Source: an uncultured Gammaproteobacteria bacterium (GTDB lineage: Bacteria > Patescibacteriota > Patescibacteriia > Magasanikbacterales > UBA10003). From it: a DNA stretch of 57,914 bases. Location: NCBI GenBank assembly GCA_964596405.1, contig CAZQSS010000001.1, forward strand, positions 23,020 through 80,933, in the 5' to 3' direction. The position numbers and the translations under genes were made by a program. Position 1 is the stretch's first letter. Every line of letters begins with the position of its first letter. Below the pieces are notes generated by a model. The model saw nothing but the letters and a program-made list of their open reading frames with translations. It ran no database searches and had not been told where the DNA came from. This document shows positions 1 through 57,914 of the stretch, piece by piece.

Positions 1-1
1 T

Positions 2-1042
2 ATGTTTAAGAAACTTTTAGATAATATCAAACAAGATGTCGGCATTGACCTGGGCACCTCCAATACTATTGTTTACGTTAAAGAGCGGGGGATTATTATT
101 AATGAACCGACCGTGATTGCCATTAATTTGCGCACCGAGCAAATTATCGCGGCCGGCCGCGAAGCCAAAATGATGTTGGGCAAAACTCCGCCCTACATTG
201 CCGTCACCCGGCCCTTGGTTCACGGCATTATTTCTGATTTTGAAATTGCCGAAAAAATGCTACGGTATTTTATCAGCAAAATCACCGAAAAAAGCCCATT
301 TTTTGCTCTGCGTCCCAATGTGGTCATCGGCGTGCCGCTGGATGTGACCGAAGTGGAACGCAAGGCGGTGGAAGATGCCGTGAGCTCTGCCGGAGCGCGT
401 CGCGTTTCGATTGTTGAAGAACCGATGGCGGCCGCGATTGGCGCCAAATTGCCGATTGAAGAACCGGTGGCGAGTATGATTGTGGATATTGGCGGCGGCA
501 CAGCTGAGATTGCCGTCATCTCGCTGAGCGGCGCGGTGCGTTGGAAATCAATTAAAATTGCCGGCGATGAAATGAACAAAAATATCGTTCACTATGTTAA
601 GGATCGGTATAACCTTTTGATTGGTGAATCTCACGCCGAAGAAATAAAAATCAGAATCGGTTCGGCCAAAGAAGTGGGGGAACCGCTGGTTTTTAATTTG
701 CGCGGCCGGGATTTGGTCACCGGCTTGCCGCGTGAAATCGCCATTACCGACATAGAAGTCCGGGAAGCGCTGAGCCGTTCGGTTTGGTCTATTATTGACG
801 CTATTAAATCCGTTTTGGAAGTAACGCCGCCTGAATTGGTGGCGGATATTCATGATCGCGGTATTGTTCTCTCCGGTGGCGGTTCGCTTTTGCGTGGCTT
901 GGATCAAGCCATCTCCGCCGCGACCGAAATTCCGGTCCGAGTGGCCGATGACCCGCTGACTTGCGTTGTCCGCGGCACTGGTATTTTGATTGACCGGCCG
1001 GATTTGCTGAAAACCGTGGCGCTGCCCTCATCAAGCAATTAA
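2..1042 (+). CDS. mreB: Rod-shape determining actin-like ATPase MreB
   Basis: 346-aa ORF with actin-fold phosphate motifs DLGTSNT and DIGGGTAEIAV and adenosine motif VLSGGGSLLRGL. It is followed by mreC, mreD and PBP2 in the canonical order. Confidence 0.95.
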   Translation: MFKKLLDNIKQDVGIDLGTSNTIVYVKERGIIINEPTVIAINLRTEQIIAAGREAKMMLGKTPPYIAVTRPLVHGIISDFEIAEKMLRYFISKITEKSPFFALRPNVVIGVPLDVTEVERKAVEDAVSSAGARRVSIVEEPMAAAIGAKLPIEEPVASMIVDIGGGTAEIAVISLSGAVRWKSIKIAGDEMNKNIVHYVKDRYNLLIGESHAEEIKIRIGSAKEVGEPLVFNLRGRDLVTGLPREIAITDIEVREALSRSVWSIIDAIKSVLEVTPPELVADIHDRGIVLSGGGSLLRGLDQAISAATEIPVRVADDPLTCVVRGTGILIDRPDLLKTVALPSSSN

Positions 1043-1059
1043 AAGTTTGCTGACTTACT

Positions 1060-1845
1060 ATGACTCAGAAAAGAACAATCTATTTCTCTGTTTTTGTATT
1101 GGCGGTTTTGACGTTTTTTCATTATGTGGGTTGGTTAAACGGGCCGGAAAACTTGTTTCAGAACGTTTTGAGCCGGGCCAGTGGCTTGGTTTATAACTTT
1201 TCCACCACTTTACGCAATTTTTCCGAAAGACGCCTAAGTTTTAATAATCTTTTTGAACAAAATCAGGCCTGCGTCAGCAAGCTAAGAAGCCTGACGGTGA
1301 ATCAGGCTGAGTTAAAACAAACTAAAGAAGAAAATAGTATTCTGCGCGCCCAGCTAAATTTTGTTAAAAGCAAAAAAAGTTTTGTGACAGCCGACGTGGT
1401 GGGCAAAGAAGCGGGCTTGAGCAATGTGGTTATAATTAACAGAGGCGAGACAGACGGATTAAAAATCGACCAGCCGGTGATTGCCGGCGAAGGTTTTTTG
1501 GTGGGAAAGATTGTGAAAGTGGAAAAAAATATTGCTTTTATCCGGTTGCTTTCCGACAATCAGAGCAAAATCGCGGCCATGATTTTGAGTAAAAATATAA
1601 CCATGGGCGTAGTGAGCGGCGAGCACGGTTTGAGTTTAAAACTAGGCATGGTGCCGCAGACGGAAGAGTTGAATGCCGGCGATGAAGTGGTAACTTCCGG
1701 CTTGGAACAAAATATGCCCCGGGGACTTCTTATCGGTAAAATTAAAACTGTTCAAAAAGAGGCTTATGAGCCGTTTCAAAGCGCCGCCCTGGAACCGTTT
1801 GTTGATCTAGCCAAGTTGACCATAGTCACCGTCTTAACGGACTAA
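1060..1845 (+). CDS. mreC: Rod-shape protein MreC
   Basis: 261-aa ORF directly after mreB. It has an N-terminal TM helix, a coiled-coil stretch (NQAELKQTKEENSILRAQL) and a beta-rich C-terminal part (GDEVVTSG..GLLIGKI). Confidence 0.8.
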   Translation: MTQKRTIYFSVFVLAVLTFFHYVGWLNGPENLFQNVLSRASGLVYNFSTTLRNFSERRLSFNNLFEQNQACVSKLRSLTVNQAELKQTKEENSILRAQLNFVKSKKSFVTADVVGKEAGLSNVVIINRGETDGLKIDQPVIAGEGFLVGKIVKVEKNIAFIRLLSDNQSKIAAMILSKNITMGVVSGEHGLSLKLGMVPQTEELNAGDEVVTSGLEQNMPRGLLIGKIKTVQKEAYEPFQSAALEPFVDLAKLTIVTVLTD

Positions 1846-1850
1846 TTGTT

Positions 1851-2378
1851 ATGCTTTGGCGTTTTTTACTTTTTTTAATGACCGGGGTTTTGCTGGTAAT
1901 AATTGATACCGGTTTTTTGGCGTTTTTGCCGCTGCCGTTTTCCGCCCTGAATTTAATAACGGCTGTTTTATTGTTTTTATTGTTTTTGAATGTTCGTTTT
2001 TCCACGGTAATTTTTTTGGCTTTATGGACGGGTTTTTTAACCGAGTTGATGAACACAACCCCTTTTGGAATATTTTCTATTTCTTTAATTATCACGCTGA
2101 CTTTGTCCGAAATAATTTTTACCTATATTTTTACCAATCGTAGTTTGCCGGCGCTTTTAGCTTTGGGGGTTTTTAGCACGCTGATTTTCCGGACGGTCTT
2201 TTTCTTGGGGGCGCTTTTGGCTTCGGTTAAACTGACTATTTTGTCTTTTTCTTCTCTAGATTATTTTTCCGCAACCTTTTGGGAATTAATTCTCAATCTG
2301 GTTCTTTTGATTGTTTTTTATATTTTGATCCGACGTTTTAGCAAAAGACTGGAAGGCGACTTTTTAATCAAAGAATGA
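1851..2378 (+). CDS. mreD: Polytopic membrane protein, MreD-like by position
   Basis: 175-aa very hydrophobic ORF lying between mreC and PBP2, overlapping PBP2 by 4 nt. I recognise no sequence motif. Confidence 0.5.
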   Translation: MLWRFLLFLMTGVLLVIIDTGFLAFLPLPFSALNLITAVLLFLLFLNVRFSTVIFLALWTGFLTELMNTTPFGIFSISLIITLTLSEIIFTYIFTNRSLPALLALGVFSTLIFRTVFFLGALLASVKLTILSFSSLDYFSATFWELILNLVLLIVFYILIRRFSKRLEGDFLIKE

Positions 2379-4405
2379 ACGCAACCAAGATGAGCTTATT
2401 TTTCAAAAAAAATAATTTTTCGCGCAGTGACGATCCTTTTGTTATACAAGAAGGTAAAATTGCCGATGCCAGCATCAGTGGCGTGATTAAAAAACGCTGG
2501 GTAGAAGATAGCTGGAACGTAGCCGGCGAAAGAGGGGCAACCGTGCCCATAAAAGATTTTTTAGGCATTTCCGTCAATTCTCAACGTTTGATAGTGGTGG
2601 GCCTGTTTATAATTTTTATAGTTTTGCTTTTTTTTAGTCGGCTGCTTTATCTTGAAGTCGTCCGTGGCAATTATTACAGGGAACTGGCCGAAGGCAATCG
2701 GCTGCGTTCTAAACCGATTGTGGCCGAGCGCGGTTTGATTTTTGATAAAAACGGCGCGCCCTTGGTTAACAATATTCCCAATTTTTCTCTTTATCTTATC
2801 CCGCAGGATTTGCCGGAGGATCCGCAAAAATTGGAAGAAGTGCTTCAGCGGATTGCTTCGTTAAACGGTCTGAGGCTGGAAGATCTGAAACAAAAAGTCA
2901 GTAATTCCAAAAAGGCCACGTATCAGTCTATCGGTTTGCGGGATAATTTGGATTACGAAACCGCCGTACTTTTGACAGTGGCCGGCGCCGATTTGCCTGG
3001 CACTCAGGTGGAGCGCGGGTTTAACCGTTTCTATCTGTTCTCGGAGAGCGCCAACCAATCGGTGATTGCCAATACCAAACGCCGGATTGATTCGCTGTCT
3101 CATCTTTTGGGTTATATCGGTAAAGTGTCCAGAGATGATTTGGAACTGAATCCCGATTATCTTTCAACGGATTTTATTGGCAAAACCGGTTTGGAAAAAT
3201 ATTATGAAAAAGTTTTGCGGGGCAAGTATGGTTTAAGAGAAATTGAGGTTGACGCGCTGGGCAAAGAAAAAAACACCGTAAAAGAATCGTCGCCGCAGAG
3301 TGGCAGGAGTTTGGTGTTATCGCTGGATTTGAATTATCAGGAAAAATTGGAAGAAATTTTATCGCGCAATTTAAAGGCCCAGGGGAAAAAGAGAGGATCG
3401 GCGATTGTGATGGATCCTCGGAACGGTGAAATTTTGGCTTTGGTAACTTTGCCGACATTTAACAATAATCTTTTTGCCCAGGGTATTTCCAACAATGATT
3501 ATCAAAAATTGCTGATTGATCCGGACGCGCCGCTTTTTGACCGCGCTTGGAGCGGGACTTACCCCACCGGTTCGGTTATCAAACCGGTGATTGCCGCCGC
3601 CGCCCTCAATGAGGGTGTGATTACCCGTTGGACGACTTTTTCGAGCGTCGGTGGTCTGCGGGTGGATAAATGGTTTTTTCCGGATTGGAAGGCCGGCGGA
3701 CACGGACTGACGGATGTGACTAAGGCTTTGGCCGAATCTGTTAACACCTTCTTCTTTATTGTCGGCGGCGGTTACGAAAAAACAACCGGTTTGGGTTTAG
3801 AAAAACTCATAAGTTATTTTAAAAAAGCCGGTTTGGGTAATTCTTTGGGCGTGGATCTGCCCAATGAGGCGGCCGGTTTTATTCCCAGCCGTGAATGGAA
3901 AGAAGATACTAAAAAAGAGCGGTGGTATATCGGCGACACTTACAATCTTTCCATCGGTCAGGGCGATCTATTGGCCACGCCGCTTCAGGTGGCTAATTAT
4001 ACGGCCGCGATTGCTAATGGCGGTACTCTCTACCGGCCGCACTTAGTCCAAGCAATAATCGATCCTGTGAGCGGCCAAAAACAAAAAATCGTGCCGCAGA
4101 TTATAGAAAAACAATTAGTGCCGGGTAATTTTTTGGATATTATCAAAGAGGGAATGCGAGCGTCCGTCACTTACGGCAGTGCCCGCTCTCTGGCTGACCT
4201 GCCGGTTCAAGTGGCGGCGAAAACCGGCACGGCCCAGTGGTCAAAAAAACTATCCACCCATGCCTGGTTTACGAGTTTTGCTCCATATCGCGATCCGCAA
4301 ATCGTGGTCACAGTTTTAGTGGAAGAAGGCGGTGAAGGTTCAGTGGCGGCGGCGCCGGTAGCCAGGGAATTTTATGCGTGGTGGAGTAATCACCGTAATC
4401 CTTAA
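2375..4405 (+). CDS. mrdA: Penicillin-binding protein 2 (class B transpeptidase)
   Basis: 676 aa with an N-terminal TM helix and transpeptidase motifs SxxK (TGSVIKPV), SxN (ESVNTF) and KTG (AKTGTAQ). It sits in the mreBCD context. Confidence 0.9.
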   Translation: MNATKMSLFFKKNNFSRSDDPFVIQEGKIADASISGVIKKRWVEDSWNVAGERGATVPIKDFLGISVNSQRLIVVGLFIIFIVLLFFSRLLYLEVVRGNYYRELAEGNRLRSKPIVAERGLIFDKNGAPLVNNIPNFSLYLIPQDLPEDPQKLEEVLQRIASLNGLRLEDLKQKVSNSKKATYQSIGLRDNLDYETAVLLTVAGADLPGTQVERGFNRFYLFSESANQSVIANTKRRIDSLSHLLGYIGKVSRDDLELNPDYLSTDFIGKTGLEKYYEKVLRGKYGLREIEVDALGKEKNTVKESSPQSGRSLVLSLDLNYQEKLEEILSRNLKAQGKKRGSAIVMDPRNGEILALVTLPTFNNNLFAQGISNNDYQKLLIDPDAPLFDRAWSGTYPTGSVIKPVIAAAALNEGVITRWTTFSSVGGLRVDKWFFPDWKAGGHGLTDVTKALAESVNTFFFIVGGGYEKTTGLGLEKLISYFKKAGLGNSLGVDLPNEAAGFIPSREWKEDTKKERWYIGDTYNLSIGQGDLLATPLQVANYTAAIANGGTLYRPHLVQAIIDPVSGQKQKIVPQIIEKQLVPGNFLDIIKEGMRASVTYGSARSLADLPVQVAAKTGTAQWSKKLSTHAWFTSFAPYRDPQIVVTVLVEEGGEGSVAAAPVAREFYAWWSNHRNP

Positions 4406-4420
4406 TTGGCGTGTGATGGG

Positions 4421-4449
4421 TTGACCCCTAAATTGAAATCTGATAAAAT
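4421..4449 (+). promoter_or_regulatory. Sigma70-like promoter upstream of greA
   Basis: TTGACC (4421-4426), a 17-nt spacer, then TAAAAT (4444-4449), 18 nt before the greA ATG. Confidence 0.5.
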
Positions 4450-4466
4450 GATTCACATTAAAGTAT

Positions 4467-4931
4467 ATGAACAACGATCCAACATATCTTACAACCGACG
4501 GCTTGGATAATCTTAAAAAAGACTTAACAGGTCTTAAAGCAAAAATGCCGGAGATTGCCCAGCGCATTAATGAAGCTAAAGAATTAGGCGATTTGAGGGA
4601 AAACGCCGAATATCACATGGCTAAAGAAGATTATGCCTTTACTCAGGGTAAAATTTTTGAAATTGAAGACATGTTAAAACGGGTAGTGGTGATTGAAAAG
4701 AACGGTAACGCCACCATTCGCATCGGCTCAACCATAAAAATTAAAAATTTATCCAATCAAAAAGAAATTGAATATACTATTGTCGGTTCTAACGAAGCTT
4801 TTCCTCAAAAAGGCTTTATTTCCAACGAATCTCCTTTGGCTCAAGCTTTTTTGAATCATAAAGAAGGGGATAAGGTAGAGGTAAAAACGCCAGTGGGCGG
4901 CGCTACCTATTTGATTTTGGAAGTTAGATAA
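4467..4931 (+). CDS. greA: Transcription elongation factor GreA
   Basis: 154 aa with an N-terminal coiled coil and the conserved GDLRENAEYH motif, plus a C-terminal globular domain. Confidence 0.9.
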   Translation: MNNDPTYLTTDGLDNLKKDLTGLKAKMPEIAQRINEAKELGDLRENAEYHMAKEDYAFTQGKIFEIEDMLKRVVVIEKNGNATIRIGSTIKIKNLSNQKEIEYTIVGSNEAFPQKGFISNESPLAQAFLNHKEGDKVEVKTPVGGATYLILEVR

Positions 4932-4945
4932 ACTTAATAATTTTT

Positions 4946-4980
4946 AATCCCCGTCCGTCTAAAGCGAGTGGGGATTTTAT
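4946..4980 (+). terminator. Stem-loop plus T-run after greA
   Basis: AATCCCC...GGGGATT stem followed by TTTT, 15 nt after the greA stop. Confidence 0.55.
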
Positions 4981-4985
4981 TATCC

Positions 4986-5015
4986 TTGCCAATCAGGCTT
5001 ATTTTAAGCTATAAT
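4986..5015 (+). promoter_or_regulatory. Sigma70-like promoter upstream of lysS
   Basis: TTGCCA (4986-4991), an 18-nt spacer, then TATAAT (5010-5015). Confidence 0.5.
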
Positions 5016-5042
5016 AGATAAGTAATCTTATCTAAAATTTTT

Positions 5043-6533
5043 ATGACCAAACAAACTCAAGCAACGCCCTTAACCGACGAAGCGGAAGCGCGCTTGCAAA
5101 AATTAAAGGAACTGCAAAAATTGAATGTTAACCCGTACCCGTCCTGGAACGAGCCCAAGCTCGCCTTAGCGGCTGTTTTAGGCGATTTTGAGCGTCTCAA
5201 AGAGCGGGAAGAAGTGGTGCGAGTGGCTGGCCGTCTGCGTTCCATCCGTGGCCACGGCGGTTCCACTTTTGCCCACTTGGAAGATGCCACCGGGCGCTTG
5301 CAGGTCTACTTAAAACAAGACGAACTGGGCGACGAGCCTTATGAACTTTTTTCTAAACTGATTGACATCGGCGATTTTGTCGGCGTGGAAGGTGTTTTGT
5401 TTGAAACCAAGCGCGGTGAAAAAACTTTGCTGGTCAAAAAATTTCAACTTTTAACTAAATCTCTGTTGCCCTTGCCGGACAAGTTTCATGGTCTGGCTGA
5501 CGTGGAAACCCGGTTCCGCCAACGTTATTTGGATTTGCTGGCCAATCCGGAGGCGCGTGATATTGCCCAAAAACGGATTGCCATTGTCAAAGGCATTCGT
5601 GAATTTTTTGAAGCCGAAGGATTTTTAGAAGTGGAAACGCCGATTTTACAGCCTCTGGCCGGCGGCGCCACCGCTAAACCGTTCAAAACCCATCATAATG
5701 CGCTGGATATTGATTTGTTTATGCGCATTGCGCCGGAACTTTATCTCAAGCGTTTGATTGTCGGTGGGTTTGAAAAAGTTTTTGAAATTGCCCGCTGTTT
5801 TAGAAACGAGGGGATTGATTACAGTCATAATCCGGAATTTACCCAGATTGAATTTTATTGGGCTTACGCCGATTATGAAGATTTAATAAAACTGATGGAA
5901 AAGTTTTTTGAATATCTTTTGCCGCGGATTGGCATGCGGATGAAATTCAAATATCAGGATAATATTATTGATTTTACGCCGCCCTTTCCGCGTAAAACTT
6001 TCCGCGAGCTGTTGATTGAGTATATTAAATTGGATATTGACGATTACCCAGATCAGGCCACGCTGTTTGCTTGGGCCAAAAAACATAAAGTGGAAGTAAC
6101 CAGCCGCGACGGTCGCGGGAAAATTTTAGACGAAATCTACAAAACTTTTGTCCGGCCGAAAATTATCCAGCCGTTGTTTATGATTGACCACCCGGTTGAA
6201 CTGTCGCCCTTGGCCAAGCGCAAAGCCGATAATCCCAATTATGTGGAACGCATGCAACTTTTGGCTGCGGGTGGGTTTGAAATGTGCAACGGATTTTCCG
6301 AGCTAAACGATCCGCTGGATCAGGAAGCGCGTTTTAAAGAACAAGAGAAATTGCGTACGGCGGGGGATGAAGAAGCCCAGCGAATGGATGATGATTTTGT
6401 GACTGCCTTAAAGCACGGCATGCCGCCGACCGCCGGTTTAGGTATGGGCATTGACCGTCTGGCCGCGCTTTTAACCGATTCGCACAATGTCAAAGAAGTG
6501 ATTTTATTTCCAACTTTAAAACCAAAAGAGTAA
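5043..6533 (+). CDS. lysS: Lysyl-tRNA synthetase, class II
   Basis: 496 aa with an OB-fold anticodon-binding N-domain and class II motifs (FRNEGID, GLGMGIDRL). Confidence 0.95.
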   Translation: MTKQTQATPLTDEAEARLQKLKELQKLNVNPYPSWNEPKLALAAVLGDFERLKEREEVVRVAGRLRSIRGHGGSTFAHLEDATGRLQVYLKQDELGDEPYELFSKLIDIGDFVGVEGVLFETKRGEKTLLVKKFQLLTKSLLPLPDKFHGLADVETRFRQRYLDLLANPEARDIAQKRIAIVKGIREFFEAEGFLEVETPILQPLAGGATAKPFKTHHNALDIDLFMRIAPELYLKRLIVGGFEKVFEIARCFRNEGIDYSHNPEFTQIEFYWAYADYEDLIKLMEKFFEYLLPRIGMRMKFKYQDNIIDFTPPFPRKTFRELLIEYIKLDIDDYPDQATLFAWAKKHKVEVTSRDGRGKILDEIYKTFVRPKIIQPLFMIDHPVELSPLAKRKADNPNYVERMQLLAAGGFEMCNGFSELNDPLDQEARFKEQEKLRTAGDEEAQRMDDDFVTALKHGMPPTAGLGMGIDRLAALLTDSHNVKEVILFPTLKPKE

Positions 6534-6537
6534 AAAT

Positions 6538-7776
6538 ATGCTAGATATAAAATTTATTCGGGAAAATTTAAAATTGATTGAAAAAAATAACCAAACCCGC
6601 AATGTTAAATTGGATTTGAAGAAACTGGTGGAATTAGACGATGAGCGAAAACAACTGCAAGCAGAAATTGAAAGCCTGCGCTCGGAACGCAAAAAAATGT
6701 CCAAAACCAAACCCCTGGAATCGGAAATTATTGAAATGCGCAAATTGGGTGATAAGATTAAAGAGCTGGAGGAAAGATTTAAAGAAGCGGAAAACGGCTC
6801 GAACGAACTTCTTTATAAAATTCCCAATATCAATCATAAGTCTACCCCAGTTGGGCCGGACGAGAGCTGTAATGTGGTAGAGACGAAAGTGGGGAAGCCG
6901 CCGCAATTTTCTTTTAAACCCAAAGAGCATTTTGAAGTAAAAGCTGTTCAAAATTTGATGGATTTGGAACGCGGTGCTAAAGCCTCGGGTTCCCGCTTCT
7001 TTTATCTGCGCGGCAAGTTGGCTCAGCTGGAACGCGCCATTATGCAGTTGGCCATAGATACGATGGTGGAAAAGGGTTTTGAATTGGTTTTGCCGCCGAT
7101 TATGGTTAAAGAAGTGGCCATGTTTGGCGCCGGATTTTTCCCGGCAGAAAAAAATGAAATTTACCGCGTTAACCCGGGCGAGGACGATCTTTATTTAATT
7201 GGCACATCAGAAGTTCCCTTAATTTATATGCACAGCGACGAAGTGCTGGAAGAGAAGGATTTGCCCAAAAAATACGTTGGTTTTTCACCGTGTTTCCGCC
7301 GCGAGGCGGGCAGTTACGGCAAAGACACCAAAGGTTTAATCCGCGTCCATCAATTTTACAAAGTAGAGATGGTGGTGCTGTGCAAACCGGAAGATTCTTG
7401 GAAAATTCACGATCAACTTTTATCTTTTGAACAAGAAGTTTTGAAAAAAATGGAGTTACCGTTCCAGGTGGTTAACCTTTGCTCAGGCGACTTAGGTTTC
7501 CCGGCGGCCAAAAAATATGACTGTGAAGGCTGGTTCCCGGGCCAGGACCGTTATCGTGAACTGACGTCCACCAGCAATACTACCGATTATCAGTCGCGCC
7601 GCAGCAATATCAAATATAAAACCGCTGACGGCAAACGGGAATTTGTTCATACTTTAAACGGCACCGTCTCGAGCGATCGGCCGCTTTTGGCGATTATTGA
7701 GAATAATCAGCAAGCGGACGGCAGTATTATAATTCCGGAAGCGTTAAGAAAATATACCGGGTTTGATAAAATCTAA
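6538..7776 (+). CDS. serS: Seryl-tRNA synthetase
   Basis: 412 aa with an N-terminal coiled-coil tRNA arm and a class II core (CFRREAGS, TLNGT). Confidence 0.95.
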   Translation: MLDIKFIRENLKLIEKNNQTRNVKLDLKKLVELDDERKQLQAEIESLRSERKKMSKTKPLESEIIEMRKLGDKIKELEERFKEAENGSNELLYKIPNINHKSTPVGPDESCNVVETKVGKPPQFSFKPKEHFEVKAVQNLMDLERGAKASGSRFFYLRGKLAQLERAIMQLAIDTMVEKGFELVLPPIMVKEVAMFGAGFFPAEKNEIYRVNPGEDDLYLIGTSEVPLIYMHSDEVLEEKDLPKKYVGFSPCFRREAGSYGKDTKGLIRVHQFYKVEMVVLCKPEDSWKIHDQLLSFEQEVLKKMELPFQVVNLCSGDLGFPAAKKYDCEGWFPGQDRYRELTSTSNTTDYQSRRSNIKYKTADGKREFVHTLNGTVSSDRPLLAIIENNQQADGSIIIPEALRKYTGFDKI

Positions 7777-7779
7777 ACC

Positions 7780-8907
7780 ATGCAACTTACCTGGTTAGAA
7801 ATCGACAAAAAGGCCCTGGCCCATAATTTAAAGCACTTTGAAAAAAGAGTCGGGAGGGGGGTAGAAATAATGCCCGTAGTCAAAAGCAATGCCTACGGAC
7901 ATGGTTTTTTTGAAGTGGCCGGTTTTTGCGAGACCAGTCCGACAGTGAAAAAAATATTGGTGGTTAGTTTGGATGAAGCGTTGAAGTTGCGCGGGCAAAA
8001 AATTAAAAAACCAATCGTTGTGCTGAGTTTTTTTAATTTAGAACAGCTAAAAAAACAAAAAGGTCAAATTTTGGAAAACATTTCTTTGTCGGTTTACGAT
8101 TTAAAAACTGCCCGGGCTTTAAATAAAATCGCCCGAGCTAAGGGCATAAAGATTAAGATTCATCTAAAAATTGATACCGGTACCAGCCGCATTGGTTTTT
8201 TACCGGCGGAGTTGACCGTGTCTGACGCCAGTAAGACATTAAAATCATTCAAAAATTTATTTATTGAAGGTATCTTCAGTCATTTTGCCGCTTCGGAGAC
8301 AAATAAAAAGTATACCCGGAAACAATTATCTGTTTTTAAAGAAATTTTGTTAAAATTAAAAGAGGAGGGGATATCTCCACCCTTAAAACATTTTGCTTGT
8401 TCCGCGGCCGCGTTAGTGTCGTCCCAAAGCCATTTTAACGCTATCCGGTTGGGCATTGGCTTTTACGGGTTGTGGGCTTCAAAACAGGCCAAAAAGGCGG
8501 GAAGATTCGCATTAAAACCTGTTCTTAGTTGGCAAACTCGGTTGATTCAAGTCAAAAAAATACCTAAAAACACGCCGGTGGGTTATGGTTGTTCCTGTGT
8601 GGTCAATCGGCCGACAACCCTCGGTATTATTCCGGTCGGTTATTGGGATGGTTTTGACAGACGGCTTTCAAATTGCGGCCAGGTACTGCACCGGGGCAAA
8701 AGGTGTAACATTTTGGGCCGAGTTTGTATGAATATGACCATGATTGATTTGACCGGCCAACCAGCCAAGGCCGGTGATCAGATTACTTTAATCGGCCGCC
8801 AAAGCCGGGAAAAGATTACCGCCGATGAAATGGCGGGAAAAATCGGCACAATTAATTATGAAGTTGTCAGTCGGATTAATCCGCTTTTGCCGAGAATTTT
8901 AAAATAA
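7780..8907 (+). CDS. alr: Alanine racemase
   Basis: 375 aa with the PLP-lysine motif VVKSNAYGHG and the C-terminal motif GRVCMNMTMID. Confidence 0.9.
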   Translation: MQLTWLEIDKKALAHNLKHFEKRVGRGVEIMPVVKSNAYGHGFFEVAGFCETSPTVKKILVVSLDEALKLRGQKIKKPIVVLSFFNLEQLKKQKGQILENISLSVYDLKTARALNKIARAKGIKIKIHLKIDTGTSRIGFLPAELTVSDASKTLKSFKNLFIEGIFSHFAASETNKKYTRKQLSVFKEILLKLKEEGISPPLKHFACSAAALVSSQSHFNAIRLGIGFYGLWASKQAKKAGRFALKPVLSWQTRLIQVKKIPKNTPVGYGCSCVVNRPTTLGIIPVGYWDGFDRRLSNCGQVLHRGKRCNILGRVCMNMTMIDLTGQPAKAGDQITLIGRQSREKITADEMAGKIGTINYEVVSRINPLLPRILK

Positions 8908-8908
8908 C

Positions 8909-9859
8909 ATGTGGACAAGACACCGTGGTTACAAATCTTATTACGGCCATTCCTCCAAATCACTTTCTCAACAGGTGATAAAGTTTTTTTCTTTTTTAGG
9001 CAAATCCAAATCGGGGAGGAGGCAGGATTACTGGCAAAAATCATATCACAATCCTTATTTTTCAAATAAGCGCTGGGCCAAACGCACAAAAGCACCCAGG
9101 CTTAAGTTAACCATCTTCTTTGTGGCTACATTGGGCGTGGTCGGAATTTTATTGTTCCATCCGTTTTTTTATATCAACCAAGTAACAGTAACGGGTAACG
9201 AAAAAGTTTCAACCACAGAAGTTAAAAGTATTGTTGAGTCGGTATTAAATCAAAAAAAGTGGTTGGTTTTCAGCGGTCGAAATATTTTTACAGCTAACCT
9301 TGTCAGTATCACCAAAGAAATAAGAAGCAAATATATATTAGCTTCTTTGCAAACAGATAAAGATTATCCGCAAACACTAAAAATTATGATCAAAGAAAAA
9401 GAGTCCAAACTAGTGCTGCAGGTGTTAAACAGCAAGACAACACGATATAGATTTTACTTATTGGATAATGAAGGCGAAGTGCTTCAGGAGATTAATATTC
9501 AAGACATCGCTCAGCCCAATATCAGCATCTTGCCACGCATTCAAAAAGAAGGCGCGGAAGAAATTAAGATAACAACCGAAGTTGTTTCCCGTGCCACGAT
9601 TGAATTTATAAACTATCTGAATGAAAATATTCCTAAGCAAAACAAAGTGACAATTGCTTACACTGCTTTGACCGATGAGGGTGGACAAGTTTTAAATATA
9701 GTAACTCAAGAAGGATGGAAAATAGTGGTGGATCGTCTGAACGACTGGAAAAAACAATTACACGTTTTGGATGTAATACTCCGAGAAAAGATTAAAGATA
9801 ATCGCCAAAATCTTAAGTATATTGATATCCGGTACGAAAATCGGGCATTCTTTCAATAA
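8909..9859 (+). CDS. FtsQ/DivIB-like cell-division protein (basic tail, TM helix, POTRA)
   Basis: 316 aa with a basic cytoplasmic N-terminus, one TM helix (LTIFFVATLGVVGILLF), then a POTRA-like INQVTVTGNEKVSTTEV segment. Confidence 0.55.
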   Translation: MWTRHRGYKSYYGHSSKSLSQQVIKFFSFLGKSKSGRRQDYWQKSYHNPYFSNKRWAKRTKAPRLKLTIFFVATLGVVGILLFHPFFYINQVTVTGNEKVSTTEVKSIVESVLNQKKWLVFSGRNIFTANLVSITKEIRSKYILASLQTDKDYPQTLKIMIKEKESKLVLQVLNSKTTRYRFYLLDNEGEVLQEINIQDIAQPNISILPRIQKEGAEEIKITTEVVSRATIEFINYLNENIPKQNKVTIAYTALTDEGGQVLNIVTQEGWKIVVDRLNDWKKQLHVLDVILREKIKDNRQNLKYIDIRYENRAFFQ

Positions 9860-9936
9860 TCTGAATTGGAGTTCATGCGGTTGAGCGGGGGACTTTAAAG
9901 CCCCCAAAGAGGGGCTCGGTGGCGGTTAAAACTCAA

Positions 9937-9970
9937 AATCCTTTGGGATGTCTCCCAAAGGATTTTTTAT
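9937..9970. terminator. Bidirectional stem-loop terminator in a convergent intergenic region
   Basis: AATCCTTTGGGA-tgtc-TCCCAAAGGATT, followed by TTTTTTATTTTT on the + strand and a T-rich run on the - strand. Confidence 0.65.
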
Positions 9971-10122
9971 TTTTGTTTCTGATCTAGCAATGAATATTTT
10001 TCTTTGGGCGGATATCTAGATGGCTGGCAAATTTGAGGCATCAAGTAGGGGGGGTATAAGCATAGCCCGCTTTATCTAGTGTCGCCCAATATATCTTATA
10101 CGACGCACCTCCTTATTAAAAT

Positions 10123-11325
10123 TTAGTTGCTCAAGTAGCCTAAGGGGTCCACCGGCAGGCCATTTTCACGCACTTCAAAGTGTAAATGCGGGCCGGTTGA
10201 AAAGCCGGCGCCGGGGGTGCCCGGCAAGCCGCCGCTATTGCCTAAAATCGCGCCCCGTTCTATAAAATCGCCTTCGGTAACGTTTATTCGCGACAAATGA
10301 GCATACAATGTGGCGATGCCGTTGTTGTGAATGATCATAACGCTGTTGCCATAACCGCCGCGGCTGTTGCTGTAACGCACCCAAGCCACATAACCGGCCG
10401 CGACCGCTTTGACAGACGTGCCTTGCGAGACTCTTATGTCCAAACCAGAATGTTCAAATAAAAATCTAAACGGATAAGTGGGATCGTGAAAATAAACGGT
10501 AATGCCGCCAGCGGTTGTTACCGGCCAAGAAAAAGAGATTTCGCCGGTTTCCAGTTTGTTTTTTTGAGCCAGCTCTTTTTCAATTCGGCGCTGCAGGGCC
10601 GCCACCTCTTGATCAAATGAACTATATTCTTGGCGTAATTGGGACAATAAGGTTTTAAATTTGTTTTCTGAGAGCTTAGTTTGGGCCAAAATATAGTTTT
10701 TGGCTTCTTTTTGTTCATTTAGTTGTCCCCTTCTTTCCAGTAAAGTTTTTTTGACCTCAACTATTTTATCTTTTTTGGTTTGGGCGATTTTTTGTTTAGC
10801 TTCCAGTTCGGCGCGTTCAGTTTTTATTTGCTGGAGCAATCGGTTAATTTCCGCGTTAACGTTTTCTAGGTATTTGATTTGGTCAAAATATTCGGAAAAA
10901 GACCCGCTGCTCAACAGTATCTTTATATAACTTTTTTGATCATTAACACTGATTAAACGAAGCAGGGTGGCAATGATGCCCCGCTGTTTTTGGATTTTTT
11001 GTTCTTTGGCTTTTATCTCTATATCCAAAGATTTTATTTCAAGATCCAGGGTGCTAATATTGGCTTCGGCCATCTGAACATCCAATTCCGTTTTGGCAAT
11101 CCGGCTGTTGAGCAAGGCCATCTGATTTTTTAGAGACAGGCCTTCAGTTTGTTTTTGTTCTATGTCTTTTTTGTAAACATTAATTTTATCTTCCAATTGT
11201 TGCATGGCATCTTTTTTTTCTTTAATTTGCCGGTTAATGTCCTCTAAGGGGTCGGCAGAAAGCGCCCCCCGAAGAGGCGCAAATATAAAAATAACCGCTA
11301 AAACTAAACAAAAAAGTCGTTTCAT
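10123..11325 (-). CDS. M23 family metallopeptidase with long coiled-coil N-region (EnvC-like architecture)
   Basis: 400 aa with a signal peptide, about 250 aa of coiled coil, and a LytM/M23 core (GLDIRVSQGTSV, TGPHLHFEVR). Confidence 0.85.
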   Translation of the reverse strand: MKRLFCLVLAVIFIFAPLRGALSADPLEDINRQIKEKKDAMQQLEDKINVYKKDIEQKQTEGLSLKNQMALLNSRIAKTELDVQMAEANISTLDLEIKSLDIEIKAKEQKIQKQRGIIATLLRLISVNDQKSYIKILLSSGSFSEYFDQIKYLENVNAEINRLLQQIKTERAELEAKQKIAQTKKDKIVEVKKTLLERRGQLNEQKEAKNYILAQTKLSENKFKTLLSQLRQEYSSFDQEVAALQRRIEKELAQKNKLETGEISFSWPVTTAGGITVYFHDPTYPFRFLFEHSGLDIRVSQGTSVKAVAAGYVAWVRYSNSRGGYGNSVMIIHNNGIATLYAHLSRINVTEGDFIERGAILGNSGGLPGTPGAGFSTGPHLHFEVRENGLPVDPLGYLSN

Positions 11326-12809
11326 TGTGATTTTAGTTTACGGACAGCTGAGTTTAATCGTGATAAGGTTTCTTTTTGGCCTAAAACGCCGGCAATTTCA
11401 AACGGCCCCGGTGACTTTTCCAGTCCGGATAAAGCCACGCGCATTGGCCAAAGAGTTGTGCCGTTGTCTAAATTTTCTTTCTTTATCATCTCCATAGTTC
11501 CCTGCTCCAGCGCATCTTTAGTCCATTTTCCTTTCCATGTGTCGTAAAATGTTAAGATTTTTTCCAGTCTCAAGAGAGTGGTGCTCGCATCGCTTTTGCG
11601 CCAAACCAATATTTTAGCCGAAAAATCCGGCACTTTAAAAAAGAAAGCCACGGCCCCTGGCAGGTCAGAAAGTTTAGTCAATCTTTCTTGTTCTAGGGCT
11701 GTAATTGCCTCCAGTAAACTCTTCTCCCCCGCCAGCCCCGCTTCTTTAAAATACGGCAGGCAAAGTTCAGTTAATTTTTTAAGCGGCATTTTTTTGATGT
11801 ACTCGCCATTCATCCATTCCAGTTTTTCCAAATTAAAAACCGCGCCGGCTTTTTGCACTTTGGCCAAGCTGAATCCCTTTATCAATTCATCTAAAGAAAA
11901 GATTTCTTTTTCCGTACCCGGATTCCAGCCCAAAAGAGCGATAAAATTAATTAAGGCTTCTGCCAAGTAGCCTTTTTTTAGATAATCCTCTACTGCCACG
12001 TCGCCCTGTCGTTTAGAGAGTTTGGAACGGTCCGGATTGAGAAGTAATGGAATGTGGGCATAGGCCGGCGCCGACCAGTCAAAAGCCTTAAAGAGTTGAA
12101 GATGTTTAGGGGTTGAAGAGAGCCATTCGTCGCCACGGATAACATGACTCGTTTCCATCAGGTGATCATCAACCGCGTGAGCCAGGTGATAAGTTGGAAA
12201 ACCGTCGGATTTGACCAAAACCTGATCGTCAATAAGTTTGTTTTCAAATTTTACTTCGCCGTGAATTAAATCTTGAAATATTGTCTGGCCCTCTTTGGGC
12301 ATATTCATCCGGATCACGTGTTTTTCGCCGGCCGCCAATTTTTTCTTTATTTCGGCTGGAGTTAAATTGTGGCACAAGCCGTCATACATGGTGGGTTGCT
12401 TGTTTGTCTCCTGTGTTTTGCGCAATTGATCTAAACGATCAGCCAAACAAAAACAATAGTAAGCGTGACCCTTGGCCACCAGCTCGTCGGCATATTTTTT
12501 ATAGATGTCCAGCCTCTGGGATTGAAAATACGGTCCATATTTGCCTTTTTCCGTTATTTTGCCGTTTTTTAATACCGGCCCCTCGTCTATTTCAAACCCC
12601 ACGGTTTCAATAGTTTTCAAAAGCGCCTCAACCGCGCCCGGCACGTAACGGGACTGGTCTGTATCTTCAACGCGCAAGAAAAAGACGCCCTTATTTTGCT
12701 TGGCAAACAAGTAATTATAAAGCGCGGTGCGCAACCCGCCTACGTGCAAAAAACCCGTGGGACTGGGAGCAAAACGGACACGAACTTTTAGTTTTGATTT
12801 ATCAATCAT
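11322..12809 (-). CDS. gltX: Glutamyl-tRNA synthetase
   Basis: 495 aa with a HIGH-type motif (PSPTGFLHVGGLRTA) and KMSKS-type KLSKR. Its stop forms an ATGA overlap with the downstream M23 gene. Confidence 0.93.
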   Translation of the reverse strand: MIDKSKLKVRVRFAPSPTGFLHVGGLRTALYNYLFAKQNKGVFFLRVEDTDQSRYVPGAVEALLKTIETVGFEIDEGPVLKNGKITEKGKYGPYFQSQRLDIYKKYADELVAKGHAYYCFCLADRLDQLRKTQETNKQPTMYDGLCHNLTPAEIKKKLAAGEKHVIRMNMPKEGQTIFQDLIHGEVKFENKLIDDQVLVKSDGFPTYHLAHAVDDHLMETSHVIRGDEWLSSTPKHLQLFKAFDWSAPAYAHIPLLLNPDRSKLSKRQGDVAVEDYLKKGYLAEALINFIALLGWNPGTEKEIFSLDELIKGFSLAKVQKAGAVFNLEKLEWMNGEYIKKMPLKKLTELCLPYFKEAGLAGEKSLLEAITALEQERLTKLSDLPGAVAFFFKVPDFSAKILVWRKSDASTTLLRLEKILTFYDTWKGKWTKDALEQGTMEMIKKENLDNGTTLWPMRVALSGLEKSPGPFEIAGVLGQKETLSRLNSAVRKLKSQ

Positions 12810-12847
12810 ATGCTCTATATTATACTTGTTTTTGCTTTAAAATTCAA

Positions 12848-14128
12848 TTATTTTGAAATTAAATGGCCACATTCTTTAAGCAGGATTTCCAATGATTCGC
12901 GGCGGAATGGGTGCAGTATTTTTTTGAATTCTTCTAGTGAAACCCATTTATAGTCGTCAAATTCATCTTCATCAACTTTAATATCACTGCCGTCGCCAAA
13001 GTATTGCAGAAGAAAGATTTGTTTGGCTTGTCCGCGATATTGCCCCCGGCAGGCGCGACGCATATAAGCAATAGCCCAATCATACGAGACGGCTTTGGAG
13101 CACTGGGCGACAATCCGGACGGCCGTAATACCGGTTTCTTCTTTGATTTCACGCAAAACGGCGTGTTCTGCTGTTTCGTTTTTATTAATTCCGCCTTGGG
13201 GCGGCTGCCAGCAATCCAATGAATCTAAACCGCAACGCCGTCTTTTGGCAATAAAGAATTTTCCTTCTTGGTTTATAATAAAACCAAGGGCGCCCTGGCG
13301 ATAAGGTCTGACGAGTTGGCGTTTATAGCTATAAATTAAAAATCCAAAACTAACAATGGCTTTCCAAATACGCCGGATACGTTTGCGCGGTTCTTGGACT
13401 AGTCGCCAAAACCATTCCAGCCCCAACCGACGCAAAAATTCAGGAGCGTAGCTGATTTTACCGGAGAGGTAATCAAAAGATCCGCCTACGCCCATGCCGA
13501 TTTTTGTCGACGGCAATTCACCAATAAATTCGGCCAACCATTTTTCCTGTTTTTTGTGACCGAAAGCGACAAACAACACGTCAGGCGCCGCCCTGTTTAT
13601 CCTATCCAGCAGTTCCTGATTAGCTTGCTGGTCAAAAGACATTCCGACTAAGTATTTGGTATTTGGTATTTGGTATTTAGAATTTGTTTGGGATTTGGGA
13701 TTTGGAATTTGGAATTTAATGACAATTCCCATCTCCATTCCCACAATTTTCAGATTAGGGTATTTTTTTAACAAAACTGATGCTGTTTGCGCTGCTATCC
13801 CCTTCTTCCCGCCCACCAGATAAATTGATTTGTTTTCTTGAGCGGCCAATTCGCAGATTTTCTCCATCAATTCCACGCCCGGAAAGCGATTCAGAAAAAT
13901 TTTGTAGAGGTATCTGGCGGCCAGAACCAAACCAAAACCGTCGGCCGGCGCCAAGTCGGCTTTGTTCAGGGCGGTTTTAAAAAACCAATCGGTTTGCGAA
14001 TCCACCAGCATTTCCGGATTTGGAGTAAAAATTAAATGTTGCTGGCCATCAACTAAAAAATTCCGCACACGGGAAAGTGTTTCCGATTGATTTAGATTAC
14101 TGATATTGACACCAAGAATGTTTATCAT
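12848..14128 (-). CDS. Fusion protein: WecG/TagA-type glycosyltransferase (GT26) N-domain plus RppH-like Nudix hydrolase C-domain
   Basis: A single 426-aa ORF. The N-half has the TagA pattern (IFTPNPEM, ADGFGLV, DVLFVAFGHKKQEKW, GVGGSFDY, EWFWRL). The C-half carries the Nudix box GGINKNETAEHAVLREIKEETGI, preceded by WQPPQGG. Confidence 0.8.
   Translation of the reverse strand: MINILGVNISNLNQSETLSRVRNFLVDGQQHLIFTPNPEMLVDSQTDWFFKTALNKADLAPADGFGLVLAARYLYKIFLNRFPGVELMEKICELAAQENKSIYLVGGKKGIAAQTASVLLKKYPNLKIVGMEMGIVIKFQIPNPKSQTNSKYQIPNTKYLVGMSFDQQANQELLDRINRAAPDVLFVAFGHKKQEKWLAEFIGELPSTKIGMGVGGSFDYLSGKISYAPEFLRRLGLEWFWRLVQEPRKRIRRIWKAIVSFGFLIYSYKRQLVRPYRQGALGFIINQEGKFFIAKRRRCGLDSLDCWQPPQGGINKNETAEHAVLREIKEETGITAVRIVAQCSKAVSYDWAIAYMRRACRGQYRGQAKQIFLLQYFGDGSDIKVDEDEFDDYKWVSLEEFKKILHPFRRESLEILLKECGHLISK
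13652..13718 (-). repeat. Imperfect heptanucleotide tandem repeats inside the TagA domain CDS
   Basis: The + strand reads GTATTTG x3, GTATTTA, GAATTTG, then ATTTGGG x2 and ATTTGGA x2. This translates in frame as KFQIPNPKSQTNSKYQIPNTKY. Confidence 0.85.
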
Positions 14129-14173
14129 AAGAAGCCTCTTTTAAATAGTATAGCATTTTAAGGCAAAAATGAC

Positions 14174-14197
14174 AAAAAATCCGCCTTCTTGGGCGGA
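14174..14197 (-). terminator. Stem-loop plus T-run after the M14-like gene
   Basis: The minus strand reads TCCGCCCAAGAAGGCGGATTTTTT immediately after the stop at 14199. Confidence 0.6.
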
Positions 14198-14198
14198 C

Positions 14199-15020
14199 TT
14201 ATTGTCTTAAGAGAAAATTCAGTAATTTGATATAAAAACCTATCCTTTTTGCCAAGCTGGTTTGAATAGGGGCTTCGGTGGCGAGAACGAGTGGCGTGCC
14301 GCGATAGAATGCCCAATTTTCCAACGAGCCCTCAGCGGTCATAGTTCTCAAGTTTTTGTTTAAACGATAAGTAATCACCCCGTCTTTGGCCACACAGCCT
14401 TCAATCAGGCGTTTTTTATAAATCGGAAAAAACCGTTTAGCGAATTTGATAATTTTTTTCGCCACGCCACTTTCTTTGTGTTCTAAAATGTATAAATAAA
14501 ATTCTTTTCTTTCAAAGTCTTCGTGCAAAGTGTGCAGAATATCAATTTTCTCATTTTTTAAAAAATTGCAAATAATTTTATTTTCCGCTACCAGTTTTTT
14601 ATCAAAAAAATGACGGTTAATATCCCAACCCAAAAAGTTCTTTCTCACTCCCCTGTCAAAGCCGGTTGGGTTGGCCACGGGCAAAATGATGATTTTAGTT
14701 TTGGGATATTTTTTAGGTTGAAAAGTTTGGAGGAATTTTAATAGCGCTAACGGGCCGGCCGGCTCCTCGCCATGCAGCCCACCCACCAAACAAATGGTGC
14801 GTTGAATTTTTGGACTATTATTGAACGTAATGGCAAAAATCGGATACTCTTTTTTGTGTCCCCGCCTCTTCTGCCTCATCGGCAGACAGGTCGGCGGGCA
14901 GGCCTGCCTGTCCGGTAGGCAGGCAACAACTCCGATTTTTTGTAATCTAAATCCTCGCTTTTTACATAAAGTGGTCAAAGTTTTCACATAATTGCTGTAA
15001 ACGACGGGTTTTTCTAGCAT
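14199..15020 (-). CDS. M14 / succinylglutamate-desuccinylase-type zinc carboxypeptidase-like protein
   Basis: 273 aa with the zinc motif GGLHGEEPAG and NPTGFDRGVRKNFLGWDINRHF. It carries an N-terminal in-frame GC-rich insert. Confidence 0.6.
   Translation of the reverse strand: MLEKPVVYSNYVKTLTTLCKKRGFRLQKIGVVACLPDRQACPPTCLPMRQKRRGHKKEYPIFAITFNNSPKIQRTICLVGGLHGEEPAGPLALLKFLQTFQPKKYPKTKIIILPVANPTGFDRGVRKNFLGWDINRHFFDKKLVAENKIICNFLKNEKIDILHTLHEDFERKEFYLYILEHKESGVAKKIIKFAKRFFPIYKKRLIEGCVAKDGVITYRLNKNLRTMTAEGSLENWAFYRGTPLVLATEAPIQTSLAKRIGFYIKLLNFLLRQ
14881..14923. repeat. GC-rich palindromic element inserted in frame in the CDS
   Basis: GGCAGACAGGTCGGCGGGCAGGCCTGCCTGTCCGGTAGGCAGG. Related copies lie at 16776-16795 (intergenic) and 39135-39151 (inside nifS). 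Confidence 0.7.
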
Positions 15021-15061
15021 ATCTTATATTACCAATATAGTCGAAAATAACGGTTTAGTCA

Positions 15062-15098
15062 AAGAAAAAGACCCGGTAGTTTTGCCAGGTCTTTTTGG
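15062..15098 (-). terminator. Stem-loop plus T-run after the small-membrane-protein cluster
   Basis: The minus strand reads AAAAAGACCTGG-CAAAACTA-CCGGGTCTTTTTCTTT. Confidence 0.6.
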
Positions 15099-15107
15099 TG
15101 TTATTGA

Positions 15108-15290
15108 TTACTTTTTATGAGCCCACTGAGCGAGCTTCAGGATGAGGGCGCCCAAACCTGCATACATCGCCATGTGGAGAGCGTGGGCGGCTGAGTTGGC
15201 GGTTTTAAAATCAATTCCGATAGCAGCGTCAATACTTGTGACAACCATCACGCCAACGATTATAACTAAGATAAATACGGCGTTTTTCAT
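15108..15290 (-). CDS. Small membrane protein (60 aa), function unknown
   Basis: I used the internal ATG of the 118-aa ORF, because the longer version overlaps the upstream gene. The protein has two hydrophobic segments. Confidence 0.4.
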   Translation of the reverse strand: MKNAVFILVIIVGVMVVTSIDAAIGIDFKTANSAAHALHMAMYAGLGALILKLAQWAHKK

Positions 15291-15304
15291 GCAATCATCT
15301 TTTT

Positions 15305-15616
15305 TTAGGCGCCGGAAAGAGCTAAAACCAAAATGAAGACAAGAATGCTGGCAAAAAAGATGTAATTGCCGATTTTCCCGCCACGTGTCTCTTCTTTGTC
15401 GGCGAGGATCACGAAAGCACCAATGAGAAGCGTGATCAACGGCGCAAAAATCGTGATTCTCCAAAAAACCTGCCTGGCTTTGAGTGATTCGGAGTCAGTG
15501 GTCTGACCGTCGGCTGTGCAGACACCGCCTTCGGGAATTGGAGTGAAAAATTTTGGGGCAACGACGACCGCCATCCCCAGACAAAGAACAACTATAAGGG
15601 CTGTTAAGATTTTCAT
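15305..15616 (-). CDS. Small membrane protein (103 aa) with signal-like N-terminus
   Basis: MKILTALIVVLCLGMAVVVA leader followed by two further TM segments. Confidence 0.45.
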   Translation of the reverse strand: MKILTALIVVLCLGMAVVVAPKFFTPIPEGGVCTADGQTTDSESLKARQVFWRITIFAPLITLLIGAFVILADKEETRGGKIGNYIFFASILVFILVLALSGA

Positions 15617-15628
15617 GATTAGCCCCCG

Positions 15629-16027
15629 TTAGAAGAGAATAGCCAGGATAAAGGGTCCAAGCAACACGCCCGCCACACCTAGTATCAGGAAAACAAGACC
15701 AAGTGTTTTGAGGGTCTTATTGCCGTCCTCAAATCTTGTGAGCAAAGACATGCCGACAACAATCAGGAAAAACGTAACGATGACCATAGGCATAAAATAT
15801 GGATCGGCCGGACTGTCTTTTGCCGGCGGCGAGGCAGGAGCCACGACAACCGGCGGTTTGGGAGTCGGAATTGATGGCTTTGTAGTCTGGTCGATGGTGG
15901 CATGAGCCGCCTCGGTCAGAGCCTTGGCAATGACGTAGGCCACGCCCTGCGCTGCGCCGAAAATCAGACCCACACCGATGGCAAAAGCCACGACATAGAT
16001 AATGACCTTCTTCAGCTTCGGATTCAT
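15629..16027 (-). CDS. Membrane protein (132 aa) with Pro-rich linker
   Basis: TM helix, PTPKPPVVVAPASPPAKDSPADP linker, then two TM helices. GGAGGAGG lies before the ATG. Confidence 0.5.
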   Translation of the reverse strand: MNPKLKKVIIYVVAFAIGVGLIFGAAQGVAYVIAKALTEAAHATIDQTTKPSIPTPKPPVVVAPASPPAKDSPADPYFMPMVIVTFFLIVVGMSLLTRFEDGNKTLKTLGLVFLILGVAGVLLGPFILAILF

Positions 16028-16029
16028 TT

Positions 16030-16236
16030 TCAGTCCTCCTCTTCCTTTTCTTTTTCGGGTTTATTTGACTTGGTGAATAAAACAAAAAGCCACACAACCA
16101 AACTTACCAGCTCTATTCCCAACATAAAACCAAGAAACCAATTGCCATTAGAGGATTTTTGAGCCAGAAATCCCCCACCCAAGCCGCCGAGCAGAATAAA
16201 CAGTAAGGTGACGTAAGCTATTATCTTTTTGTTCAC
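16030..16236 (-). CDS. Small two-TM membrane protein (68 aa) with acidic tail
   Basis: GTG start preceded by AAGGAG. Its stop is 2 nt from the start of the next gene. Confidence 0.5.
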   Translation of the reverse strand: MNKKIIAYVTLLFILLGGLGGGFLAQKSSNGNWFLGFMLGIELVSLVVWLFVLFTKSNKPEKEKEEED

Positions 16237-16290
16237 TTGGTCTCCTTTTTAAGAGTGTTTAGATTTTAAAAGTTCTGGATAAACAATAAC

Positions 16291-16322
16291 AAAAAAAGAG
16301 CAACCTGTCAATGCTCTTTTTT
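16291..16322 (-). terminator. Stem-loop plus T-run after the carbonic-anhydrase-like gene
   Basis: The minus strand reads AAGAGCATTGACAGGTTGCTCTTTTTTT. Confidence 0.6.
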
Positions 16323-16330
16323 GCTTATTT

Positions 16331-16753
16331 TTACCACACCTCTTCAAAGGCGACCTGACCCAACGGAGTAATTTTAGCTAAAACCATTTTTATCTCCAAG
16401 CCGCTAAACTTATCAGCGATGATTTTTTTGGCTTTTTTCATATCTTCCACATGTTGAGTATATTCGGCTCCGGTTGACTCAAAAGCATTGTGGCCGCCAT
16501 AGGCGCCGCAATCAGTGTGATTCATTAAAATTACCTGAGTGATGTGGTGTAGTTTTTGGGAAATTTCAATTTGGCGCAAAACCATTTCAACATAGCTCGG
16601 GTTGATCGGAGAAACCAGATTTTTAACGGCGCCGGCTAAAGAAACAATATCGCAGTTGTTCATCAAACGGTTGTCTTCCAGATATTTTTTAATGGCTTCA
16701 CCAAAACGAAAATCAATACAATGAAGAATGAGTGATTTGCAGGTGTGGGACAT
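16331..16753 (-). CDS. Short beta-class carbonic-anhydrase-like protein
   Basis: 140 aa with the CxDxR-type motif HCIDFR and the HxxC-type motif NHTDCGAYGG, which are the zinc-ligand pattern of beta-carbonic anhydrases. Confidence 0.5.
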   Translation of the reverse strand: MSHTCKSLILHCIDFRFGEAIKKYLEDNRLMNNCDIVSLAGAVKNLVSPINPSYVEMVLRQIEISQKLHHITQVILMNHTDCGAYGGHNAFESTGAEYTQHVEDMKKAKKIIADKFSGLEIKMVLAKITPLGQVAFEEVW

Positions 16754-16775
16754 ATTTCAATCTAAAATATTAAAC

Positions 16776-16795
16776 CTTGCCTACCGGCAGGCAGG
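16776..16795. repeat. GC-rich palindromic element (intergenic copy)
   Basis: CTTGCCTACCGGCAGGCAGG, related to the 14903-14923 copy. Confidence 0.6.
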
Positions 16796-16818
16796 TCTCA
16801 AATCTAAAAATATAAAAT

Positions 16819-17259
16819 TTATTTTTCAATTTGAGGATTGCCGTGTTTGGCAGGGTGACGGCGAGCCACGCGGAGGCGGGTCAGTTCGCGTTCAATTTTA
16901 CCGGCCAAAGCCGCATAATCAACATCGTCGGTATGTTTTTGTTTAAGCAGGTCTTCCGCTTGTTTGCGGGCCGCTTCAGCGCGGGTAATGTCAATATCTT
17001 TAGCCCGTTCGGCATTGTCGGCTAAAACCACCACGCGGTTCCCGGGCAGCACTTCAATGTAACCGCCGGCGCAGGCCAAAAATTCTTCTTCTTTGTTTTT
17101 TACAATTTTAAGTTCGCCGGGTTTCAAAATCGCCACCAGCGGTATGTGGTTGGGTAAAACGGTGATCTCGCCTTTTTGAGTAGGCAAAGTAACTTGATCC
17201 ACCTCTTCTTTGTAGACCACGCCTTCGGGAGTGGTGATTTCAAAGTTTAATTTGGTCAT
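16819..17259 (-). CDS. atpC: F1 ATP synthase epsilon subunit
   Basis: 146 aa counted from the ATG at 17259. Beta-sandwich plus helical hairpin, and the last gene of the atp operon. The longer GTG-started ORF runs into repeat element A1. Confidence 0.85.
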   Translation of the reverse strand: MTKLNFEITTPEGVVYKEEVDQVTLPTQKGEITVLPNHIPLVAILKPGELKIVKNKEEEFLACAGGYIEVLPGNRVVVLADNAERAKDIDITRAEAARKQAEDLLKQKHTDDVDYAALAGKIERELTRLRVARRHPAKHGNPQIEK

Positions 17260-17410
17260 ACCCAGTATATCAACCCCGCATGATTTCATCACTTGGGGGA
17301 GAGTTTATTTAGTTTAGTAAAGATTGTTTATTTTTTGATGACCCAGTTTTTTATCCGCCGCCTCTTTTTGGTCGCCCGAGGCGACCTTGCGGGGTTGTAT
17401 TACTGGGCAT
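17257..17410 (-). repeat. Long-stem intergenic element, family A copy 1 (atpD|atpC spacer)
   Basis: On the sense strand, ATGCCCAGTAATACAACCCCGCA pairs with TGCGGGGTTGATATACTGGGTAT, and the next G completes the atpC ATG. The arms are identical to those of the copies at 23595-23742 and 42788-42935. Confidence 0.85.
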
Positions 17411-17413
17411 AAA

Positions 17414-18802
<1,389 letters not shown>

Positions 18803-18813
18803 TTAAATTTAAA

Positions 18814-19731
18814 TTATTCTAAAGCAGCGGCGCCGCCGGCAATTTCGGCAATTTCCCGGGTAATCCCCGCTTGGCGCGCTTGGTTGAGGGCAAAAGTCAG
18901 GTCGTCAATCATATCAGAAGCCGCGTCCGAGGCGCTGCGCATGGCTATCATGCGGGCGCTTTGTTCCGAAGCGGAAGATTCCAAAAGCGCCTGGAAAACC
19001 TGGGTTTCCATCAAGCGCGGTAACATAAATTTCAAAATTTCCAGCGGATTCGGTTCAAAAATAAAATCAATCGGTTGAATGTCAGTGCTGGCGTCGATTT
19101 TTCCAGCCGGGCTGTTTTTACCCGCCTCATGAAGCATTCTTTCCAACTCAAACGATGAAACGGGCAGCAACTGCTTGATGGCGGGTTTTTGACTGATGGT
19201 GGAGACAAAGTCTGTATAGATTACCATCACCCGATCGTAATTTTTTTTGACAAATTCTTCGTTGACAATTTGAGCAATCGGTGTGGCTTCCGTCAGGCGC
19301 GGCGTATCCGAAAGATTGGTGAAGCTGGCGATAATTTTAATACCCAGCTTGCGCATCATTTTGTCGCCGGTTTTGCCCACAGTCACAGCTTCGAAAACCG
19401 CGTGTTCCACGGGCGTGTGCACCTGTTCTAAAACTTTTTTGAAAACATTGGTATTAAGGCCGCCGCAAAGACCGCGGTTAGAGGTCATAACCACAAGCAA
19501 AACTTTTTTCACCGGCCTAATCTGCATTAAAGGCAAGCTGTTTAGATTTTTCATTTGCGAAAGACGCTTGAGCATTTCGCGGGCCAAAGTGGCATAAGCG
19601 CGGGTGGAAAGCGCGGCTTTGACCGCCTTGCGCATTTTAGCCGCCGCCACCAATTCCATAGCTTTGGTAATTTTTTTGGTATTACCAATGGACTTGATGC
19701 GGCCTTTGACAATTTTTGTATTTACGGCCAT
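18814..19731 (-). CDS. atpG: F1 ATP synthase gamma subunit
   Basis: 305 aa with the conserved N- and C-terminal helices (ITKAMELVAAAKMRKA, ITREIAEIAGGAAAL). Confidence 0.93.
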   Translation of the reverse strand: MAVNTKIVKGRIKSIGNTKKITKAMELVAAAKMRKAVKAALSTRAYATLAREMLKRLSQMKNLNSLPLMQIRPVKKVLLVVMTSNRGLCGGLNTNVFKKVLEQVHTPVEHAVFEAVTVGKTGDKMMRKLGIKIIASFTNLSDTPRLTEATPIAQIVNEEFVKKNYDRVMVIYTDFVSTISQKPAIKQLLPVSSFELERMLHEAGKNSPAGKIDASTDIQPIDFIFEPNPLEILKFMLPRLMETQVFQALLESSASEQSARMIAMRSASDAASDMIDDLTFALNQARQAGITREIAEIAGGAAALE

Positions 19732-19864
19732 ACCCCGTTAGAAGTTAGACAATTCAAGTTAAATATTTTTTAGTATGATGACAGTTTTTTATGTTGCCGC
19801 CGGTTAGTGCCCAAACAAAAAATTTTAGAAAAATTTTTTGTTTTGAGAACTTCTAACGGGGCAT
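19729..19864 (-). repeat. Long-stem intergenic element, family B copy 1 (atpA|atpG spacer)
   Basis: On the sense strand, ATGCCCCGTTAGAAGTT pairs with AACTTCTAACGGGGTAT, and the next G completes the atpG ATG. An inner A/T hairpin reads AAACAAAAAATTTT-TCT-AAAATTTTTTGTTT. Confidence 0.8.
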
Positions 19865-19866
19865 AC

Positions 19867-21399
19867 CTAGGCTTTAAAAACTTCTTCTTTAAAATTCTTA
19901 ATGCTGGTTTTTAGCGATTCTTCAATCTCGGTTGTTAGTTCTTTCTTTTCCTGAATTTCTTTGAGCATGTCGACGGCATTGCGATCCAAAAATTTGTGGA
20001 AAGCGGTTTCCCATTCCCCCACTTTTTCGACTGGCACATCATCCAAATAGCCGTTGGTGGCGGCATAAATAATCGCCACTTGATTTTCTACAGCCATCGG
20101 GGCGTATTGAGGTTGTTTTAAAACTTCTACCAAGCGGCGGCCGCGTTCAATTTGAGCGCGAGTCTGCGGATCCAAATCCGAAGCAAATTGAGCAAAGGCT
20201 TCCAACTCACGAAATTGAGCCAAAGCTAAACGGAGTTTGCCGGCCACTTTTTTCATCGCTTTAATCTGAGCGGCTGAACCCACGCGGGAAACCGACAAGC
20301 CGACGTTTAAGGCCGGACGAATACCGCGATAAAATAAATCTGATTCCAGATAAATTTGGCCGTCGGTAATAGAAATTACGTTAGTCGGAATGTAAGCGGT
20401 GACATCGCCAGATTGGGTTTCAATAATCGGCAAAGCAGTCAGTGATCCGCCGCCGTTTTCTTTGTTGAGTTTACAAGCGCGCTCCAAAAGGCGTGAATGT
20501 AAGTAAAAAACATCGCCCGGGTAAGCTTCACGGCCCGGTGGGCGGCGCAAAAGCAAGGAAACTTCGCGGTAAGCCCAGGCTTGTTTTGATAAATCATCAT
20601 AAACGCAAAGCACGTCTTTACCCTGATCCATAAAATATTCGCCCATGGCGCAACCGGCATAAGGGGCAAGGTATGTAAGCGCGGCCGGCTCTGAAGCGCC
20701 TGACACTACCACAATAGTATAATCCATGGCGCCGGTTTCTTGGAGCTTGGCGATAATTCTGGCCACTTTTGATTCTTTTTGGCCGACTGCCACATAAACG
20801 CAAATCATGTTTTTGCCCTTTTGGTTGATAATGGTATCAATGGCCAAAGCGGTCTTGCCGGTTTGACGGTCGCCAATAATAAGTTCACGCTGACCGCGGC
20901 CGATCGGGACTACGCTGTCAACAGTTTTAATGCCGGTCTGGACCGGCGAATTGACCGATTGACGGGTAATAACGCCCGACGCGATCTTTTCAATCGGATA
21001 GAACTTGCTGGTTTTAATCGGGCCCTTGCCGTCAAGCGGTTCGCCTAAAGGATTAACCACGCGGCCAATCAACTCTTCGGCCACCGGCACGGATAAAATA
21101 CGGCGGGTGCGTTTGACCGTGTCGCCTTCTTTTAGGTGCTGATAGCTGCCCAAAATAATGGCGCCGACCGTATCTTGTTCCAAGTTCAAGGCCACGCCAA
21201 AAGTCGGTTTGGTATCAGCCTTAACTTCGGATGGCACAAATTCCAAAATTTCCGAAGCTTGACAGCGGCTTAAACCGCTCATGCGGGCGATACCGTCGCC
21301 AATTTCAATAATTTTACCGACTTCTTCGGCCTCGGTCTGGCCTTCAAAGGCGGCAATCTGTTTTTTAAGGGATTCTATGATGGTGTTGGCATTGGACAT
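19867..21399 (-). CDS. atpA: F1 ATP synthase alpha subunit
   Basis: 510 aa with Walker A GDRQTGKT and a conserved alpha-subunit sequence. Confidence 0.97.
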
Positions 21400-21403
21400 A
21401 AAA

Positions 21404-21799
21404 TTATTTTGAGATTAAATCATTTTTTAAATTTTGTAATTGTTTTTTTAAACTTAGATCCCAAACTTTATCCTGAAATTTTAAAATCACACCACCCAAA
21501 ATCGCCGGATCCACCAAATTGGTGGCGATTATTTTTTCTTCGGCGCCGAATTTTTTGATAATTTGTTTTTTAACCGCGGCCGGCAAAACGCTCGCGCTGA
21601 CAATTTCCAGATCTTCTATCCCCTCTTTTTTGTTGGCGTATTTTTCAAACTCAACAATTATTTTTTTGTGCCAGCCGATTTTGTTTTCCCGTTCCAGAAG
21701 TGTAACAAAATTTAAAACCGCCCGGCCGACTTCGGTTTTGGTTTTACCGACAGTGGCCTCAAAAAGCGCGATGGCAAATTGTTTGGGGGTTTTTTTCAT
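21404..21799 (-). CDS. atpH: F1 ATP synthase delta (OSCP) subunit, short form
   Basis: 131 aa lying between atpF and atpA, with a C-terminal ILGGVILKF pattern typical of delta. Confidence 0.75.
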
Positions 21800-21848
21800 A
21801 GAACACAGATAGCACAGATTTTATTACAAATTTTACAGATCACAGATT
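21797..21848 (-). repeat. TCTGTG-repeat stop-to-start spacer module, copy 1 (atpF|atpH)
   Basis: The sense strand reads AATCTGTGATCTGTAAAATTTGTAATAAAATCTGTGCTATCTGTGTTCTATG. It spans the atpF TGA to the atpH ATG and is near-identical to the module at 40614-40662. Confidence 0.8.
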
Positions 21849-22391
21849 TTTGACAGCCTCTTCAATCAGTTTTTTATCTTTTTCCGAGGTGATCTTTTCA
21901 CCAATAATTTTTTGAGTGGCCTCAATCACCAATTCAACAGTTTGTTTTCTAACTTCAGTAAACATTTTATTCTTCTCTTCCTCAATAATTTTTTTGGTTT
22001 CCGCTAAAACCTTCTCGGCCTGGCGCTTGGCATTCTGAGTCGCCTCTTCTTTTAATTCGGCGGCCTGTTTTTCTACTTTAGACAACAACAACTCGGATTC
22101 AGCCCGGGCTTTGGCTATCAGCGCCCTTTTTTCCGTTTCCGCTTCTTCCAGTTGTTTGGTAGCGCGTTCGGCATTGCTGATGCTCTCGTCAATCAGTTTT
22201 TGTCTTTCTGCCAGCTTTTTCGTCAACGGCTTGAGGATTAAAAACCACAAAATGACCGCCACAATGGCGAAATTGATCAGTTGAAAAATAAATAACGGCA
22301 AATTAATGCCCAGCGAGGCCAATAAGCCCTCGGATACCTGTTCTGTGGCTTCGGCCGCTTCTTCGGCGGCGTAAACGGTTTCGATAAACAT
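21840..22391 (-). CDS. atpF: Fo ATP synthase b subunit
   Basis: 183 aa with one N-terminal TM helix followed by a long charged helix. Confidence 0.8.
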   Translation of the reverse strand: MFIETVYAAEEAAEATEQVSEGLLASLGINLPLFIFQLINFAIVAVILWFLILKPLTKKLAERQKLIDESISNAERATKQLEEAETEKRALIAKARAESELLLSKVEKQAAELKEEATQNAKRQAEKVLAETKKIIEEEKNKMFTEVRKQTVELVIEATQKIIGEKITSEKDKKLIEEAVKNL

Positions 22392-22397
22392 AATTTT

Positions 22398-22455
22398 GCT
22401 TCAAAGCTATAAAGCCATAAGCCTTAAAGCTTTAGAGCTCTACGGCTTTACAGCC
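22398..22455 (-). repeat. Imperfect 8-nt tandem repeat (about 7 units) in the atpE|atpF spacer
   Basis: The sense strand reads CTGTAAAGC CGTAGAGC TCTAAAGC TTTAAGGC TTATGGC TTTATAGC TTTGAAGC, just upstream of the atpF ATG. Confidence 0.7.
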
Positions 22456-22481
22456 CTTATTAATTTAAATAATTCCACTGA

Positions 22482-22510
22482 GCCAGACCATCTAAACAAA
22501 ATGATCTGGC
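22482..22510 (-). other. Intercistronic hairpin just after atpE
   Basis: The sense strand reads GCCAGATCAT-TTTGTTT-AGATGGTCTGGC, with one G-U pair and no T-run. Confidence 0.55.
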
Positions 22511-22518
22511 CGATTGAA

Positions 22519-22740
22519 TTACTTGAGGGTGAAAACGACCACCAGCGCGTAAATAGCGATAGCTTCGGCAAAGGCGGCGCCCAAAAGCATTGGGACGAAG
22601 ACCTTACCCGCGGCTTCCGGGTTGCGGCCGATTGATTCCAAAGCTTTGGCAACCAATCTGCCGATAGCGAGCGCCGGGCCCATGCCACCGATAGCGATGG
22701 CGAAAGCTTTGGCGAGCACGACGATTGAAGCGTGTTCCAT
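22519..22740 (-). CDS. atpE: Fo ATP synthase c subunit
   Basis: 73 aa counted from the ATG at 22740; the ORF extends to a GTG at 22761. Two TM helices, an RNPE loop, and the essential carboxylate in AFAEAIAIY. Confidence 0.9.
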   Translation of the reverse strand: MEHASIVVLAKAFAIAIGGMGPALAIGRLVAKALESIGRNPEAAGKVFVPMLLGAAFAEAIAIYALVVVFTLK

Positions 22741-22820
22741 ATTTTTTGACCTTTCTGACACTTACCGGTCGAGGGGAAAAATAATTTTTAACCTCGCCCT
22801 GAGCGTCTTAATTAAATTTT

Positions 22821-23597
22821 TTAATGTGATTCTTCACCGTGCGGTTGGGCGGTGGCCATGGTCAAATAAACCAGCGTCAACATGGCAAAAACGCTGGCCT
22901 GAATCAAGCCCACCAGCACCTCCAACATCATAAACGGCGTGGGCACAAAAAGCGCCACCAAGCTGGTCATCACGGTCATCAAAACTTCACCGGCAAAGAT
23001 GTTGCCAAAAAGACGAAAAGAAAGTGAAAGCACTTTAGCCGCTTCGCTGATGATTTCAATAACACCCACCACCATTTCAACCGCGGCGGTAAAAATTGCG
23101 ATCGGGCCGTGCCGCAAACTCTTGATCAACGTGCCGATTTGAATGAACTTGTTTAAATGAGTCAGAATGCCCACTGTCATTAAGCCATAAACATGCGAGG
23201 CCACAACAGCCGTTAAAGCCATAGCCACAGTTAAATTGAGGTCGGTATTGGCCGGTCTCAAGATAAAAACATGACCCAATTTGACGCTGCCGGTGCCCGG
23301 AATCAAACCCAACCAATTAGAAAGAAGAATAAAAAAGAAGACCGAACCTACCAGCGGCAAAAAGCGCAAAGTATTTTTTCGGTCTCCGGTCACTTGGTCA
23401 AAATATTCCAAGAGAGTTTCAATAATAAATTCAAAAAAGTTTTGGAGCTTCCCCGGCCGCAACGACAACCTTCTTTTGATCAAGATGCCAATAATCAAAA
23501 AAATAATTATCGCTATCCAAGCATTTACAATCGTATTGGTAACCGGAATGTTTAGAATGTAGAAAAGTATTTCTGGCGCCAGGGTGGGAATATGCAT
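22821..23597 (-). CDS. atpB: Fo ATP synthase a subunit
   Basis: 258 aa counted from the ATG at 23597, with the conserved Arg motif LSFRLFGNIFAGE. The longer GTG-started ORF runs into repeat element A2. Confidence 0.9.
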   Translation of the reverse strand: MHIPTLAPEILFYILNIPVTNTIVNAWIAIIIFLIIGILIKRRLSLRPGKLQNFFEFIIETLLEYFDQVTGDRKNTLRFLPLVGSVFFFILLSNWLGLIPGTGSVKLGHVFILRPANTDLNLTVAMALTAVVASHVYGLMTVGILTHLNKFIQIGTLIKSLRHGPIAIFTAAVEMVVGVIEIISEAAKVLSLSFRLFGNIFAGEVLMTVMTSLVALFVPTPFMMLEVLVGLIQASVFAMLTLVYLTMATAQPHGEESH

Positions 23598-23742
23598 ACC
23601 CAGTATATCAACCCCGCATGATTTTATCACTTGGGGATTTTATTGTATTTAATTATTTTCTAAATTTGGCTTAGTGGTCTAATAAATTGCCCTTCTCACG
23701 TGTTTCGCGAAGCGAAACTTGCGGGGTTGTATTACTGGGCAT
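23595..23742 (-). repeat. Long-stem intergenic element, family A copy 2 (atpI-like|atpB spacer)
   Basis: Same arms as copy 1 with an inner hairpin GTTTCGCTTCGCGAAAC. The 3-prime arm ends on the atpB ATG. Confidence 0.85.
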
Positions 23743-23750
23743 AGTTTAAC

Positions 23751-24005
23751 TTACTTCATTTTTTGGTATGCGTCTCCGTATCTTTTAGCTTTTCGATAAA
23801 TTATCACACCCGACAAAATGGCGGCCACCACAAATCCCAGGATCAAAAACCAAGGCCGGGTTTGATATTTTTCATCCAATGACTGACCGATGAGAGCAAA
23901 AACAACCACCGGAGCGGCAATATTGACGCCAAAATCGCCTACGATTCTCAAAGCGAATAAATAGTACTCACGATCGTTCTTTTTTGTCGGTTTTAAGTTA
24001 TCCAC
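23751..24005 (-). CDS. Small two-TM protein, AtpI/AtpZ-like by position
   Basis: 84 aa with a GTG start, lying first in the atp operon. Two TM helices, which is the typical architecture of ATP synthase protein I. Confidence 0.5.
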   Translation of the reverse strand: MDNLKPTKKNDREYYLFALRIVGDFGVNIAAPVVVFALIGQSLDEKYQTRPWFLILGFVVAAILSGVIIYRKAKRYGDAYQKMK

Positions 24006-24051
24006 AGGTTTTAATAATTATAGCCAGTTCTAGCGTAAATGTCAATGTTTA

Positions 24052-24915
24052 TTAAAGTTTGATTTTTTTGAATAAATCTAAAGTGTTTTTTACTGTCTGT
24101 TGAGCGACTTTTTCTACTGTTTCGCCTTTAATTTCGGCGATTTTTTCCACAACATATCTGACATAAGCCGGCTCATTGCGCTTGCCTCTAAACGGCGGCG
24201 GCGCTAAATAGGGGGCGTCAGTTTCCACCAAAAGACTGTCCAAGGGCGTATTTTTGGCTACTTCCAATAAATCCAAGGTGGGTTGGGGGTCATTCTTTTT
24301 GGGTGGAAAACAAATAACGCCGGTCAGGCCGATATAAAAGCCCAAATCCAAATAGGCCTTGGCTTCGAGCCAATTGCCGGTAAAACAATGGGCCACTCCC
24401 CGATTTTTTACTTTTCCTTGTTTGATTAATTTTTGTAAAACCGGAATCAAATGAAAATGGGCCGCGCGGCAGTGAATCACCAGCGGTAAATTCATTTCAT
24501 CCGCCAGCTCAACTTGTTTATAAAAAGCCTCTTCTTGGATTTTTTTCACATCTTCTAAAGAATGATTGAGTGGCAGATGGTAAAAATCCAAACCACACTC
24601 CCCTATACCCACCACTTCCGGCTCCTGGGCCAATTTTTTATAAAATTCAAAATCAAATTTTTCTTCGCGGGTTTTAAAAATAATTTCTTCTTCATCAACT
24701 TCTTGCTCAGTCAAGTGGACTGGATGTAAACCAATCACCGCCCAAATTTTCTTGGGATATTTTTTAGCATACTCTACCGCCCGCCGACTCGTGGAATTTT
24801 GCGAGCCCACGGCAATCATAAAAGTTTCGGCCGCAATCGCCCGCCCAATCACCTCATCGGCGTCATCTTTATAAGCGTTGAATTGGATATGACAGTGAGA
24901 ATCAATTAGTTTCAT
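24052..24915 (-). CDS. tatD: TatD family metal-dependent hydrolase
   Basis: 287 aa with DSHCH at the N-terminus, then IGECGLD, HCR and ETDAPY motifs. Confidence 0.9.
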   Translation of the reverse strand: MKLIDSHCHIQFNAYKDDADEVIGRAIAAETFMIAVGSQNSTSRRAVEYAKKYPKKIWAVIGLHPVHLTEQEVDEEEIIFKTREEKFDFEFYKKLAQEPEVVGIGECGLDFYHLPLNHSLEDVKKIQEEAFYKQVELADEMNLPLVIHCRAAHFHLIPVLQKLIKQGKVKNRGVAHCFTGNWLEAKAYLDLGFYIGLTGVICFPPKKNDPQPTLDLLEVAKNTPLDSLLVETDAPYLAPPPFRGKRNEPAYVRYVVEKIAEIKGETVEKVAQQTVKNTLDLFKKIKL

Positions 24916-24922
24916 AAGGATA

Positions 24923-24950
24923 TAAAAAGCGCTATCATTATAGCGCTTTC
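24923..24950 (-). terminator. Stem-loop plus T-run closing the four-gene operon
   Basis: The minus strand reads AAGCGCTAT-AATG-ATAGCGCTTTTTATA, 32 nt after the stop at 24982. Confidence 0.65.
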
Positions 24951-24981
24951 TTTAGAAGATGTAAATGCCCTCTCAACACGC

Positions 24982-25815
24982 CTAAAGTGTTGTAATTGGT
25001 CTTGATTGAACTATGTAAAATTTGCCATCAACAAATGCCCATTCTATGTCTTGTGGCGTACCATAATGTTCTTCGATTTTTATCACCAGTCTCGCCAAAT
25101 CTTGAAGTTTGTCGTCGTCTAAAACCGGCGCATTTTTTAACGTTTCGGCAACGGGCATTTCAACTGTTTTGCCTTTGTGATAAATTAACATTACTTTTTG
25201 CTCTGAGATATTTTTTAAAGTAATTTCCAGTGTTGTTTTGTTAACGACAAAATTATTCGGTGTTATCATCCCCTGCACTATCAATTCACCCAACCCTCTG
25301 CCCGCCTCAATCATAATCTCATCTGTATTTTTGGTAAGTGGGTTGACTGAAAACGCTATGCCGGAAGCTTCGCTGTCTACCATGGTTTGAACAACAACCG
25401 CAACTAACAATTTGTTGATTGAAATATTTTGACCTTCGGCATACTCTAGTGCCCGCTGAGACTGTGCTGAATTCCAACACATTTCTATGCTTTCTAATAG
25501 CTTGTCCCTCGTTATATTAAGGTAACTTTCAAGTTGGCCCGCCCAAGAAAATGAAGGCGAATCTTCGACGGTGGCCGAAGAACGAACAGCCACTCTTTCT
25601 ACTCCAAGTTCATCAAAAAATTTAAAAATTTCTTGCTGAAATTCCTCTACCTTTTTTATACCGCTGCGAATTTCTTTATGAACGTCCGTTGTAATTACAA
25701 AACCGGAAGGTACCGGGATACCCGCTTGAAACATTTCGCCTAGAGAAGCGCCCTTCCCGCCGGCCAATAAAACATCATTTTTATTTAGTTGATTGAAGTG
25801 GAGCAGGTTTGCCAT
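24982..25815 (-). CDS. Stand-alone PPDK_N-type ATP-grasp (PEP/pyruvate-binding) domain protein
   Basis: 277 aa counted from the ATG at 25815, with LLAGGKGASLGEM, VAVRSSATVEDS, GIAFSVNP and DIEWAF..YIVQSRPIT motifs. No swivel or PEP-binding domain follows. Confidence 0.8.
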   Translation of the reverse strand: MANLLHFNQLNKNDVLLAGGKGASLGEMFQAGIPVPSGFVITTDVHKEIRSGIKKVEEFQQEIFKFFDELGVERVAVRSSATVEDSPSFSWAGQLESYLNITRDKLLESIEMCWNSAQSQRALEYAEGQNISINKLLVAVVVQTMVDSEASGIAFSVNPLTKNTDEIMIEAGRGLGELIVQGMITPNNFVVNKTTLEITLKNISEQKVMLIYHKGKTVEMPVAETLKNAPVLDDDKLQDLARLVIKIEEHYGTPQDIEWAFVDGKFYIVQSRPITTL

Positions 25816-26692
25816 GTGCGATAAAATTAACCTTATAATCTTTATCTTCAATAGTGGTTTTTGCTTCACCTTTGGCGTTGATGGAAATTCCGATTCCGGC
25901 GTTGTATCCCGCGTTAAAGGCTTCCTCGGGAACACCTAAAACTCTTTGGACGTATGGTTCTAAAGAATCTCCGTGAGCTATTATCCACGACACCAACTTC
26001 CGGCCAGGATGCTTTTTGTGATATGCGCTGGCAAAACGAGCCACAACAGTGATAAATTTGTTCATTCTATCTGCTATTTCCACCGGTCCCTCAGCGCCAT
26101 ACTGTTCTCTTTTTTCTTTATGAGTGTCTAAATTAAAATTTTTCCAAAAATCAGGTCCTTGTCCTTTGTATTCCTTACGTAAAAAATCAGCAAATTCAGG
26201 AACTTGAAACATTAAAGCCTCACCCAGTCTTTTTTCCGGTCGTGACACTCCACCCCTAAATATCGATTTGCCACTTTCTCTTTGAAGCGTGTTGAGTAAT
26301 TGATTGTCCGGTAACCCCTTTTCTTTTAAATAATTTTTGATTTCTTCGGCCACAATTTCGCTGGTTTCTCTTGCTCTCTGGCCAAATTTTTCGTTATCCA
26401 ACCAATACGTCGGACTATTTATTAAAAGGAAATCTGTTTTTTCCGGCTGATTTTCCATAACAACACCGAGTCTCTTCCGAGTTATTTTTTTTACATCTTC
26501 TTTGCCCTCGGGTGTTAATCTGCCCAGACTTTTAATTTCTTCTTCGGTTGGATTTTTTGAATCCACGGGGCGCTTGGTGTCATAAGCACCGTGCCTCTGA
26601 AGAATTAAAATAGTATCCCAGTCAGTCCGAGGAATTTCAGGTGCGATTAACGTTTCTGGTTTTTTATAATCCGCCGTTCCTTCTTTAAGCAT
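25781..26692 (-). CDS. Histidine-phosphatase-superfamily-like protein
   Basis: 303 aa with an RHG motif (ILILQRHGAY), LTPEG, SP..RARET and a second His in IIAHGDS. Confidence 0.55.
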   Translation of the reverse strand: MLKEGTADYKKPETLIAPEIPRTDWDTILILQRHGAYDTKRPVDSKNPTEEEIKSLGRLTPEGKEDVKKITRKRLGVVMENQPEKTDFLLINSPTYWLDNEKFGQRARETSEIVAEEIKNYLKEKGLPDNQLLNTLQRESGKSIFRGGVSRPEKRLGEALMFQVPEFADFLRKEYKGQGPDFWKNFNLDTHKEKREQYGAEGPVEIADRMNKFITVVARFASAYHKKHPGRKLVSWIIAHGDSLEPYVQRVLGVPEEAFNAGYNAGIGISINAKGEAKTTIEDKDYKVNFIAHGKPAPLQSTK

Positions 26693-26702
26693 ATTCTTTT
26701 AG

Positions 26703-27815
26703 TTAAAGAGTTTTTAAATCAAACGGGGCTAAATCCGGCGTCATTACTTTGGTTTTAAGATCAGGCGGCAGGTACCAGACTAAAAGTTTAAACATTGCCG
26801 AGTGGCCGGTTGGTACTGGTTTTATACTTGTGGTTTTTAATAAAATTTTTTTTACTTTATCGTGGAGTCCGAACCACAACGGAAGAAGAAAACGATCAAT
26901 ATCGCCCATAATATCTTTAAACATGGCAAAATTTCTCGATTGCTGATAGGCTACTTCAAAAAGCGTGTAATCGTCCGCGTCTAATTTTTCTTTGGCCTGC
27001 CGTAATAAAATATTGATTTGTTGCTTCATTGAATCGTGTCTTTCTGCCAACATTTTGTTTTCTTCACGAAATTCAACAGCATGGGTAAGCATGTTATATA
27101 CTGGGTGTTGTGAACCACGCATTTTGGCTTGCGCAAAAGGTATGGCCAGCACTTCTTTAAGTGTGGTTGCGTTTTTTGATGTATCTTTAGAGATTACTTC
27201 CAATAATCGATCCCAAATTGAATTTATTTTTTGAGTATTTTTTGACGAATGTTGATCAATCAAATCAATCGCTTCATTAAGTAGCAGCTTAGTTTTTTTG
27301 TTTTCTTCAAGCAATTTTACAAAATTAACTCCACCCAAAGCCTGTTGTAGATATAAGTCCGCGTAGTCACTTTGAAGCATGTCTCGTTGAATTTTAACAA
27401 CCTTATCTTCATACTCTTCCACTTCTTCCCCGACATCAACAAACTTGTGTATTAAATCTTTGAGACTGTTAACATAAAATTCATGTATCGGGCCATCTGG
27501 AAAAAGATAGTTGACAATCCAAAAACGATAGCAAGTTAATTTATGAAATCTTTGATCAATTTCAACGAGAAATGCTAGGTCATCTTGATCCCCTTTTTCA
27601 TAATCATTCTTGATTTTTTCGAAACCTTCAAACAACTCATCGCGCGCCCAAAAACCATACTTTTCGTAAGCCTTGGGATCTCCGGCTATTTTAGGCGCTA
27701 TTTCTTCATAATAATCCACAATCGCCGGAAATTTTTCAGGATAAAACAACATGAACGATTCCAAATCGTTAGGTAAAGTTTGGGGAAATTTTAGCAAATG
27801 TTTATCAATCTTCAT
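26703..27815 (-). CDS. Hypothetical protein (about 370 aa, predicted largely helical)
   Basis: ORF with an ATG at 27815 that overlaps the upstream stop by 11 nt. I recognise no motif. Confidence 0.5.
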   Translation of the reverse strand: MKIDKHLLKFPQTLPNDLESFMLFYPEKFPAIVDYYEEIAPKIAGDPKAYEKYGFWARDELFEGFEKIKNDYEKGDQDDLAFLVEIDQRFHKLTCYRFWIVNYLFPDGPIHEFYVNSLKDLIHKFVDVGEEVEEYEDKVVKIQRDMLQSDYADLYLQQALGGVNFVKLLEENKKTKLLLNEAIDLIDQHSSKNTQKINSIWDRLLEVISKDTSKNATTLKEVLAIPFAQAKMRGSQHPVYNMLTHAVEFREENKMLAERHDSMKQQINILLRQAKEKLDADDYTLFEVAYQQSRNFAMFKDIMGDIDRFLLPLWFGLHDKVKKILLKTTSIKPVPTGHSAMFKLLVWYLPPDLKTKVMTPDLAPFDLKTL

Positions 27816-29070
27816 AAATGTAACCGTCGTTACCATCAAGTATTATTTTTTGTCCGTCTCGTAGCGTGGTGGTGGCGATTTGGGTGCCAACAACCGCCGG
27901 AATATTAAACTCTCTCGCTACAATAGCCGCATGGCAAAGATTGCCGCCGAGATCGGTAATAATGCCAGCCGCTCGACGTATTCCAAGAAGAAACTGGGGT
28001 CGCGTCATTGCTGTTACCAGGATGTCGCCTTTCTGAATTCGGCTCATTTCTTTTGCCATGTCTCCGCTACTAAACATATTAACCAGTCGCGCGGTGCCAG
28101 CAATCCTACCGGCAGAAGCGGGAAAACCACTCAGCATCCTTCTGGGTCTTTTTTCAAATGGTTTAAAGTATTCTCTTAGCGTGCCTTCTAGATCTTGGTA
28201 CTCCTTTGAAGATTTTAACCAGCCCTTTTTGTCATGAGTTATTGGTATGCCTTCAATATGTAAATCGCCGATTATTTGTTTGATGTCTTGATTGGGCGTC
28301 AAACCAATTTTATCATAAGTTGTCACTAAGCGGCCGCGGCGATAAGTATGAAAACCGTAATAACTTTTATTTAAACCGGAAAGCTGATAGCCCCACCAAC
28401 CCCAAGCCTTGCCACCTTGAAATTTAAATGTAAATTCATTTTTTTTGCCCTCAATTATTATAGGCGTGAACGGCTTACAAGTTTCTTTGTTGAAAACAAG
28501 TTCTAACTCTTCGTTTTGAATAAAAGGCCCGAATCTAAGGCCAAACTCGTCTTTAATGTTTTTTAGCAATCTTTCAGAAAATTTAATTTTGAGTTTACGA
28601 ACGATTACTGTGGTACCGCTTTTCTCTGGACTAACACCACGGTTGATAATAAACGGATACTTGTTCCAATCGCCGTGTTTAAGCCAATGATCTTCATCAT
28701 ATTCTAAAACATATTCTTCATCCGAATCTCGTGGCGTAGTAATAAGAGTAAAACTTTTTCCTAAAAAAGAGGTGGAAGTTTTAAGACCCAATCCGAATTC
28801 GCCCAATTGACCTTTCTTTTCTGAAAAACCAAGACGAATGGCTTTAGATGCTTGTTCCTCGGTCATCCCCTTGCCCGTATCGTTTATAGCAATCATGTCG
28901 GGCGTAATATCTATTGAAACAGATAATTTTTTATTAGGAATGCGCGCGTCAATGGCATTATCAATAAGTTCCGAAAGGGCTTCTTGGATGGAATACCCTG
29001 TCTGACTAATTTTTGTGAGAATGCTTCGGTGAGGAGAAACATCAATATACTTTTTAGTTGTTTTTTTCAT
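27805..29070 (-). CDS. GHKL (HATPase_c_3/MORC-type) ATPase fused to a PEP-utilizer swivel phosphohistidine domain
   Basis: 421 aa with N-box ELIDNAIDA, G1 box NDTGKGM and G2 box GEFGLGLK. The C-terminal roughly 100 aa reads GDILVTAMTRP..AAGIITDLGGNLCHAAIVAREFNIPAVVG..DGNDGYIY. Confidence 0.75.
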   Translation of the reverse strand: MKKTTKKYIDVSPHRSILTKISQTGYSIQEALSELIDNAIDARIPNKKLSVSIDITPDMIAINDTGKGMTEEQASKAIRLGFSEKKGQLGEFGLGLKTSTSFLGKSFTLITTPRDSDEEYVLEYDEDHWLKHGDWNKYPFIINRGVSPEKSGTTVIVRKLKIKFSERLLKNIKDEFGLRFGPFIQNEELELVFNKETCKPFTPIIIEGKKNEFTFKFQGGKAWGWWGYQLSGLNKSYYGFHTYRRGRLVTTYDKIGLTPNQDIKQIIGDLHIEGIPITHDKKGWLKSSKEYQDLEGTLREYFKPFEKRPRRMLSGFPASAGRIAGTARLVNMFSSGDMAKEMSRIQKGDILVTAMTRPQFLLGIRRAAGIITDLGGNLCHAAIVAREFNIPAVVGTQIATTTLRDGQKIILDGNDGYIYED

Positions 29071-29079
29071 ACCTCGTTT

Positions 29080-29108
29080 ATTATAAAACTTCTGACCGTC
29101 TCTGACAA
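29080..29108 (-). promoter_or_regulatory. Sigma70-like promoter of the four-gene operon
   Basis: The minus strand reads TTGTCA (29108-29103), a 17-nt spacer, then TATAAT (29085-29080), followed by AAACGAGGT before the ATG. Confidence 0.6.
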
Positions 29109-29621
29109 CTAAAAATAAGACTGTAATTGCTTGAGGGCAATCGGCAAAAGCGGCCAGAGGATTGAAGAAAGGTTGATAAGATACGCGGCGACTTTGGAAC
29201 CGGCCAAGGCGTTGGTTATAACTTCGTGAATCGGAAATTTGGAGATGAAGAAAAGCGTAATGCCGACCATTAAAACGCCTTCAATCAAGCCCAAAATGCC
29301 ACCCAAAAGACGATTAATAGATGATAAAAACGGAATAATAGTCAAAATGTGGAAAATCTTCTCGGCAATCCAGAAGGCAAAACCTACCAGACGATTAACC
29401 AATAAAAACAATAAAATAAATACTATTACTTTAACCAAATTTTCATGTCCGCCGACCAAAAGTGTTATCCATTGGGCAATCGGACCGTAAAAATGACTGG
29501 CGACAAAAGCGCCGATAACCGAACCCACGAGCGACCCTAAGGTATGGATAAAACCAAACCATAACCCAAACAGCACAAAGCCGCCCAGAATGACAAATAA
29601 AGTAAAATCGGCGTAACTCAT
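29109..29621 (-). CDS. cvpA: CvpA family membrane protein
   Basis: 170 aa with four TM helices and a CvpA-like N-terminus (DFTLFVILGGFVLFGLWFGFI). Confidence 0.7.
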   Translation of the reverse strand: MSYADFTLFVILGGFVLFGLWFGFIHTLGSLVGSVIGAFVASHFYGPIAQWITLLVGGHENLVKVIVFILLFLLVNRLVGFAFWIAEKIFHILTIIPFLSSINRLLGGILGLIEGVLMVGITLFFISKFPIHEVITNALAGSKVAAYLINLSSILWPLLPIALKQLQSYF

Positions 29622-29640
29622 ATATAATATAAATTTTACT

Positions 29641-29670
29641 CATCCTTACATTCTTAAGTTTGTAAGGATG
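29641..29670. repeat. 30-nt palindromic element, CATYCTYACA family
   Basis: CATCCTTACA-TTCTTAAGTT-TGTAAGGATG. Related copies lie at 34498, 34857 and 50912. Confidence 0.75.
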
Positions 29671-29677
29671 TTATTTT

Positions 29678-31234
29678 TTAAATTATTTTTGGAAAAATGG
29701 GCTCCCCTTTTTTAATTTTAGTACCCGGCTTGAGTCCACCCCAAACTTGGGCCAAATCCAACGGCTGAGCTTTTTCTTTGGCCGCGTCCAAGCCTAGCTG
29801 TTCCCAAATTTTTTCCGCTGTTGTGGGCATAATCGGCAAAATAAACCATCCCAACTGACGCAAAGTCTCTAAAAGATTATAGATTACGTCTTTGAGTCTC
29901 GCCGGATTGGTTTTGGCCAGATCCCAGGGCTTTTCTTTTTCAATAAATTGGTTGCCGCTCATAATTATTTTCCAGGCCACGTCCAGCGCCTCATCAAAAC
30001 GATATTCGTCCATGACAGCGGTAAAATCTTTCCATAAATCAATTTCACATAAGGGATCCAGCCCTTCCGATTTGTCAGAAAAATCCGGCACGATGCCGTC
30101 AAAATATTTTTCCGTCATAGATAAAGTTCGATGTAATAAATTGCCAAAAGAATTAGCCAAATCGGTATTGTAGTGTTCTTTCAAGTGAACTAAAGAGAAA
30201 TCGCCATCTTCACCAAATTTAATTTCCCGAAGCAAAAAGTAGCGGATGGCATCCAGCGGATAAATCTTGGCCAGTTCCACCGGATCAATAACATTGCCCA
30301 AGGATTTACTCATTTTTTCGCCATTGATGGTAAAAAATCCGTGGGCGTAAATGGTCTGGGGCAAAGGCAAGCCGGCGGACATCAACATGGCCGGCCAGAT
30401 AGCGGCGTGAAATTTTAAAATTTCTTTGGCCATCAGGTGCAAATCGGCCGGCCAAAATTTCTTAAACTTTTCTTCATCATTTTCAAAACCGATAACGGTC
30501 AAATAATTAATCAAAGCATCAAACCAAACATAAATCGCCTGTGTTTTATCCAATGGGAATGGAATACCGCACTTGGGATTTTGCCGGGAGATACTGATAT
30601 CGGATAAATTATCTTTAATGTAGTTTAATACCTCATTTTTTCTTTTTTCCGGACGAATAAAGCCGGGGTTGCTCTCAATGTGGTGAATTAAAGCATCGCG
30701 ATAATTGGTGAGACGGAAGAAATAATTTTCTTCCGAAACTTTGCGAGGTTTCTTTTTGTGATAAATACAACAATCGTTGACCATATCCGCTTCAGTCAGG
30801 TAGGCCTCGCAACCATCGCAATAAAGACCCTCATAAGTGCCTTTGTAAATGTCGCCTTTTTTATTAACCAAATCAAAAAATTTGTAAACGGCTTTTTGGT
30901 GACGCTCTTCAGTGGTGCGGATAAAATCATCATTGGAAATATCCAGCTCATCCCAGGTTTCCTGCCAGCGCGCGCCCATTTTATCCAGATATTTTTTAAT
31001 GTCTGTCTCACCTAGCCTTTCAGCGGCTTCAATATTTTTTTGGCTATTTTCATCAATACCGGTGGCAAAAAAAACGTCATCGCCCTGGAGGCGGCGCCAG
31101 CGCGCAATACTGTCGGCCACAAGCGTGGTGTAAGCATGGCCGATGTGCGGCAAATCGTTGACGTAATAAATTGGCGTGGTGAGATAGAATTTTTTAGGCA
31201 TAAGATTAGTGTGATTAGCGGCGCCTCGGCGCAT
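29678..31234 (-). CDS. metG: Methionyl-tRNA synthetase (short form)
   Basis: 518 aa with HIGH-type PHIGHAYT and KMSKS. The ATG at 31234 forms a TAATG overlap with the rsmI stop. An alternative ATG at 31201 gives the canonical MPKKFYLTTPIYY N-terminus. Confidence 0.93.
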   Translation of the reverse strand: MRRGAANHTNLMPKKFYLTTPIYYVNDLPHIGHAYTTLVADSIARWRRLQGDDVFFATGIDENSQKNIEAAERLGETDIKKYLDKMGARWQETWDELDISNDDFIRTTEERHQKAVYKFFDLVNKKGDIYKGTYEGLYCDGCEAYLTEADMVNDCCIYHKKKPRKVSEENYFFRLTNYRDALIHHIESNPGFIRPEKRKNEVLNYIKDNLSDISISRQNPKCGIPFPLDKTQAIYVWFDALINYLTVIGFENDEEKFKKFWPADLHLMAKEILKFHAAIWPAMLMSAGLPLPQTIYAHGFFTINGEKMSKSLGNVIDPVELAKIYPLDAIRYFLLREIKFGEDGDFSLVHLKEHYNTDLANSFGNLLHRTLSMTEKYFDGIVPDFSDKSEGLDPLCEIDLWKDFTAVMDEYRFDEALDVAWKIIMSGNQFIEKEKPWDLAKTNPARLKDVIYNLLETLRQLGWFILPIMPTTAEKIWEQLGLDAAKEKAQPLDLAQVWGGLKPGTKIKKGEPIFPKII

Positions 31235-31908
31235 TAACGCGATCCCTGTGCCACTATAACGAATTCGCCTTTTTCCGGCACGTTCATTTTTAAAATTTCT
31301 TCGATGGTGCCGCGATAAATAGTTTCAAACTGTTTGGTTAATTCGCGGCCGATAACCAATTTTCTGGTCGGTTCCAACACAGTTTGTAGTTCATTGAGGC
31401 ATTTTTTAATACGATGCGGTGATTCATAAAAAACCGCTGTCTCCCCTCTCGCCGCCAATTCTTTGAAAAATTTTTGCCGTTTATTTTTATGCGGCGGAAA
31501 GCCGGCGAAATAAAATTTGTCGGTTGGAAATCCGGAAATGCTTAACGCCGCCACCACGGCCGATGGCCCCGGTATGGGATTGATGGCAAAAGGCAGAGCA
31601 TCTACCACCAATTTTTCCACCAGCAAATTTCCCGGATCGGAAATGCCCGGCGTGCCGGCATCGGTGACCAAAGCGATGTTTTTCCCAATGGTTAGCTGTT
31701 TGATTATTTCTTTGATTTTCGCCGGCGAGCTGTGCTGATGAAAACTCACGGTGGGTTTGTAAATATTATAGTGCTCCATAAGCCGCCGGGTAACTCGCGT
31801 GTCCTCGCACAAAATCAAATCTACCATTTTGAGGATTTCAACGGCGTGAAAAGTGATATCTTTAAGGTTGCCAATCGGTGTGGCAACGATGTAAAGCTTG
31901 CCTAACAT
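31234..31908 (-). CDS. rsmI: 16S rRNA (cytidine1402-2-prime-O)-methyltransferase
   Basis: 224 aa with a tetrapyrrole-methylase fold and LYIVATPIGNLKDIT and DAGTPGISDPG motifs. Confidence 0.9.
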   Translation of the reverse strand: MLGKLYIVATPIGNLKDITFHAVEILKMVDLILCEDTRVTRRLMEHYNIYKPTVSFHQHSSPAKIKEIIKQLTIGKNIALVTDAGTPGISDPGNLLVEKLVVDALPFAINPIPGPSAVVAALSISGFPTDKFYFAGFPPHKNKRQKFFKELAARGETAVFYESPHRIKKCLNELQTVLEPTRKLVIGRELTKQFETIYRGTIEEILKMNVPEKGEFVIVAQGSR

Positions 31909-31993
31909 ATCTTTAATTTTAGCATAACAAGCTTAAAAAAGCAAAACAAAAGGCCCCGATGTTCAATCGAGGCCTAAATATTGTTAAAAGAAC

Positions 31994-32815
31994 TCACGAA
32001 ATCCGCAAAACGAGACGGCCTAAGTAACCACCTAAAAGTGCGCTGGCGGCTTTGGCTCGCGCCAAATTTTCTTCATGAGAATGCGTTTCAACGGCGCTGT
32101 TGGTTATAAAACAAAGAGCCAAAACGCGTGTCCCCATGTAAAGTGCTGCTACGCAAGCCTCGGGCAAAATACTCATGCCCACCACGCCGGCGCCGGATTT
32201 GGCCAAGAGTGACTTATCGTAACGGCGGCCTTCAAAAAACGGCCCGCGGACCATCACATGACCGACTTCGGTCGCCATAAGTTCGCCGCGTTCTTGAAGC
32301 GCGATTTTCCGAAGCGCCGGATCAAGGGTGTCTTCGGGCGAGCCAAACTCACCGCCCCAAAGTGGCATCTCGGGCGCGTAAACCGTGACAAAACCGTTGA
32401 CAACACCGATGCTGCCAACCGGCAAATCACTGGAAAGGCTACCGACCGCGCTTGTCACAATCAGTGTTTTGACACCGAGTTGCAGGAGCATTTCAATCTG
32501 CAACCGCACCATCCGAGCTAAAGACGTGTCGCTTGGCGCTTCATTCATATGCACGCGACCGCGCAAGAAAATAACCGGCTTGCCTTCCAAGTAGCCAAAA
32601 ACCACCTGCCGGGCGTGACCCTCTAATGATTTGAGACTCTCAAAGCCCGGAATCTGGCTGAAAGCGATTTCTCGGCTTTCTTTGACCGCCAAAACATTGC
32701 CCCAACCCGTGCCCAACACCAAACCGATGGGCGCGATGTTCTTGGGAATCTTGAGTTTTTGACGAATGACTTGGGCCGCTTTTTTCGCCGCCGCTTCCCG
32801 CTCAACGTTACGCAT
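31994..32815 (-). CDS. Purine nucleoside phosphorylase / MTA phosphorylase family (trimeric PNP type)
   Basis: 273 aa with VLGTGWG, SLEGHARQVVFG and VVGMSILPEA motifs, preceded by a strong AAAGGAGG. Confidence 0.8.
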   Translation of the reverse strand: MRNVEREAAAKKAAQVIRQKLKIPKNIAPIGLVLGTGWGNVLAVKESREIAFSQIPGFESLKSLEGHARQVVFGYLEGKPVIFLRGRVHMNEAPSDTSLARMVRLQIEMLLQLGVKTLIVTSAVGSLSSDLPVGSIGVVNGFVTVYAPEMPLWGGEFGSPEDTLDPALRKIALQERGELMATEVGHVMVRGPFFEGRRYDKSLLAKSGAGVVGMSILPEACVAALYMGTRVLALCFITNSAVETHSHEENLARAKAASALLGGYLGRLVLRIS

Positions 32816-32919
32816 ACTCGCCTCCTTTTAAGGGATTAAAAAGATCATTAACTATTTTAACCCTAACGAATTAAAAAAAATTTGTCAATGAGAAAAACCT
32901 TCCAAAATATCCAAATAAA

Positions 32920-32951
32920 CTATTCTCTTATTCGTGCGAATAAGAGAATAG
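32920..32951. promoter_or_regulatory. Perfect 15-2-15 palindrome just after the ArsR gene, upstream of the PNP gene
   Basis: CTATTCTCTTATTCG-TG-CGAATAAGAGAATAG. A near-identical copy lies at 33259-33290. It may act as an operator, a terminator hairpin, or both. Confidence 0.55.
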
Positions 32952-32952
32952 T

Positions 32953-33213
32953 TTAGAGGTGAGAAAAAAGACTCTTAACAACAGGTTTTTGATCTTTTGA
33001 TAAAGAATAAAAAACAGTGAGGCCTTTTTGTTCTCTATCCACAATATCGGCTGCCGAGAGCAGCCCAAGATGTCTGGATGTGCTTTTAAACGACAGCTTA
33101 ATCTCTCTCGCAATTTCCCCCACTGAGGAGGCGCCGTTGTCCTTTAAAAATTTCGCAATCGCCAAACGCCGGTGGTTAGCCATAGCCTTTAATGTTTTTT
33201 CCATTTGTTTCAT
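32953..33213 (-). CDS. ArsR/SmtB family transcriptional regulator
   Basis: 86 aa with a winged HTH (LKAMANHRRLAIAKFL, SVGEIAREIKLSFKSTSRHLGLL). Confidence 0.8.
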   Translation of the reverse strand: MKQMEKTLKAMANHRRLAIAKFLKDNGASSVGEIAREIKLSFKSTSRHLGLLSAADIVDREQKGLTVFYSLSKDQKPVVKSLFSHL

Positions 33214-33258
33214 ATAAAATTATACTAAGATTTTATTTTGATTTATTATTTCGTTTTC

Positions 33259-33290
33259 TTATTCTCTTATTCGTGCGACTAAGAGAATAG
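33259..33290. promoter_or_regulatory. Second copy of the 32-nt palindrome, upstream of the ArsR gene
   Basis: TTATTCTCTTATTCG-TG-CGACTAAGAGAATAG, with one arm mismatch. Confidence 0.55.
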
Positions 33291-33296
33291 ATAGCG

Positions 33297-33336
33297 GAGA
33301 AAAACCGGAGAAAATAAAAAAGCTGATCTCCGGTTT
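33297..33336 (-). terminator. Stem-loop plus T-run after the ferredoxin gene
   Basis: The minus strand reads AACCGGAGA...TCTCCGGTTTTTCTCC. Confidence 0.55.
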
Positions 33337-33345
33337 GGGGTTACA

Positions 33346-33531
33346 TTAGTCTTCAATGATGATAGCTTGTGTCGGACAGGCGGCGGCGGCTTCTTTTACC
33401 GATTCCGGCGTGTCGCTGGACGGTTCAATGGGGTCAACTTTGTTTTGATCGTTCCATTTATAAGAATCGGGCGCCAAAGCCACGCAAGTGCCACAGCCAA
33501 TACAGGTTTCTTGATTAATACAAATTTTCAT
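33346..33531 (-). CDS. Small single-cluster ferredoxin
   Basis: 61 aa with CIGCGTCVALAP and a distal ACP cysteine. Confidence 0.8.
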   Translation of the reverse strand: MKICINQETCIGCGTCVALAPDSYKWNDQNKVDPIEPSSDTPESVKEAAAACPTQAIIIED

Positions 33532-33533
33532 AT

Positions 33534-34097
33534 TTATTTTTTGACTTTATACATTTTACCATGACCGGGAATGATGTAATCGGCGAGTTTTAGGATTTTT
33601 TTGCGGTTTTCCGCCAGCTTCTTTTTGTCGCTGGCATACGGGTCATCTACCGGCAAGCCTTCTTTCCAAAAAAGGTCGCCGACAATCGCCACAATCCCCT
33701 TTTCAGTTTTTACCAAAAGGCTCAAAGCATCATAATTGTGGCCGGGAGTTTTGATAATCTTGATGTCTTTTGTAAATTGTTCCTGCCAATCCTCAACCGT
33801 GTTTTTATTCCACAAGCCAAAAAATTCCAATGTTTTTGCTTTTGGGAACATCCCGATATTTCTATAATGATCGATGTGAGAGTGCGTAATAAAAACGATA
33901 TTTACGTCATCAATTTCCAATCCTTCTTTTTTTAGCTTATCAACCAGCATTTCCTGGCTTTCCAGTACACCCGGATCCACAATCATAACAATCCCCTTGT
34001 CTTTCACCAAAGTAATCGTCGGGGAGGTTTTTTCGTCACCAGCTTCTTTTGAATCAGCTGAAGTGTATCCTTCAATTAAAATTTTTACTTCGGCCAT
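33534..34097 (-). CDS. MBL-fold metallo-hydrolase
   Basis: 187 aa with the ITHSHIDH motif and distal His/Asp residues (GHNYD, GHG). Confidence 0.8.
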   Translation of the reverse strand: MAEVKILIEGYTSADSKEAGDEKTSPTITLVKDKGIVMIVDPGVLESQEMLVDKLKKEGLEIDDVNIVFITHSHIDHYRNIGMFPKAKTLEFFGLWNKNTVEDWQEQFTKDIKIIKTPGHNYDALSLLVKTEKGIVAIVGDLFWKEGLPVDDPYASDKKKLAENRKKILKLADYIIPGHGKMYKVKK

Positions 34098-34101
34098 AAA
34101 A

Positions 34102-34470
34102 TTATGAATTTAGATGACTCGCGTTATTTTTTTTAAACCAACTGATTAAAAATAAGATACCCACAAGAAATGCCGGAACGTCAATTATTAAAAAAAATAT
34201 TTCCTTTCCTCCTTTAATAGATAATATCATATGCGCGAGGCCGGCGAGAATAAAAACCACTCCGCCAACTATTTCATACTTCCAAGATATCCAGACTATT
34301 ATTGCCAACAGCAATGCGGGAATATTATGCATAAACAAACCCAAAACAGTTGGCCAAAAACCCAGATTGGCGTCAAAAACATCCAATGAAAATACCATTA
34401 AAAATAAAATAAGCGCTATTGACAAAACTCTCGGCGTCCAATATATAAACTTGCTGACATTTTTCTCCAT
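34102..34470 (-). CDS. Four-TM membrane protein, unknown function
   Basis: Hydrophobic ORF. I chose the ATG at 34470; earlier ATGs at 34500 and 34506 fall inside or next to the palindromic repeat. Confidence 0.45.
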   Translation of the reverse strand: MEKNVSKFIYWTPRVLSIALILFLMVFSLDVFDANLGFWPTVLGLFMHNIPALLLAIIVWISWKYEIVGGVVFILAGLAHMILSIKGGKEIFFLIIDVPAFLVGILFLISWFKKNNASHLNS

Positions 34471-34497
34471 ATTAAGAAATTCTGTTTTTAATTTCTT

Positions 34498-34527
34498 CAT
34501 TCTCACATTCTCAAGTTTGTAAGGATG
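34498..34527. repeat. 30-nt palindromic element, CATYCTYACA family (imperfect)
   Basis: CATTCTCACA-TTCTCAAGTT-TGTAAGGATG. Confidence 0.7.
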
Positions 34528-34530
34528 TTG

Positions 34531-34815
34531 TTAAATGTTTTGAAACGATTTGAGAAAACGAACAAAAGTTTTGCCATAAGGCGACAGGGTGTGCTCTACA
34601 AATTTGCCGCGATATTTTTTATTGACAAGTCCAGCCTGAAAAAGCCGACGGGTGTGTTCCCCCAGAGTTTTTACATTAGCGCCAAGCGCTTTGACAATAT
34701 TGTCAAGTGTAATCCCTTCGCTTGAGGCAATGAGAAATAGTATCTCAATACGATAGTGATTAGCCATACCCTTGAGATGCCGTTCCATTTGCTTGGCTGT
34801 TTTTATTCTACCCAT
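34531..34815 (-). CDS. ArsR-like winged-helix transcriptional regulator
   Basis: 94 aa with LKGMANHYRIEILFLI and ITLDNIVKALGANVKTLGEHTRRL. Confidence 0.65.
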   Translation of the reverse strand: MGRIKTAKQMERHLKGMANHYRIEILFLIASSEGITLDNIVKALGANVKTLGEHTRRLFQAGLVNKKYRGKFVEHTLSPYGKTFVRFLKSFQNI

Positions 34816-34844
34816 ATTTTTACAAATTACTTTATCCTCGTCAT

Positions 34845-34873
34845 ATTATACATCATCATTCTCACATTCTCAA
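34845..34873 (-). promoter_or_regulatory. Sigma70-like promoter of the second ArsR gene, overlapped by the palindrome
   Basis: The minus strand reads TTGAGA (34873-34868), a 17-nt spacer, then TATAAT (34850-34845). Confidence 0.5.
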
Positions 34874-34886
34874 GTTTGTGAGAATG
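34857..34886. promoter_or_regulatory. 30-nt perfect-arm palindrome overlapping the -35 and spacer; candidate operator
   Basis: CATTCTCACA-TTCTCAAGTT-TGTGAGAATG. Confidence 0.5.
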
Positions 34887-34994
34887 AGATTTTGTGAGTG
34901 TGGATGTAAAAGGATTTTGTTTTAGTGGGGATTTTACAAAGGTGGTGTCTGCAAAGCACGCCATTGTATACCATTGTATACCAGACATGCGCCG

Positions 34995-35396
34995 TTAAGT
35001 GCCGTTACATGCTATTTTCTCCGATTCTTTTAGAATTGTTTCGGCCAATGATCTTTGCTTGTCAAATGTGGGATGAAAATGAATCTCCATCTGGTACTTT
35101 GGCCATTGGTCATGTTGAACACGGAAAAAATAGACGATTTCTGCTTCAAGAGCTTCAACATCCACATCATCGTTAAAAATCCAAACAATCAATAAATGAT
35201 CACCATTTTCTTTCAGCCATTTATAACCATGATAGCCTGTTTTGTGAGCTGGTTTTACGCCCTGATGAATACGAGAACCCATTGGTTGTTTTGTGATGCC
35301 TATATAGTTGATGAGTCCATTTTTTCCGACCAAATATATTTTATTTCCTCTCTTTGTGACTGGTGCCACAAAATGCTTGGTTCCGTCATTGGCCAA
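34995..35396 (-). CDS. GIY-YIG-like nuclease domain protein (tentative)
   Basis: 133-aa ORF with a TTG start; the true start is uncertain. KIYLVGKNGLINYIGITKQPMGSRIHQG fits the GIY-x9-YIG..R pattern, with Glu in ALEAEIVYF. Confidence 0.4.
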   Translation of the reverse strand: MANDGTKHFVAPVTKRGNKIYLVGKNGLINYIGITKQPMGSRIHQGVKPAHKTGYHGYKWLKENGDHLLIVWIFNDDVDVEALEAEIVYFFRVQHDQWPKYQMEIHFHPTFDKQRSLAETILKESEKIACNGT

Positions 35397-35443
35397 AACA
35401 GAAACAATTTCATTATCTTTTACTGTAATTTTATAAATGTAGT

Positions 35444-35893
35444 TTATATTTTTAAAAAGTTATCGATTACGATTAAAGTGTTAAGGAGGCTGACAAAAGG
35501 AACAAATCGATCAACCATTCCTATGAAAGTAACAAACAGCAACATCAAAACAAGTTCCCCCGCTATAGGTAGAAGCGCCCATAATTTCTTAGTGCCCTTA
35601 TTGTTTAATGCTTTTATGAATACATAAAATAGATAGCTCACGGCAGCTAAATCTATTATATATAACCACCACATAATAAAGAGGGAGGTGCCGTTTGTTC
35701 CATATAAGATGGGTCCTGAGTACAATTTATTTAAAATTAATAAAATAGTATTTTTTATAAAAGCCCATCCGATGGGTATGTAAAAACTTATTAAAATATA
35801 AAGACAAGCTAAAATTCTTAGAGGTGCTAAAAAATCTTTAACAAACAACTCTTGTTTAAAAAATCGTTTAATTGCTTCTATATATTCTTGCAT
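35444..35893 (-). CDS. Polytopic membrane protein, unknown function
   Basis: 149 aa with four hydrophobic helices, in AT-rich DNA. Confidence 0.5.
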   Translation of the reverse strand: MQEYIEAIKRFFKQELFVKDFLAPLRILACLYILISFYIPIGWAFIKNTILLILNKLYSGPILYGTNGTSLFIMWWLYIIDLAAVSYLFYVFIKALNNKGTKKLWALLPIAGELVLMLLFVTFIGMVDRFVPFVSLLNTLIVIDNFLKI

Positions 35894-36031
35894 ATTATTT
35901 GAATTTTATAAATTTAAAAAATACTTTTCCGAGGTCTGTCAAACCTTTAGTTTTTGCCTCTACCCCAGAACCAAACTTATTAGCGCCAAGGACGTACAGT
36001 AGTCCCTTATAACCTAGTGAAAACCCACGTA

Positions 36032-36709
36032 TTAACTGTTTATTTTCTTAAAAATCCGGATCGATTCACAAAAAGTTACTACAATAACCATCCAACTGGC
36101 AATAAAAACAATGAGATTAAAAATGCTTTCCGGCCAAATATTTCTATATGTTATGTAGGATTTATCCGTGTGTACATAAGAACTTTGCTTAATTTCAGCT
36201 ACGCCACCAATTTGATCCGACGAAAGCACCTTGAACATAGGATTGAATGAACTGGGTGAGGGCTTTCGATATACGACTGTCAGGCTCCCAACCACATCCG
36301 TTATTTTAATCGCATTACATGTTCTATTATTTACAGAAGCGTATATTTTATTACTAGAATTATCCTTGTAATTAATTTGTATTTCCATTGCGCCCGCTTC
36401 ACTATCTTTATTATAGGGCAATTGAATTTTCGTGTCATTGATTGAAACCTCATTATTATTGTAAACACAAAAATAGTACCATCTTAGCTTCAATGGAATT
36501 CCAAATAGACTATTGAGTTCATCCAAAGGTGTTTCTGTATTATCAATATTGATGGCATCGATTTTTTCATTATCTTCGGGCAGTACGATTCTCGCTGACT
36601 CGACTAACTGGGGTTTTATCAAAACCCAAGCCATAATAATTGGGACGACCAAAAATAAAATAACCCACAAGACAATTTCTTTTTTGTTATCTCTTATGGT
36701 TTTAAACAA
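36032..36709 (-). CDS. Hypothetical protein with N- and C-terminal TM anchors
   Basis: 225 aa with a TTG start, in AT-rich DNA. I recognise no motif. Confidence 0.45.
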   Translation of the reverse strand: MFKTIRDNKKEIVLWVILFLVVPIIMAWVLIKPQLVESARIVLPEDNEKIDAINIDNTETPLDELNSLFGIPLKLRWYYFCVYNNNEVSINDTKIQLPYNKDSEAGAMEIQINYKDNSSNKIYASVNNRTCNAIKITDVVGSLTVVYRKPSPSSFNPMFKVLSSDQIGGVAEIKQSSYVHTDKSYITYRNIWPESIFNLIVFIASWMVIVVTFCESIRIFKKINS

Positions 36710-36793
36710 TCTGGTTATATAAACTCTAGGTGCCGTAGTATTTTTCGTGATAGAAGCGCAGTGGCTGTTCTGTCTCCGGAATGGCTTCTTAAT

Positions 36794-37924
36794 TTAAAAT
36801 ATAGACTGTGGGCTTTCCTTTTCGGTGGGGGCATAAGATTTGTATCGCGCGCTTCTTCCCAAACCGATTCGCTCAATCTTTTTAAGTTTGAGCAATACTT
36901 CAAGCGTTTGTTTTACTGTCGGTCTGGCTATTTTGGTATTTTCCGCGATATCGCCAGTACTCGTTTCTTTTGCCTTTTCAATGTATTGCCAAACGGTTAA
37001 CTGTTTTTCTGACAGAATTTTTTCTATATTTTCTTTGGATAATAATTCCACCGCCATTTGCGATTGTTTCAAGATGATATCTAAAAAGAAACCAAGCCAA
37101 TCGGCGATGTTTTCATTTTCTGTCCCTATTGTTTTTTGACTGCGCCGTAGGGCAATATAATAATCCGGTTTGTTGTCTTCAACTAATTTTTCATGAGAAA
37201 CATAGGGAATATACAAATATCCCGCTTGGAGTAGCAATAAGTTGGTGAGCACTCGGGATAAACGGCCGTTGCCGTCGGTAAACGGGTGTATCTTCAAAAA
37301 TTCAACCAAAAAATTACCAATCAAGAGTAGGGGGTGGTATTTATTTTCCTCTAATTTTTTTTGCGTCCACTCAACCAGATCTCTCGTTTGGCCCGGAGTA
37401 AGATATGCCGGCACAGTGTCAAACAGAATAGCGACTGATTTTCCAGTATCGTCTAACACGTGAACTTTGTTTTCGCCTTTTTTATAATCGCCGCGATGTT
37501 TTTCGTCCTTATCTACATATTTAAGAAGTTCTTGGTGAAAATGTTTAATGGTACTTTCACTAAATTTTTGCCCTTTCCACGAGTTAAAAACATTGTCCAG
37601 GAGTTCATAGTATCCCCGCGCTTCTTGTTTGTCGCGGTTGGTAAATTTTTGGATGTTAATGCCGCGCATCAATTTTTCAATGTCTTCGTCGGACAGGCGA
37701 GAGCCCTCAATGCGGGTGGACGCGCCGGTGGAGGTGATCAAAACAGAGCGTTTTAAACGCCCCAAAACCTGTGGGCTTAAGCGAGCGCCTGTTATCCATT
37801 GTCCTTTTAGTTCATCAATTTTGGCGGTTTTAGAGACAATAAAAGACGGAATCTGCTCAATTCGTCTGAAAAAATTATTCGAAATTTGATGATTTTCTGT
37901 TATTTTTTGGCTAATATCAGGCAT
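36794..37924 (-). CDS. Fic family protein (AMPylase-type) with C-terminal winged HTH
   Basis: 376 aa with the canonical Fic motif HPFTDGNGRLSR, plus a C-terminal DIAENTKIARPTVKQTLEVLLK helix-turn-helix. Confidence 0.9.
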   Translation of the reverse strand: MPDISQKITENHQISNNFFRRIEQIPSFIVSKTAKIDELKGQWITGARLSPQVLGRLKRSVLITSTGASTRIEGSRLSDEDIEKLMRGINIQKFTNRDKQEARGYYELLDNVFNSWKGQKFSESTIKHFHQELLKYVDKDEKHRGDYKKGENKVHVLDDTGKSVAILFDTVPAYLTPGQTRDLVEWTQKKLEENKYHPLLLIGNFLVEFLKIHPFTDGNGRLSRVLTNLLLLQAGYLYIPYVSHEKLVEDNKPDYYIALRRSQKTIGTENENIADWLGFFLDIILKQSQMAVELLSKENIEKILSEKQLTVWQYIEKAKETSTGDIAENTKIARPTVKQTLEVLLKLKKIERIGLGRSARYKSYAPTEKESPQSIF

Positions 37925-38000
37925 ATATTTAAATTGGACATATTAACTATATCCAATTATATCCGATTAGGGAAAACTAGTCAATTCGATTAGAATGAGC

Positions 38001-38033
38001 GATTCGCGCAAGATTCGCGCAACAATCGCGCAA
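38001..38033. repeat. Three tandem 11-nt repeats upstream of the Fic gene
   Basis: GATTCGCGCAA GATTCGCGCAA CAATCGCGCAA. Confidence 0.8.
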
Positions 38034-38056
38034 AGCTAAAACAGCCCCCTCAGTTT

Positions 38057-38716
38057 TTAAGCCCCATAATATTTTTCGCAGTAGAAGCGAAGTAGTTGCT
38101 CTATTTCCGGAATGGCTTCTTTATTGATAATGCCGGTTTTTAGTTTCTTTTGAATATCTTCAAGGGTGCGGGCGCCGTCTAAGACAGCTTGTTCTATGTC
38201 GCGGTCGGTGATTTTTAATTGCTCGTCAATAATTTTGCCGCCATCAGAGACCACCCGGTCATGCTGGCCGGATTTGTGAAAATAATCATTGATAGCCGCG
38301 CGCAGGGCCTTGTCACCCAAAACCGAACAGTGAACTTTGCGTTCGGGCAAACCACCGAGTCGTTTCATAATATCCTGCGGCCGGATTCGCAAAGCATCCT
38401 CAATTTTCATTCCACCTTTTTCAATCACCATCACAGAAAGCATAGAAGTGGCGGCAATAGCCGAAGCGCAGCCGAAAGTCTGCCATTTGCACTCTTTGAT
38501 TTTATCCGTTTTGGGGTCAATTTTAACCCAGAGCACCATTTCATCGCCGCAAGCCGGCGAACCCACGCGGCCCATGCCATCGGCCTTAAAACCCGCTTCT
38601 TCGCCGTGTTTTAAAAGATTTTTGGGATTAAAAAAATGCTCTTTGACTGCTTCGGAATAATACCAGGGTTGGCCGGATTGGTTAAAACCGTCGGCTTTTG
38701 TTTGTTTGGAAGGCAT
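38057..38716 (-). CDS. nifU: NifU/IscU-type Fe-S cluster scaffold with C-terminal extension
   Basis: 219 aa with the three scaffold cysteines (SPACGD, FGCASAIA, HCSVL), directly downstream of nifS. Confidence 0.85.
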   Translation of the reverse strand: MPSKQTKADGFNQSGQPWYYSEAVKEHFFNPKNLLKHGEEAGFKADGMGRVGSPACGDEMVLWVKIDPKTDKIKECKWQTFGCASAIAATSMLSVMVIEKGGMKIEDALRIRPQDIMKRLGGLPERKVHCSVLGDKALRAAINDYFHKSGQHDRVVSDGGKIIDEQLKITDRDIEQAVLDGARTLEDIQKKLKTGIINKEAIPEIEQLLRFYCEKYYGA

Positions 38717-38737
38717 AGTTTATTTTACCTAAGCTGG

Positions 38738-38759
38738 ATTCCCGATCGTGGTCGGGAAT
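38738..38759. other. Hairpin in the nifS|nifU spacer
   Basis: ATTCCCGA-TCGTGG-TCGGGAAT. Confidence 0.5.
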
Positions 38760-38779
38760 GACAGAAGAGAGTTTAGAAT

Positions 38780-40021
38780 TTATTTATACTTGGCGTGCTT
38801 GTTTGGATTACAAACGTCTAAATTTACCGGCGAGATCTCGCGCAATTTGCTGACAATGCCGGGCAAAACTTTAATTAAATAATCAATTTGTTGTTTGTTG
38901 TTGCTATGCCCCAAAGAAAACCGCAAACTGCCGTGGGCAAATTCATAGGGCACGCCCAAAGCGCGAATCACGTGCGACGGCTCCAGCGATTCCGAAGTGC
39001 AAGCCGAACCGGTGGCCGCCTGTATTCCCACTTCGTCTAAATACAGCAATAAGGCTTCGCCTTCAATATCCAAAATTGTGATGTTTAGATTGTTGGGCAA
39101 TCTTTTTAAGTTTTTTGCGGCCGCACCCGCCTCCTCGGCGGGCAGGTCCGGTTCGGGGCCGTTTAATTTGATTTTAGGCACGGCTTTTTGCAGTTTTGCC
39201 CAAAGATAATTGCGTAAACCGATTAATCTTTTGTTTTCTTTGTCTTTATTTTTTTGCGCCAGTTCCAAGGCAGTGACTAACCCGATAATGCCGGCGGTGT
39301 TTTCTGTGCCCGGCCGCAGGGCAAATTCCTGTTCGCCGCCGAAAATCAGCGGTTGAATTTTTACGCCGCGTTTTTTAAATAATACACCCACGCCTTTGGG
39401 CCCGTAAATTTTACTGCCGTTGAGTGTCAACAAATCAACATGCAGGCGATTGACATTCAAATCCAGGGCGCCGGCCGCCTGGCAGGCATCAGTATGGAAA
39501 ATTATATGCGGATGATTTTTCTTCAAAGCATTTCCAATTTCCGCCACCGGTTCAATCGTGCCGATTTCGTTGTTGGCAAACATCACTGAAACCAAAATCG
39601 TCTGCGGCGTAATAGCTTTAAGCACCTGCTCGGTTGTGACAAAACCTTCGGCATCCACGGGCAGATAAGTGACTTTAAAACCTTCTTTTTCCAGTTGTTC
39701 GCAGGCGTGTAAAACCGCGTGGTGTTCAATTTTGGTGGTGATGATGTGGTTCCCCTGCGCGCGATTTGCCCGGGCCGCGCCCAAAATCGCCAAATTATCC
39801 GATTCCGTGCCGCCGGCGGTAAAGATTATTTCGCCGGCCGAACAGCCAAAAACTTGAGCGACAAATTTGCGCGCGCCGCTGATGGCATTTAACGCTTCCC
39901 GACCCTTTTGGTACAAAGCCGATGGATTGCCAAACTTCTCATTAAAAAAGGGCAGCATGGCTTTTAAAACGCGCGGATCTATGGGGGTAGTGGCGGCATG
40001 ATCTAAATAAACATTTTTCAT
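38780..40021 (-). CDS. nifS: Cysteine desulfurase, NifS/IscS family
   Basis: 413 aa with HHAV, the PLP-Lys region LNGSKIYGPKGVG and the catalytic Cys loop ATGSACTSESLEPSHV. It contains an in-frame GC-rich insert (PEPDLPAEEAGAAAKN). Confidence 0.93.
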   Translation of the reverse strand: MKNVYLDHAATTPIDPRVLKAMLPFFNEKFGNPSALYQKGREALNAISGARKFVAQVFGCSAGEIIFTAGGTESDNLAILGAARANRAQGNHIITTKIEHHAVLHACEQLEKEGFKVTYLPVDAEGFVTTEQVLKAITPQTILVSVMFANNEIGTIEPVAEIGNALKKNHPHIIFHTDACQAAGALDLNVNRLHVDLLTLNGSKIYGPKGVGVLFKKRGVKIQPLIFGGEQEFALRPGTENTAGIIGLVTALELAQKNKDKENKRLIGLRNYLWAKLQKAVPKIKLNGPEPDLPAEEAGAAAKNLKRLPNNLNITILDIEGEALLLYLDEVGIQAATGSACTSESLEPSHVIRALGVPYEFAHGSLRFSLGHSNNKQQIDYLIKVLPGIVSKLREISPVNLDVCNPNKHAKYK

Positions 40022-40022
40022 A

Positions 40023-40616
40023 CTAAAACGGCAAAGTTAAATTGATATTGTGCCCGGCATCGGTGGCGGATTTAACCGGCGGGGCAAAATTGATGGGGAA
40101 TGGCCGTTGTTTGCCCGTGGCCAATTCTTGGAAAAAAAGCTGGCGATTTTTTACGCCATACTCGTATAATTCGCGGGTCACTTTCACATCCTGAAGACAA
40201 TATTTTTCAATTTTATCAAACTCCCCTGTTTTAAACCATTCTACCGCCTGCAAACCGTTGGCGCTTTTCGATATCCCCAACGTGGCTTTGGCCAAGTCAT
40301 CAAGTTTTAATCTGAAACCTAGACTTTTCTTCACTTCTTCCAGCATATCCAGCTGAGGCAATTTGGATAAATCCCCGCCGTAATAATTGTTTAAAACCGG
40401 CAGATCAAAATACCGCGAATTGTAACCGATAATGCGTTCGGCAGATTCTAAAATCGGCCAGAGTTTATTAAGTTCGTTTTCTTTAAAAGAAGAAAACTGG
40501 CCCGTTTTATAATCATAAATACAGGCAATAGAGACTTTTAAATCCCCCGTCCTCCCCTGCCCGCCCGGGGCAAAAATATTTTGAGTTTCAATGTCGATTA
40601 CAATCTCGTTGGACAT
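40023..40616 (-). CDS. DEDD-type 3-prime-5-prime exonuclease / RNase H-fold protein
   Basis: 197 aa with IVIDIETQN, GYNSRYFDLPVL and YCLQDVKVTRELY (Exo I, II and III-like acidic motifs). Confidence 0.65.
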   Translation of the reverse strand: MSNEIVIDIETQNIFAPGGQGRTGDLKVSIACIYDYKTGQFSSFKENELNKLWPILESAERIIGYNSRYFDLPVLNNYYGGDLSKLPQLDMLEEVKKSLGFRLKLDDLAKATLGISKSANGLQAVEWFKTGEFDKIEKYCLQDVKVTRELYEYGVKNRQLFFQELATGKQRPFPINFAPPVKSATDAGHNINLTLPF

Positions 40617-40662
40617 ATAAACACAGACACACAGATTAAATAAATTTCACAGATCACAGATT
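40614..40662 (-). repeat. TCTGTG-repeat stop-to-start spacer module, copy 2 (glutaredoxin|exonuclease)
   Basis: The sense strand reads AATCTGTGATCTGTGAAATTTATTTAATCTGTGTGTCTGTGTTTATATG. Confidence 0.8.
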
Positions 40663-40893
40663 TTAAAGAAGTTCTTCAATTTTTGTTTTATCAAAACCAA
40701 CAATGATTTCGCCGTCAATATCAATCACCGGCACGCCCATCTGGCCGGACTTGTCTATCATTTCTTCGGCCGCAACCTGATCGGCGGCCACATCTTTGTG
40801 AACAAAAGGAATATTTTTGGATTTCAAAAAATCCATGGCCATGTGGCAATAAGGACAGGTGGGAGTGGAATAGACGATAATTGATTTGGGCAT
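40663..40893 (-). CDS. Glutaredoxin-like protein (NrdH/Grx fold)
   Basis: 76 aa counted from the ATG at 40893, with the CPYC active site and GVPVIDIDGE. The longer ORF translates the upstream 9-nt repeats. Confidence 0.85.
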   Translation of the reverse strand: MPKSIIVYSTPTCPYCHMAMDFLKSKNIPFVHKDVAADQVAAEEMIDKSGQMGVPVIDIDGEIIVGFDKTKIEELL

Positions 40894-40933
40894 AATTATT
40901 CTAATTACTCTAATTAACCTAATTATTCTAATC
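40894..40933. repeat. 9-nt tandem repeat (about 4.5 units) abutting the glutaredoxin start codon
   Basis: The + strand reads AATTATTCT AATTACTCT AATTAACCT AATTATTCT AATCA. Confidence 0.8.
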
Positions 40934-40954
40934 AAATTCCAAGATATTGTCTAG

Positions 40955-41064
40955 CCCCATTACAGTTTCAACCAAGATCAACTTTATTCAATCTCTGTAA
41001 GGCGAAGGCGCCTTACGGCTTTGATTGGCAGTATCCAATGTTCTTTCTTAAAACTGTAACGGGG
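40955..41064 (-). repeat. Long-stem intergenic element, family B copy 2
   Basis: On the sense strand, CCCCGTTACAGTTT pairs with AAACTGTAATGGGG with one G-U pair. The inner hairpin is GTAAGGCG-CCTT-CGCCTTAC. Confidence 0.75.
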
Positions 41065-41069
41065 TAAAT

Positions 41070-42407
41070 CTAATATTGAATGATATTGCGGATTTCTTGC
41101 GCCTCTTCGGGTTTGCGGGCCAAGATCTTTTCTATATTATATGTGCCCAGCCGGGGCGCCTCTAAAAACCCGCGCATGGCCGCCTGCGCCAGCCAACCGC
41201 TCTGCACCAAATCCAAAAGCCATTCATTGGTGTAGGCCGGATCATTTTGAGCGATACCGGCGCCAATGGATTTGAGCCAAAGTTTGTTAAACACCTCTTG
41301 CGAGCCGATGGGCGGCGACATTATAATGGGCAAGCCCAAAGCGGAATAAAACGTCAGTTCGCTGGGTTTAGTCCACAAAACATCGGTGGTTCGGAGCAAT
41401 TTATTAAACTTTTTAAAATAATCATTTTTATCCGGCGTGTAAAGTATTTTTACCTGTTTGTCTAAAGATTTGGCCAACCCAGCCTCTTTTGTCGCTTTAA
41501 TAAAATAGTCTCTGATATCTTCGTGAATACCGGCAATCAGATTGAGATTGATTTTTTTATCGGCGATTTCTTTGGCTAAACTCTTTAGAATAGTCGCGCC
41601 AATTTCGCGCTGGGCGCCGGCGCCACCCACGGCAAAAGTAATAGTTAAGGGATGGTTGGATCGCGCGTAAAGATTTTTCCGACCCAGCTGTTTTTGAATG
41701 GTTGAACTATAACGGCGGCGAAAGCGGCCCAGGGGATCCAAATTTATTAGCCGATGGCCCAAATCGTGTTTTAGAGTATTGAGTTTGGGGCCGCCGAGAT
41801 TTTCTTTAGGTAAAGGAAAGCCGGTTAAAAAAATTCTTTCCGGTTTAACGCCATATAATTTTAACCGTTCGGCCACGCGATAGCAGGGCACAAAATAATT
41901 GATACGCGAGGCCGGGGTTTTAAGATCCGCCCAAACCCGAGCGATGTCGGCGTCGCAAATGACGCAATAAATTTCGCCTTCATAATTAAAATACTCCGCC
42001 ATAAAAGCGATGGAAAAAAAACTGGTAACGAGCGGATGCGGCTTTTTGTTGAGTTGCTCGATTAAATGTTTTCCCCACTGCCGTTTTTCAATCAGATGAA
42101 ATATTTCTTTTAACTGAAACGATGGCCGCGAAAGATCTCGTTTGGGATAAAACTCGGGTATCGCCTGAAACTTGTCGTACAAATTAAAAGCCGCCCGGCC
42201 CACCACCGGCACGCGGCTAAAACGGGAGATAAATTCATAAAAACTCTGGCTGGTTTGCCAGATTTTACGGTCGCCCTCCGGAATACCTTTATAATTGTTG
42301 GCCGTGATTATTTTTTTGTAAGCCAAAGGCTGGAGAGGAAAGGTGGCTCGTTGATGACCATAACCCATATCGACCGCCACCAGCCAAACGTGATGATTTT
42401 TTTTCAT
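41070..42407 (-). CDS. GT-B fold glycosyltransferase-like protein (MGDG synthase/MurG superfamily, tentative)
   Basis: 445 aa counted from the ATG at 42407, which forms an ATGA overlap with the upstream gene. Motifs include DMGYGHQRA, FAVGGAGAQ and WTKPSELTFY. Confidence 0.45.
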   Translation of the reverse strand: MKKNHHVWLVAVDMGYGHQRATFPLQPLAYKKIITANNYKGIPEGDRKIWQTSQSFYEFISRFSRVPVVGRAAFNLYDKFQAIPEFYPKRDLSRPSFQLKEIFHLIEKRQWGKHLIEQLNKKPHPLVTSFFSIAFMAEYFNYEGEIYCVICDADIARVWADLKTPASRINYFVPCYRVAERLKLYGVKPERIFLTGFPLPKENLGGPKLNTLKHDLGHRLINLDPLGRFRRRYSSTIQKQLGRKNLYARSNHPLTITFAVGGAGAQREIGATILKSLAKEIADKKINLNLIAGIHEDIRDYFIKATKEAGLAKSLDKQVKILYTPDKNDYFKKFNKLLRTTDVLWTKPSELTFYSALGLPIIMSPPIGSQEVFNKLWLKSIGAGIAQNDPAYTNEWLLDLVQSGWLAQAAMRGFLEAPRLGTYNIEKILARKPEEAQEIRNIIQY

Positions 42408-42790
42408 GGCAGTTCCAATAAAAGTTTGCCAAACGGAATTTCCAGGCAAAAATTTTTATCTTTATTTTGATAAGTTTTACTTTGAGGATTTTGGCGTTCT
42501 TGCAAACTAAAAGAGTAAGTCAGCTCTTCACCACCATTGACCGGATAAGAAATTACCTCCAGCACGCCCACAAGCAGGGTATCGTCATCGGGGTACTCCC
42601 TCTCCCCCATGGGCATGTCTTTTTGAAGTCTTTCCAATTCGGCCTGATTAACGCCGGTTTGTTTTAAAAACTCTAAAGTCATATCCGAGGCTTTATCTAA
42701 ACTTTTTGAACTCATAAGCATGGTTTTGAGTTCTTTTAAACTCTCGTCGGGGTCAAAAATTTTTAAGTCGTTTTCCTGGTGATTGGTCAT
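42404..42790 (-). CDS. Hypothetical protein (128 aa)
   Basis: ORF whose ATG is the last three nucleotides of repeat element A3. It is translationally coupled to the downstream glycosyltransferase-like gene. Confidence 0.5.
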   Translation of the reverse strand: MTNHQENDLKIFDPDESLKELKTMLMSSKSLDKASDMTLEFLKQTGVNQAELERLQKDMPMGEREYPDDDTLLVGVLEVISYPVNGGEELTYSFSLQERQNPQSKTYQNKDKNFCLEIPFGKLLLELP

Positions 42791-42935
42791 ACCCAGTATA
42801 TCAACCCCGCATGATTTTCATCAGTTGGGGATATAAATTAAACTATTTTATTTTATCTACTTGTTCTCCCAGCAACACTCATTTACCCCTATATGTTTCG
42901 CGAAGCGAAACTTGCGGGGTTGTATTACTGGGCAT
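42788..42935 (-). repeat. Long-stem intergenic element, family A copy 3 (outside the atp operon)
   Basis: Same arms and the same inner GTTTCGCTTCGCGAAAC hairpin as copy 2, with a divergent central region. Confidence 0.85.
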
Positions 42936-42984
42936 AAAGATAAAAATTAAGTTTATTCTTATTCATACATTTTACTCCTATTTA

Positions 42985-43013
42985 TTGCTTTTAGCAACTG
43001 AATCCTGTAAAAT
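42985..43013 (+). promoter_or_regulatory. Sigma70-like promoter of the ZIP transporter gene (near-leaderless)
   Basis: TTGCTT (42985-42990), a 17-nt spacer, then TAAAAT (43008-43013). The ATG at 43022 is only 8 nt further on. Confidence 0.4.
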
Positions 43014-43021
43014 AATAAGAT

Positions 43022-43765
43022 ATGTTGCTAAACATCATCTTGGCCAATATCGCCGTGGGCTTAGTAGGCGTTTTGGGCGCTTACAGCGTGATTCGATTTT
43101 TTGCCAAAGATCATCATCGCCTGATGTTTTTTGTCAGTTTTGCCGCCGGCGCGATGATTGCCGTGGCTTTTTTTGATTTGTTGCCCGAAGCGCTGGCCGC
43201 GCAAAAAGAGGCAATGATTACGATGGAGTTTTTAGTTCTAGGTCTTGTTTTGTTTTTGTTAATTGAAAAGGGCTTGATCTACTATCATTGCCACGAAGAA
43301 AATTGCCGGGTGCACCAATCAGTCAAGCTGATAATGCTCGGCGACGCCGTTCACAATCTTTTGGACGGAGTAGCCATTGCCGCGAGTTTTATGGTCAGTC
43401 CGGCAGTGGGCATCTTTACCACGCTCGCTATTATCATCCATGAAATACCGCAGGAAATTGGCGACGCCGGCATTCTTTTGCATGCCGGTTATAGCCGCGC
43501 CAAAACAGCGCTTTATAATTTAATCACGGCCGGCACCGGTATCGCGGGCGGCCTCCTCGCCTATTACGCTTTAAGTTCTTTCAGCCAAGCTCTGCCCTAC
43601 ATCTTGGCCGTCACAGCCGGCGGTTTTATCTATATTTCGGCCGCGGATCTTCTGCCTGAACTGCACAAGGATAGCGACACGCGCCTGGATGTTATTTTGC
43701 ACACCGCCACTTTTATTTTTGGCATTTTGATAATCTGGCTTTTGGGAAAATACGTTGGCGAATAA
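43022..43765 (+). CDS. ZIP family divalent metal transporter
   Basis: 247 aa, polytopic, with the HEIPQEIGD signature and the HNLLDG motif. Confidence 0.85.
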   Translation: MLLNIILANIAVGLVGVLGAYSVIRFFAKDHHRLMFFVSFAAGAMIAVAFFDLLPEALAAQKEAMITMEFLVLGLVLFLLIEKGLIYYHCHEENCRVHQSVKLIMLGDAVHNLLDGVAIAASFMVSPAVGIFTTLAIIIHEIPQEIGDAGILLHAGYSRAKTALYNLITAGTGIAGGLLAYYALSSFSQALPYILAVTAGGFIYISAADLLPELHKDSDTRLDVILHTATFIFGILIIWLLGKYVGE

Positions 43766-43773
43766 TTAAAAAG

Positions 43774-43806
43774 AAAAAACCCTGTTGTTAAACAGGGTTT
43801 TTGTTT
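43774..43806. terminator. Bidirectional terminator between convergent genes
   Basis: AAAAAACCCTGTT-GTTA-AACAGGGTTTTTGTTTT. Confidence 0.7.
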
Positions 43807-43817
43807 TGCCGGTGTTT

Positions 43818-44042
43818 TTACTCGACGAGATCGAAGATAAAGCCCGCGGTTTTGATGACCTCGGCCGCGTGTTCGTACTTCATTCGGTGGTTTTGCTGTT
43901 GGCTGGGATCGTTAAACTCCCTCTCGTATCCGCAGCTGCACACCAGCGTGGCCGGGACGTGGCCATCACAACCGGAATCGCCGCAATGATACTTTTCACC
44001 CCGCACGATTTTCATCTTGTGTACTTTCACGACCTCGAACAT
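43818..44042 (-). CDS. Small Cys/His-rich protein (74 aa), possible zinc-binding
   Basis: ATG at 44042 preceded by AAGGAGG. The protein contains HCGDSGCDGH...CSCG. Confidence 0.45.
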   Translation of the reverse strand: MFEVVKVHKMKIVRGEKYHCGDSGCDGHVPATLVCSCGYEREFNDPSQQQNHRMKYEHAAEVIKTAGFIFDLVE

Positions 44043-44074
44043 GGGACGCCTCCTTAGGTTTGAGTTTTGGGAAA

Positions 44075-44503
44075 CTACAGACTCGCGCAAAATGGATCTT
44101 CGCCAGCGAGGATTTTATCCAAGCGGCTACGAAGCAATTCGTAGCGCGTTTTGGTATATTCCATACTCAACAGATAGTTGCGATAACGACGCTCTGGCGG
44201 AGGGAAATCAAGCTTTGCTTCACCGAACTGTTCGATCGTTAAATCAACCTCGGCGCCATCGGGCAGATGATTCCAACAGTGACAACCGGCAAGGATAACG
44301 CTACCCTCGAATCTCAAACCCTGAAGCGAAGCACACAAAAGATCGCCGCCAAAAAAATCTTGAACAATGAGCGAAACGACAATGCAGTGACCCCGGAAAG
44401 GATTTTCCGGTTTCCATTGCTCCGGCGCATGCGACGTCTGTGCGTCAACGATCAACCGCAAAAGATATCGCAACTCCTCTACTGTAAACGGCGACGGATT
44501 CAT
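44075..44503 (-). CDS. Hypothetical protein (142 aa), possibly YunG-like
   Basis: AAGGAG before the ATG. The GHCIVVSLIVQDFFGG...CHCWNHLPDG..DLTIEQF pattern matches my recollection of YunG-type proteins, but this is unverified. Confidence 0.35.
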   Translation of the reverse strand: MNPSPFTVEELRYLLRLIVDAQTSHAPEQWKPENPFRGHCIVVSLIVQDFFGGDLLCASLQGLRFEGSVILAGCHCWNHLPDGAEVDLTIEQFGEAKLDFPPPERRYRNYLLSMEYTKTRYELLRSRLDKILAGEDPFCASL

Positions 44504-44506
44504 GGT

Positions 44507-45100
44507 TTACTCCTTACTTTTGAGAATGCGGATGATATCGTTGACAGCCAAAAACGGCAACATCAAATGCGTGGCGGGCAAAATAATTTTTTCATCCGCC
44601 TGAGGATGCATGGCATTTTCGGCGCCCCAAACGATGGTGTCGTAAGCGCCGCCAATACAATGAATAGTCAACTTTTTAGACACTCTCCGTTTCAAAAAAT
44701 CCAGAAAGCTGCTTTGAGGCGACATCTGGCGCAATGAGATATAAAGCTTGCCCAGAACAGCGCCGGCAATCTTGGCTAAAGGCGTGCCTTGAAAGGGCGA
44801 ACCGATAGTAACGATTGTATCAACAAAGTCGGCGGCGCCGTATATTTGAACAGCCGCCACCGCCACAAGACCGCCCATACTGTAACCGATTAAGGCAACC
44901 GGCCGACCCGATTCCCGCGCCAGCTCTCGGCACTTTAAGGCTACGGCTCTGGCGTGCGGACGAATATCCTTGATGGGCAAAAACTGCGGCGCGTAAAATT
45001 CCGGCTCAAAACCGGCATCTTGCAGTTTAGAAACCAGATACGGAAACATAATATATGAACCACCCATGCCTTGAATCAACAGCACCCTTTTGCTTCGCAT
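44507..45100 (-). CDS. Alpha/beta hydrolase (lipase/esterase-like)
   Basis: 197 aa counted from the ATG at 45100, which is preceded by GGGGACGAGG. Nucleophile elbow GYSMGG. The longer ORF starts at a TTG. Confidence 0.65.
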   Translation of the reverse strand: MRSKRVLLIQGMGGSYIMFPYLVSKLQDAGFEPEFYAPQFLPIKDIRPHARAVALKCRELARESGRPVALIGYSMGGLVAVAAVQIYGAADFVDTIVTIGSPFQGTPLAKIAGAVLGKLYISLRQMSPQSSFLDFLKRRVSKKLTIHCIGGAYDTIVWGAENAMHPQADEKIILPATHLMLPFLAVNDIIRILKSKE

Positions 45101-45180
45101 CCTCGTCCCCTTTCTCTCAAGTATTTTGCGGATTAATTGTAAAGAACCTGAATTTAATCTATATCTTTTTTGATTTTTTG

Positions 45181-46263
45181 TCAACCTGCTTGGTTAAGCA
45201 TATCTAACAGCTTATCTTTTTCGTCCTGATTGAGAAAAGACGAATTAACTGCGTTGATTTGAAATTGGCGCAAATCACGCCGGGGTTCGGCGGAATCTTT
45301 TAGAACCTCGACCAAAACATCACTCAACGTAAAATTAAAAATCCCCGGATCGTCCGTGTTGATACTGACCAAAGCACCGCGATCAATTAAACTGTTTATA
45401 TTGAGATCGCGATGAGATTTGATAAAACCGCAAGTTGTATTAGACAGCGGACACAACTCCAACCCGATTTTTTTCTCCACCACGGCTTTTAACAAATCTT
45501 CGTGTTGGCTGATAGGAATGGCATGACCCAACCGGTCGGCCCGGAGTTTAAAAATAGCGGTTTTAATATTTTCATAAAGTCGCCCGCCAAATTCACCGGC
45601 ATGCACCGTGCGTTTGAGCGGCGAATTAAAAGTCAGTTCAAAAGCCAACAAGTGGCGCTCGGGCGGATAACTTGCTTCATCACAGGCCAAGTCCAAGGCC
45701 ACGACGCCGTCGGGCGCGCAATCAATGGCCGCTTGAGCGATTTTGACCCCGACATCGGGCTCGGCCTCGCGGCCAATACAGACAATAATTTTTGTCTTGA
45801 CACCAAATTCTTTTTCGCCCAGTTTGAGTCCGCGGCTGACCGCGCGGATAATGGTTTGATAATTTAATTTTTGCCGCAGGTCGGATTGAGCGTGACCATA
45901 GTAGGTCGATTCACCTGTGTGATATTGGGGCGCAAAACGCAACTCGGCGTAAATAATGCCATCTTGGGCCAAATGCTCCACTTCATGAAAAGCTACATAT
46001 TCCAAATTTTCCTCGGTCTGCATCACGCTGGTGACCAAACCAAAGCCTTTTTGAAACAACGCTTTCAAATCCTTTTCGCGCAACCGGCGAAAATAATTTT
46101 TCAACTCTCCGTCCGTTTTTACCGGCAACGGGATATTTCCGCGCTGAGCCAAAAAGAAAATATCTTCTTCAGCCACATCGCCATCAAGGTGACGATGCAA
46201 ATCAATTTTTGGAAATTGCCTGACAGTCTCTAAATTTAAAATGCTTCTTGTTGGATTTTCCAT
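45181..46263 (-). CDS. add: Adenosine deaminase
   Basis: 360 aa with IDLHRHLDG, VHAGE and SINTDDPGIF motifs. Confidence 0.9.
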   Translation of the reverse strand: MENPTRSILNLETVRQFPKIDLHRHLDGDVAEEDIFFLAQRGNIPLPVKTDGELKNYFRRLREKDLKALFQKGFGLVTSVMQTEENLEYVAFHEVEHLAQDGIIYAELRFAPQYHTGESTYYGHAQSDLRQKLNYQTIIRAVSRGLKLGEKEFGVKTKIIVCIGREAEPDVGVKIAQAAIDCAPDGVVALDLACDEASYPPERHLLAFELTFNSPLKRTVHAGEFGGRLYENIKTAIFKLRADRLGHAIPISQHEDLLKAVVEKKIGLELCPLSNTTCGFIKSHRDLNINSLIDRGALVSINTDDPGIFNFTLSDVLVEVLKDSAEPRRDLRQFQINAVNSSFLNQDEKDKLLDMLNQAG

Positions 46264-48095
46264 AAAACACTTGAAATAAAACTGGCATTGTCAAAACCAT
46301 TGGAAGAGACTATAAAAAGCGCGCCTAACCCGTCCACAGCCACTCCTTGCAAATCTCGATAAAGAAGCGGAAAACGCCGGCGTTTCAATTCACGCCCTTC
46401 GGCCGAAAAAATAATAACTTCCCGACGACCGTTATCAGAAACAATCACCTCTCCCCGCTCCCCGACGGCAATATCCTCCGGAGAACGCAAGCCATCTCGC
46501 GGGTCGACAAAAATTTCTAATGGCTGACCGGGTGTATATTTAAAAATAGCGCCGGTGGTATCGTCGGTAATAAGAAAAGTTTTTAAAATCGGATGCCAAA
46601 TAATTCCCTCGGGCGCTTTAAATAGCGGGTGGTCGGGATATTCTTTTTTGGTTTGACCGTCCGGAAAAATTTGAGTAATTGAATTTTCGCTTTCGTCAAT
46701 CACCGTGATTAAATCGTCTTCATCAACAAACAAACCCTCTGGATGGCGAGGAAAATTTTTCATAACCGATAGCGCCACCCAGCCGCCACCGGTTGAATAT
46801 CTAAAAATTTTCCCTTGGGCACTGTCTGAAACATAAACCGTCTTGGAATTAGCGGTTACACTGTCAATGTCGCGTAGTTGATTTTGAGGATCAGGGAGAC
46901 GAGTTAACGCGCCATTTTGTAACACAAAAACACCCGGACCCTTATGGTTGCCCGCCAAAGCCGGCGCGGATTCATTGGCCACAACCACACCCCATTGAGG
47001 ATGATAAAATAAATCATCGGTATGGTATAAACCCGCCCCCAGATCGGCGATTTTTACAAAAACACCGTCATTGGTTCGCCCAACGGAAACAATTAAAAAA
47101 ATAACAAGTAACGCCGCGCCGCCACTCATGGCCAGTATTATTTTTTGTTTCCAACTAAAACGCGGATTAATAATTTGTCCGGATGGCGGTTGTAACAAGT
47201 CGCCCCTAACTGTCATTCCATAGGCGCCTAAAGCAAAAAAGACGGCGGCAAAAAATTCCAAAACCTCTTCCCAAGCGTTAAAAAAGAACTTCGGTTGCCA
47301 GATAATATACCAAAAATCGGAAAATTCATGACCGCGCCAAACTAATTTATCAGTTATGGCTTGAATTCCGGAGAACAACTGATTGTCCAAAGTATCAAAC
47401 AACGTGGCCGCGATAAATAAAAAAATTCCCCAAAGATGCGCGGTCACTAAAAATGATTTTTGAGCGGATGATAAAAATTTGTTTAAAGTCCTGACAATAA
47501 AAAAAATAACAATGAGCCCGATGATACCGTAAAACACAGTGACAAAATCAGTGACATATCCCGGCCAATGAAAAATTTTTTGCAGATTATCGCCGATTCT
47601 TTCATGGAGTAAAAAAAGTTCGTCGGACGCGGCAAAAATTAAACCCAAAGATAAAAGACCAAAGGCGCTTAAAATAATTTTATTGACACGATTTTGACCG
47701 GCCAATTTTAACCATAATAAAGCCGCTAAAAAAAGAGCGGCGGCCGTGGGATAACGGATCCAAGAATACTCTTCAATTAAAGACCAGCGTTGATCGAAAA
47801 TAAAAACAAAAAGAAGCGCTAAAAAAGCGCACCAAGAAAAAATTAAGCCGCGATGCCAAATAATGGCGCGCGGCCGCCACCAACAAATTACAGTTATCAG
47901 CCACGCCAACAAAAGGCTGGCAAATATAATATAAAGACGAACTAGAACCTCATATGAAAGGGCGCGGCCGGCCAAATTCTCAATTGGCAAGATCAGCGCC
48001 GGAACGGCCAGCGCGGCTAAAAAATTCGCAAAAATAAAACAAAAAACCGCCCAAAATACCTTTTTGAAAAATGTTTTATTGGCTTTTAGATTCAT
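46236..48095 (-). CDS. Polytopic membrane protein with C-terminal NHL/SMP-30-like beta-propeller
   Basis: 619 aa with about 9 TM helices. These are followed by repeated blade-like segments (PEGLFVDEDD, PEGIIWHP, PEDIAVGERG, LQGVAVDGLG). Confidence 0.5.
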   Translation of the reverse strand: MNLKANKTFFKKVFWAVFCFIFANFLAALAVPALILPIENLAGRALSYEVLVRLYIIFASLLLAWLITVICWWRPRAIIWHRGLIFSWCAFLALLFVFIFDQRWSLIEEYSWIRYPTAAALFLAALLWLKLAGQNRVNKIILSAFGLLSLGLIFAASDELFLLHERIGDNLQKIFHWPGYVTDFVTVFYGIIGLIVIFFIVRTLNKFLSSAQKSFLVTAHLWGIFLFIAATLFDTLDNQLFSGIQAITDKLVWRGHEFSDFWYIIWQPKFFFNAWEEVLEFFAAVFFALGAYGMTVRGDLLQPPSGQIINPRFSWKQKIILAMSGGAALLVIFLIVSVGRTNDGVFVKIADLGAGLYHTDDLFYHPQWGVVVANESAPALAGNHKGPGVFVLQNGALTRLPDPQNQLRDIDSVTANSKTVYVSDSAQGKIFRYSTGGGWVALSVMKNFPRHPEGLFVDEDDLITVIDESENSITQIFPDGQTKKEYPDHPLFKAPEGIIWHPILKTFLITDDTTGAIFKYTPGQPLEIFVDPRDGLRSPEDIAVGERGEVIVSDNGRREVIIFSAEGRELKRRRFPLLYRDLQGVAVDGLGALFIVSSNGFDNASFISSVLWKIQQEAF

Positions 48096-48116
48096 GTTTT
48101 GAGATGGTTCTTTTAT

Positions 48117-48154
48117 ATTCTACCAAAAAATCGCCTTTTAGGCGATTTTTTGAA
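48117..48154 (-). terminator. Repeated cassette: terminator hairpin followed by an extended -10 (TGGTAGAAT), copy 1
   Basis: The minus strand reads TTCAAAAAATCGCCTAAAAGGCGATTTTTTGGTAGAAT, near-identical to the copy at 50870-50906. Confidence 0.65.
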
Positions 48155-48161
48155 ACTTCTA

Positions 48162-49397
48162 TTAATCTTTTTTAGCGGCGCTTTCACCGGCCAGCCGGCC
48201 AACGCTCCAGCAGGCCTGGAGGTTAAATCCGCCGGTTGGACCGTCTAAATCCAAAACTTCGCCGGCCAAAAATAAATTACTGATAATTTTAGACCGCATG
48301 GCGCGGGGATCAACCTCTTTCAAATCCACACCGCCGGTGGTCACCATGGCTTTATCAAAACCGTCTACTTTTTGAATGTCCAAATCAAAAGTCTTAAACA
48401 GTTTTAATACTGCCTGGCGTTCGGTTTTCACAATCTGATTAACTCTTGTCTCCGGCGCGATTTTAACTAATTTTAACAAAACAGGAATCAGCTTGGGTGG
48501 TAAAAATCCCGTGAGCGCGTTTTTGATTTGGCTGTTGCTGTTGGCGGAAAAAATATTCCGCAATCTTAAATCCAAATTTGATACATTTTCGTTGGGAAAA
48601 AAGTCTATTGTTAATTTTACATTGGGCAAAGACCGTGCCACCAAGCCGCTTGCCGCTAAAATTGCCGGACCACTCAAGCCGTCGGCGGTAAAAACCGCCT
48701 CGCCTGTTCGGCTGTCTATTGTCCGTTCGTCTTTTTGCCAGCTAAACTTGACGCCAACCAAACTTACGCCTTCCAAATCTTTGATAAATTTATTTTTGAC
48801 AATAATCGGCGCCAAGGCCGGTCGGGGCTCAACAACCTTGTGCCCCAAGGCCGCTAACCAATTGTAGCCCTCACCGGTTGAACCGGTGGCGGGATAGGAT
48901 TTGCCGCCGGTCGCAATCAGATAATTTTTCGCGAAAAATTCCCGGCCGTCGGCTAAAACAACTTTTTTTATCAAATTGTCTTCTTTAACAATTTTTTTGA
49001 CCGCGGCGCCGGTAATAACTTCCACTTGAGACTGACGGATATAATCAAGCAATACCGCCAAAATATCCCGAGCCTTGTCGCTGACCGGAAAAGCGCGGTT
49101 ATTATCTTCAATTTTAATTTTTACGCCCCGCTGGGTAAAAAAATCAATGGCCGAGGCAGAATCAAAACGCGACAGAGCGGAAAATAAAAATTTACCCTGC
49201 GATCCAAAAGCTTTTACCATCTCGCGGACGCTGATATTGTTGGTCAGGTTACAGCGTTCTTTACCGGTCAAAAGCAGTTTTACGCCCACGCGTTCATTTT
49301 TTTCCAAAAGCAGTACCCGCGCGCCGCATTCACCGGCCCGTCCGGCGGCCATTAGTCCGGCCGCGCCGCCGCCGATAACAATCAAATCGTAACTCAT
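48162..49397 (-). CDS. HI0933/BaiN-family FAD-dependent oxidoreductase
   Basis: 411 aa with the dinucleotide fold DLIVIGGGAAGLMAAG, and GGKSYPATGSTGEGY and FLAGEVLDLDGPTGGFNLQ motifs. Confidence 0.85.
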   Translation of the reverse strand: MSYDLIVIGGGAAGLMAAGRAGECGARVLLLEKNERVGVKLLLTGKERCNLTNNISVREMVKAFGSQGKFLFSALSRFDSASAIDFFTQRGVKIKIEDNNRAFPVSDKARDILAVLLDYIRQSQVEVITGAAVKKIVKEDNLIKKVVLADGREFFAKNYLIATGGKSYPATGSTGEGYNWLAALGHKVVEPRPALAPIIVKNKFIKDLEGVSLVGVKFSWQKDERTIDSRTGEAVFTADGLSGPAILAASGLVARSLPNVKLTIDFFPNENVSNLDLRLRNIFSANSNSQIKNALTGFLPPKLIPVLLKLVKIAPETRVNQIVKTERQAVLKLFKTFDLDIQKVDGFDKAMVTTGGVDLKEVDPRAMRSKIISNLFLAGEVLDLDGPTGGFNLQACWSVGRLAGESAAKKD

Positions 49398-49401
49398 AGA
49401 A

Positions 49402-50871
49402 TTAAAGACTGCCTAAATCAAGATACTCATCAAATTTAATTTCTTTAACAAAATCCGGCATATGGCTGACCAAAATAATCGCGCCCTGATAATTATTAAT
49501 CGCCCGGGCAATAACCGGCAGATGGCGAAAATTGATATGATTGGTCGGCTCATCTAAAATCAAAAGCCCCGGCCGCATTAAAACCAGCCGAGCAAAAGAC
49601 AATAATCCTTTTTGACCTTCGGACAAATGTGAAATTTTGTGATCCATCAGTTCGCCGGTAATAAAAAAACTGGCGGCCACCGAGCGCATTTGCTGGGTGT
49701 CCACCCGATCGGCTAAAATACTTTTCAAGGAATCAAAAACCAGGCTGTCAAAATCTAAAGTGGCAAAATCCTGACTGTAATACCCGACTGTCACGCCGTC
49801 CATAATCACCGCGCCTTCATTTTTATTGTTGACCAAAGACCGCAAGAGCGTGCTCTTACCCAAACCATTGGGGCCGGAGACCAGCAGACGGGACTTTTGC
49901 CGCATAATCAAATTTACTTTTTTAACAACCGGCTTGTGGTCTTTAATAATCTTAACTGATTTTATAGTCACAATGTTCCCCACCACTTCCTGATTCGGAA
50001 TCGTAAATTCCCGGATGGTTTTATCTTCTCTTCTGACCGCCACTTTATTTTCTTCCAAATCTTCGGTTTCTTCTTTCAGTTTGGAAGCCAGTTTTCTCAT
50101 TTTACCGCCTTTATTGGCAAAAAAATTCACTTTTTCTTTACGATCTTTAATCTGTTTTTCCAGCTGGGCGTTTTTCATTTGTTCCCGTTCAATCCGATTT
50201 TTTATTTCCTCAACCACCGAATAATAATCCCCCACGTATGTTTCTATTTTATTGGTAAAAGTATCCAAATACAGCACGCCTTCGGTAAAAGAATTAAGAA
50301 AATCCGCGTCATGCGAAATAACAATAACGGTTTTATCGTACATGACTAAAAATTCAATCAGATGATCAATACCCGCTTGATCCAAATTGTTGGTGGGCTC
50401 GTCTAAAAGCAAAATGTCGGGATTTTGAACCAAAGCAAAAGCCAAAAGAAGCCGGGCTTGCTGTCCGCCCGAAAGTTCCCCCACCAGCCGGTCAAACGGC
50501 GCTTCAAAATTCACCGCCGCCATAGCCTTGCTGATTTTACTTTTTAAATTGGGCGGGGCGATTTCAAAAGCCTTGGCAAAATATTGCTCTACCGTCAAAT
50601 CCAAATCGGCCCGCGCCACCATTTGAAGCGCCGTGCCAATAGTGGCCCCGGTGGCCACCGTCACTTGGCCGCTTTTAGGCTGAATTTCTTTTCGAATAAG
50701 ATTAAACAAGGTGCTTTTGCCCGCGCCGTTTTGCCCCATTAAAGTAATTTTGGCGCCGCGGCGAACGTTAAAACTAACCTCGTTCAAAACGGGTTTGTCA
50801 TGATGGTATTCAAAAGAAACTTCGTTAAATTTTAAGATACCTTCTTCGGCCATATAAGTATTGTTTATCAT
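49402..50871 (-). CDS. ABC-F family ATPase (two ABC domains, no TM domain)
   Basis: 489 aa with Walker A motifs GQNGAGKST and GPNGLGKST and signatures LSGGQQ and LSEGQK. An alternative ATG at 50853 applies if TAGAAT is the -10. Confidence 0.9.
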   Translation of the reverse strand: MINNTYMAEEGILKFNEVSFEYHHDKPVLNEVSFNVRRGAKITLMGQNGAGKSTLFNLIRKEIQPKSGQVTVATGATIGTALQMVARADLDLTVEQYFAKAFEIAPPNLKSKISKAMAAVNFEAPFDRLVGELSGGQQARLLLAFALVQNPDILLLDEPTNNLDQAGIDHLIEFLVMYDKTVIVISHDADFLNSFTEGVLYLDTFTNKIETYVGDYYSVVEEIKNRIEREQMKNAQLEKQIKDRKEKVNFFANKGGKMRKLASKLKEETEDLEENKVAVRREDKTIREFTIPNQEVVGNIVTIKSVKIIKDHKPVVKKVNLIMRQKSRLLVSGPNGLGKSTLLRSLVNNKNEGAVIMDGVTVGYYSQDFATLDFDSLVFDSLKSILADRVDTQQMRSVAASFFITGELMDHKISHLSEGQKGLLSFARLVLMRPGLLILDEPTNHINFRHLPVIARAINNYQGAIILVSHMPDFVKEIKFDEYLDLGSL

Positions 50872-50906
50872 TCTACCAAAAAATCGCTTTTTGGGCGATT
50901 TTTGAA
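50870..50906 (-). terminator. Repeated terminator-plus-extended--10 cassette, copy 2
   Basis: The minus strand reads TTCAAAAATCGCCCAAAAAGCGATTTTTTGGTAGAAT. Confidence 0.65.
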
Positions 50907-50911
50907 TTTCT

Positions 50912-50941
50912 CATTCTCACATTCTTGAGAATGTGAGAATG
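50912..50941. repeat. 14-2-14 palindrome of the CATTCTCACA family
   Basis: CATTCTCACATTCT-TG-AGAATGTGAGAATG. Confidence 0.75.
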
Positions 50942-50946
50942 TTATT

Positions 50947-52230
50947 TTAGCGAATCGCGAAATTGCGGTGAGGATGACCGAAGGGTTGCTTGCCATGAGG
51001 CCGGCCAGGCCGGCCGCCCGGCGGACGCCCACCTTGAGCGCGGCCGCCATAAGAGCGGGCGCCCGGGCGAAACGGTCTGGCAGCGGCCGCGGCGCGGCGC
51101 GGCGGCAAAACCGGCAAGGCAGTCACCGTGATAGTTTTTTTAATCAGTCTTTCAATTTGTTTAATAGACGCTCTTTCTTCCGGCCCGGCAAAAGAAACCG
51201 CTTTGCCGGCGCTACCCGCGCGGCCGGTGCGGCCGATGCGGTGCACATAATCATCCGGCGTGGACGGCAAATCATAATTGATAACTAAAGCGATGTTATC
51301 CACATCAATGCCGCGGGCGGCAATATCGGTCGCCACCAGCACGCGGAATTTGCCGGTTTTAAATCCGGCCATGGCCGCCGTTCTTTGGGCCAGCGACCGG
51401 TTGGAATGAATTTCCACGGCGGAGTGCCCCATATCCCTCACAAACTCGGCAATTTTTTTACAGCCGCGCTTGGTGCGGGAAAAAATTAAAACCGTGCCGG
51501 CGTTGTCGGCCAACAATTTTTCTAAAAGTTGCACGCGCACGTCTCTAGACGCGATAAATATCTCCTGCTCCACATGGGCGACCGTCGTGCCGGCTGGCGC
51601 CACTTCAATGCGCCACGGCATTTTCATAAAACGCGCGGCCATCTCGGCAATTGCCGGCGGCATGGTGGCCGAAAACATCAAAGTCTGCCTCTCTTTGGGG
51701 GCAAAACTCAAAATCTGTCTGATCTGCGGCGCGAAACCGATATCAAACATTCTGTCGGCTTCATCCAGCACAATCATTTTCACTCTTTCCAAAGAAACAT
51801 TTTTTTGTTGCAGATGATCAATCAAGCGCCCCGGAGTAGAAACTAAAATATGCGGCCGGCGGCGAACAGCCTGAATCTGGGCGTGTGAAGAAGCGCCGCC
51901 AATCAGCACGGCGGTACGCAGACCAAATTTTCGGCCGACGCTGTGAAGAACTTCATCTACCTGCAAAGCCAGTTCGCGGGTCGGCAACAAAATCAGCCCT
52001 TGACCCTTGTTCTGGCCCAGTAATTGAATCATGGGAACGCCAAAAGCCAGGGTCTTGCCCGTGCCGGTCTGGGCAATCCCTACAATATCTTTGCCCTCCA
52101 GCGCCGCCGGAATACACTGGTGCTGAATGGGTGTGGGCGTGGTGAACCGCAGGTGGTTTAAAACCCCAAGCAATTCAGGAGCAATGCCCAATTCATTAAA
52201 GCTGGGCACCGCTTGATTCGATGGTGTCAT
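50947..52230 (-). CDS. DEAD-box ATP-dependent RNA helicase with Arg/Gly/Pro-rich tail
   Basis: AQTGTGKT, DEAD, SAT and HRIGRTGRAG motifs. I chose the ATG at 52230; the ORF extends to a GTG at 52263. Confidence 0.93.
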   Translation of the reverse strand: MTPSNQAVPSFNELGIAPELLGVLNHLRFTTPTPIQHQCIPAALEGKDIVGIAQTGTGKTLAFGVPMIQLLGQNKGQGLILLPTRELALQVDEVLHSVGRKFGLRTAVLIGGASSHAQIQAVRRRPHILVSTPGRLIDHLQQKNVSLERVKMIVLDEADRMFDIGFAPQIRQILSFAPKERQTLMFSATMPPAIAEMAARFMKMPWRIEVAPAGTTVAHVEQEIFIASRDVRVQLLEKLLADNAGTVLIFSRTKRGCKKIAEFVRDMGHSAVEIHSNRSLAQRTAAMAGFKTGKFRVLVATDIAARGIDVDNIALVINYDLPSTPDDYVHRIGRTGRAGSAGKAVSFAGPEERASIKQIERLIKKTITVTALPVLPPRRAAAAARPFRPGARSYGGRAQGGRPPGGRPGRPHGKQPFGHPHRNFAIR

Positions 52231-52329
52231 ATAAAATATGTAACCCGAGTTTCTATGGGCCACATTGATGACACAAAAGATTCGAGTCGTTGGCCGCTTA
52301 ATTGAGCCAAAGTTTACTTAGAATTGATA

Positions 52330-52358
52330 AGTATAACACAAAATCCCGTTTTTGTCAA
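52330..52358 (-). promoter_or_regulatory. Sigma70-like promoter of the DEAD-box helicase gene with a long leader
   Basis: The minus strand reads TTGACA (52358-52353), a 17-nt spacer, then TATACT (52335-52330), about 95 nt before the ATG. Confidence 0.55.
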
Positions 52359-52378
52359 TAGGCGAAGGTTGGAAAAAG

Positions 52379-54088
52379 TCAGTTGAGCGTCATTCGGGCT
52401 ATTCGCAGATCATCGTACGAGTACGCGCCGCCAAATTTTTCAAAGACAAGCGAGAGTCGGTCGGTCTTAAGTTCGCGAAAAGCGGCCTGAATATCCGGGA
52501 GATGACGGGTCAGCGCGGGTGTAAGCAGACGCGCCAGCTCTTCGCGATTGATTTTCCCTTTGAACAAAAGCTCTTCAATATGATTTAAAACAGTTTGTTC
52601 TTTAAGTCCGCGCTCTTTGGCAATCTGTGAGATGTTATTGCCCTTGTTCCAGAGTGCCAGGGTCTCGTCGCGGGTATTTATCCCCTTTCTCTTATTTACG
52701 CGCGCAGACGATTTTTCCACGCCAGATGGTTTTGGCCGGCCACCGCAGGCCGTCAGAAAATTTTTCTGCATTTTTTCCAGTTCAACCGGCAAAATTTTGG
52801 CAAAAGCCGTTTCCGCCTCGCTTGAGGACAAGCGGAAAACTTCATCTTCGCCCAAGACTTCCGGATGCACCCGAAACGCGCGTTCATTCCAGCCCAGAAG
52901 ATACAAGCCCGAAAGCCGCCGCACCCGTGACAGCGCGACATACCCCTGCCCAAATTCAAAAACATCGCTTAAGTCCATCACGGCTTCGTCTAAACTTACC
53001 CCCTGGCTTTTGTGGACGGTAATCGCCCAAGCCAGACGAAGCGGCAGTTGCGTAATCCGCGCGCGAATCATTCCATTTTCTTCCACCGTCCAATCCATCG
53101 GCTCCACTTCGATCCGCTGTCCGCTTCGCGTCTTGACGATTGGGTAGCCGCTTTTTTGGTCAAATTCCAAAACCGTGCCGAGTGTGCCATTGACAAAACC
53201 TTCTTTGGAATTATTTTTTGTAAACATCACGGCGGCGCCGACTTTAAGACAAAGCTCTTCCGGCGACAAACAACCTTTCTTCAACACCTCGGCCATCTTA
53301 TCGCGGCCATGCGAAGACATCATAAACACTCGCGCTTGACCCGCCAGTTCAGCCAACGTTTCGTCATTGACGCGATCAACATCCACATTGTGCGAGAAAA
53401 GTTTTGGCGCGCGCTTGGGCGCGGCTTGGGGTTCAATTTTTCTGGTTTTAAGATGACTTAAATGGTCATCGCCAAAAACATCGCGCCGAATGGCCGAAAG
53501 CACAGAAAGCAAATCAACGTCATCCTGCCGATGTTGCTCGGTCAGATAACACGTCATCGGGTTGACCCGCGCCCAGGCGGAAGAATCAAAAGCAAAACGA
53601 GGCGGTTTTATCTCTAGTCTGGTTTGCGCGCCCTCGGTCGCTTCGGCTCTAACCACGGGTGGCAACTGAAAAAAATCCCCGACAAAAATAACTTGCAATC
53701 CGCCGAACGGCTCCGGACTGCGTTTTATTTCGCTGCAGACGGCATCAACCATGGCAATCGTTTCGGGCGGCAACATTGACACTTCGTCTATAATAATAAT
53801 TTTGGCGCGATGAACGCGCTCGGCAATGTATTTGTTTGACGAAATTTCATCAAGCTGATATTTATCCAATTGTCTTTTGATACCGATACCGCTCCACGAA
53901 TGAATGGTGGTGCCGCCGATGTGCGTCGCCGCGATGCCGGTGGAAGCCGTGATGGCCGGCTCAACACCGCGCTCGCGCAAATATGCCACGTATTGGTTGA
54001 TCGTGTGCGTTTTGCCGGAGCCGGGTTCGCCGGTCAAAAATACATTCACGCCGGTTTTCAAAATTGTAAGAGCTTGAGATTGTTTCAT
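52379..54088 (-). CDS. Pif1/RecD-like SF1 DNA helicase with C-terminal HTH region
   Basis: 569 aa with Walker A GEPGSGKTH and Walker B IIIDEVSM, plus QLPPV and TVHKSQG motifs. The C-terminus contains NISQIAKERGLKEQTVLNHIEEL. Confidence 0.85.
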   Translation of the reverse strand: MKQSQALTILKTGVNVFLTGEPGSGKTHTINQYVAYLRERGVEPAITASTGIAATHIGGTTIHSWSGIGIKRQLDKYQLDEISSNKYIAERVHRAKIIIIDEVSMLPPETIAMVDAVCSEIKRSPEPFGGLQVIFVGDFFQLPPVVRAEATEGAQTRLEIKPPRFAFDSSAWARVNPMTCYLTEQHRQDDVDLLSVLSAIRRDVFGDDHLSHLKTRKIEPQAAPKRAPKLFSHNVDVDRVNDETLAELAGQARVFMMSSHGRDKMAEVLKKGCLSPEELCLKVGAAVMFTKNNSKEGFVNGTLGTVLEFDQKSGYPIVKTRSGQRIEVEPMDWTVEENGMIRARITQLPLRLAWAITVHKSQGVSLDEAVMDLSDVFEFGQGYVALSRVRRLSGLYLLGWNERAFRVHPEVLGEDEVFRLSSSEAETAFAKILPVELEKMQKNFLTACGGRPKPSGVEKSSARVNKRKGINTRDETLALWNKGNNISQIAKERGLKEQTVLNHIEELLFKGKINREELARLLTPALTRHLPDIQAAFRELKTDRLSLVFEKFGGAYSYDDLRIARMTLN

Positions 54089-54095
54089 TTGAGAA

Positions 54096-54341
54096 CTATG
54101 CGGATTTAATTAATTTTATTTTATCGCCCCGCGATAATTTTTTTATCCGGCTTTCGGCTTTGGAGGCTAAAGACCGATTGCGGAACTTTTTAGAATACAC
54201 AAGTTTGGCCGGCCGCCGGCCACGCGTGTACTTGGCGCCGAGTTTAGAACTGTTATGTTCCCCCACTCGACGTTTCAGATCAATCGTGATACCCGCGTAG
54301 AGCGTGTGGTCGGCGCATTTGAGGATATAGAGATAATACAT
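54096..54341 (-). CDS. GIY-YIG nuclease family protein (small, YhbQ-like)
   Basis: 81 aa with YYLYILKCADHTLYAGIT..RRVGEHN. Confidence 0.85.
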   Translation of the reverse strand: MYYLYILKCADHTLYAGITIDLKRRVGEHNSSKLGAKYTRGRRPAKLVYSKKFRNRSLASKAESRIKKLSRGDKIKLIKSA

Positions 54342-54399
54342 GTATCTATTATATCAAAAACTGCCTTTCGGCAGCTTTTGGTTTTATTACAATATTATT

Positions 54400-54903
54400 T
54401 TACTTACGTTTACTCTTGGTTTTTTTGGCGGACATTTTTACCTTCTTAATAATTTCTTTCATATCCAGCTGCTTCACTTTGGATGCCTCCACCGGCCCAG
54501 TCACGCCCAATAAAGATATAATCCTGTCTAGCTTAGCGTTTAACGAATCAAATTGCGCCTTAGTTACCGTGCCGCCTGGGGTGAAGCTGACATTGCTGCC
54601 GCCCGAGTTGCCGCCGCCAAAATTACCGCCGCGATTATCGTTACCAAAACTCTTGGGCGCAAACTTGGGGCCGGCGCCGGCATTGCCTTGATTTTTAAAA
54701 CAGTTACTGCAAAAAACCGGCCGCTCACTGGTTGGTTTAAAAGGTACTTCACAGCTTTGCCCACACTTGCTACAGGTCGCCTGAAACATCGGCCGAGGAC
54801 CGCCGCCGTGGCCACCGAATTTGTGCCCACCGCCGAAGTTGCCGCCGCCACTACCAAAACTTCTGCCGCCCCGACGTTTTTCAAACTTGTTAAAATCTCC
54901 CAT
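54400..54903 (-). CDS. Gly-rich CxxC-x17-CxxC zinc-finger protein
   Basis: 167 aa with CSKC, 17 intervening residues, then CSNC. The finger is flanked by GGGNFGGG repeats, and the C-terminus is basic. Confidence 0.7.
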   Translation of the reverse strand: MGDFNKFEKRRGGRSFGSGGGNFGGGHKFGGHGGGPRPMFQATCSKCGQSCEVPFKPTSERPVFCSNCFKNQGNAGAGPKFAPKSFGNDNRGGNFGGGNSGGSNVSFTPGGTVTKAQFDSLNAKLDRIISLLGVTGPVEASKVKQLDMKEIIKKVKMSAKKTKSKRK

Positions 54904-54978
54904 ATTTTTAACTTTAAAATTAGATTATAATAACAGCATACCACCTTAAGCCTTTTTAATCAACAAAAAAACTCAACA

Positions 54979-55431
54979 CTACTCGTCTCTTGGGCTTCGT
55001 CTTCTTGTTTTAATTTTTGATCTTTGTTTTTTAAATTCAATCCGCCGGAATTTAGAGGCCTTGGTTGGGCGGGTGGGACGACGTTTCTTCGGAGCCTGAA
55101 TAGCCACGGCCACCAGCGCCCGGAGCCTGGCCGTCGCTCGCGCGCGGTTTTGCGGCTGGGAACGCTCTTCTTCGGAGCTCACCACCACTTCATCGTTATT
55201 ATTTATTCTATTTACAAGTTTTGCCCGCACCCTCCCCTTCTCTTCCGCGGATAAAACTCGCGACCTCCCCACCGACCAATGAATAATGGCTTTGGTGGAT
55301 GTTTTGTTTACGTTTTGCCCGCCGGCGCCGGATGATCTGGCAAAACTAACACGGAACTCACTTTCGGGGATATGACTTTGGCGGTTTGTTTTTTGAGACA
55401 TGCCTTGGCGTCCCTCCGAGGTCGAGTTCAT
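54979..55431 (-). CDS. arfB: Alternative ribosome-rescue factor ArfB (GGQ peptidyl-tRNA hydrolase)
   Basis: 150 aa with SGAGGQNVNK and a basic C-terminal tail. The ATG at 55431 forms an ATGA overlap with the upstream stop. Confidence 0.85.
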   Translation of the reverse strand: MNSTSEGRQGMSQKTNRQSHIPESEFRVSFARSSGAGGQNVNKTSTKAIIHWSVGRSRVLSAEEKGRVRAKLVNRINNNDEVVVSSEEERSQPQNRARATARLRALVAVAIQAPKKRRPTRPTKASKFRRIEFKKQRSKIKTRRRSPRDE

Positions 55432-55994
55432 AAAATCTGTTTTCTGACTTGTTTAGCGATTTGTTTATAATTCGGTACGGCCCGGCTTACCAAATTCCAA
55501 AAATTGCGCGAGTGATTAAACTCACCTAAATGGCACAGCTCGTGCGCGACAATGTATTCGGCCAGGTGTTCCGGCAAAAATATTATTTTGTAATTAAAAT
55601 TTAAATTTTTCTTTATAGAGCAACTACCCCAGCGGGTTTTGTGATTTTTGATAAAAATCTTGCCAAAAGAAAAATTGTATATCTCGTTTATTTTCCCCAC
55701 TTTCACCCGCACAAATTCACGCGCCTGCTCGCGATATTTTTTATATTCCCGCCGGCCGCCGCAATGTGTCCGCAAGGGTATGCCGGCTCGCAGAAAATAG
55801 TCTATCTTGCCCAGCAACCAGTTTGCTTTATCTTTCAAAAATCGTTCAATTTTATATTCGCCAAACCAAACCGGCGCGGTCACGACCACACTGGCATCGC
55901 AATACACCGCCACCCGCAAACGACGCGCCCGCGCGCTTTTTTTCACCGTGTACTCAACCTCGCGGTCGCGCAACACTGTTTTCTGTTTGATCAT
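55428..55994 (-). CDS. YgjP-like (DUF45/M48-type) metal-dependent hydrolase
   Basis: 188 aa with the HELCHL zinc motif, and RWGSC upstream of it. Confidence 0.8.
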   Translation of the reverse strand: MIKQKTVLRDREVEYTVKKSARARRLRVAVYCDASVVVTAPVWFGEYKIERFLKDKANWLLGKIDYFLRAGIPLRTHCGGRREYKKYREQAREFVRVKVGKINEIYNFSFGKIFIKNHKTRWGSCSIKKNLNFNYKIIFLPEHLAEYIVAHELCHLGEFNHSRNFWNLVSRAVPNYKQIAKQVRKQIL

Positions 55995-56015
55995 ATTTTA
56001 TCCCCGACCCCTAAC

Positions 56016-56363
56016 TTACAATTTATTGTATTTTGTATGTTTGCCTTTGGCTTTTTCTACGGGATACTTGATTTCGTTCTTTTTAATTTTTTTATCCAAA
56101 GCATCAAGAATATCAATATCAAGATCATGGCTCATGAGCAAAACCCAATTAAGAACGTCGGCTAATTCTTCGCCAATATGCTCTTTGTGGGTTTTAATAT
56201 ATCCTTCAATTTCTTTCTGACTCTTCCATTGAAAATGCTCCAACACCTCGGCGGCTTCTAACGCCAGTGAAATGGCGCAATCTTTGGGATTGTGAAACTG
56301 CTTCCAGTCGCGGGCATCGCGAAAAATCAGTATCTTTTTGGATAATTCTCGCCAGGTTGGCAT
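56016..56363 (-). CDS. MazG-like nucleotide pyrophosphohydrolase
   Basis: 115 aa with the EAAEVLEHFQW and EELADVL acidic helix motifs. Confidence 0.8.
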   Translation of the reverse strand: MPTWRELSKKILIFRDARDWKQFHNPKDCAISLALEAAEVLEHFQWKSQKEIEGYIKTHKEHIGEELADVLNWVLLMSHDLDIDILDALDKKIKKNEIKYPVEKAKGKHTKYNKL

Positions 56364-56382
56364 AATTTGTCTATTTAAAGCG

Positions 56383-57891
56383 TTACTTCGTCGTAAAAAA
56401 ACGGTACCAAGGAAGACGTTCTACCAAGATGTTGCCATTTTCGGCGTCCGCGGTAATGGTTTTTGAAATGTTAAAAGGAATGAAACCGAACAATTTTCGC
56501 TGTTCCCCGATTTTCATACTGTAAACCGCTTTTGCGTTTTCTTCTTTTAACTCAATGGTTTTCGGCGCCAGACCAAGCTTCTCCGTCACTTCGCTGGCCG
56601 ACATTTTCACTTCAACACCACCCACACTTAACACGTTTTCTTTAATCACAACTTCGTTTGTGCTCACTTCCAATCCTTTATCCCGAATAAGTACCTGACT
56701 TACCGTGGGCTCAATGCTCACCGGCCTGTCTCCCACGTTGACAAGCATTTTCTTTTCCGTGGTTTTCACGGATATTTCATCAGCTTTGATTTCTCCCCGG
56801 CTGACTTTTACTTCTTTCACCAAAGTATTCAGTTCGCTCACTTCCAGCTCTTTTCTGCTTTTTATGAGATTGGAAATAAGCCCGTTTATTTCGTCCCTTA
56901 ATGTTTTAAGTTCTTCTATCTGTTTTTCTTCATCTTTGGCGGAGACGGCTTTTTCAAGTTTGGCTTTATAATAAACGCTGATCTCTTGTCCAGACCCAAC
57001 AACCACTGGCTTGACTGTTTCCGTGACGAAAGTCGAATCTGTTGTCGCGGTCGGCGGCGCGGCCACCGTTCCTGTTTGGATGCCGCACTGCGTTTTTACT
57101 TTTTCAAGACCGACTGCGAGGTCTTGCAAAATTTTCTCAACATTTTCTCGCGAAAAACCTTCTTTTTTCAAATCGGCGTCGGTCAAGTCGTTAAGTTTTT
57201 TATAATAACTGATTTTATTTTCCCACTGCCCGACCTCGCCACAACGATCCGTAGACACAGCCACCGGTTTATTTTCTATGACTGTCGGCGGAACCGCGGG
57301 TATCGGTCGTGAAGTTGCCGTTGGCAATGGTCGCGAAGTATTAGCGCACTCTTTTTGTTGTTTTTCAATTTCCTGCTTCAACGCGACTATTTTTTGGGTT
57401 ATTTCTTCCGTTCTTGTTTTATCCGATTCCGCTTTTTGTAATTCAACAATAAGGCGGCTGTATTCCTGCATTAAATTGTCGCTCATATAGCACACGGAGA
57501 TTGGTTTTGGCGCCGATGTCGGTACCGACAAGAGCGGAGGTTTTGGAGCGATGTTCGGTTCTTTTCCGGTTGAACAGCGATTTACACATATCTCTTTCGC
57601 GTATTGTTGCCAAGTTTCGGAAGATTTGCAAGAAGTCGCGTCCCCCAAAGTAATTTCATAACCATCGTGACATTGAACATAAGCGCTTTTGAACGCGCCG
57701 ACACCGCAATCATTGTTAACGGCAAAAGTATTCACTCCGCATTTTATAAGCATTGGGGCAACAGCCGTTGTCGGCGAAGGAATAACATTAACGAAAGAGG
57801 GCTCAACTTGAGCATTTGAAGTCTGTGCTAACCCAGCGGCTGGAAACATCGCCAAGCCAACCATAAACAAAATTATTATTGTACTTCTCAT
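56383..57891 (-). CDS. Secreted protein of unknown function (Cys-rich N-domain, coiled-coil middle)
   Basis: 502 aa with the signal peptide MRSTIIILFMVGLAMFPAAGLA. I recognise no enzymatic motif. Confidence 0.55.
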   Translation of the reverse strand: MRSTIIILFMVGLAMFPAAGLAQTSNAQVEPSFVNVIPSPTTAVAPMLIKCGVNTFAVNNDCGVGAFKSAYVQCHDGYEITLGDATSCKSSETWQQYAKEICVNRCSTGKEPNIAPKPPLLSVPTSAPKPISVCYMSDNLMQEYSRLIVELQKAESDKTRTEEITQKIVALKQEIEKQQKECANTSRPLPTATSRPIPAVPPTVIENKPVAVSTDRCGEVGQWENKISYYKKLNDLTDADLKKEGFSRENVEKILQDLAVGLEKVKTQCGIQTGTVAAPPTATTDSTFVTETVKPVVVGSGQEISVYYKAKLEKAVSAKDEEKQIEELKTLRDEINGLISNLIKSRKELEVSELNTLVKEVKVSRGEIKADEISVKTTEKKMLVNVGDRPVSIEPTVSQVLIRDKGLEVSTNEVVIKENVLSVGGVEVKMSASEVTEKLGLAPKTIELKEENAKAVYSMKIGEQRKLFGFIPFNISKTITADAENGNILVERLPWYRFFTTK

Positions 57892-57914
57892 ATTGTCGTA
57901 TGTTTAAAAATTAA

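Follow-up and report, generated by a model that had tools for sequence, protein, structure and literature searches.

The element found in three copies in the window (the whole stretch of 57,914 nucleotides analyzed here) is most probably a non-autonomous DNA transposon, i.e., a MITE, which targets and duplicates YATG on the start codons of Patescibacteria. We assign a probability of about 0.75 to this reading, because inverted repeats, a site-dependent duplication, empty sites, copy number, subfamilies, and cross-phylum spread together argue for it. Indeed, the element has the features of a MITE: it is short, multi-copy, without protein coding, bounded by terminal inverted repeats and a duplication, and present or absent at orthologous sites. 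The combination of near-invariant arms and subfamily interiors is also the pattern seen in MITE families. The original prediction preferred a selected structured RNA to a mobile element. This preference does not withstand the co-varying duplication, the empty sites, some 60 insertions before unrelated genes, and the occurrence in three candidate phyla.

All three copies are located on the minus strand where they had been predicted, with identical arms. The 23-nt arm strings ATGCCCAGTAATACAACCCCGCA and TGCGGGGTTGATATACTGGGTAT occur exactly three times each in the window, and 0 occurrences are expected from shuffles. A search of the window for degenerate or further copies at up to 7 mismatches gave none beyond the three. 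Copy 1 lies between atpD and atpC, and the entire insertion with both 4-bp duplicates spans 17257..17411 (-). It begins with the 5' target-site duplicate TATG (17408..17411, (-)), followed by the left terminal inverted repeat CCCAGTA-ATA-CAACCCCGCA (17388..17407, (-)) and a sub-terminal hairpin with a covarying stem, GGTCGCC-TCG-GGCGACC (17370..17386, (-)). An internal arm-like motif, AAAACTGGG (17342..17350, (-)), appears from the alignment to be a degenerate left-arm complement found in all subfamilies. The small hairpin TGAT-GAA-ATCA (17281..17291, (-)) adjoins the right terminal inverted repeat TGCGGGGTTG-ATA-TACTGGG (17261..17280, (-)), and the 3' target-site duplicate TATG (17257..17260, (-)) closes the insertion. 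The ATG within the 5' duplicate opens a non-conserved short ORF; the one within the 3' duplicate is the atpC start codon. Copy 2 (23595..23743, (-), including both TATG duplicates) is inserted between an atpI-like gene, identified as PF09527 with Pfam, and atpB. Its arms are at 23720-23739 and 23599-23618, its hairpin at 23702-23718, and the atpB ATG at 23597-23595 (-). Copy 3 (42788..42936, (-), again with both TATG duplicates) is found 5' of a 128-aa ORF, with arms at 42913-42932 and 42792-42811, the hairpin at 42895-42911, and the ATG at 42790-42788 (-).

The G after each 3' arm completes the ATG of atpC, atpB, and the 128-aa ORF, respectively, as originally proposed. The atpC gene (epsilon subunit; 16819..17259, (-); PF02823 on the identical contig L094) starts at the regenerated ATG (17259-17257); gene callers mistakenly choose an in-frame GTG and thereby lengthen it into the element. 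The start codon of atpB (subunit a; 22821..23597, (-)) is likewise the regenerated ATG, and its N-terminus matches the PF00119 genes of relatives. The hypothetical 128-aa gene 3' of copy 3 (42404..42790, (-)) has no Pfam match.

The unit of the element is [YATG]-CCCAGTA...TACTGGG-[YATG], i.e., perfectly complementary termini inside a 4-bp direct duplication, because the pre-ATG bases match at both ends and the flanking 4-mers co-vary. Immediately before the 5' ATG stands T in 48/52 sites and C in 4, and the nucleotide preceding the 3' ATG agrees with it. In 50/59 sites, the two flanking 4-mers are identical (46 TATG/TATG, 3 CATG/CATG, and 1 TAAG/TAAG); in the other 9/59, a point substitution or a 1-nt indel separates them. 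For the first base, the co-variation has a Fisher p of 5e-5. Models with a 2-bp or 3-bp duplication were ruled out by the T/T, C/C, and TAAG/TAAG co-variation. Furthermore, a pyrimidine occupies position -1 in 53/53 element sites, compared to 66% of the ordinary start codons on the same contigs. The terminal inverted repeats themselves are 20-nt arms with 17 complementary positions and are near-invariant among copies. In the long stem first described, the outer four bases on each side are target duplication and not inverted repeat. The element does open with an ATG, as stated before, but the unit begins one base earlier, with the T at 17411, 23743, and 42936.

The short ORF, the opening ATG, and the "G-U third pair" are by-products, since all of them arise from the YATG duplication. 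The G-U pair was put forward as an argument for a sense RNA, but it lies in the duplication and is G-C in CATG-flanked copies. The short ORF ends differently in each copy, as had been seen; its length, given as 18-23 codons, ranges over the copies from 8 to 62 codons, and its end is not conserved. No conserved ORF was found within the element copies. About six sites show decay of the 5' duplicate, which now reads ACG, AAG, or ATA, whereas the 3' duplicate there is still ATG. Therefore, the 3' duplicate is the start codon in use.

Empty sites are available in relatives. The atpD of the window is closest to Candidatus Magasanikbacteria proteins, and in relatives with 87-88% identical atpD, the element is absent and both atp junctions have a single TATG. 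For copy 1, the element-free atpD|atpC junction in L093 reads aaaTAATTATGgcc. For copy 2, the element-free atpI|atpB junction reads TAGTTATGcat (L093) or TAATATGcac (L091). Each empty junction has one TATG, which contains the start codon. These single-TATG junctions are what one would expect before the insertion of copies 1 and 2.

The family extends far beyond the window. Only the arm, CCCAGTAWWWCAACCCCGCA, served as the pattern for scans of public collections. Since a copy had to match the 20-mer exactly in one of its arms, the census is biased towards conserved arms; MAGs are named here as labelled by their depositors. Among species-representative genomes, true copies were found in 4 MAGs labelled Saccharibacteria and 1 labelled Kerfeldbacteria. 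The same scan of metagenomes gave 78 loci, mainly from Hainich groundwater assemblies, which include contigs identical to the window. Viral contigs gave 0 matches. Several matches were rejected. A locus in a Saccharibacteria MAG (L006) is a chance match, with a single arm inside a 454-aa ORF. Non-CPR matches in Algoriphagus, Bacillus, and others (L003, L005, L008, L010-L012, L014, L044, L052, L077, L089) were taken as chance and set aside, as they have neither a partner arm nor an element-like flank. Their number is near our estimate of ~9 random matches for a pattern of such length in 596 Gb.

After removal of duplicates, the family comprises 60 sites plus L029, in Magasanikbacteria, Saccharibacteria, and Kerfeldbacteria, which are three different candidate phyla according to NCBI. 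The element is usually about 120-160 bp long, with variants of 61-355 bp. The genes that follow have no common function, e.g., atpC, atpB, rpmI (L35), rplO (L15), rplC (L3), ruvX, and leuS, the last five being putative identifications made by reading N-terminal translations. Of 58 assessable sites, 53 have an ORF of 60 codons or more starting at the 3' ATG, and the orientation is the same every time. The predicted coincidence with the downstream start codon thus extends family-wide, and so does the orientation with the gene, which is the same in all of the roughly 55 start-codon copies. The exceptions to the start-codon position are the intergenic L037 (TAAG/TAAG), L015, and L026, and the chimeric L082. 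The stop codon of the upstream gene is 0-14 nt before the 5' duplicate in 23/60 sites; the element therefore split tightly packed operon junctions. The central region had been described as unrelated between copies. On the contrary, interiors fall into subfamilies: the interior of copy 1 is common to at least 14 copies, and each window copy has close relatives elsewhere. L023 and L058 occupy the same site in two genomes and were considered as a gauge of arm selection in situ, but their interiors belong to different subfamilies, which may reflect independent insertion or conversion.

In the predicted fold, an outer stem of 11 bp is separated by a 3x3 internal loop (AUA/AUA) from an inner stem of 10 bp, beyond which the interior is branched. 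The z-score of the fold against shuffles is -6.0 for the sense RNA and -5.6 for the opposite strand as DNA. In the 17-nt hairpin, copy 1 and copies 2/3 differ at four stem positions, all four compensated, as originally observed. Across 32 aligned Hainich copies, four pairs of this hairpin are doubly changed in 6-17 copies, with almost no broken pairs, and at least 12 different perfectly paired stems occur in the whole family. The arms show zero variation in the same 32 copies and are therefore uninformative on pairing. Divergent copies, however, keep arm complementarity by double changes, at two positions in L048b and six in L057b. The "long" subfamily has local hairpins in place of the inner arm pairing, and in L063, located on rplC, the 3' arm is unpaired in the predicted fold. 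The only universal asymmetry of the arms is their ATA/ATA mismatch, which is invariant in 60/60 copies. Because the hairpin covaries and divergent arms change in compensated pairs, selection appears to act on a folded single strand. These patterns suggest a role of the folded strand, be it in mobility or in the host. As for the strand, the arms contain 8 sense G-U and 8 sense A-C mismatches, and the hairpin 1 and 4, respectively. G-U is no commoner than A-C, and both strands fold equally well; therefore nothing singles out the sense RNA as the selected form, and the earlier strand argument is not borne out. Every subfamily also contains, in its interior, a degenerate sequence complementary to the left arm (..TTACTGGG..), possibly a sign that the element is of composite origin. 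No Rfam match to the element was found in the window at the gathering score, nor for copies in six loci at E<=1. Within the element, a consensus scan found no promoter, no Shine-Dalgarno (SD) site was detectable, and terminators were found in neither orientation. Random orientation without covariation had been named as the outcome that would indicate MITE-like behavior. That outcome was not obtained, since orientation is fixed and covariation is present; the element nonetheless reads as mobile.

The start-codon context of the host offers a possible explanation for the tolerance of such insertions. Of the 44 ATG-initiated genes in the window, only 4 have an SD-like 4-mer at -20 to -3 (background 5%), and 34 have T at -1. 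As T at -1 is common and SD sites are rare, genes normally start in the context TATG, and initiation in these genomes seems to depend little on upstream sequence. The window contains 461 intragenic YATG sites, 41 at called start codons, and 33 elsewhere. Random insertion at YATG, after subtraction of gene-disrupting events, would place 55-67% of copies at start codons. The observed share of 53/58 exceeds this expectation (p = 2e-9 to 1e-5), but the excess is not one of orders of magnitude. The idea that the genes are leaderless was abandoned, as -10-like hexamers are only diffusely enriched upstream of ATGs, without a sharp spacing peak.

According to the mechanism proposed here, the element would integrate at YATG and duplicate it, using an enzyme which makes 4-bp staggered cuts in a cut-or-copy reaction. 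Mobilization would occur in trans by a DDE-type transposase, and the specific 4-bp duplication together with the CCC...GGG termini may point to an IS1380/piggyBac-like enzyme. Since most starts in these compact genomes read TATG and SD sites are nearly absent there, most of the survivable YATG targets would be start codons. An insertion there would be survivable because the 3' duplicate restores an ATG before an untouched reading frame. It would be tolerated because, besides this regeneration of the start codon, the genomes barely use SD sites; translation initiation would here be independent of upstream sequence. The 5' duplicate would persist as a decaying pseudo-start opening a meaningless short ORF. 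The element would be co-transcribed with the host gene and could form a long hairpin with both duplicates at its base, which may affect expression of that gene. Ribosomes would then have to gain access to an AUG with its A and U held in base pairs at the foot of a 21-bp helix. This access is conceivable, as the four basal pairs (U-G, A-U, U-A, and G-U) would be weak, the coding region downstream is A-rich, and no SD site would be needed; ribosomes that translate from the 5' duplicate would, in addition, open the stem. Neither the window nor the 94 loci nor two collection scans yielded an autonomous partner, i.e., a transposase gene within matching arms. The search covered arm pairs 0.7-3 kb apart, a generic inverted-repeat search in all loci, and Pfam on 30 window proteins; being based on an exact 20-mer, it would miss a partner with diverged ends. 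The only insertion sequences in the loci are IS3-like and rve-type, with ends unrelated to the element.

A symmetric DDE attack on a 4-bp target does not predict a single orientation at start codons. The minimal transposon model leaves unexplained the absolute orientation, the conservation of the ATA asymmetry, and the single-strand pairing. An outward promoter, reverse-orientation terminators, and replication polarity were considered for the orientation, and none suffices. Regarding replication polarity, G is in excess on the sense strand at 32 sites and C at 13; in this weak test, orientation therefore follows the gene and not the skew. A bolder and rather doubtful proposal is that the element actively homes to translation starts in fixed polarity by a kind of target recognition that simple transposons are not known to have and that the hairpin, with its juxtaposed AUG duplicates, lets ribosomes reach the downstream AUG. 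Ribosomes might do so by translating the leader and melting the stem, by docking on the helix in place of an SD duplex, or by hopping between the AUGs. If this were true, ~5% of a CPR genome's genes, including ribosomal-protein and ATP-synthase genes, would be expressed via a transposon-derived structured leader.

Three further explanations have to be weighed against the transposon. It is unlikely that the element is a selected cis-acting structured RNA, the stem of which would sequester the start codon or act as an RNase or protein-binding platform, with the copies kept for translational regulation. The strict sense orientation and abutment on the start codon would be in line with this, as would the covarying sub-terminal hairpin, the strong predicted fold (z = -6), the invariant AUA/AUA internal loop, and the location before highly expressed genes that must still be translated. 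Nevertheless, the target duplication and the empty sites make insertion events evident, the host genes share no function, G-U is not in excess over A-C and the opposite DNA strand folds equally well, the copy on rplC (L063) has an unpaired 3' arm, and no Rfam family matches. A selected RNA fits the data only as a mobile origin with later domestication. Somewhat weaker still is the case for a mobile expression cassette, in which the right arm, four bases ahead of the ATG, provides an extended -10-like box (TG-A-TATACT) pointing outward. Only the observed orientation would then keep the gene expressed, and both orientation and ATA asymmetry would be products of selection. Indeed, through the only universal arm difference, the gene side reads TGATATACT and the opposite side TGTATTACT, and a natural promoter of a related contig uses TATACT as -10 with a proper -35. 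Precedents for repeats supplying promoter, RBS, and ATG are the Neisseria REP2 and the Borrelia IR (PMC3184786). The spacing of TGATATACT, however, would place the transcription start on or after the G of the ATG, and the start codon would be lost. Moreover, the final T of the box is missing in L048b and L061, the consensus scan gave no promoter inside the element, the -10-to-ATG distance has no sharp peak in these genomes, and many copies lie within operons and need no promoter.

Very improbable, finally, is a hairpin-dependent, strand-specific element moved as folded ssDNA by an HUH/tyrosine-type enzyme, as are IS200/IS605 derivatives, REPINs, and attC sites. The succession of paired, unpaired, and paired parts and a variable loop would then be the form that is recognized, and this would fix the orientation. 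With 7+4 bp, then an invariant unpaired 3x3 spacer, then 10 bp, and finally a variable loop of 14 to >200 nt, the element has a build similar to that of a folded attC. Complementarity and not sequence is kept in the inner arm (six compensated positions in L057b) and in the hairpins, and the orientation relative to the asymmetric target is always the same. But HUH/tyrosine systems do not duplicate their target, and the 4-mers of the present element change together with the site. CATG- and TATG-flanked copies have the same arms, which argues that no internal guide sets the flank, and there is no conserved RYYYAAC/GTTRRRY pair or cassette array, and no nearby integrase or Y1 gene among the 30 window proteins scanned.

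The transposon reading has consequences for both biology and bioinformatics. As a rule, transposons are kept out of the first base of an essential gene. In the window, the element occupies three start codons among about 60 genes; elsewhere, it is found on those of ribosomal-protein, ATP-synthase, and tRNA-synthetase genes. Should the copies be neutral, SD-poor CPR bacteria would initiate translation with striking indifference to a 21-bp helix directly adjoining the AUG; should they not be, a mobile element would rewire core-gene expression. Near-identical arms in three candidate phyla imply horizontal spread among episymbionts that are supposedly genetically isolated. Furthermore, the element misleads gene callers, which extend atpC and atpB into it, and its repeat copies break metagenome assemblies.

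Several known systems share traits with the element, and literature searches gave no description of such an element in Patescibacteria. Integron attC sites have a comparable folded form, with two paired boxes, an unpaired spacer, and a loop of highly variable length. The present element differs in having a duplication and in lacking AAC/GTT core sites at the helix base, a cassette array, and intI; no integrase was found among the 30 window proteins scanned, and the copies lie in housekeeping operons. REPIN/RAYT and IS200/IS605-derived palindromes are similarly hairpin-forming, strand-specific, high-copy, and extragenic, with structure conserved over sequence. They lack, however, a target duplication and long terminal inverted repeats, and their hairpins are recognized by a Y1 transposase. 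Here, a duplication is present, hairpin sequences differ freely between copies with identical arms, and Pfam on the 30 window proteins showed no Y1 transposase.

The ends CCCAGTA...TACTGGG, with CC(C) termini, and the specific 4-bp duplication (YATG) agree with the IS1380/piggyBac group. IS1380 elements have 4-5-bp repeats and CC ends. A sequence-specific 4-bp target duplication and inverted repeats starting with CCC are also characteristic of piggyBac, of which IS1380 is a prokaryotic relative that was used as an outgroup (PMC10813416). In contrast, the usual target of piggyBac is TTAA and not YATG, and its orientation is not fixed. Because no transposase was found, an IS1380/piggyBac-like origin is a lead only. 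As for the Neisseria REP2 and Borrelia IR, they are placed directly upstream of ORFs, contain the ATG initiation codon, and have internal stem-loops (PMC3184786). They bring a promoter and RBS and have neither terminal inverted repeats nor duplication, whereas the present element has inverted repeats and no detectable promoter or RBS, and its ATG comes from the target.

The closest likeness is to bacterial MITEs. A 2024 review of prokaryotic MITEs makes no mention of start codons or orientation. Chunjie, a MITE from Geobacter uraniireducens, lies in operons without breaking them and has a very stable predicted RNA fold (PMC3184786, PMC10969869). It differs by its 9-bp direct repeats and 21-bp inverted repeats, and a relationship with start codons is not reported. 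The Correia element (CREE) of Neisseria is gene-free and ~100-160 bp long, with inverted repeats, a target duplication, and many copies; it is co-transcribed with its neighbors as a stable hairpin, and variants of its ends can affect expression (PMC2649163, PMC10969869). Correia elements, however, duplicate TA, contain the 26-bp Correia repeat and an IHF site, and occupy varied intergenic positions, whereas the present element duplicates YATG, lies exactly on start codons in one orientation, occurs in Patescibacteria, and has unrelated arms. The element is thus probably of a known kind, that of the classical bacterial MITEs such as Correia and Chunjie, and is new as a MITE that duplicates YATG and rides on start codons.

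The genome is essentially free of Shine-Dalgarno sequences. Across the whole window, SD-like sites were found in 4 of the 44 genes, against a background of 5%, and T occupies position -1 at 77% of the ATG starts. Two genes whose ATG is regenerated by the element, atpC and atpB, are called too long, both by mechanical ORF calling and in the public gene call, as an in-frame GTG carries each of them into the element. The overlong calls lie at 16819-17292 (atpC) and 22821-23630 (atpB) in the window and at 4355-4825 in L094, the contig identical to it, and the GTG extension adds about 10 spurious residues. The atpD-atpC junction, which is occupied by the element in the window, was also inspected in a relative, Magasanikbacteria GWC2_41_17 (L091/L092, 9373-9537). 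Its spacer of 150 nt is unlike that of the window and encodes a 54-aa ORF.

The copy of the element on contig L023 (approximately 372-727, plus strand) occupies the same site as the copy in the related genome represented by L058. Nested within it is a further insert, about 200 nt long and a long palindrome in its own right. In the copy on contig L082 (2239-2386), the 5' flank of an L009-type site is fused to the 3' flank of an L072-type site, reflecting either a recombination between two copies or an assembly that is chimeric at the repeat.

Several other repeated sequences are present in the window. A second family, a palindrome of about 30 nt (CATTCTCACATTCT..AGAATGTGAGAATG), has four copies, at 29628-29675, 34485-34532, 34844-34891 and 50899-50946, each adjoined by a gene start, in the manner of an operator or a further small mobile hairpin. 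Two near-identical palindromes of 31 nt each, TATTCTCTTATTCGTGCGA(A/C)TAAGAGAATAG, at 32921-32951 and 33260-33290, flank an 86-aa ORF (32953-33213) on both sides. Two genes, one atpH-like and the other coding for a 3'-5' exonuclease, are preceded by a common block, AAATTT(T/C)ACAGATCACAGATTTT, with repeated ATCTGTG motifs (21828-21878 and 40642-40692), which may be a regulatory site shared by both. Moreover, a 43-nt block is common to two intergenic sites (48108-48150 and 50861-50903). It contains the GC hairpin AAAAAATCGCC-TTTT-GGCGATTTTT, flanked by A and T runs, and looks like a duplicated terminator/promoter module.

On a larger scale, the gene strand flips from plus to minus at around 9860-10120, where the GC skew reverses its sign and the cumulative skew peaks; this region may be a replication terminus. 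The stretch at approximately 34000-38000 has a GC content of only 35-38% and may be an acquired island. One of its proteins has a Fic domain and another is a DUF7670 protein, while several of its ORFs have no Pfam match.

Two contigs bearing the element each carry an insertion sequence as well (L038, 1809-3280; L031, 1873-3246). When their ends were compared with the arms of the element, neither matched. One is an IS3-like unit with two ORFs. The other comprises a 438-aa ORF with 20-bp inverted repeats at its ends and, judged by eye, this ORF looks like a putative rve-type transposase.

Follow-up and report, generated by a model that had tools for sequence, protein, structure and literature searches.

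In the two-component dikinases HpeHI and CreHI and in phenylphosphate synthase PpsAB, the ATP-grasp domain is found on one protein and the swivel histidine on another (PMC12167813). A cluster of four genes (g1 to g4) in a 57,914 nucleotides-long stretch of DNA from an uncultured Gammaproteobacteria bacterium (GCA_964596405.1 CAZQSS010000001.1:23020-80933; hereafter the window) shares with them a separate PPDK_N-type ATP-grasp protein (g4) and a C-terminal swivel histidine on a second protein (g1). The ATP-grasp and swivel genes of the three known systems are adjacent, and the swivel protein bears the motif GGxx(C/S)HAAI close to its C-terminus, as does g1. In those systems an RPH-like phenol-binding domain is joined to the swivel, whereas the g1 swivel is fused to a MORC-type GHKL+S5 ATPase: the RPH-like substrate-binding domain is missing ahead of it and the N-terminal 305 residues are GHKL+S5. 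The known systems act in aromatic catabolism and have neither a g2-like protein nor a dedicated phosphatase. The first-pass annotation described the cluster as a disassembled machine of a composition not known from other systems; its ATP-grasp and swivel domains are indeed encoded by separate genes, but the split itself is not new since HpeHI, CreHI and PpsAB already display it (PMC12167813). New here are the fusion with a GHKL ATPase, g2, and a phosphatase encoded within the cluster.

For both the g4 ATP-grasp and the g1 swivel, the best NCBIfam and PDB matches are among rifampin phosphotransferase (RPH; PMC4844700) and PRK06241, a PEP-synthase-like family that includes PigC/RedH. RPH consists of one chain, whose rifampin-binding domain neither g1 nor g2 resembles. 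Prokaryotic MORC/paraMORC proteins of restriction-modification and defence loci (PMC2292703; MzaB of the MZA system) have the same GHKL+S5 module with all ATPase motifs, but their C-terminal regions are different and their genes occur with those of helicases, nucleases or methylases, while the g1 cluster has no helicase or nuclease. A literature search found no report of a PEP-utilizer swivel on a prokaryotic MORC/paraMORC protein.

More distant parallels concern the pairing of a kinase with a phosphatase. In PFK-2/FBPase-2 a kinase and a histidine-phosphatase-fold partner set the level of a messenger. PPIP5K is an ATP-grasp kinase encoded together with a histidine-phosphatase-fold enzyme able to reverse the kinase, and it too sets messenger levels (PMC11836120). 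Both are eukaryotic and consist of one polypeptide; their substrates are known, they lack a phospho-His carrier domain, and the analogy is functional only. SixA, of the histidine phosphatase superfamily, exemplifies that this fold can erase phospho-His; its sequence kinship with g3 is at superfamily level only. NDP-forming acyl-CoA synthetases and succinyl-CoA synthetase transfer the phosphoryl group from an ATP-grasp domain through a mobile phospho-His to an acyl phosphate. The phospho-His/acyl phosphate interconversion of succinyl-CoA synthetase fits the recurrent acylphosphatase gene described below, a mechanistic analogy only, with no sequence kinship. As first stated, no system of this composition has been described: neither a published nor a database-assigned function was found for the cluster (literature, PADLOC, NCBIfam).

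Organization and Expression Signals

The four genes are packed at positions 24982-29070 of the window, minus strand, with a promoter-like site ahead of them and a hairpin terminator behind. The features are, in the direction of transcription:

29080-29108, minus strand: sigma-70-like candidate promoter TTGTCA-17-TATAAT in the 38-nt gap past the cvpA stop codon (scores 11/12)
27805-29070, minus strand: g1, 421-aa MORC-type GHKL+S5 ATPase with C-terminal phosphohistidine swivel (Pfam, NCBIfam, PDB matches)
28591-29013, minus strand: GHKL (Bergerat) ATP-binding domain of g1, residues ~20-160 (HATPase_c_3 at residues 26-136)
28156-28590, minus strand: S5-fold transducer of g1, residues ~161-305 (Morc6_S5 at residues 227-301)
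27808-28155, minus strand: swivel (PEP-utilizers) domain of g1, residues 306-421 (PEP-utilizers at residues 345-416, 6.8e-25)
26703-27815, minus strand: g2, 370 aa, acidic, all-alpha, from a new family, starting 11 nt inside the end of g1 (linkage)
25781-26692, minus strand: g3, 303 aa, a divergent member of the histidine-phosphatase superfamily bearing a large helical cap (fold and catalytic residues)
24982-25815, minus strand: g4, 277-aa stand-alone PPDK_N ATP-grasp nucleotide-binding domain (Pfam, NCBIfam)
24916-24951, minus strand: intrinsic-terminator-like 12-bp hairpin (24924-24951) with U-rich tail (predicted folding)

All four ORFs were verified on the minus strand with the boundaries of the first-pass annotation, and the self-contained operon that it proposed was recovered with its overlaps, promoter-like site and terminator hairpin. 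The genes are translationally coupled; the end of g1 and the g2 ATG overlap by 11 nt and g3 and g4 by 35 nt. A GAGG Shine-Dalgarno sequence is found between the promoter-like site and the g1 ATG. Promoter-like sites are not in excess across the region (15 observed versus 13.5 in shuffled expectation) and the assignment of TTGTCA-17-TATAAT as the g1 promoter is suggestive only. The terminator-like hairpin and U-rich tract have a computed folding energy of -18.8 kcal/mol (z = -2.6) and share sequence with a promoter-like site of tatD, the next gene downstream. The cluster is richer in AT than its surroundings, as had been noted, with a GC content of 39.1% versus 43.7% for the window (lowest 7% among equal-sized windows) and a GC3 of 0.32-0.37 versus 0.42-0.47 in flanking genes; the effect is real but modest. 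Scanned with custom profiles of the six modules of the cluster (PEP-utilizers_C model excluded), the rest of the window showed no further copy.

The Four Gene Products

The domain calls initially made for the four genes were sustained by Pfam and NCBIfam for g1 and g4 and by fold for g3, that of g1 being refined to MORC-type GHKL+S5. Pfam matches of g1 are HATPase_c_3 (2.1e-18), HATPase_c (2.4e-9), Morc6_S5 (8.7e-7; 29.5 bits for a cutoff of 26.2) and PEP-utilizers (6.8e-25). The swivel matches PEP synthase and RPH in the PDB at about 1e-19 and the GHKL matches MORC3 at 1e-9, MORC3 and MORC2 being the closest solved structures to the latter. Homologues of g1 have 55-98% identity. The GHKL motifs ELIDNAIDA (E34, N38, D41), DTGKGM (D64, G68), GEFGLGLK (G90, G93, G95) and GTT (G152, T153) have these ten residues invariant throughout alignment A1; every residue predicted to act in ATP binding and hydrolysis by GHKL+S5 is kept. 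H279-D280-K281-K282 of the S5 domain are likewise invariant in A1 and a precomputed S5 domain is found in nearly all g1 homologues. Residues 18-315 align with a swivel-less MORC-like ATPase (27% identity) encoded by a haloarchaeal (Haladaptatus) plasmid, the closest such relative in the plasmid collection, whose gene adjoins a PLD-helicase (PbeA/DrmD-like) with MazF and HsdR-N genes near. The predicted phospho-acceptor of the swivel is His380, located within GGNLCHAAIVAREF (codon verified at 27931-27933). His380 and the motif GGxLCHAAI (GGNLCHAAI in the window) are invariant in the g1 alignment. Neither a HisKA/DHp or receiver domain nor the PEP/pyruvate-binding TIM-barrel (PEP-utilizers_C) was found in g1-g4 by Pfam and NCBIfam; NCBIfam full-length scores are far under their cutoffs (106 versus 598 bits for PEP synthase).

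No match to g2 was found by sequence in Pfam, NCBIfam, PADLOC and the PDB, nor by fold in the PDB or BFVD although its model has a pLDDT of 91. Its initially suggested analogy to the central helical domain of RPH-type enzymes found no support, no likeness to that or to the rifampin-binding domain being detected: hhalign against RPH-like neighbours gives a probability <1% and RPH structures are absent among the 50 best Foldseek matches, the best of which has an E of 0.16. The protein is acidic and soluble with many invariant polar and aromatic residues, including six invariant Asp.

Pfam detects His_Phos_1 in g3 at just 1.3e-3 (18.9 bits; gathering cutoff 21.7). The AlphaFold model (pLDDT 91) has 148 Foldseek matches in the PDB at E<=1e-3 (best 1.9e-7), of which the best 50 all belong to the histidine-phosphatase superfamily. 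The catalytic tetrad is intact and R33-H34, R106, E158 and H240 are invariant in the alignment. In the Woesearchaeota locus g3 is replaced by an acylphosphatase and an LMWPc (LMW-PTP) protein carrying CX5R; the acylphosphatase gene recurs in seven loci of four groups. It is the phosphatase function that is conserved. The role of phospho-eraser tentatively given to g3 in the first-pass annotation is better supported because these unrelated phosphatases stand in for it in the archaeal version.

The match of g4 to PPDK_N (Pfam) is 5.5e-79 and to the PEP synthase N-terminus (NCBIfam) 3e-77. It is a shortened form without the ~37-aa helical insert, with ATP-binding motifs intact; K21, R78, E258, Q270 and R272 are invariant in alignment A4.

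Recurrence and Variants of the Cluster

Co-localisation of the genes in related genomes was tested, and found, over 96 loci forming 58 dereplicated groups (tiny-genome CPR bacteria, one Woesearchaeota MAG and human-gut Clostridia). A gene ending with the swivel is directly upstream of g2 in 90 of the 96 loci; most of the other six are explained by a contig edge or a gap in gene calling. Of the 73 loci with enough upstream sequence, 72 have the GHKL. Among the 36 loci with >=3.5 kb downstream, 32 have PPDK_N (g4), four have none nearby, and 33 carry a histidine-phosphatase-like gene (g3 or the g3-like c10 family). That one gene order should recur in dozens of independent loci is far more than chance would give, and g2 is the obligatory downstream partner of this swivel gene type, a partnership read from gene linkage only. 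Failed profile matches for the swivel, ATP-grasp or GHKL, scattered genes and a previously known function, which would speak against the cluster as proposed, were not encountered.

Distant g2 homologues (E 1e-29 to 1e-33) follow a stand-alone ~116-aa swivel gene with no GHKL. In two such swivel-only loci, L032 and L036, there is a histidine-phosphatase-like gene as well; in L036, which has the most flank among them, no PPDK_N lies within 8 kb upstream. Swivel and g2, usually with a phosphatase, are the deepest core because distant g2 homologues adjoin stand-alone swivel genes. The g1 swivel is the only swivel domain available to g4 in most four-gene loci, while ~40% of well-covered loci have extra "X-swivel" proteins, whose N-terminal domains vary, or a full-length PPDK_N-central-swivel enzyme (L004, L011). 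In these two loci the fused protein occupies the g4 position.

The flanks are mostly housekeeping genes (uvrABC, ychF, gyrA, glyS, enolase/iPGM, the rpsL operon) and not defence islands. Genes of ParE toxin, DNA methyltransferase or Fic type are occasional neighbours; some loci adjoin malic enzyme, iPGM/enolase or a sugar kinase.

Proposed Function and Alternatives

The reading that we prefer, and to which we give an even chance, is that g1-g4 work together as a unit, a system of several components for dikinase-type phosphohistidine transfer with a MORC-type ATPase at its centre; we infer all its phosphotransfer steps. By homology, free g4 would bind ATP and charge His380 of g1 in trans with the beta-phosphate. 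Charging of a swivel histidine by an ATP-grasp protein on a separate polypeptide has a precedent, as HpeI charges HpeH and PpsB charges PpsA in trans (PMC12167813). A regulatory His kinase derived from a dikinase is a further precedent (PMC13400623). The charged swivel would then dock on g2 and pass its phosphoryl group on to a g2-bound, probably labile acceptor, g2 being the partner chosen because it is co-translated with g1 and occurs only beside such swivel genes. Alternatively, g2, for which the searches gave no similarity to a known substrate-binding domain, could be a scaffold, a regulator or the phospho-acceptor itself. In a third step, g3 would hydrolyse the phospho-product or phospho-His itself and reset the system. 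The role of GHKL+S5, which occupies the position of the substrate-binding domain in two-component dikinases, is the least certain: it would most likely serve as a dimerising, ATP-gated clamp for presenting or gating the acceptor, or would itself be the switched output. Against this reading, g4 may primarily serve the X-swivel or full-length enzymes where these co-occur, g1 being charged otherwise. The four PPDK_N-less loci and L036 imply that the histidine might receive its phosphate through g2 from a phospho-donor metabolite, as Enzyme I does from PEP.

It is possible, if rather unlikely, that the cluster is a small-molecule dikinase of the RPH/HpeHI type, acting on a xenobiotic, antibiotic or metabolite held in g2 or in the GHKL nucleotide pocket, with g3 for recycling or proofreading. 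The GHKL nucleotide pocket is a target of natural products (e.g., aminocoumarins and radicicol), and GHKL could here be a target-mimic binding domain. The layout of g1, a binding domain followed by a C-terminal swivel, is that of HpeH and RPH, with g4 as the HpeI counterpart, and the varied N-termini of X-swivel proteins fit a set of dikinases for different substrates sharing one ATP-grasp protein. However, neither g1 nor g2 resembles the substrate-binding domain of RPH or HpeH (Foldseek, hhalign), although the invariant polar and aromatic residues of the acidic, soluble g2 resemble a ligand site. An AraC-HTH and GyrI-like/Cass2 effector-binding regulator, divergent and just upstream in most gut-Clostridia loci, also suits a small-molecule substrate, but this synteny is drawn from closely related genomes and the regulator is missing in L022 and L023. 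TrmB-family regulators near four CPR loci and the metabolic genes beside some loci agree with such a substrate. A mere binding decoy would not need the invariant catalytic Glu34 and the S5 lysines, and detoxification fits poorly with a dedicated phosphatase undoing the product.

An anti-phage or conflict system is unlikely. GHKL+S5 would sense or clamp invader nucleic acid and the phospho-His machinery would be the effector, which might phosphorylate invader DNA, RNA or nucleotides, or might run with the phosphatase a futile cycle of ATP to AMP and 2 Pi that depletes energy and so leads to abortive infection; g2 is superfluous to a pure futile cycle. The defence matches of g1 in NCBIfam and PADLOC are limited to the GHKL modules of MzaB and TmtA, and the Haladaptatus relative beside a PLD-helicase matches the contexts of prokaryotic MORC proteins (PMC2292703). 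Yet no component has a full-length match in PADLOC-DB 2.0: in g1 just the initial ~110 residues match MzaB (7.6e-7) and TmtA, and g2, g3, g4, the accessory X-swivel and c10 proteins have no match at all. The patchy, cross-domain distribution (CPR, DPANN, Clostridia) with 48-85% identity, the slight AT-richness, the modular, swappable accessory components and the sporadic toxin, methyltransferase or Fic neighbours would suit defence. On the other side, the cluster was not found in 50,697 phage records, 72,556 plasmids or IMG/VR, it has housekeeping flanks and it lacks a nuclease, helicase or other classic effector. No recurrent helicase, nuclease or restriction-modification neighbour exists among the 96 loci, the helicase cases being confined to L035 (a lone DEAD helicase in divergent orientation) and L039 (one). 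Between the window and locus L012 the identity of g1 is 67%, compared to 40% for MetRS and 46% for TatD, unlike arms-race genes.

By analogy with histidine kinases, GHKL itself could phosphorylate the histidine, and VadK is a precedent for dikinase parts turned into a regulatory His kinase (PMC13400623). Such a relay, moving the ATP gamma-phosphate to His380 as a CA domain does to the DHp histidine, then using it in g4 with AMP and Pi or PPi or passing it to g2 as phospho-acceptor (His to Asp), is very improbable: the HATPase_c match, the six invariant Asp of g2 and the suitability of a phospho-Asp acceptor for the recurrent acylphosphatase would accommodate it, but the GHKL is of MORC type, followed by an S5 transducer, and not a kinase CA domain, HisKA/DHp and receiver domains are missing, swivel-only variants exist without any GHKL, and PPDK_N is found in most loci.

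For the phosphohistidine transfer system built around g1, regulated phosphorylation, in anaerobic fermenters, of a metabolite or a xenobiotic seems to us somewhat likelier than anti-phage defence. With hydrolysis by g3, the module would set the level of a labile phosphorylated species and not accumulate an end product; from the recurrent acylphosphatase gene, this species may be an acyl phosphate, of a small-molecule carboxylate or of an Asp/Glu side chain.

Organization of the operon

Four minus-strand ORFs occupy window positions 24982–29070, at exactly the coordinates given by the first-pass annotation. The cluster and its promoter-like site are composed as follows:

29108–29080, minus strand: promoter-like TTGTCA-17-TATAAT, within the 38-nt gap after cvpA
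27805–29070, minus strand: g1, 421 aa; Pfam HATPase_c_3 (2.1e-18), Morc6_S5 (8.7e-7, above the gathering score) and PEP-utilizers (6.8e-25)
26703–27815, minus strand: g2, 370 aa; no match in Pfam, NCBIfam or PADLOC
25781–26692, minus strand: g3, 303 aa; only His_Phos_1 (Pfam, 1.3e-3), below the cutoff
24982–25815, minus strand: g4, 277 aa; PPDK_N (Pfam, 5.5e-79)

Profile searches support the GHKL, swivel and PPDK_N domains proposed in that annotation; the histidine-phosphatase assignment of g3 stayed below the cutoff of its model. The operon signals are also present: beside the promoter-like site, the ATG of g2 lies within the final codons of g1, g3 and g4 share 35 nt, and a 12-bp hairpin with a U-rich tail lies 3′ of g4. 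The reported AT-richness of the cluster is real, if modest (GC 39.1% versus 43.7%; GC3 about 0.1 below that of the flanking genes). A near-consensus promoter-like site of tatD (TTTACA-17-TATAAT, window 24937–24965) overlaps the terminator hairpin, and its −10 hexamer is part of the terminator stem and loop. Some 5–9 kb past the promoter end of the cluster, window 33500–37924 is AT-rich (33–36% GC) and looks like a small accessory island. It carries two ArsR-like HTH ORFs, an MBL-fold ORF, membrane ORFs and a Fic-domain protein of 376 aa (36794–37924, motif HPFTDGNGR). Scans of the 58-kb window (1–57914) gave neither a tRNA gene nor an Rfam family that reached the gathering score.

Gene linkage and distribution

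Loci encoding g2 were collected from GTDB representative genomes (31), a metagenome scan (55) and exact-protein look-ups (10), and all ORFs of these 96 loci (denoted by L and a number) were annotated with custom HMMs of six modules. They form 58 groups at 80% g2 identity. A swivel-ending gene lies immediately 5′ of g2 in 90 of the 96, the remaining six being mostly contig edges or gene-calling gaps, and it is fused to GHKL in 72 of the 73 loci with at least 1.3 kb of upstream sequence. Where 3.5 kb or more of downstream sequence is available (36 loci), PPDK_N is found in 32, g3 in 21, the c10 family in 12 and additional swivel-ending proteins (X-swivel) in 14. The expected co-occurrence of the genes across related genomes is thereby borne out.

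The CPR hosts span many lineages: Saccharimonadia, Parcubacteria-group classes, and Kuenen-, Berkel- and Levybacteria. Outside CPR the cluster occurs in a Woesearchaeota MAG and in a human-gut Clostridia lineage, whose g1 cluster comprises 613 member sequences on 244 contigs. The gut locus adjoins spoIIA and spoIID and is therefore genuinely from Firmicutes. In the loci of the most distant g2 homologues, the gene before g2 encodes a swivel protein on its own, without GHKL: the swivel proteins of L032 and L033 have about 116–129 aa and are bounded by an upstream stop codon, and the swivel gene of L036 encodes 116 aa. L032 and L036 also have a histidine-phosphatase-like gene. The deepest conserved core thus consists of swivel and g2, usually with a phosphatase, and GHKL is an addition that was fixed in the main branch.

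The neighbouring genes are for the most part housekeeping genes and differ from locus to locus, with the exception of L012 (Parcubacteria M6-OD1-3), which shares the metG...tatD position of the window cluster. This shared synteny suggests that the window comes from a CPR bacterium of the Parcubacteria group. TrmB-family regulators are encoded within a few kb in four CPR loci (L012, L024, L039:6115–6879 and L066:139–996), and a divergently transcribed AraC-HTH + GyrI-like/Cass2 regulator is found upstream of g1 in most gut-Clostridia loci (e.g., L013:5069–5887). At L040 (Campbellbacteria CP064977.1), phage-like genes (AAA_24, Phage_rep_O, ParB_N + N6_N4 methyltransferase; 16049–19266) begin about 3 kb downstream of the cluster, past ychF and several small ORFs.

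The g1 ATPase–swivel fusion

In an alignment of 14 g1 homologues (57–80% identity) the Bergerat motifs (E34, N38, D41, D64, G68, G90/G93/G95, G152-T153), the HDKK motif of the S5 domain and the swivel motif with His380 are all invariant. Because of this invariance both the ATPase and the phospho-carrier look catalytically competent. Among proteins of solved structure, those matched by the swivel are PEP synthase and rifampin phosphotransferase (RPH), at about 1e-19, and those matched by the GHKL part are human MORC3, MORC2 and MORC4 (1e-9 to 3e-5). In NCBIfam the g1 swivel and the g4 ATP-grasp are nearest to PEP synthase and the RPH-like PRK06241 family, with scores far under the full-length cutoffs because each protein bears only one of the domains.

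Among the swivel-less relatives found in the plasmid collection, the nearest is an "ATP-binding protein" of 469 aa from a Haladaptatus plasmid, 27% identical across g1 residues 18–315. It is followed by a PbeA/DrmD-type PLD-helicase, with MazF and HsdR-N genes nearby. Such a helicase/toxin/restriction neighbourhood is the classical conflict context of prokaryotic MORC proteins (Iyer et al. 2008, PMC2292703), a study from which PEP-utilizer/swivel domains are absent.

CPR and Clostridia g1 proteins are 60% identical. Between the window and L012, identity is 67% for g1 and only 40% and 46% for the flanking MetRS and TatD. This unusual conservation implies strong constraint, lateral exchange, or both: g1 either evolves more slowly than housekeeping genes or is laterally exchanged. 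A 736-aa chimeric ORF (L083:1151–3361), in which a periplasmic-binding-protein-like domain and the start of a GGDEF-like domain (read by eye) are joined straight to about residue 170 of g1, lacks the GHKL half. Its probable origin is a deletion or an artefact of assembly.

The g4 ATP-grasp domain and its full-length variants

All conserved nucleotide-binding residues are kept in g4, which lacks the helical insert of about 37 aa of longer PPDK_N domains; the Clostridial form is shorter still. A full-length PPDK_N-central-swivel protein takes the g4 position in L004 and L011, and some other loci have separate X-swivel and PPDK_N proteins instead. Beyond the swivel itself, X-swivel proteins matched nothing in PDB or Pfam with their N-terminal domains. 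The window's four-gene form seems to be a streamlined derivative that leaves g4 with g1 as its sole swivel partner. In L012 (1006–5681) the full-length dikinase gene is split in two, a PPDK_N part (2237–2935) and the remainder (3957–5681), by an inserted RhuM+Fic gene (2962–3954). Immediately upstream are genes for an IS200-like Y1 transposase and a NUDIX protein.

g2 is an orphan helical protein

The g2 family comprises 108 clusters at 90% identity; at 50% identity, a set of 1.84 billion proteins contains no more than 49 representatives. Complete representatives are stand-alone proteins of about 330–400 aa, the shorter entries being fragments. g2 is acidic and soluble, with many invariant polar and aromatic residues, and the predicted structure is confidently all-alpha (pLDDT 91). 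No structural neighbour was found in PDB or BFVD (Foldseek; best E ~0.15, TM ~0.2), the best E-value of a PDB profile search was 0.11, and a scan of 32 members gave no consistent weak Pfam match. g2 is a true orphan.

Its proposed likeness to the central domain of RPH found no support: hhalign gave a probability below 1% against the full-length dikinase of L004 and an X-swivel protein of L025, and homology or analogy to the substrate-binding domain of RPH or HpeH is rejected at the level of detectable similarity. Weak Foldseek matches to ABC transmembrane domains and ClyA-like toxins raised the idea of a pore-forming or membrane protein, which is rejected (TM <0.25; the protein is acidic and hydrophilic). 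The invariant motif FWIVNYxFxDG (window 27480–27530, residues ~97–112) resembles FW(K/M)VNYNFEDE, which each of the two OAS domains in human OAS2 contains (PDB 9h1z; E 0.11), a sequence likeness that is probably due to chance.

g3 and the exchangeable phosphatases

The AlphaFold model of g3 (pLDDT 91) has 148 PDB matches at E ≤ 1e-3, the best 50 of which all belong to the histidine-phosphatase superfamily (acid phosphatases, PhoE, PGAM and others). Residues R33-H34, R106, E158 and H240 are invariant. g3 is a divergent member of the superfamily with a large helical cap, and is probably active. The c10 proteins (349–393 aa) that take its place are candidate histidine phosphatases by their RH..R..E..HG motifs and a weak profile match to g3 (E 4e-3 to 7e-4); they have no PDB or Pfam match. 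The Woesearchaeota locus has no g3 and encodes, in this order, g1, g2, an acylphosphatase (92 aa), LMWPc (CX5R intact), X-swivel and PPDK_N; L091 is a second locus of this type. The presence of an unrelated phosphatase in the g3 slot argues that the system requires a phosphatase activity rather than the particular fold of g3.

Acylphosphatase (PF00708, ~1e-18) directly follows g4 or g2 in seven loci from four independent groups (L008:4888–5154, L031, L051–L053, L035:9113–9391 and L091:3886–4164). The window cluster has no such gene. This recurrence hints at an acyl-phosphate species.

Proposed mechanism and alternative readings

The analysis shows which domains are present, that their catalytic residues are intact, and that the genes are translationally coupled and strictly linked. 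A precedent is provided by the two-component dikinases HpeHI, CreHI and PpsAB: there, a free ATP-grasp protein can (pyro)phosphorylate a His in the swivel domain of another protein, and the latter in turn passes phosphate to the acceptor that it binds (PMC12167813). RPH performs the route from ATP-grasp to swivel His to acceptor in cis (PMC4844700). In the proposed mechanism, g4 would charge His380 of g1 in trans, g2 would be the transfer or acceptor site, and g3, or LMWPc with acylphosphatase, would hydrolyse the product or the phospho-His, giving a reversible cycle similar to PFK-2/FBPase-2 or PPIP5K, which combine kinase activity with a histidine-phosphatase domain. The ATPase of MORC type, which sits where HpeH and RPH have their substrate-binding domain, may gate the transfer or be gated by it. 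The presence of acylphosphatase suggests that the acceptor may be a carboxylate; succinyl-CoA synthetase, with its phospho-His to acyl-phosphate chemistry, offers the analogy.

The first-pass interpretation was largely right but overstated the novelty of the ATP-grasp/swivel split, which is of the same kind as in HpeHI, CreHI and PpsAB. The third defining feature of those enzymes, an RPH-like substrate-binding domain, is however absent here. In full-text literature searches, no paper turned up that reports a PEP-utilizer domain fused to a GHKL/MORC protein or the system as a whole. It is possible, though we hold it to be rather improbable, that the cluster represents the first member of a new class of system, one that couples a MORC-type clamp, gated by ATP, to a phosphohistidine relay of the PEP-utilizer type. 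In that class the free ATP-grasp domain would charge the swivel His tethered to the clamp, the helical g2, not seen before, would provide the transfer site, and interchangeable phosphatases (histidine phosphatase, LMW-PTP, acylphosphatase) would reset the relay. The output might be immunity or abortive infection by a new mechanism; it might instead be new chemistry, that of a labile phospho-messenger or an acyl phosphate.

Other readings are kept as alternatives. The origin of the GHKL module, together with the patchy occurrence of the cluster, suggests a defence system; the cluster matches no PADLOC system and its gene neighbourhood differs from that of prokaryotic MORC systems. The domain layout and the neighbouring regulators suggest an RPH-like xenobiotic kinase. 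A relay resembling that of histidine kinases is kept open. Mobile-element or phage cargo is rejected, the cluster being absent from phage, plasmid and IMG/VR collections, as is a true PEP synthase/PPDK cut into pieces, since g1–g4 contain no PEP/pyruvate TIM-barrel domain.

Significance

Swivel-His dikinases and MORC/GHKL ATPases are each well studied, and the link between them is undescribed. Their conserved fusion, accompanied by a partner of orphan fold and by phosphatases that belong to the system, points to chemistry or regulation beyond current models of either family. The system is cheaply testable, with four small soluble proteins and clear residues for point mutation (H380 and E34 of g1, H34 of g3). 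The output of the new class, if that reading is true, would be common to CPR bacteria, DPANN archaea and abundant human-gut Clostridia. Most genes of these hosts have no assigned function. Once solved, the system would give an annotation to a set of genes that recurs in microbial dark matter and, depending on the acceptor, could reveal a new resistance, signalling or defence mechanism.
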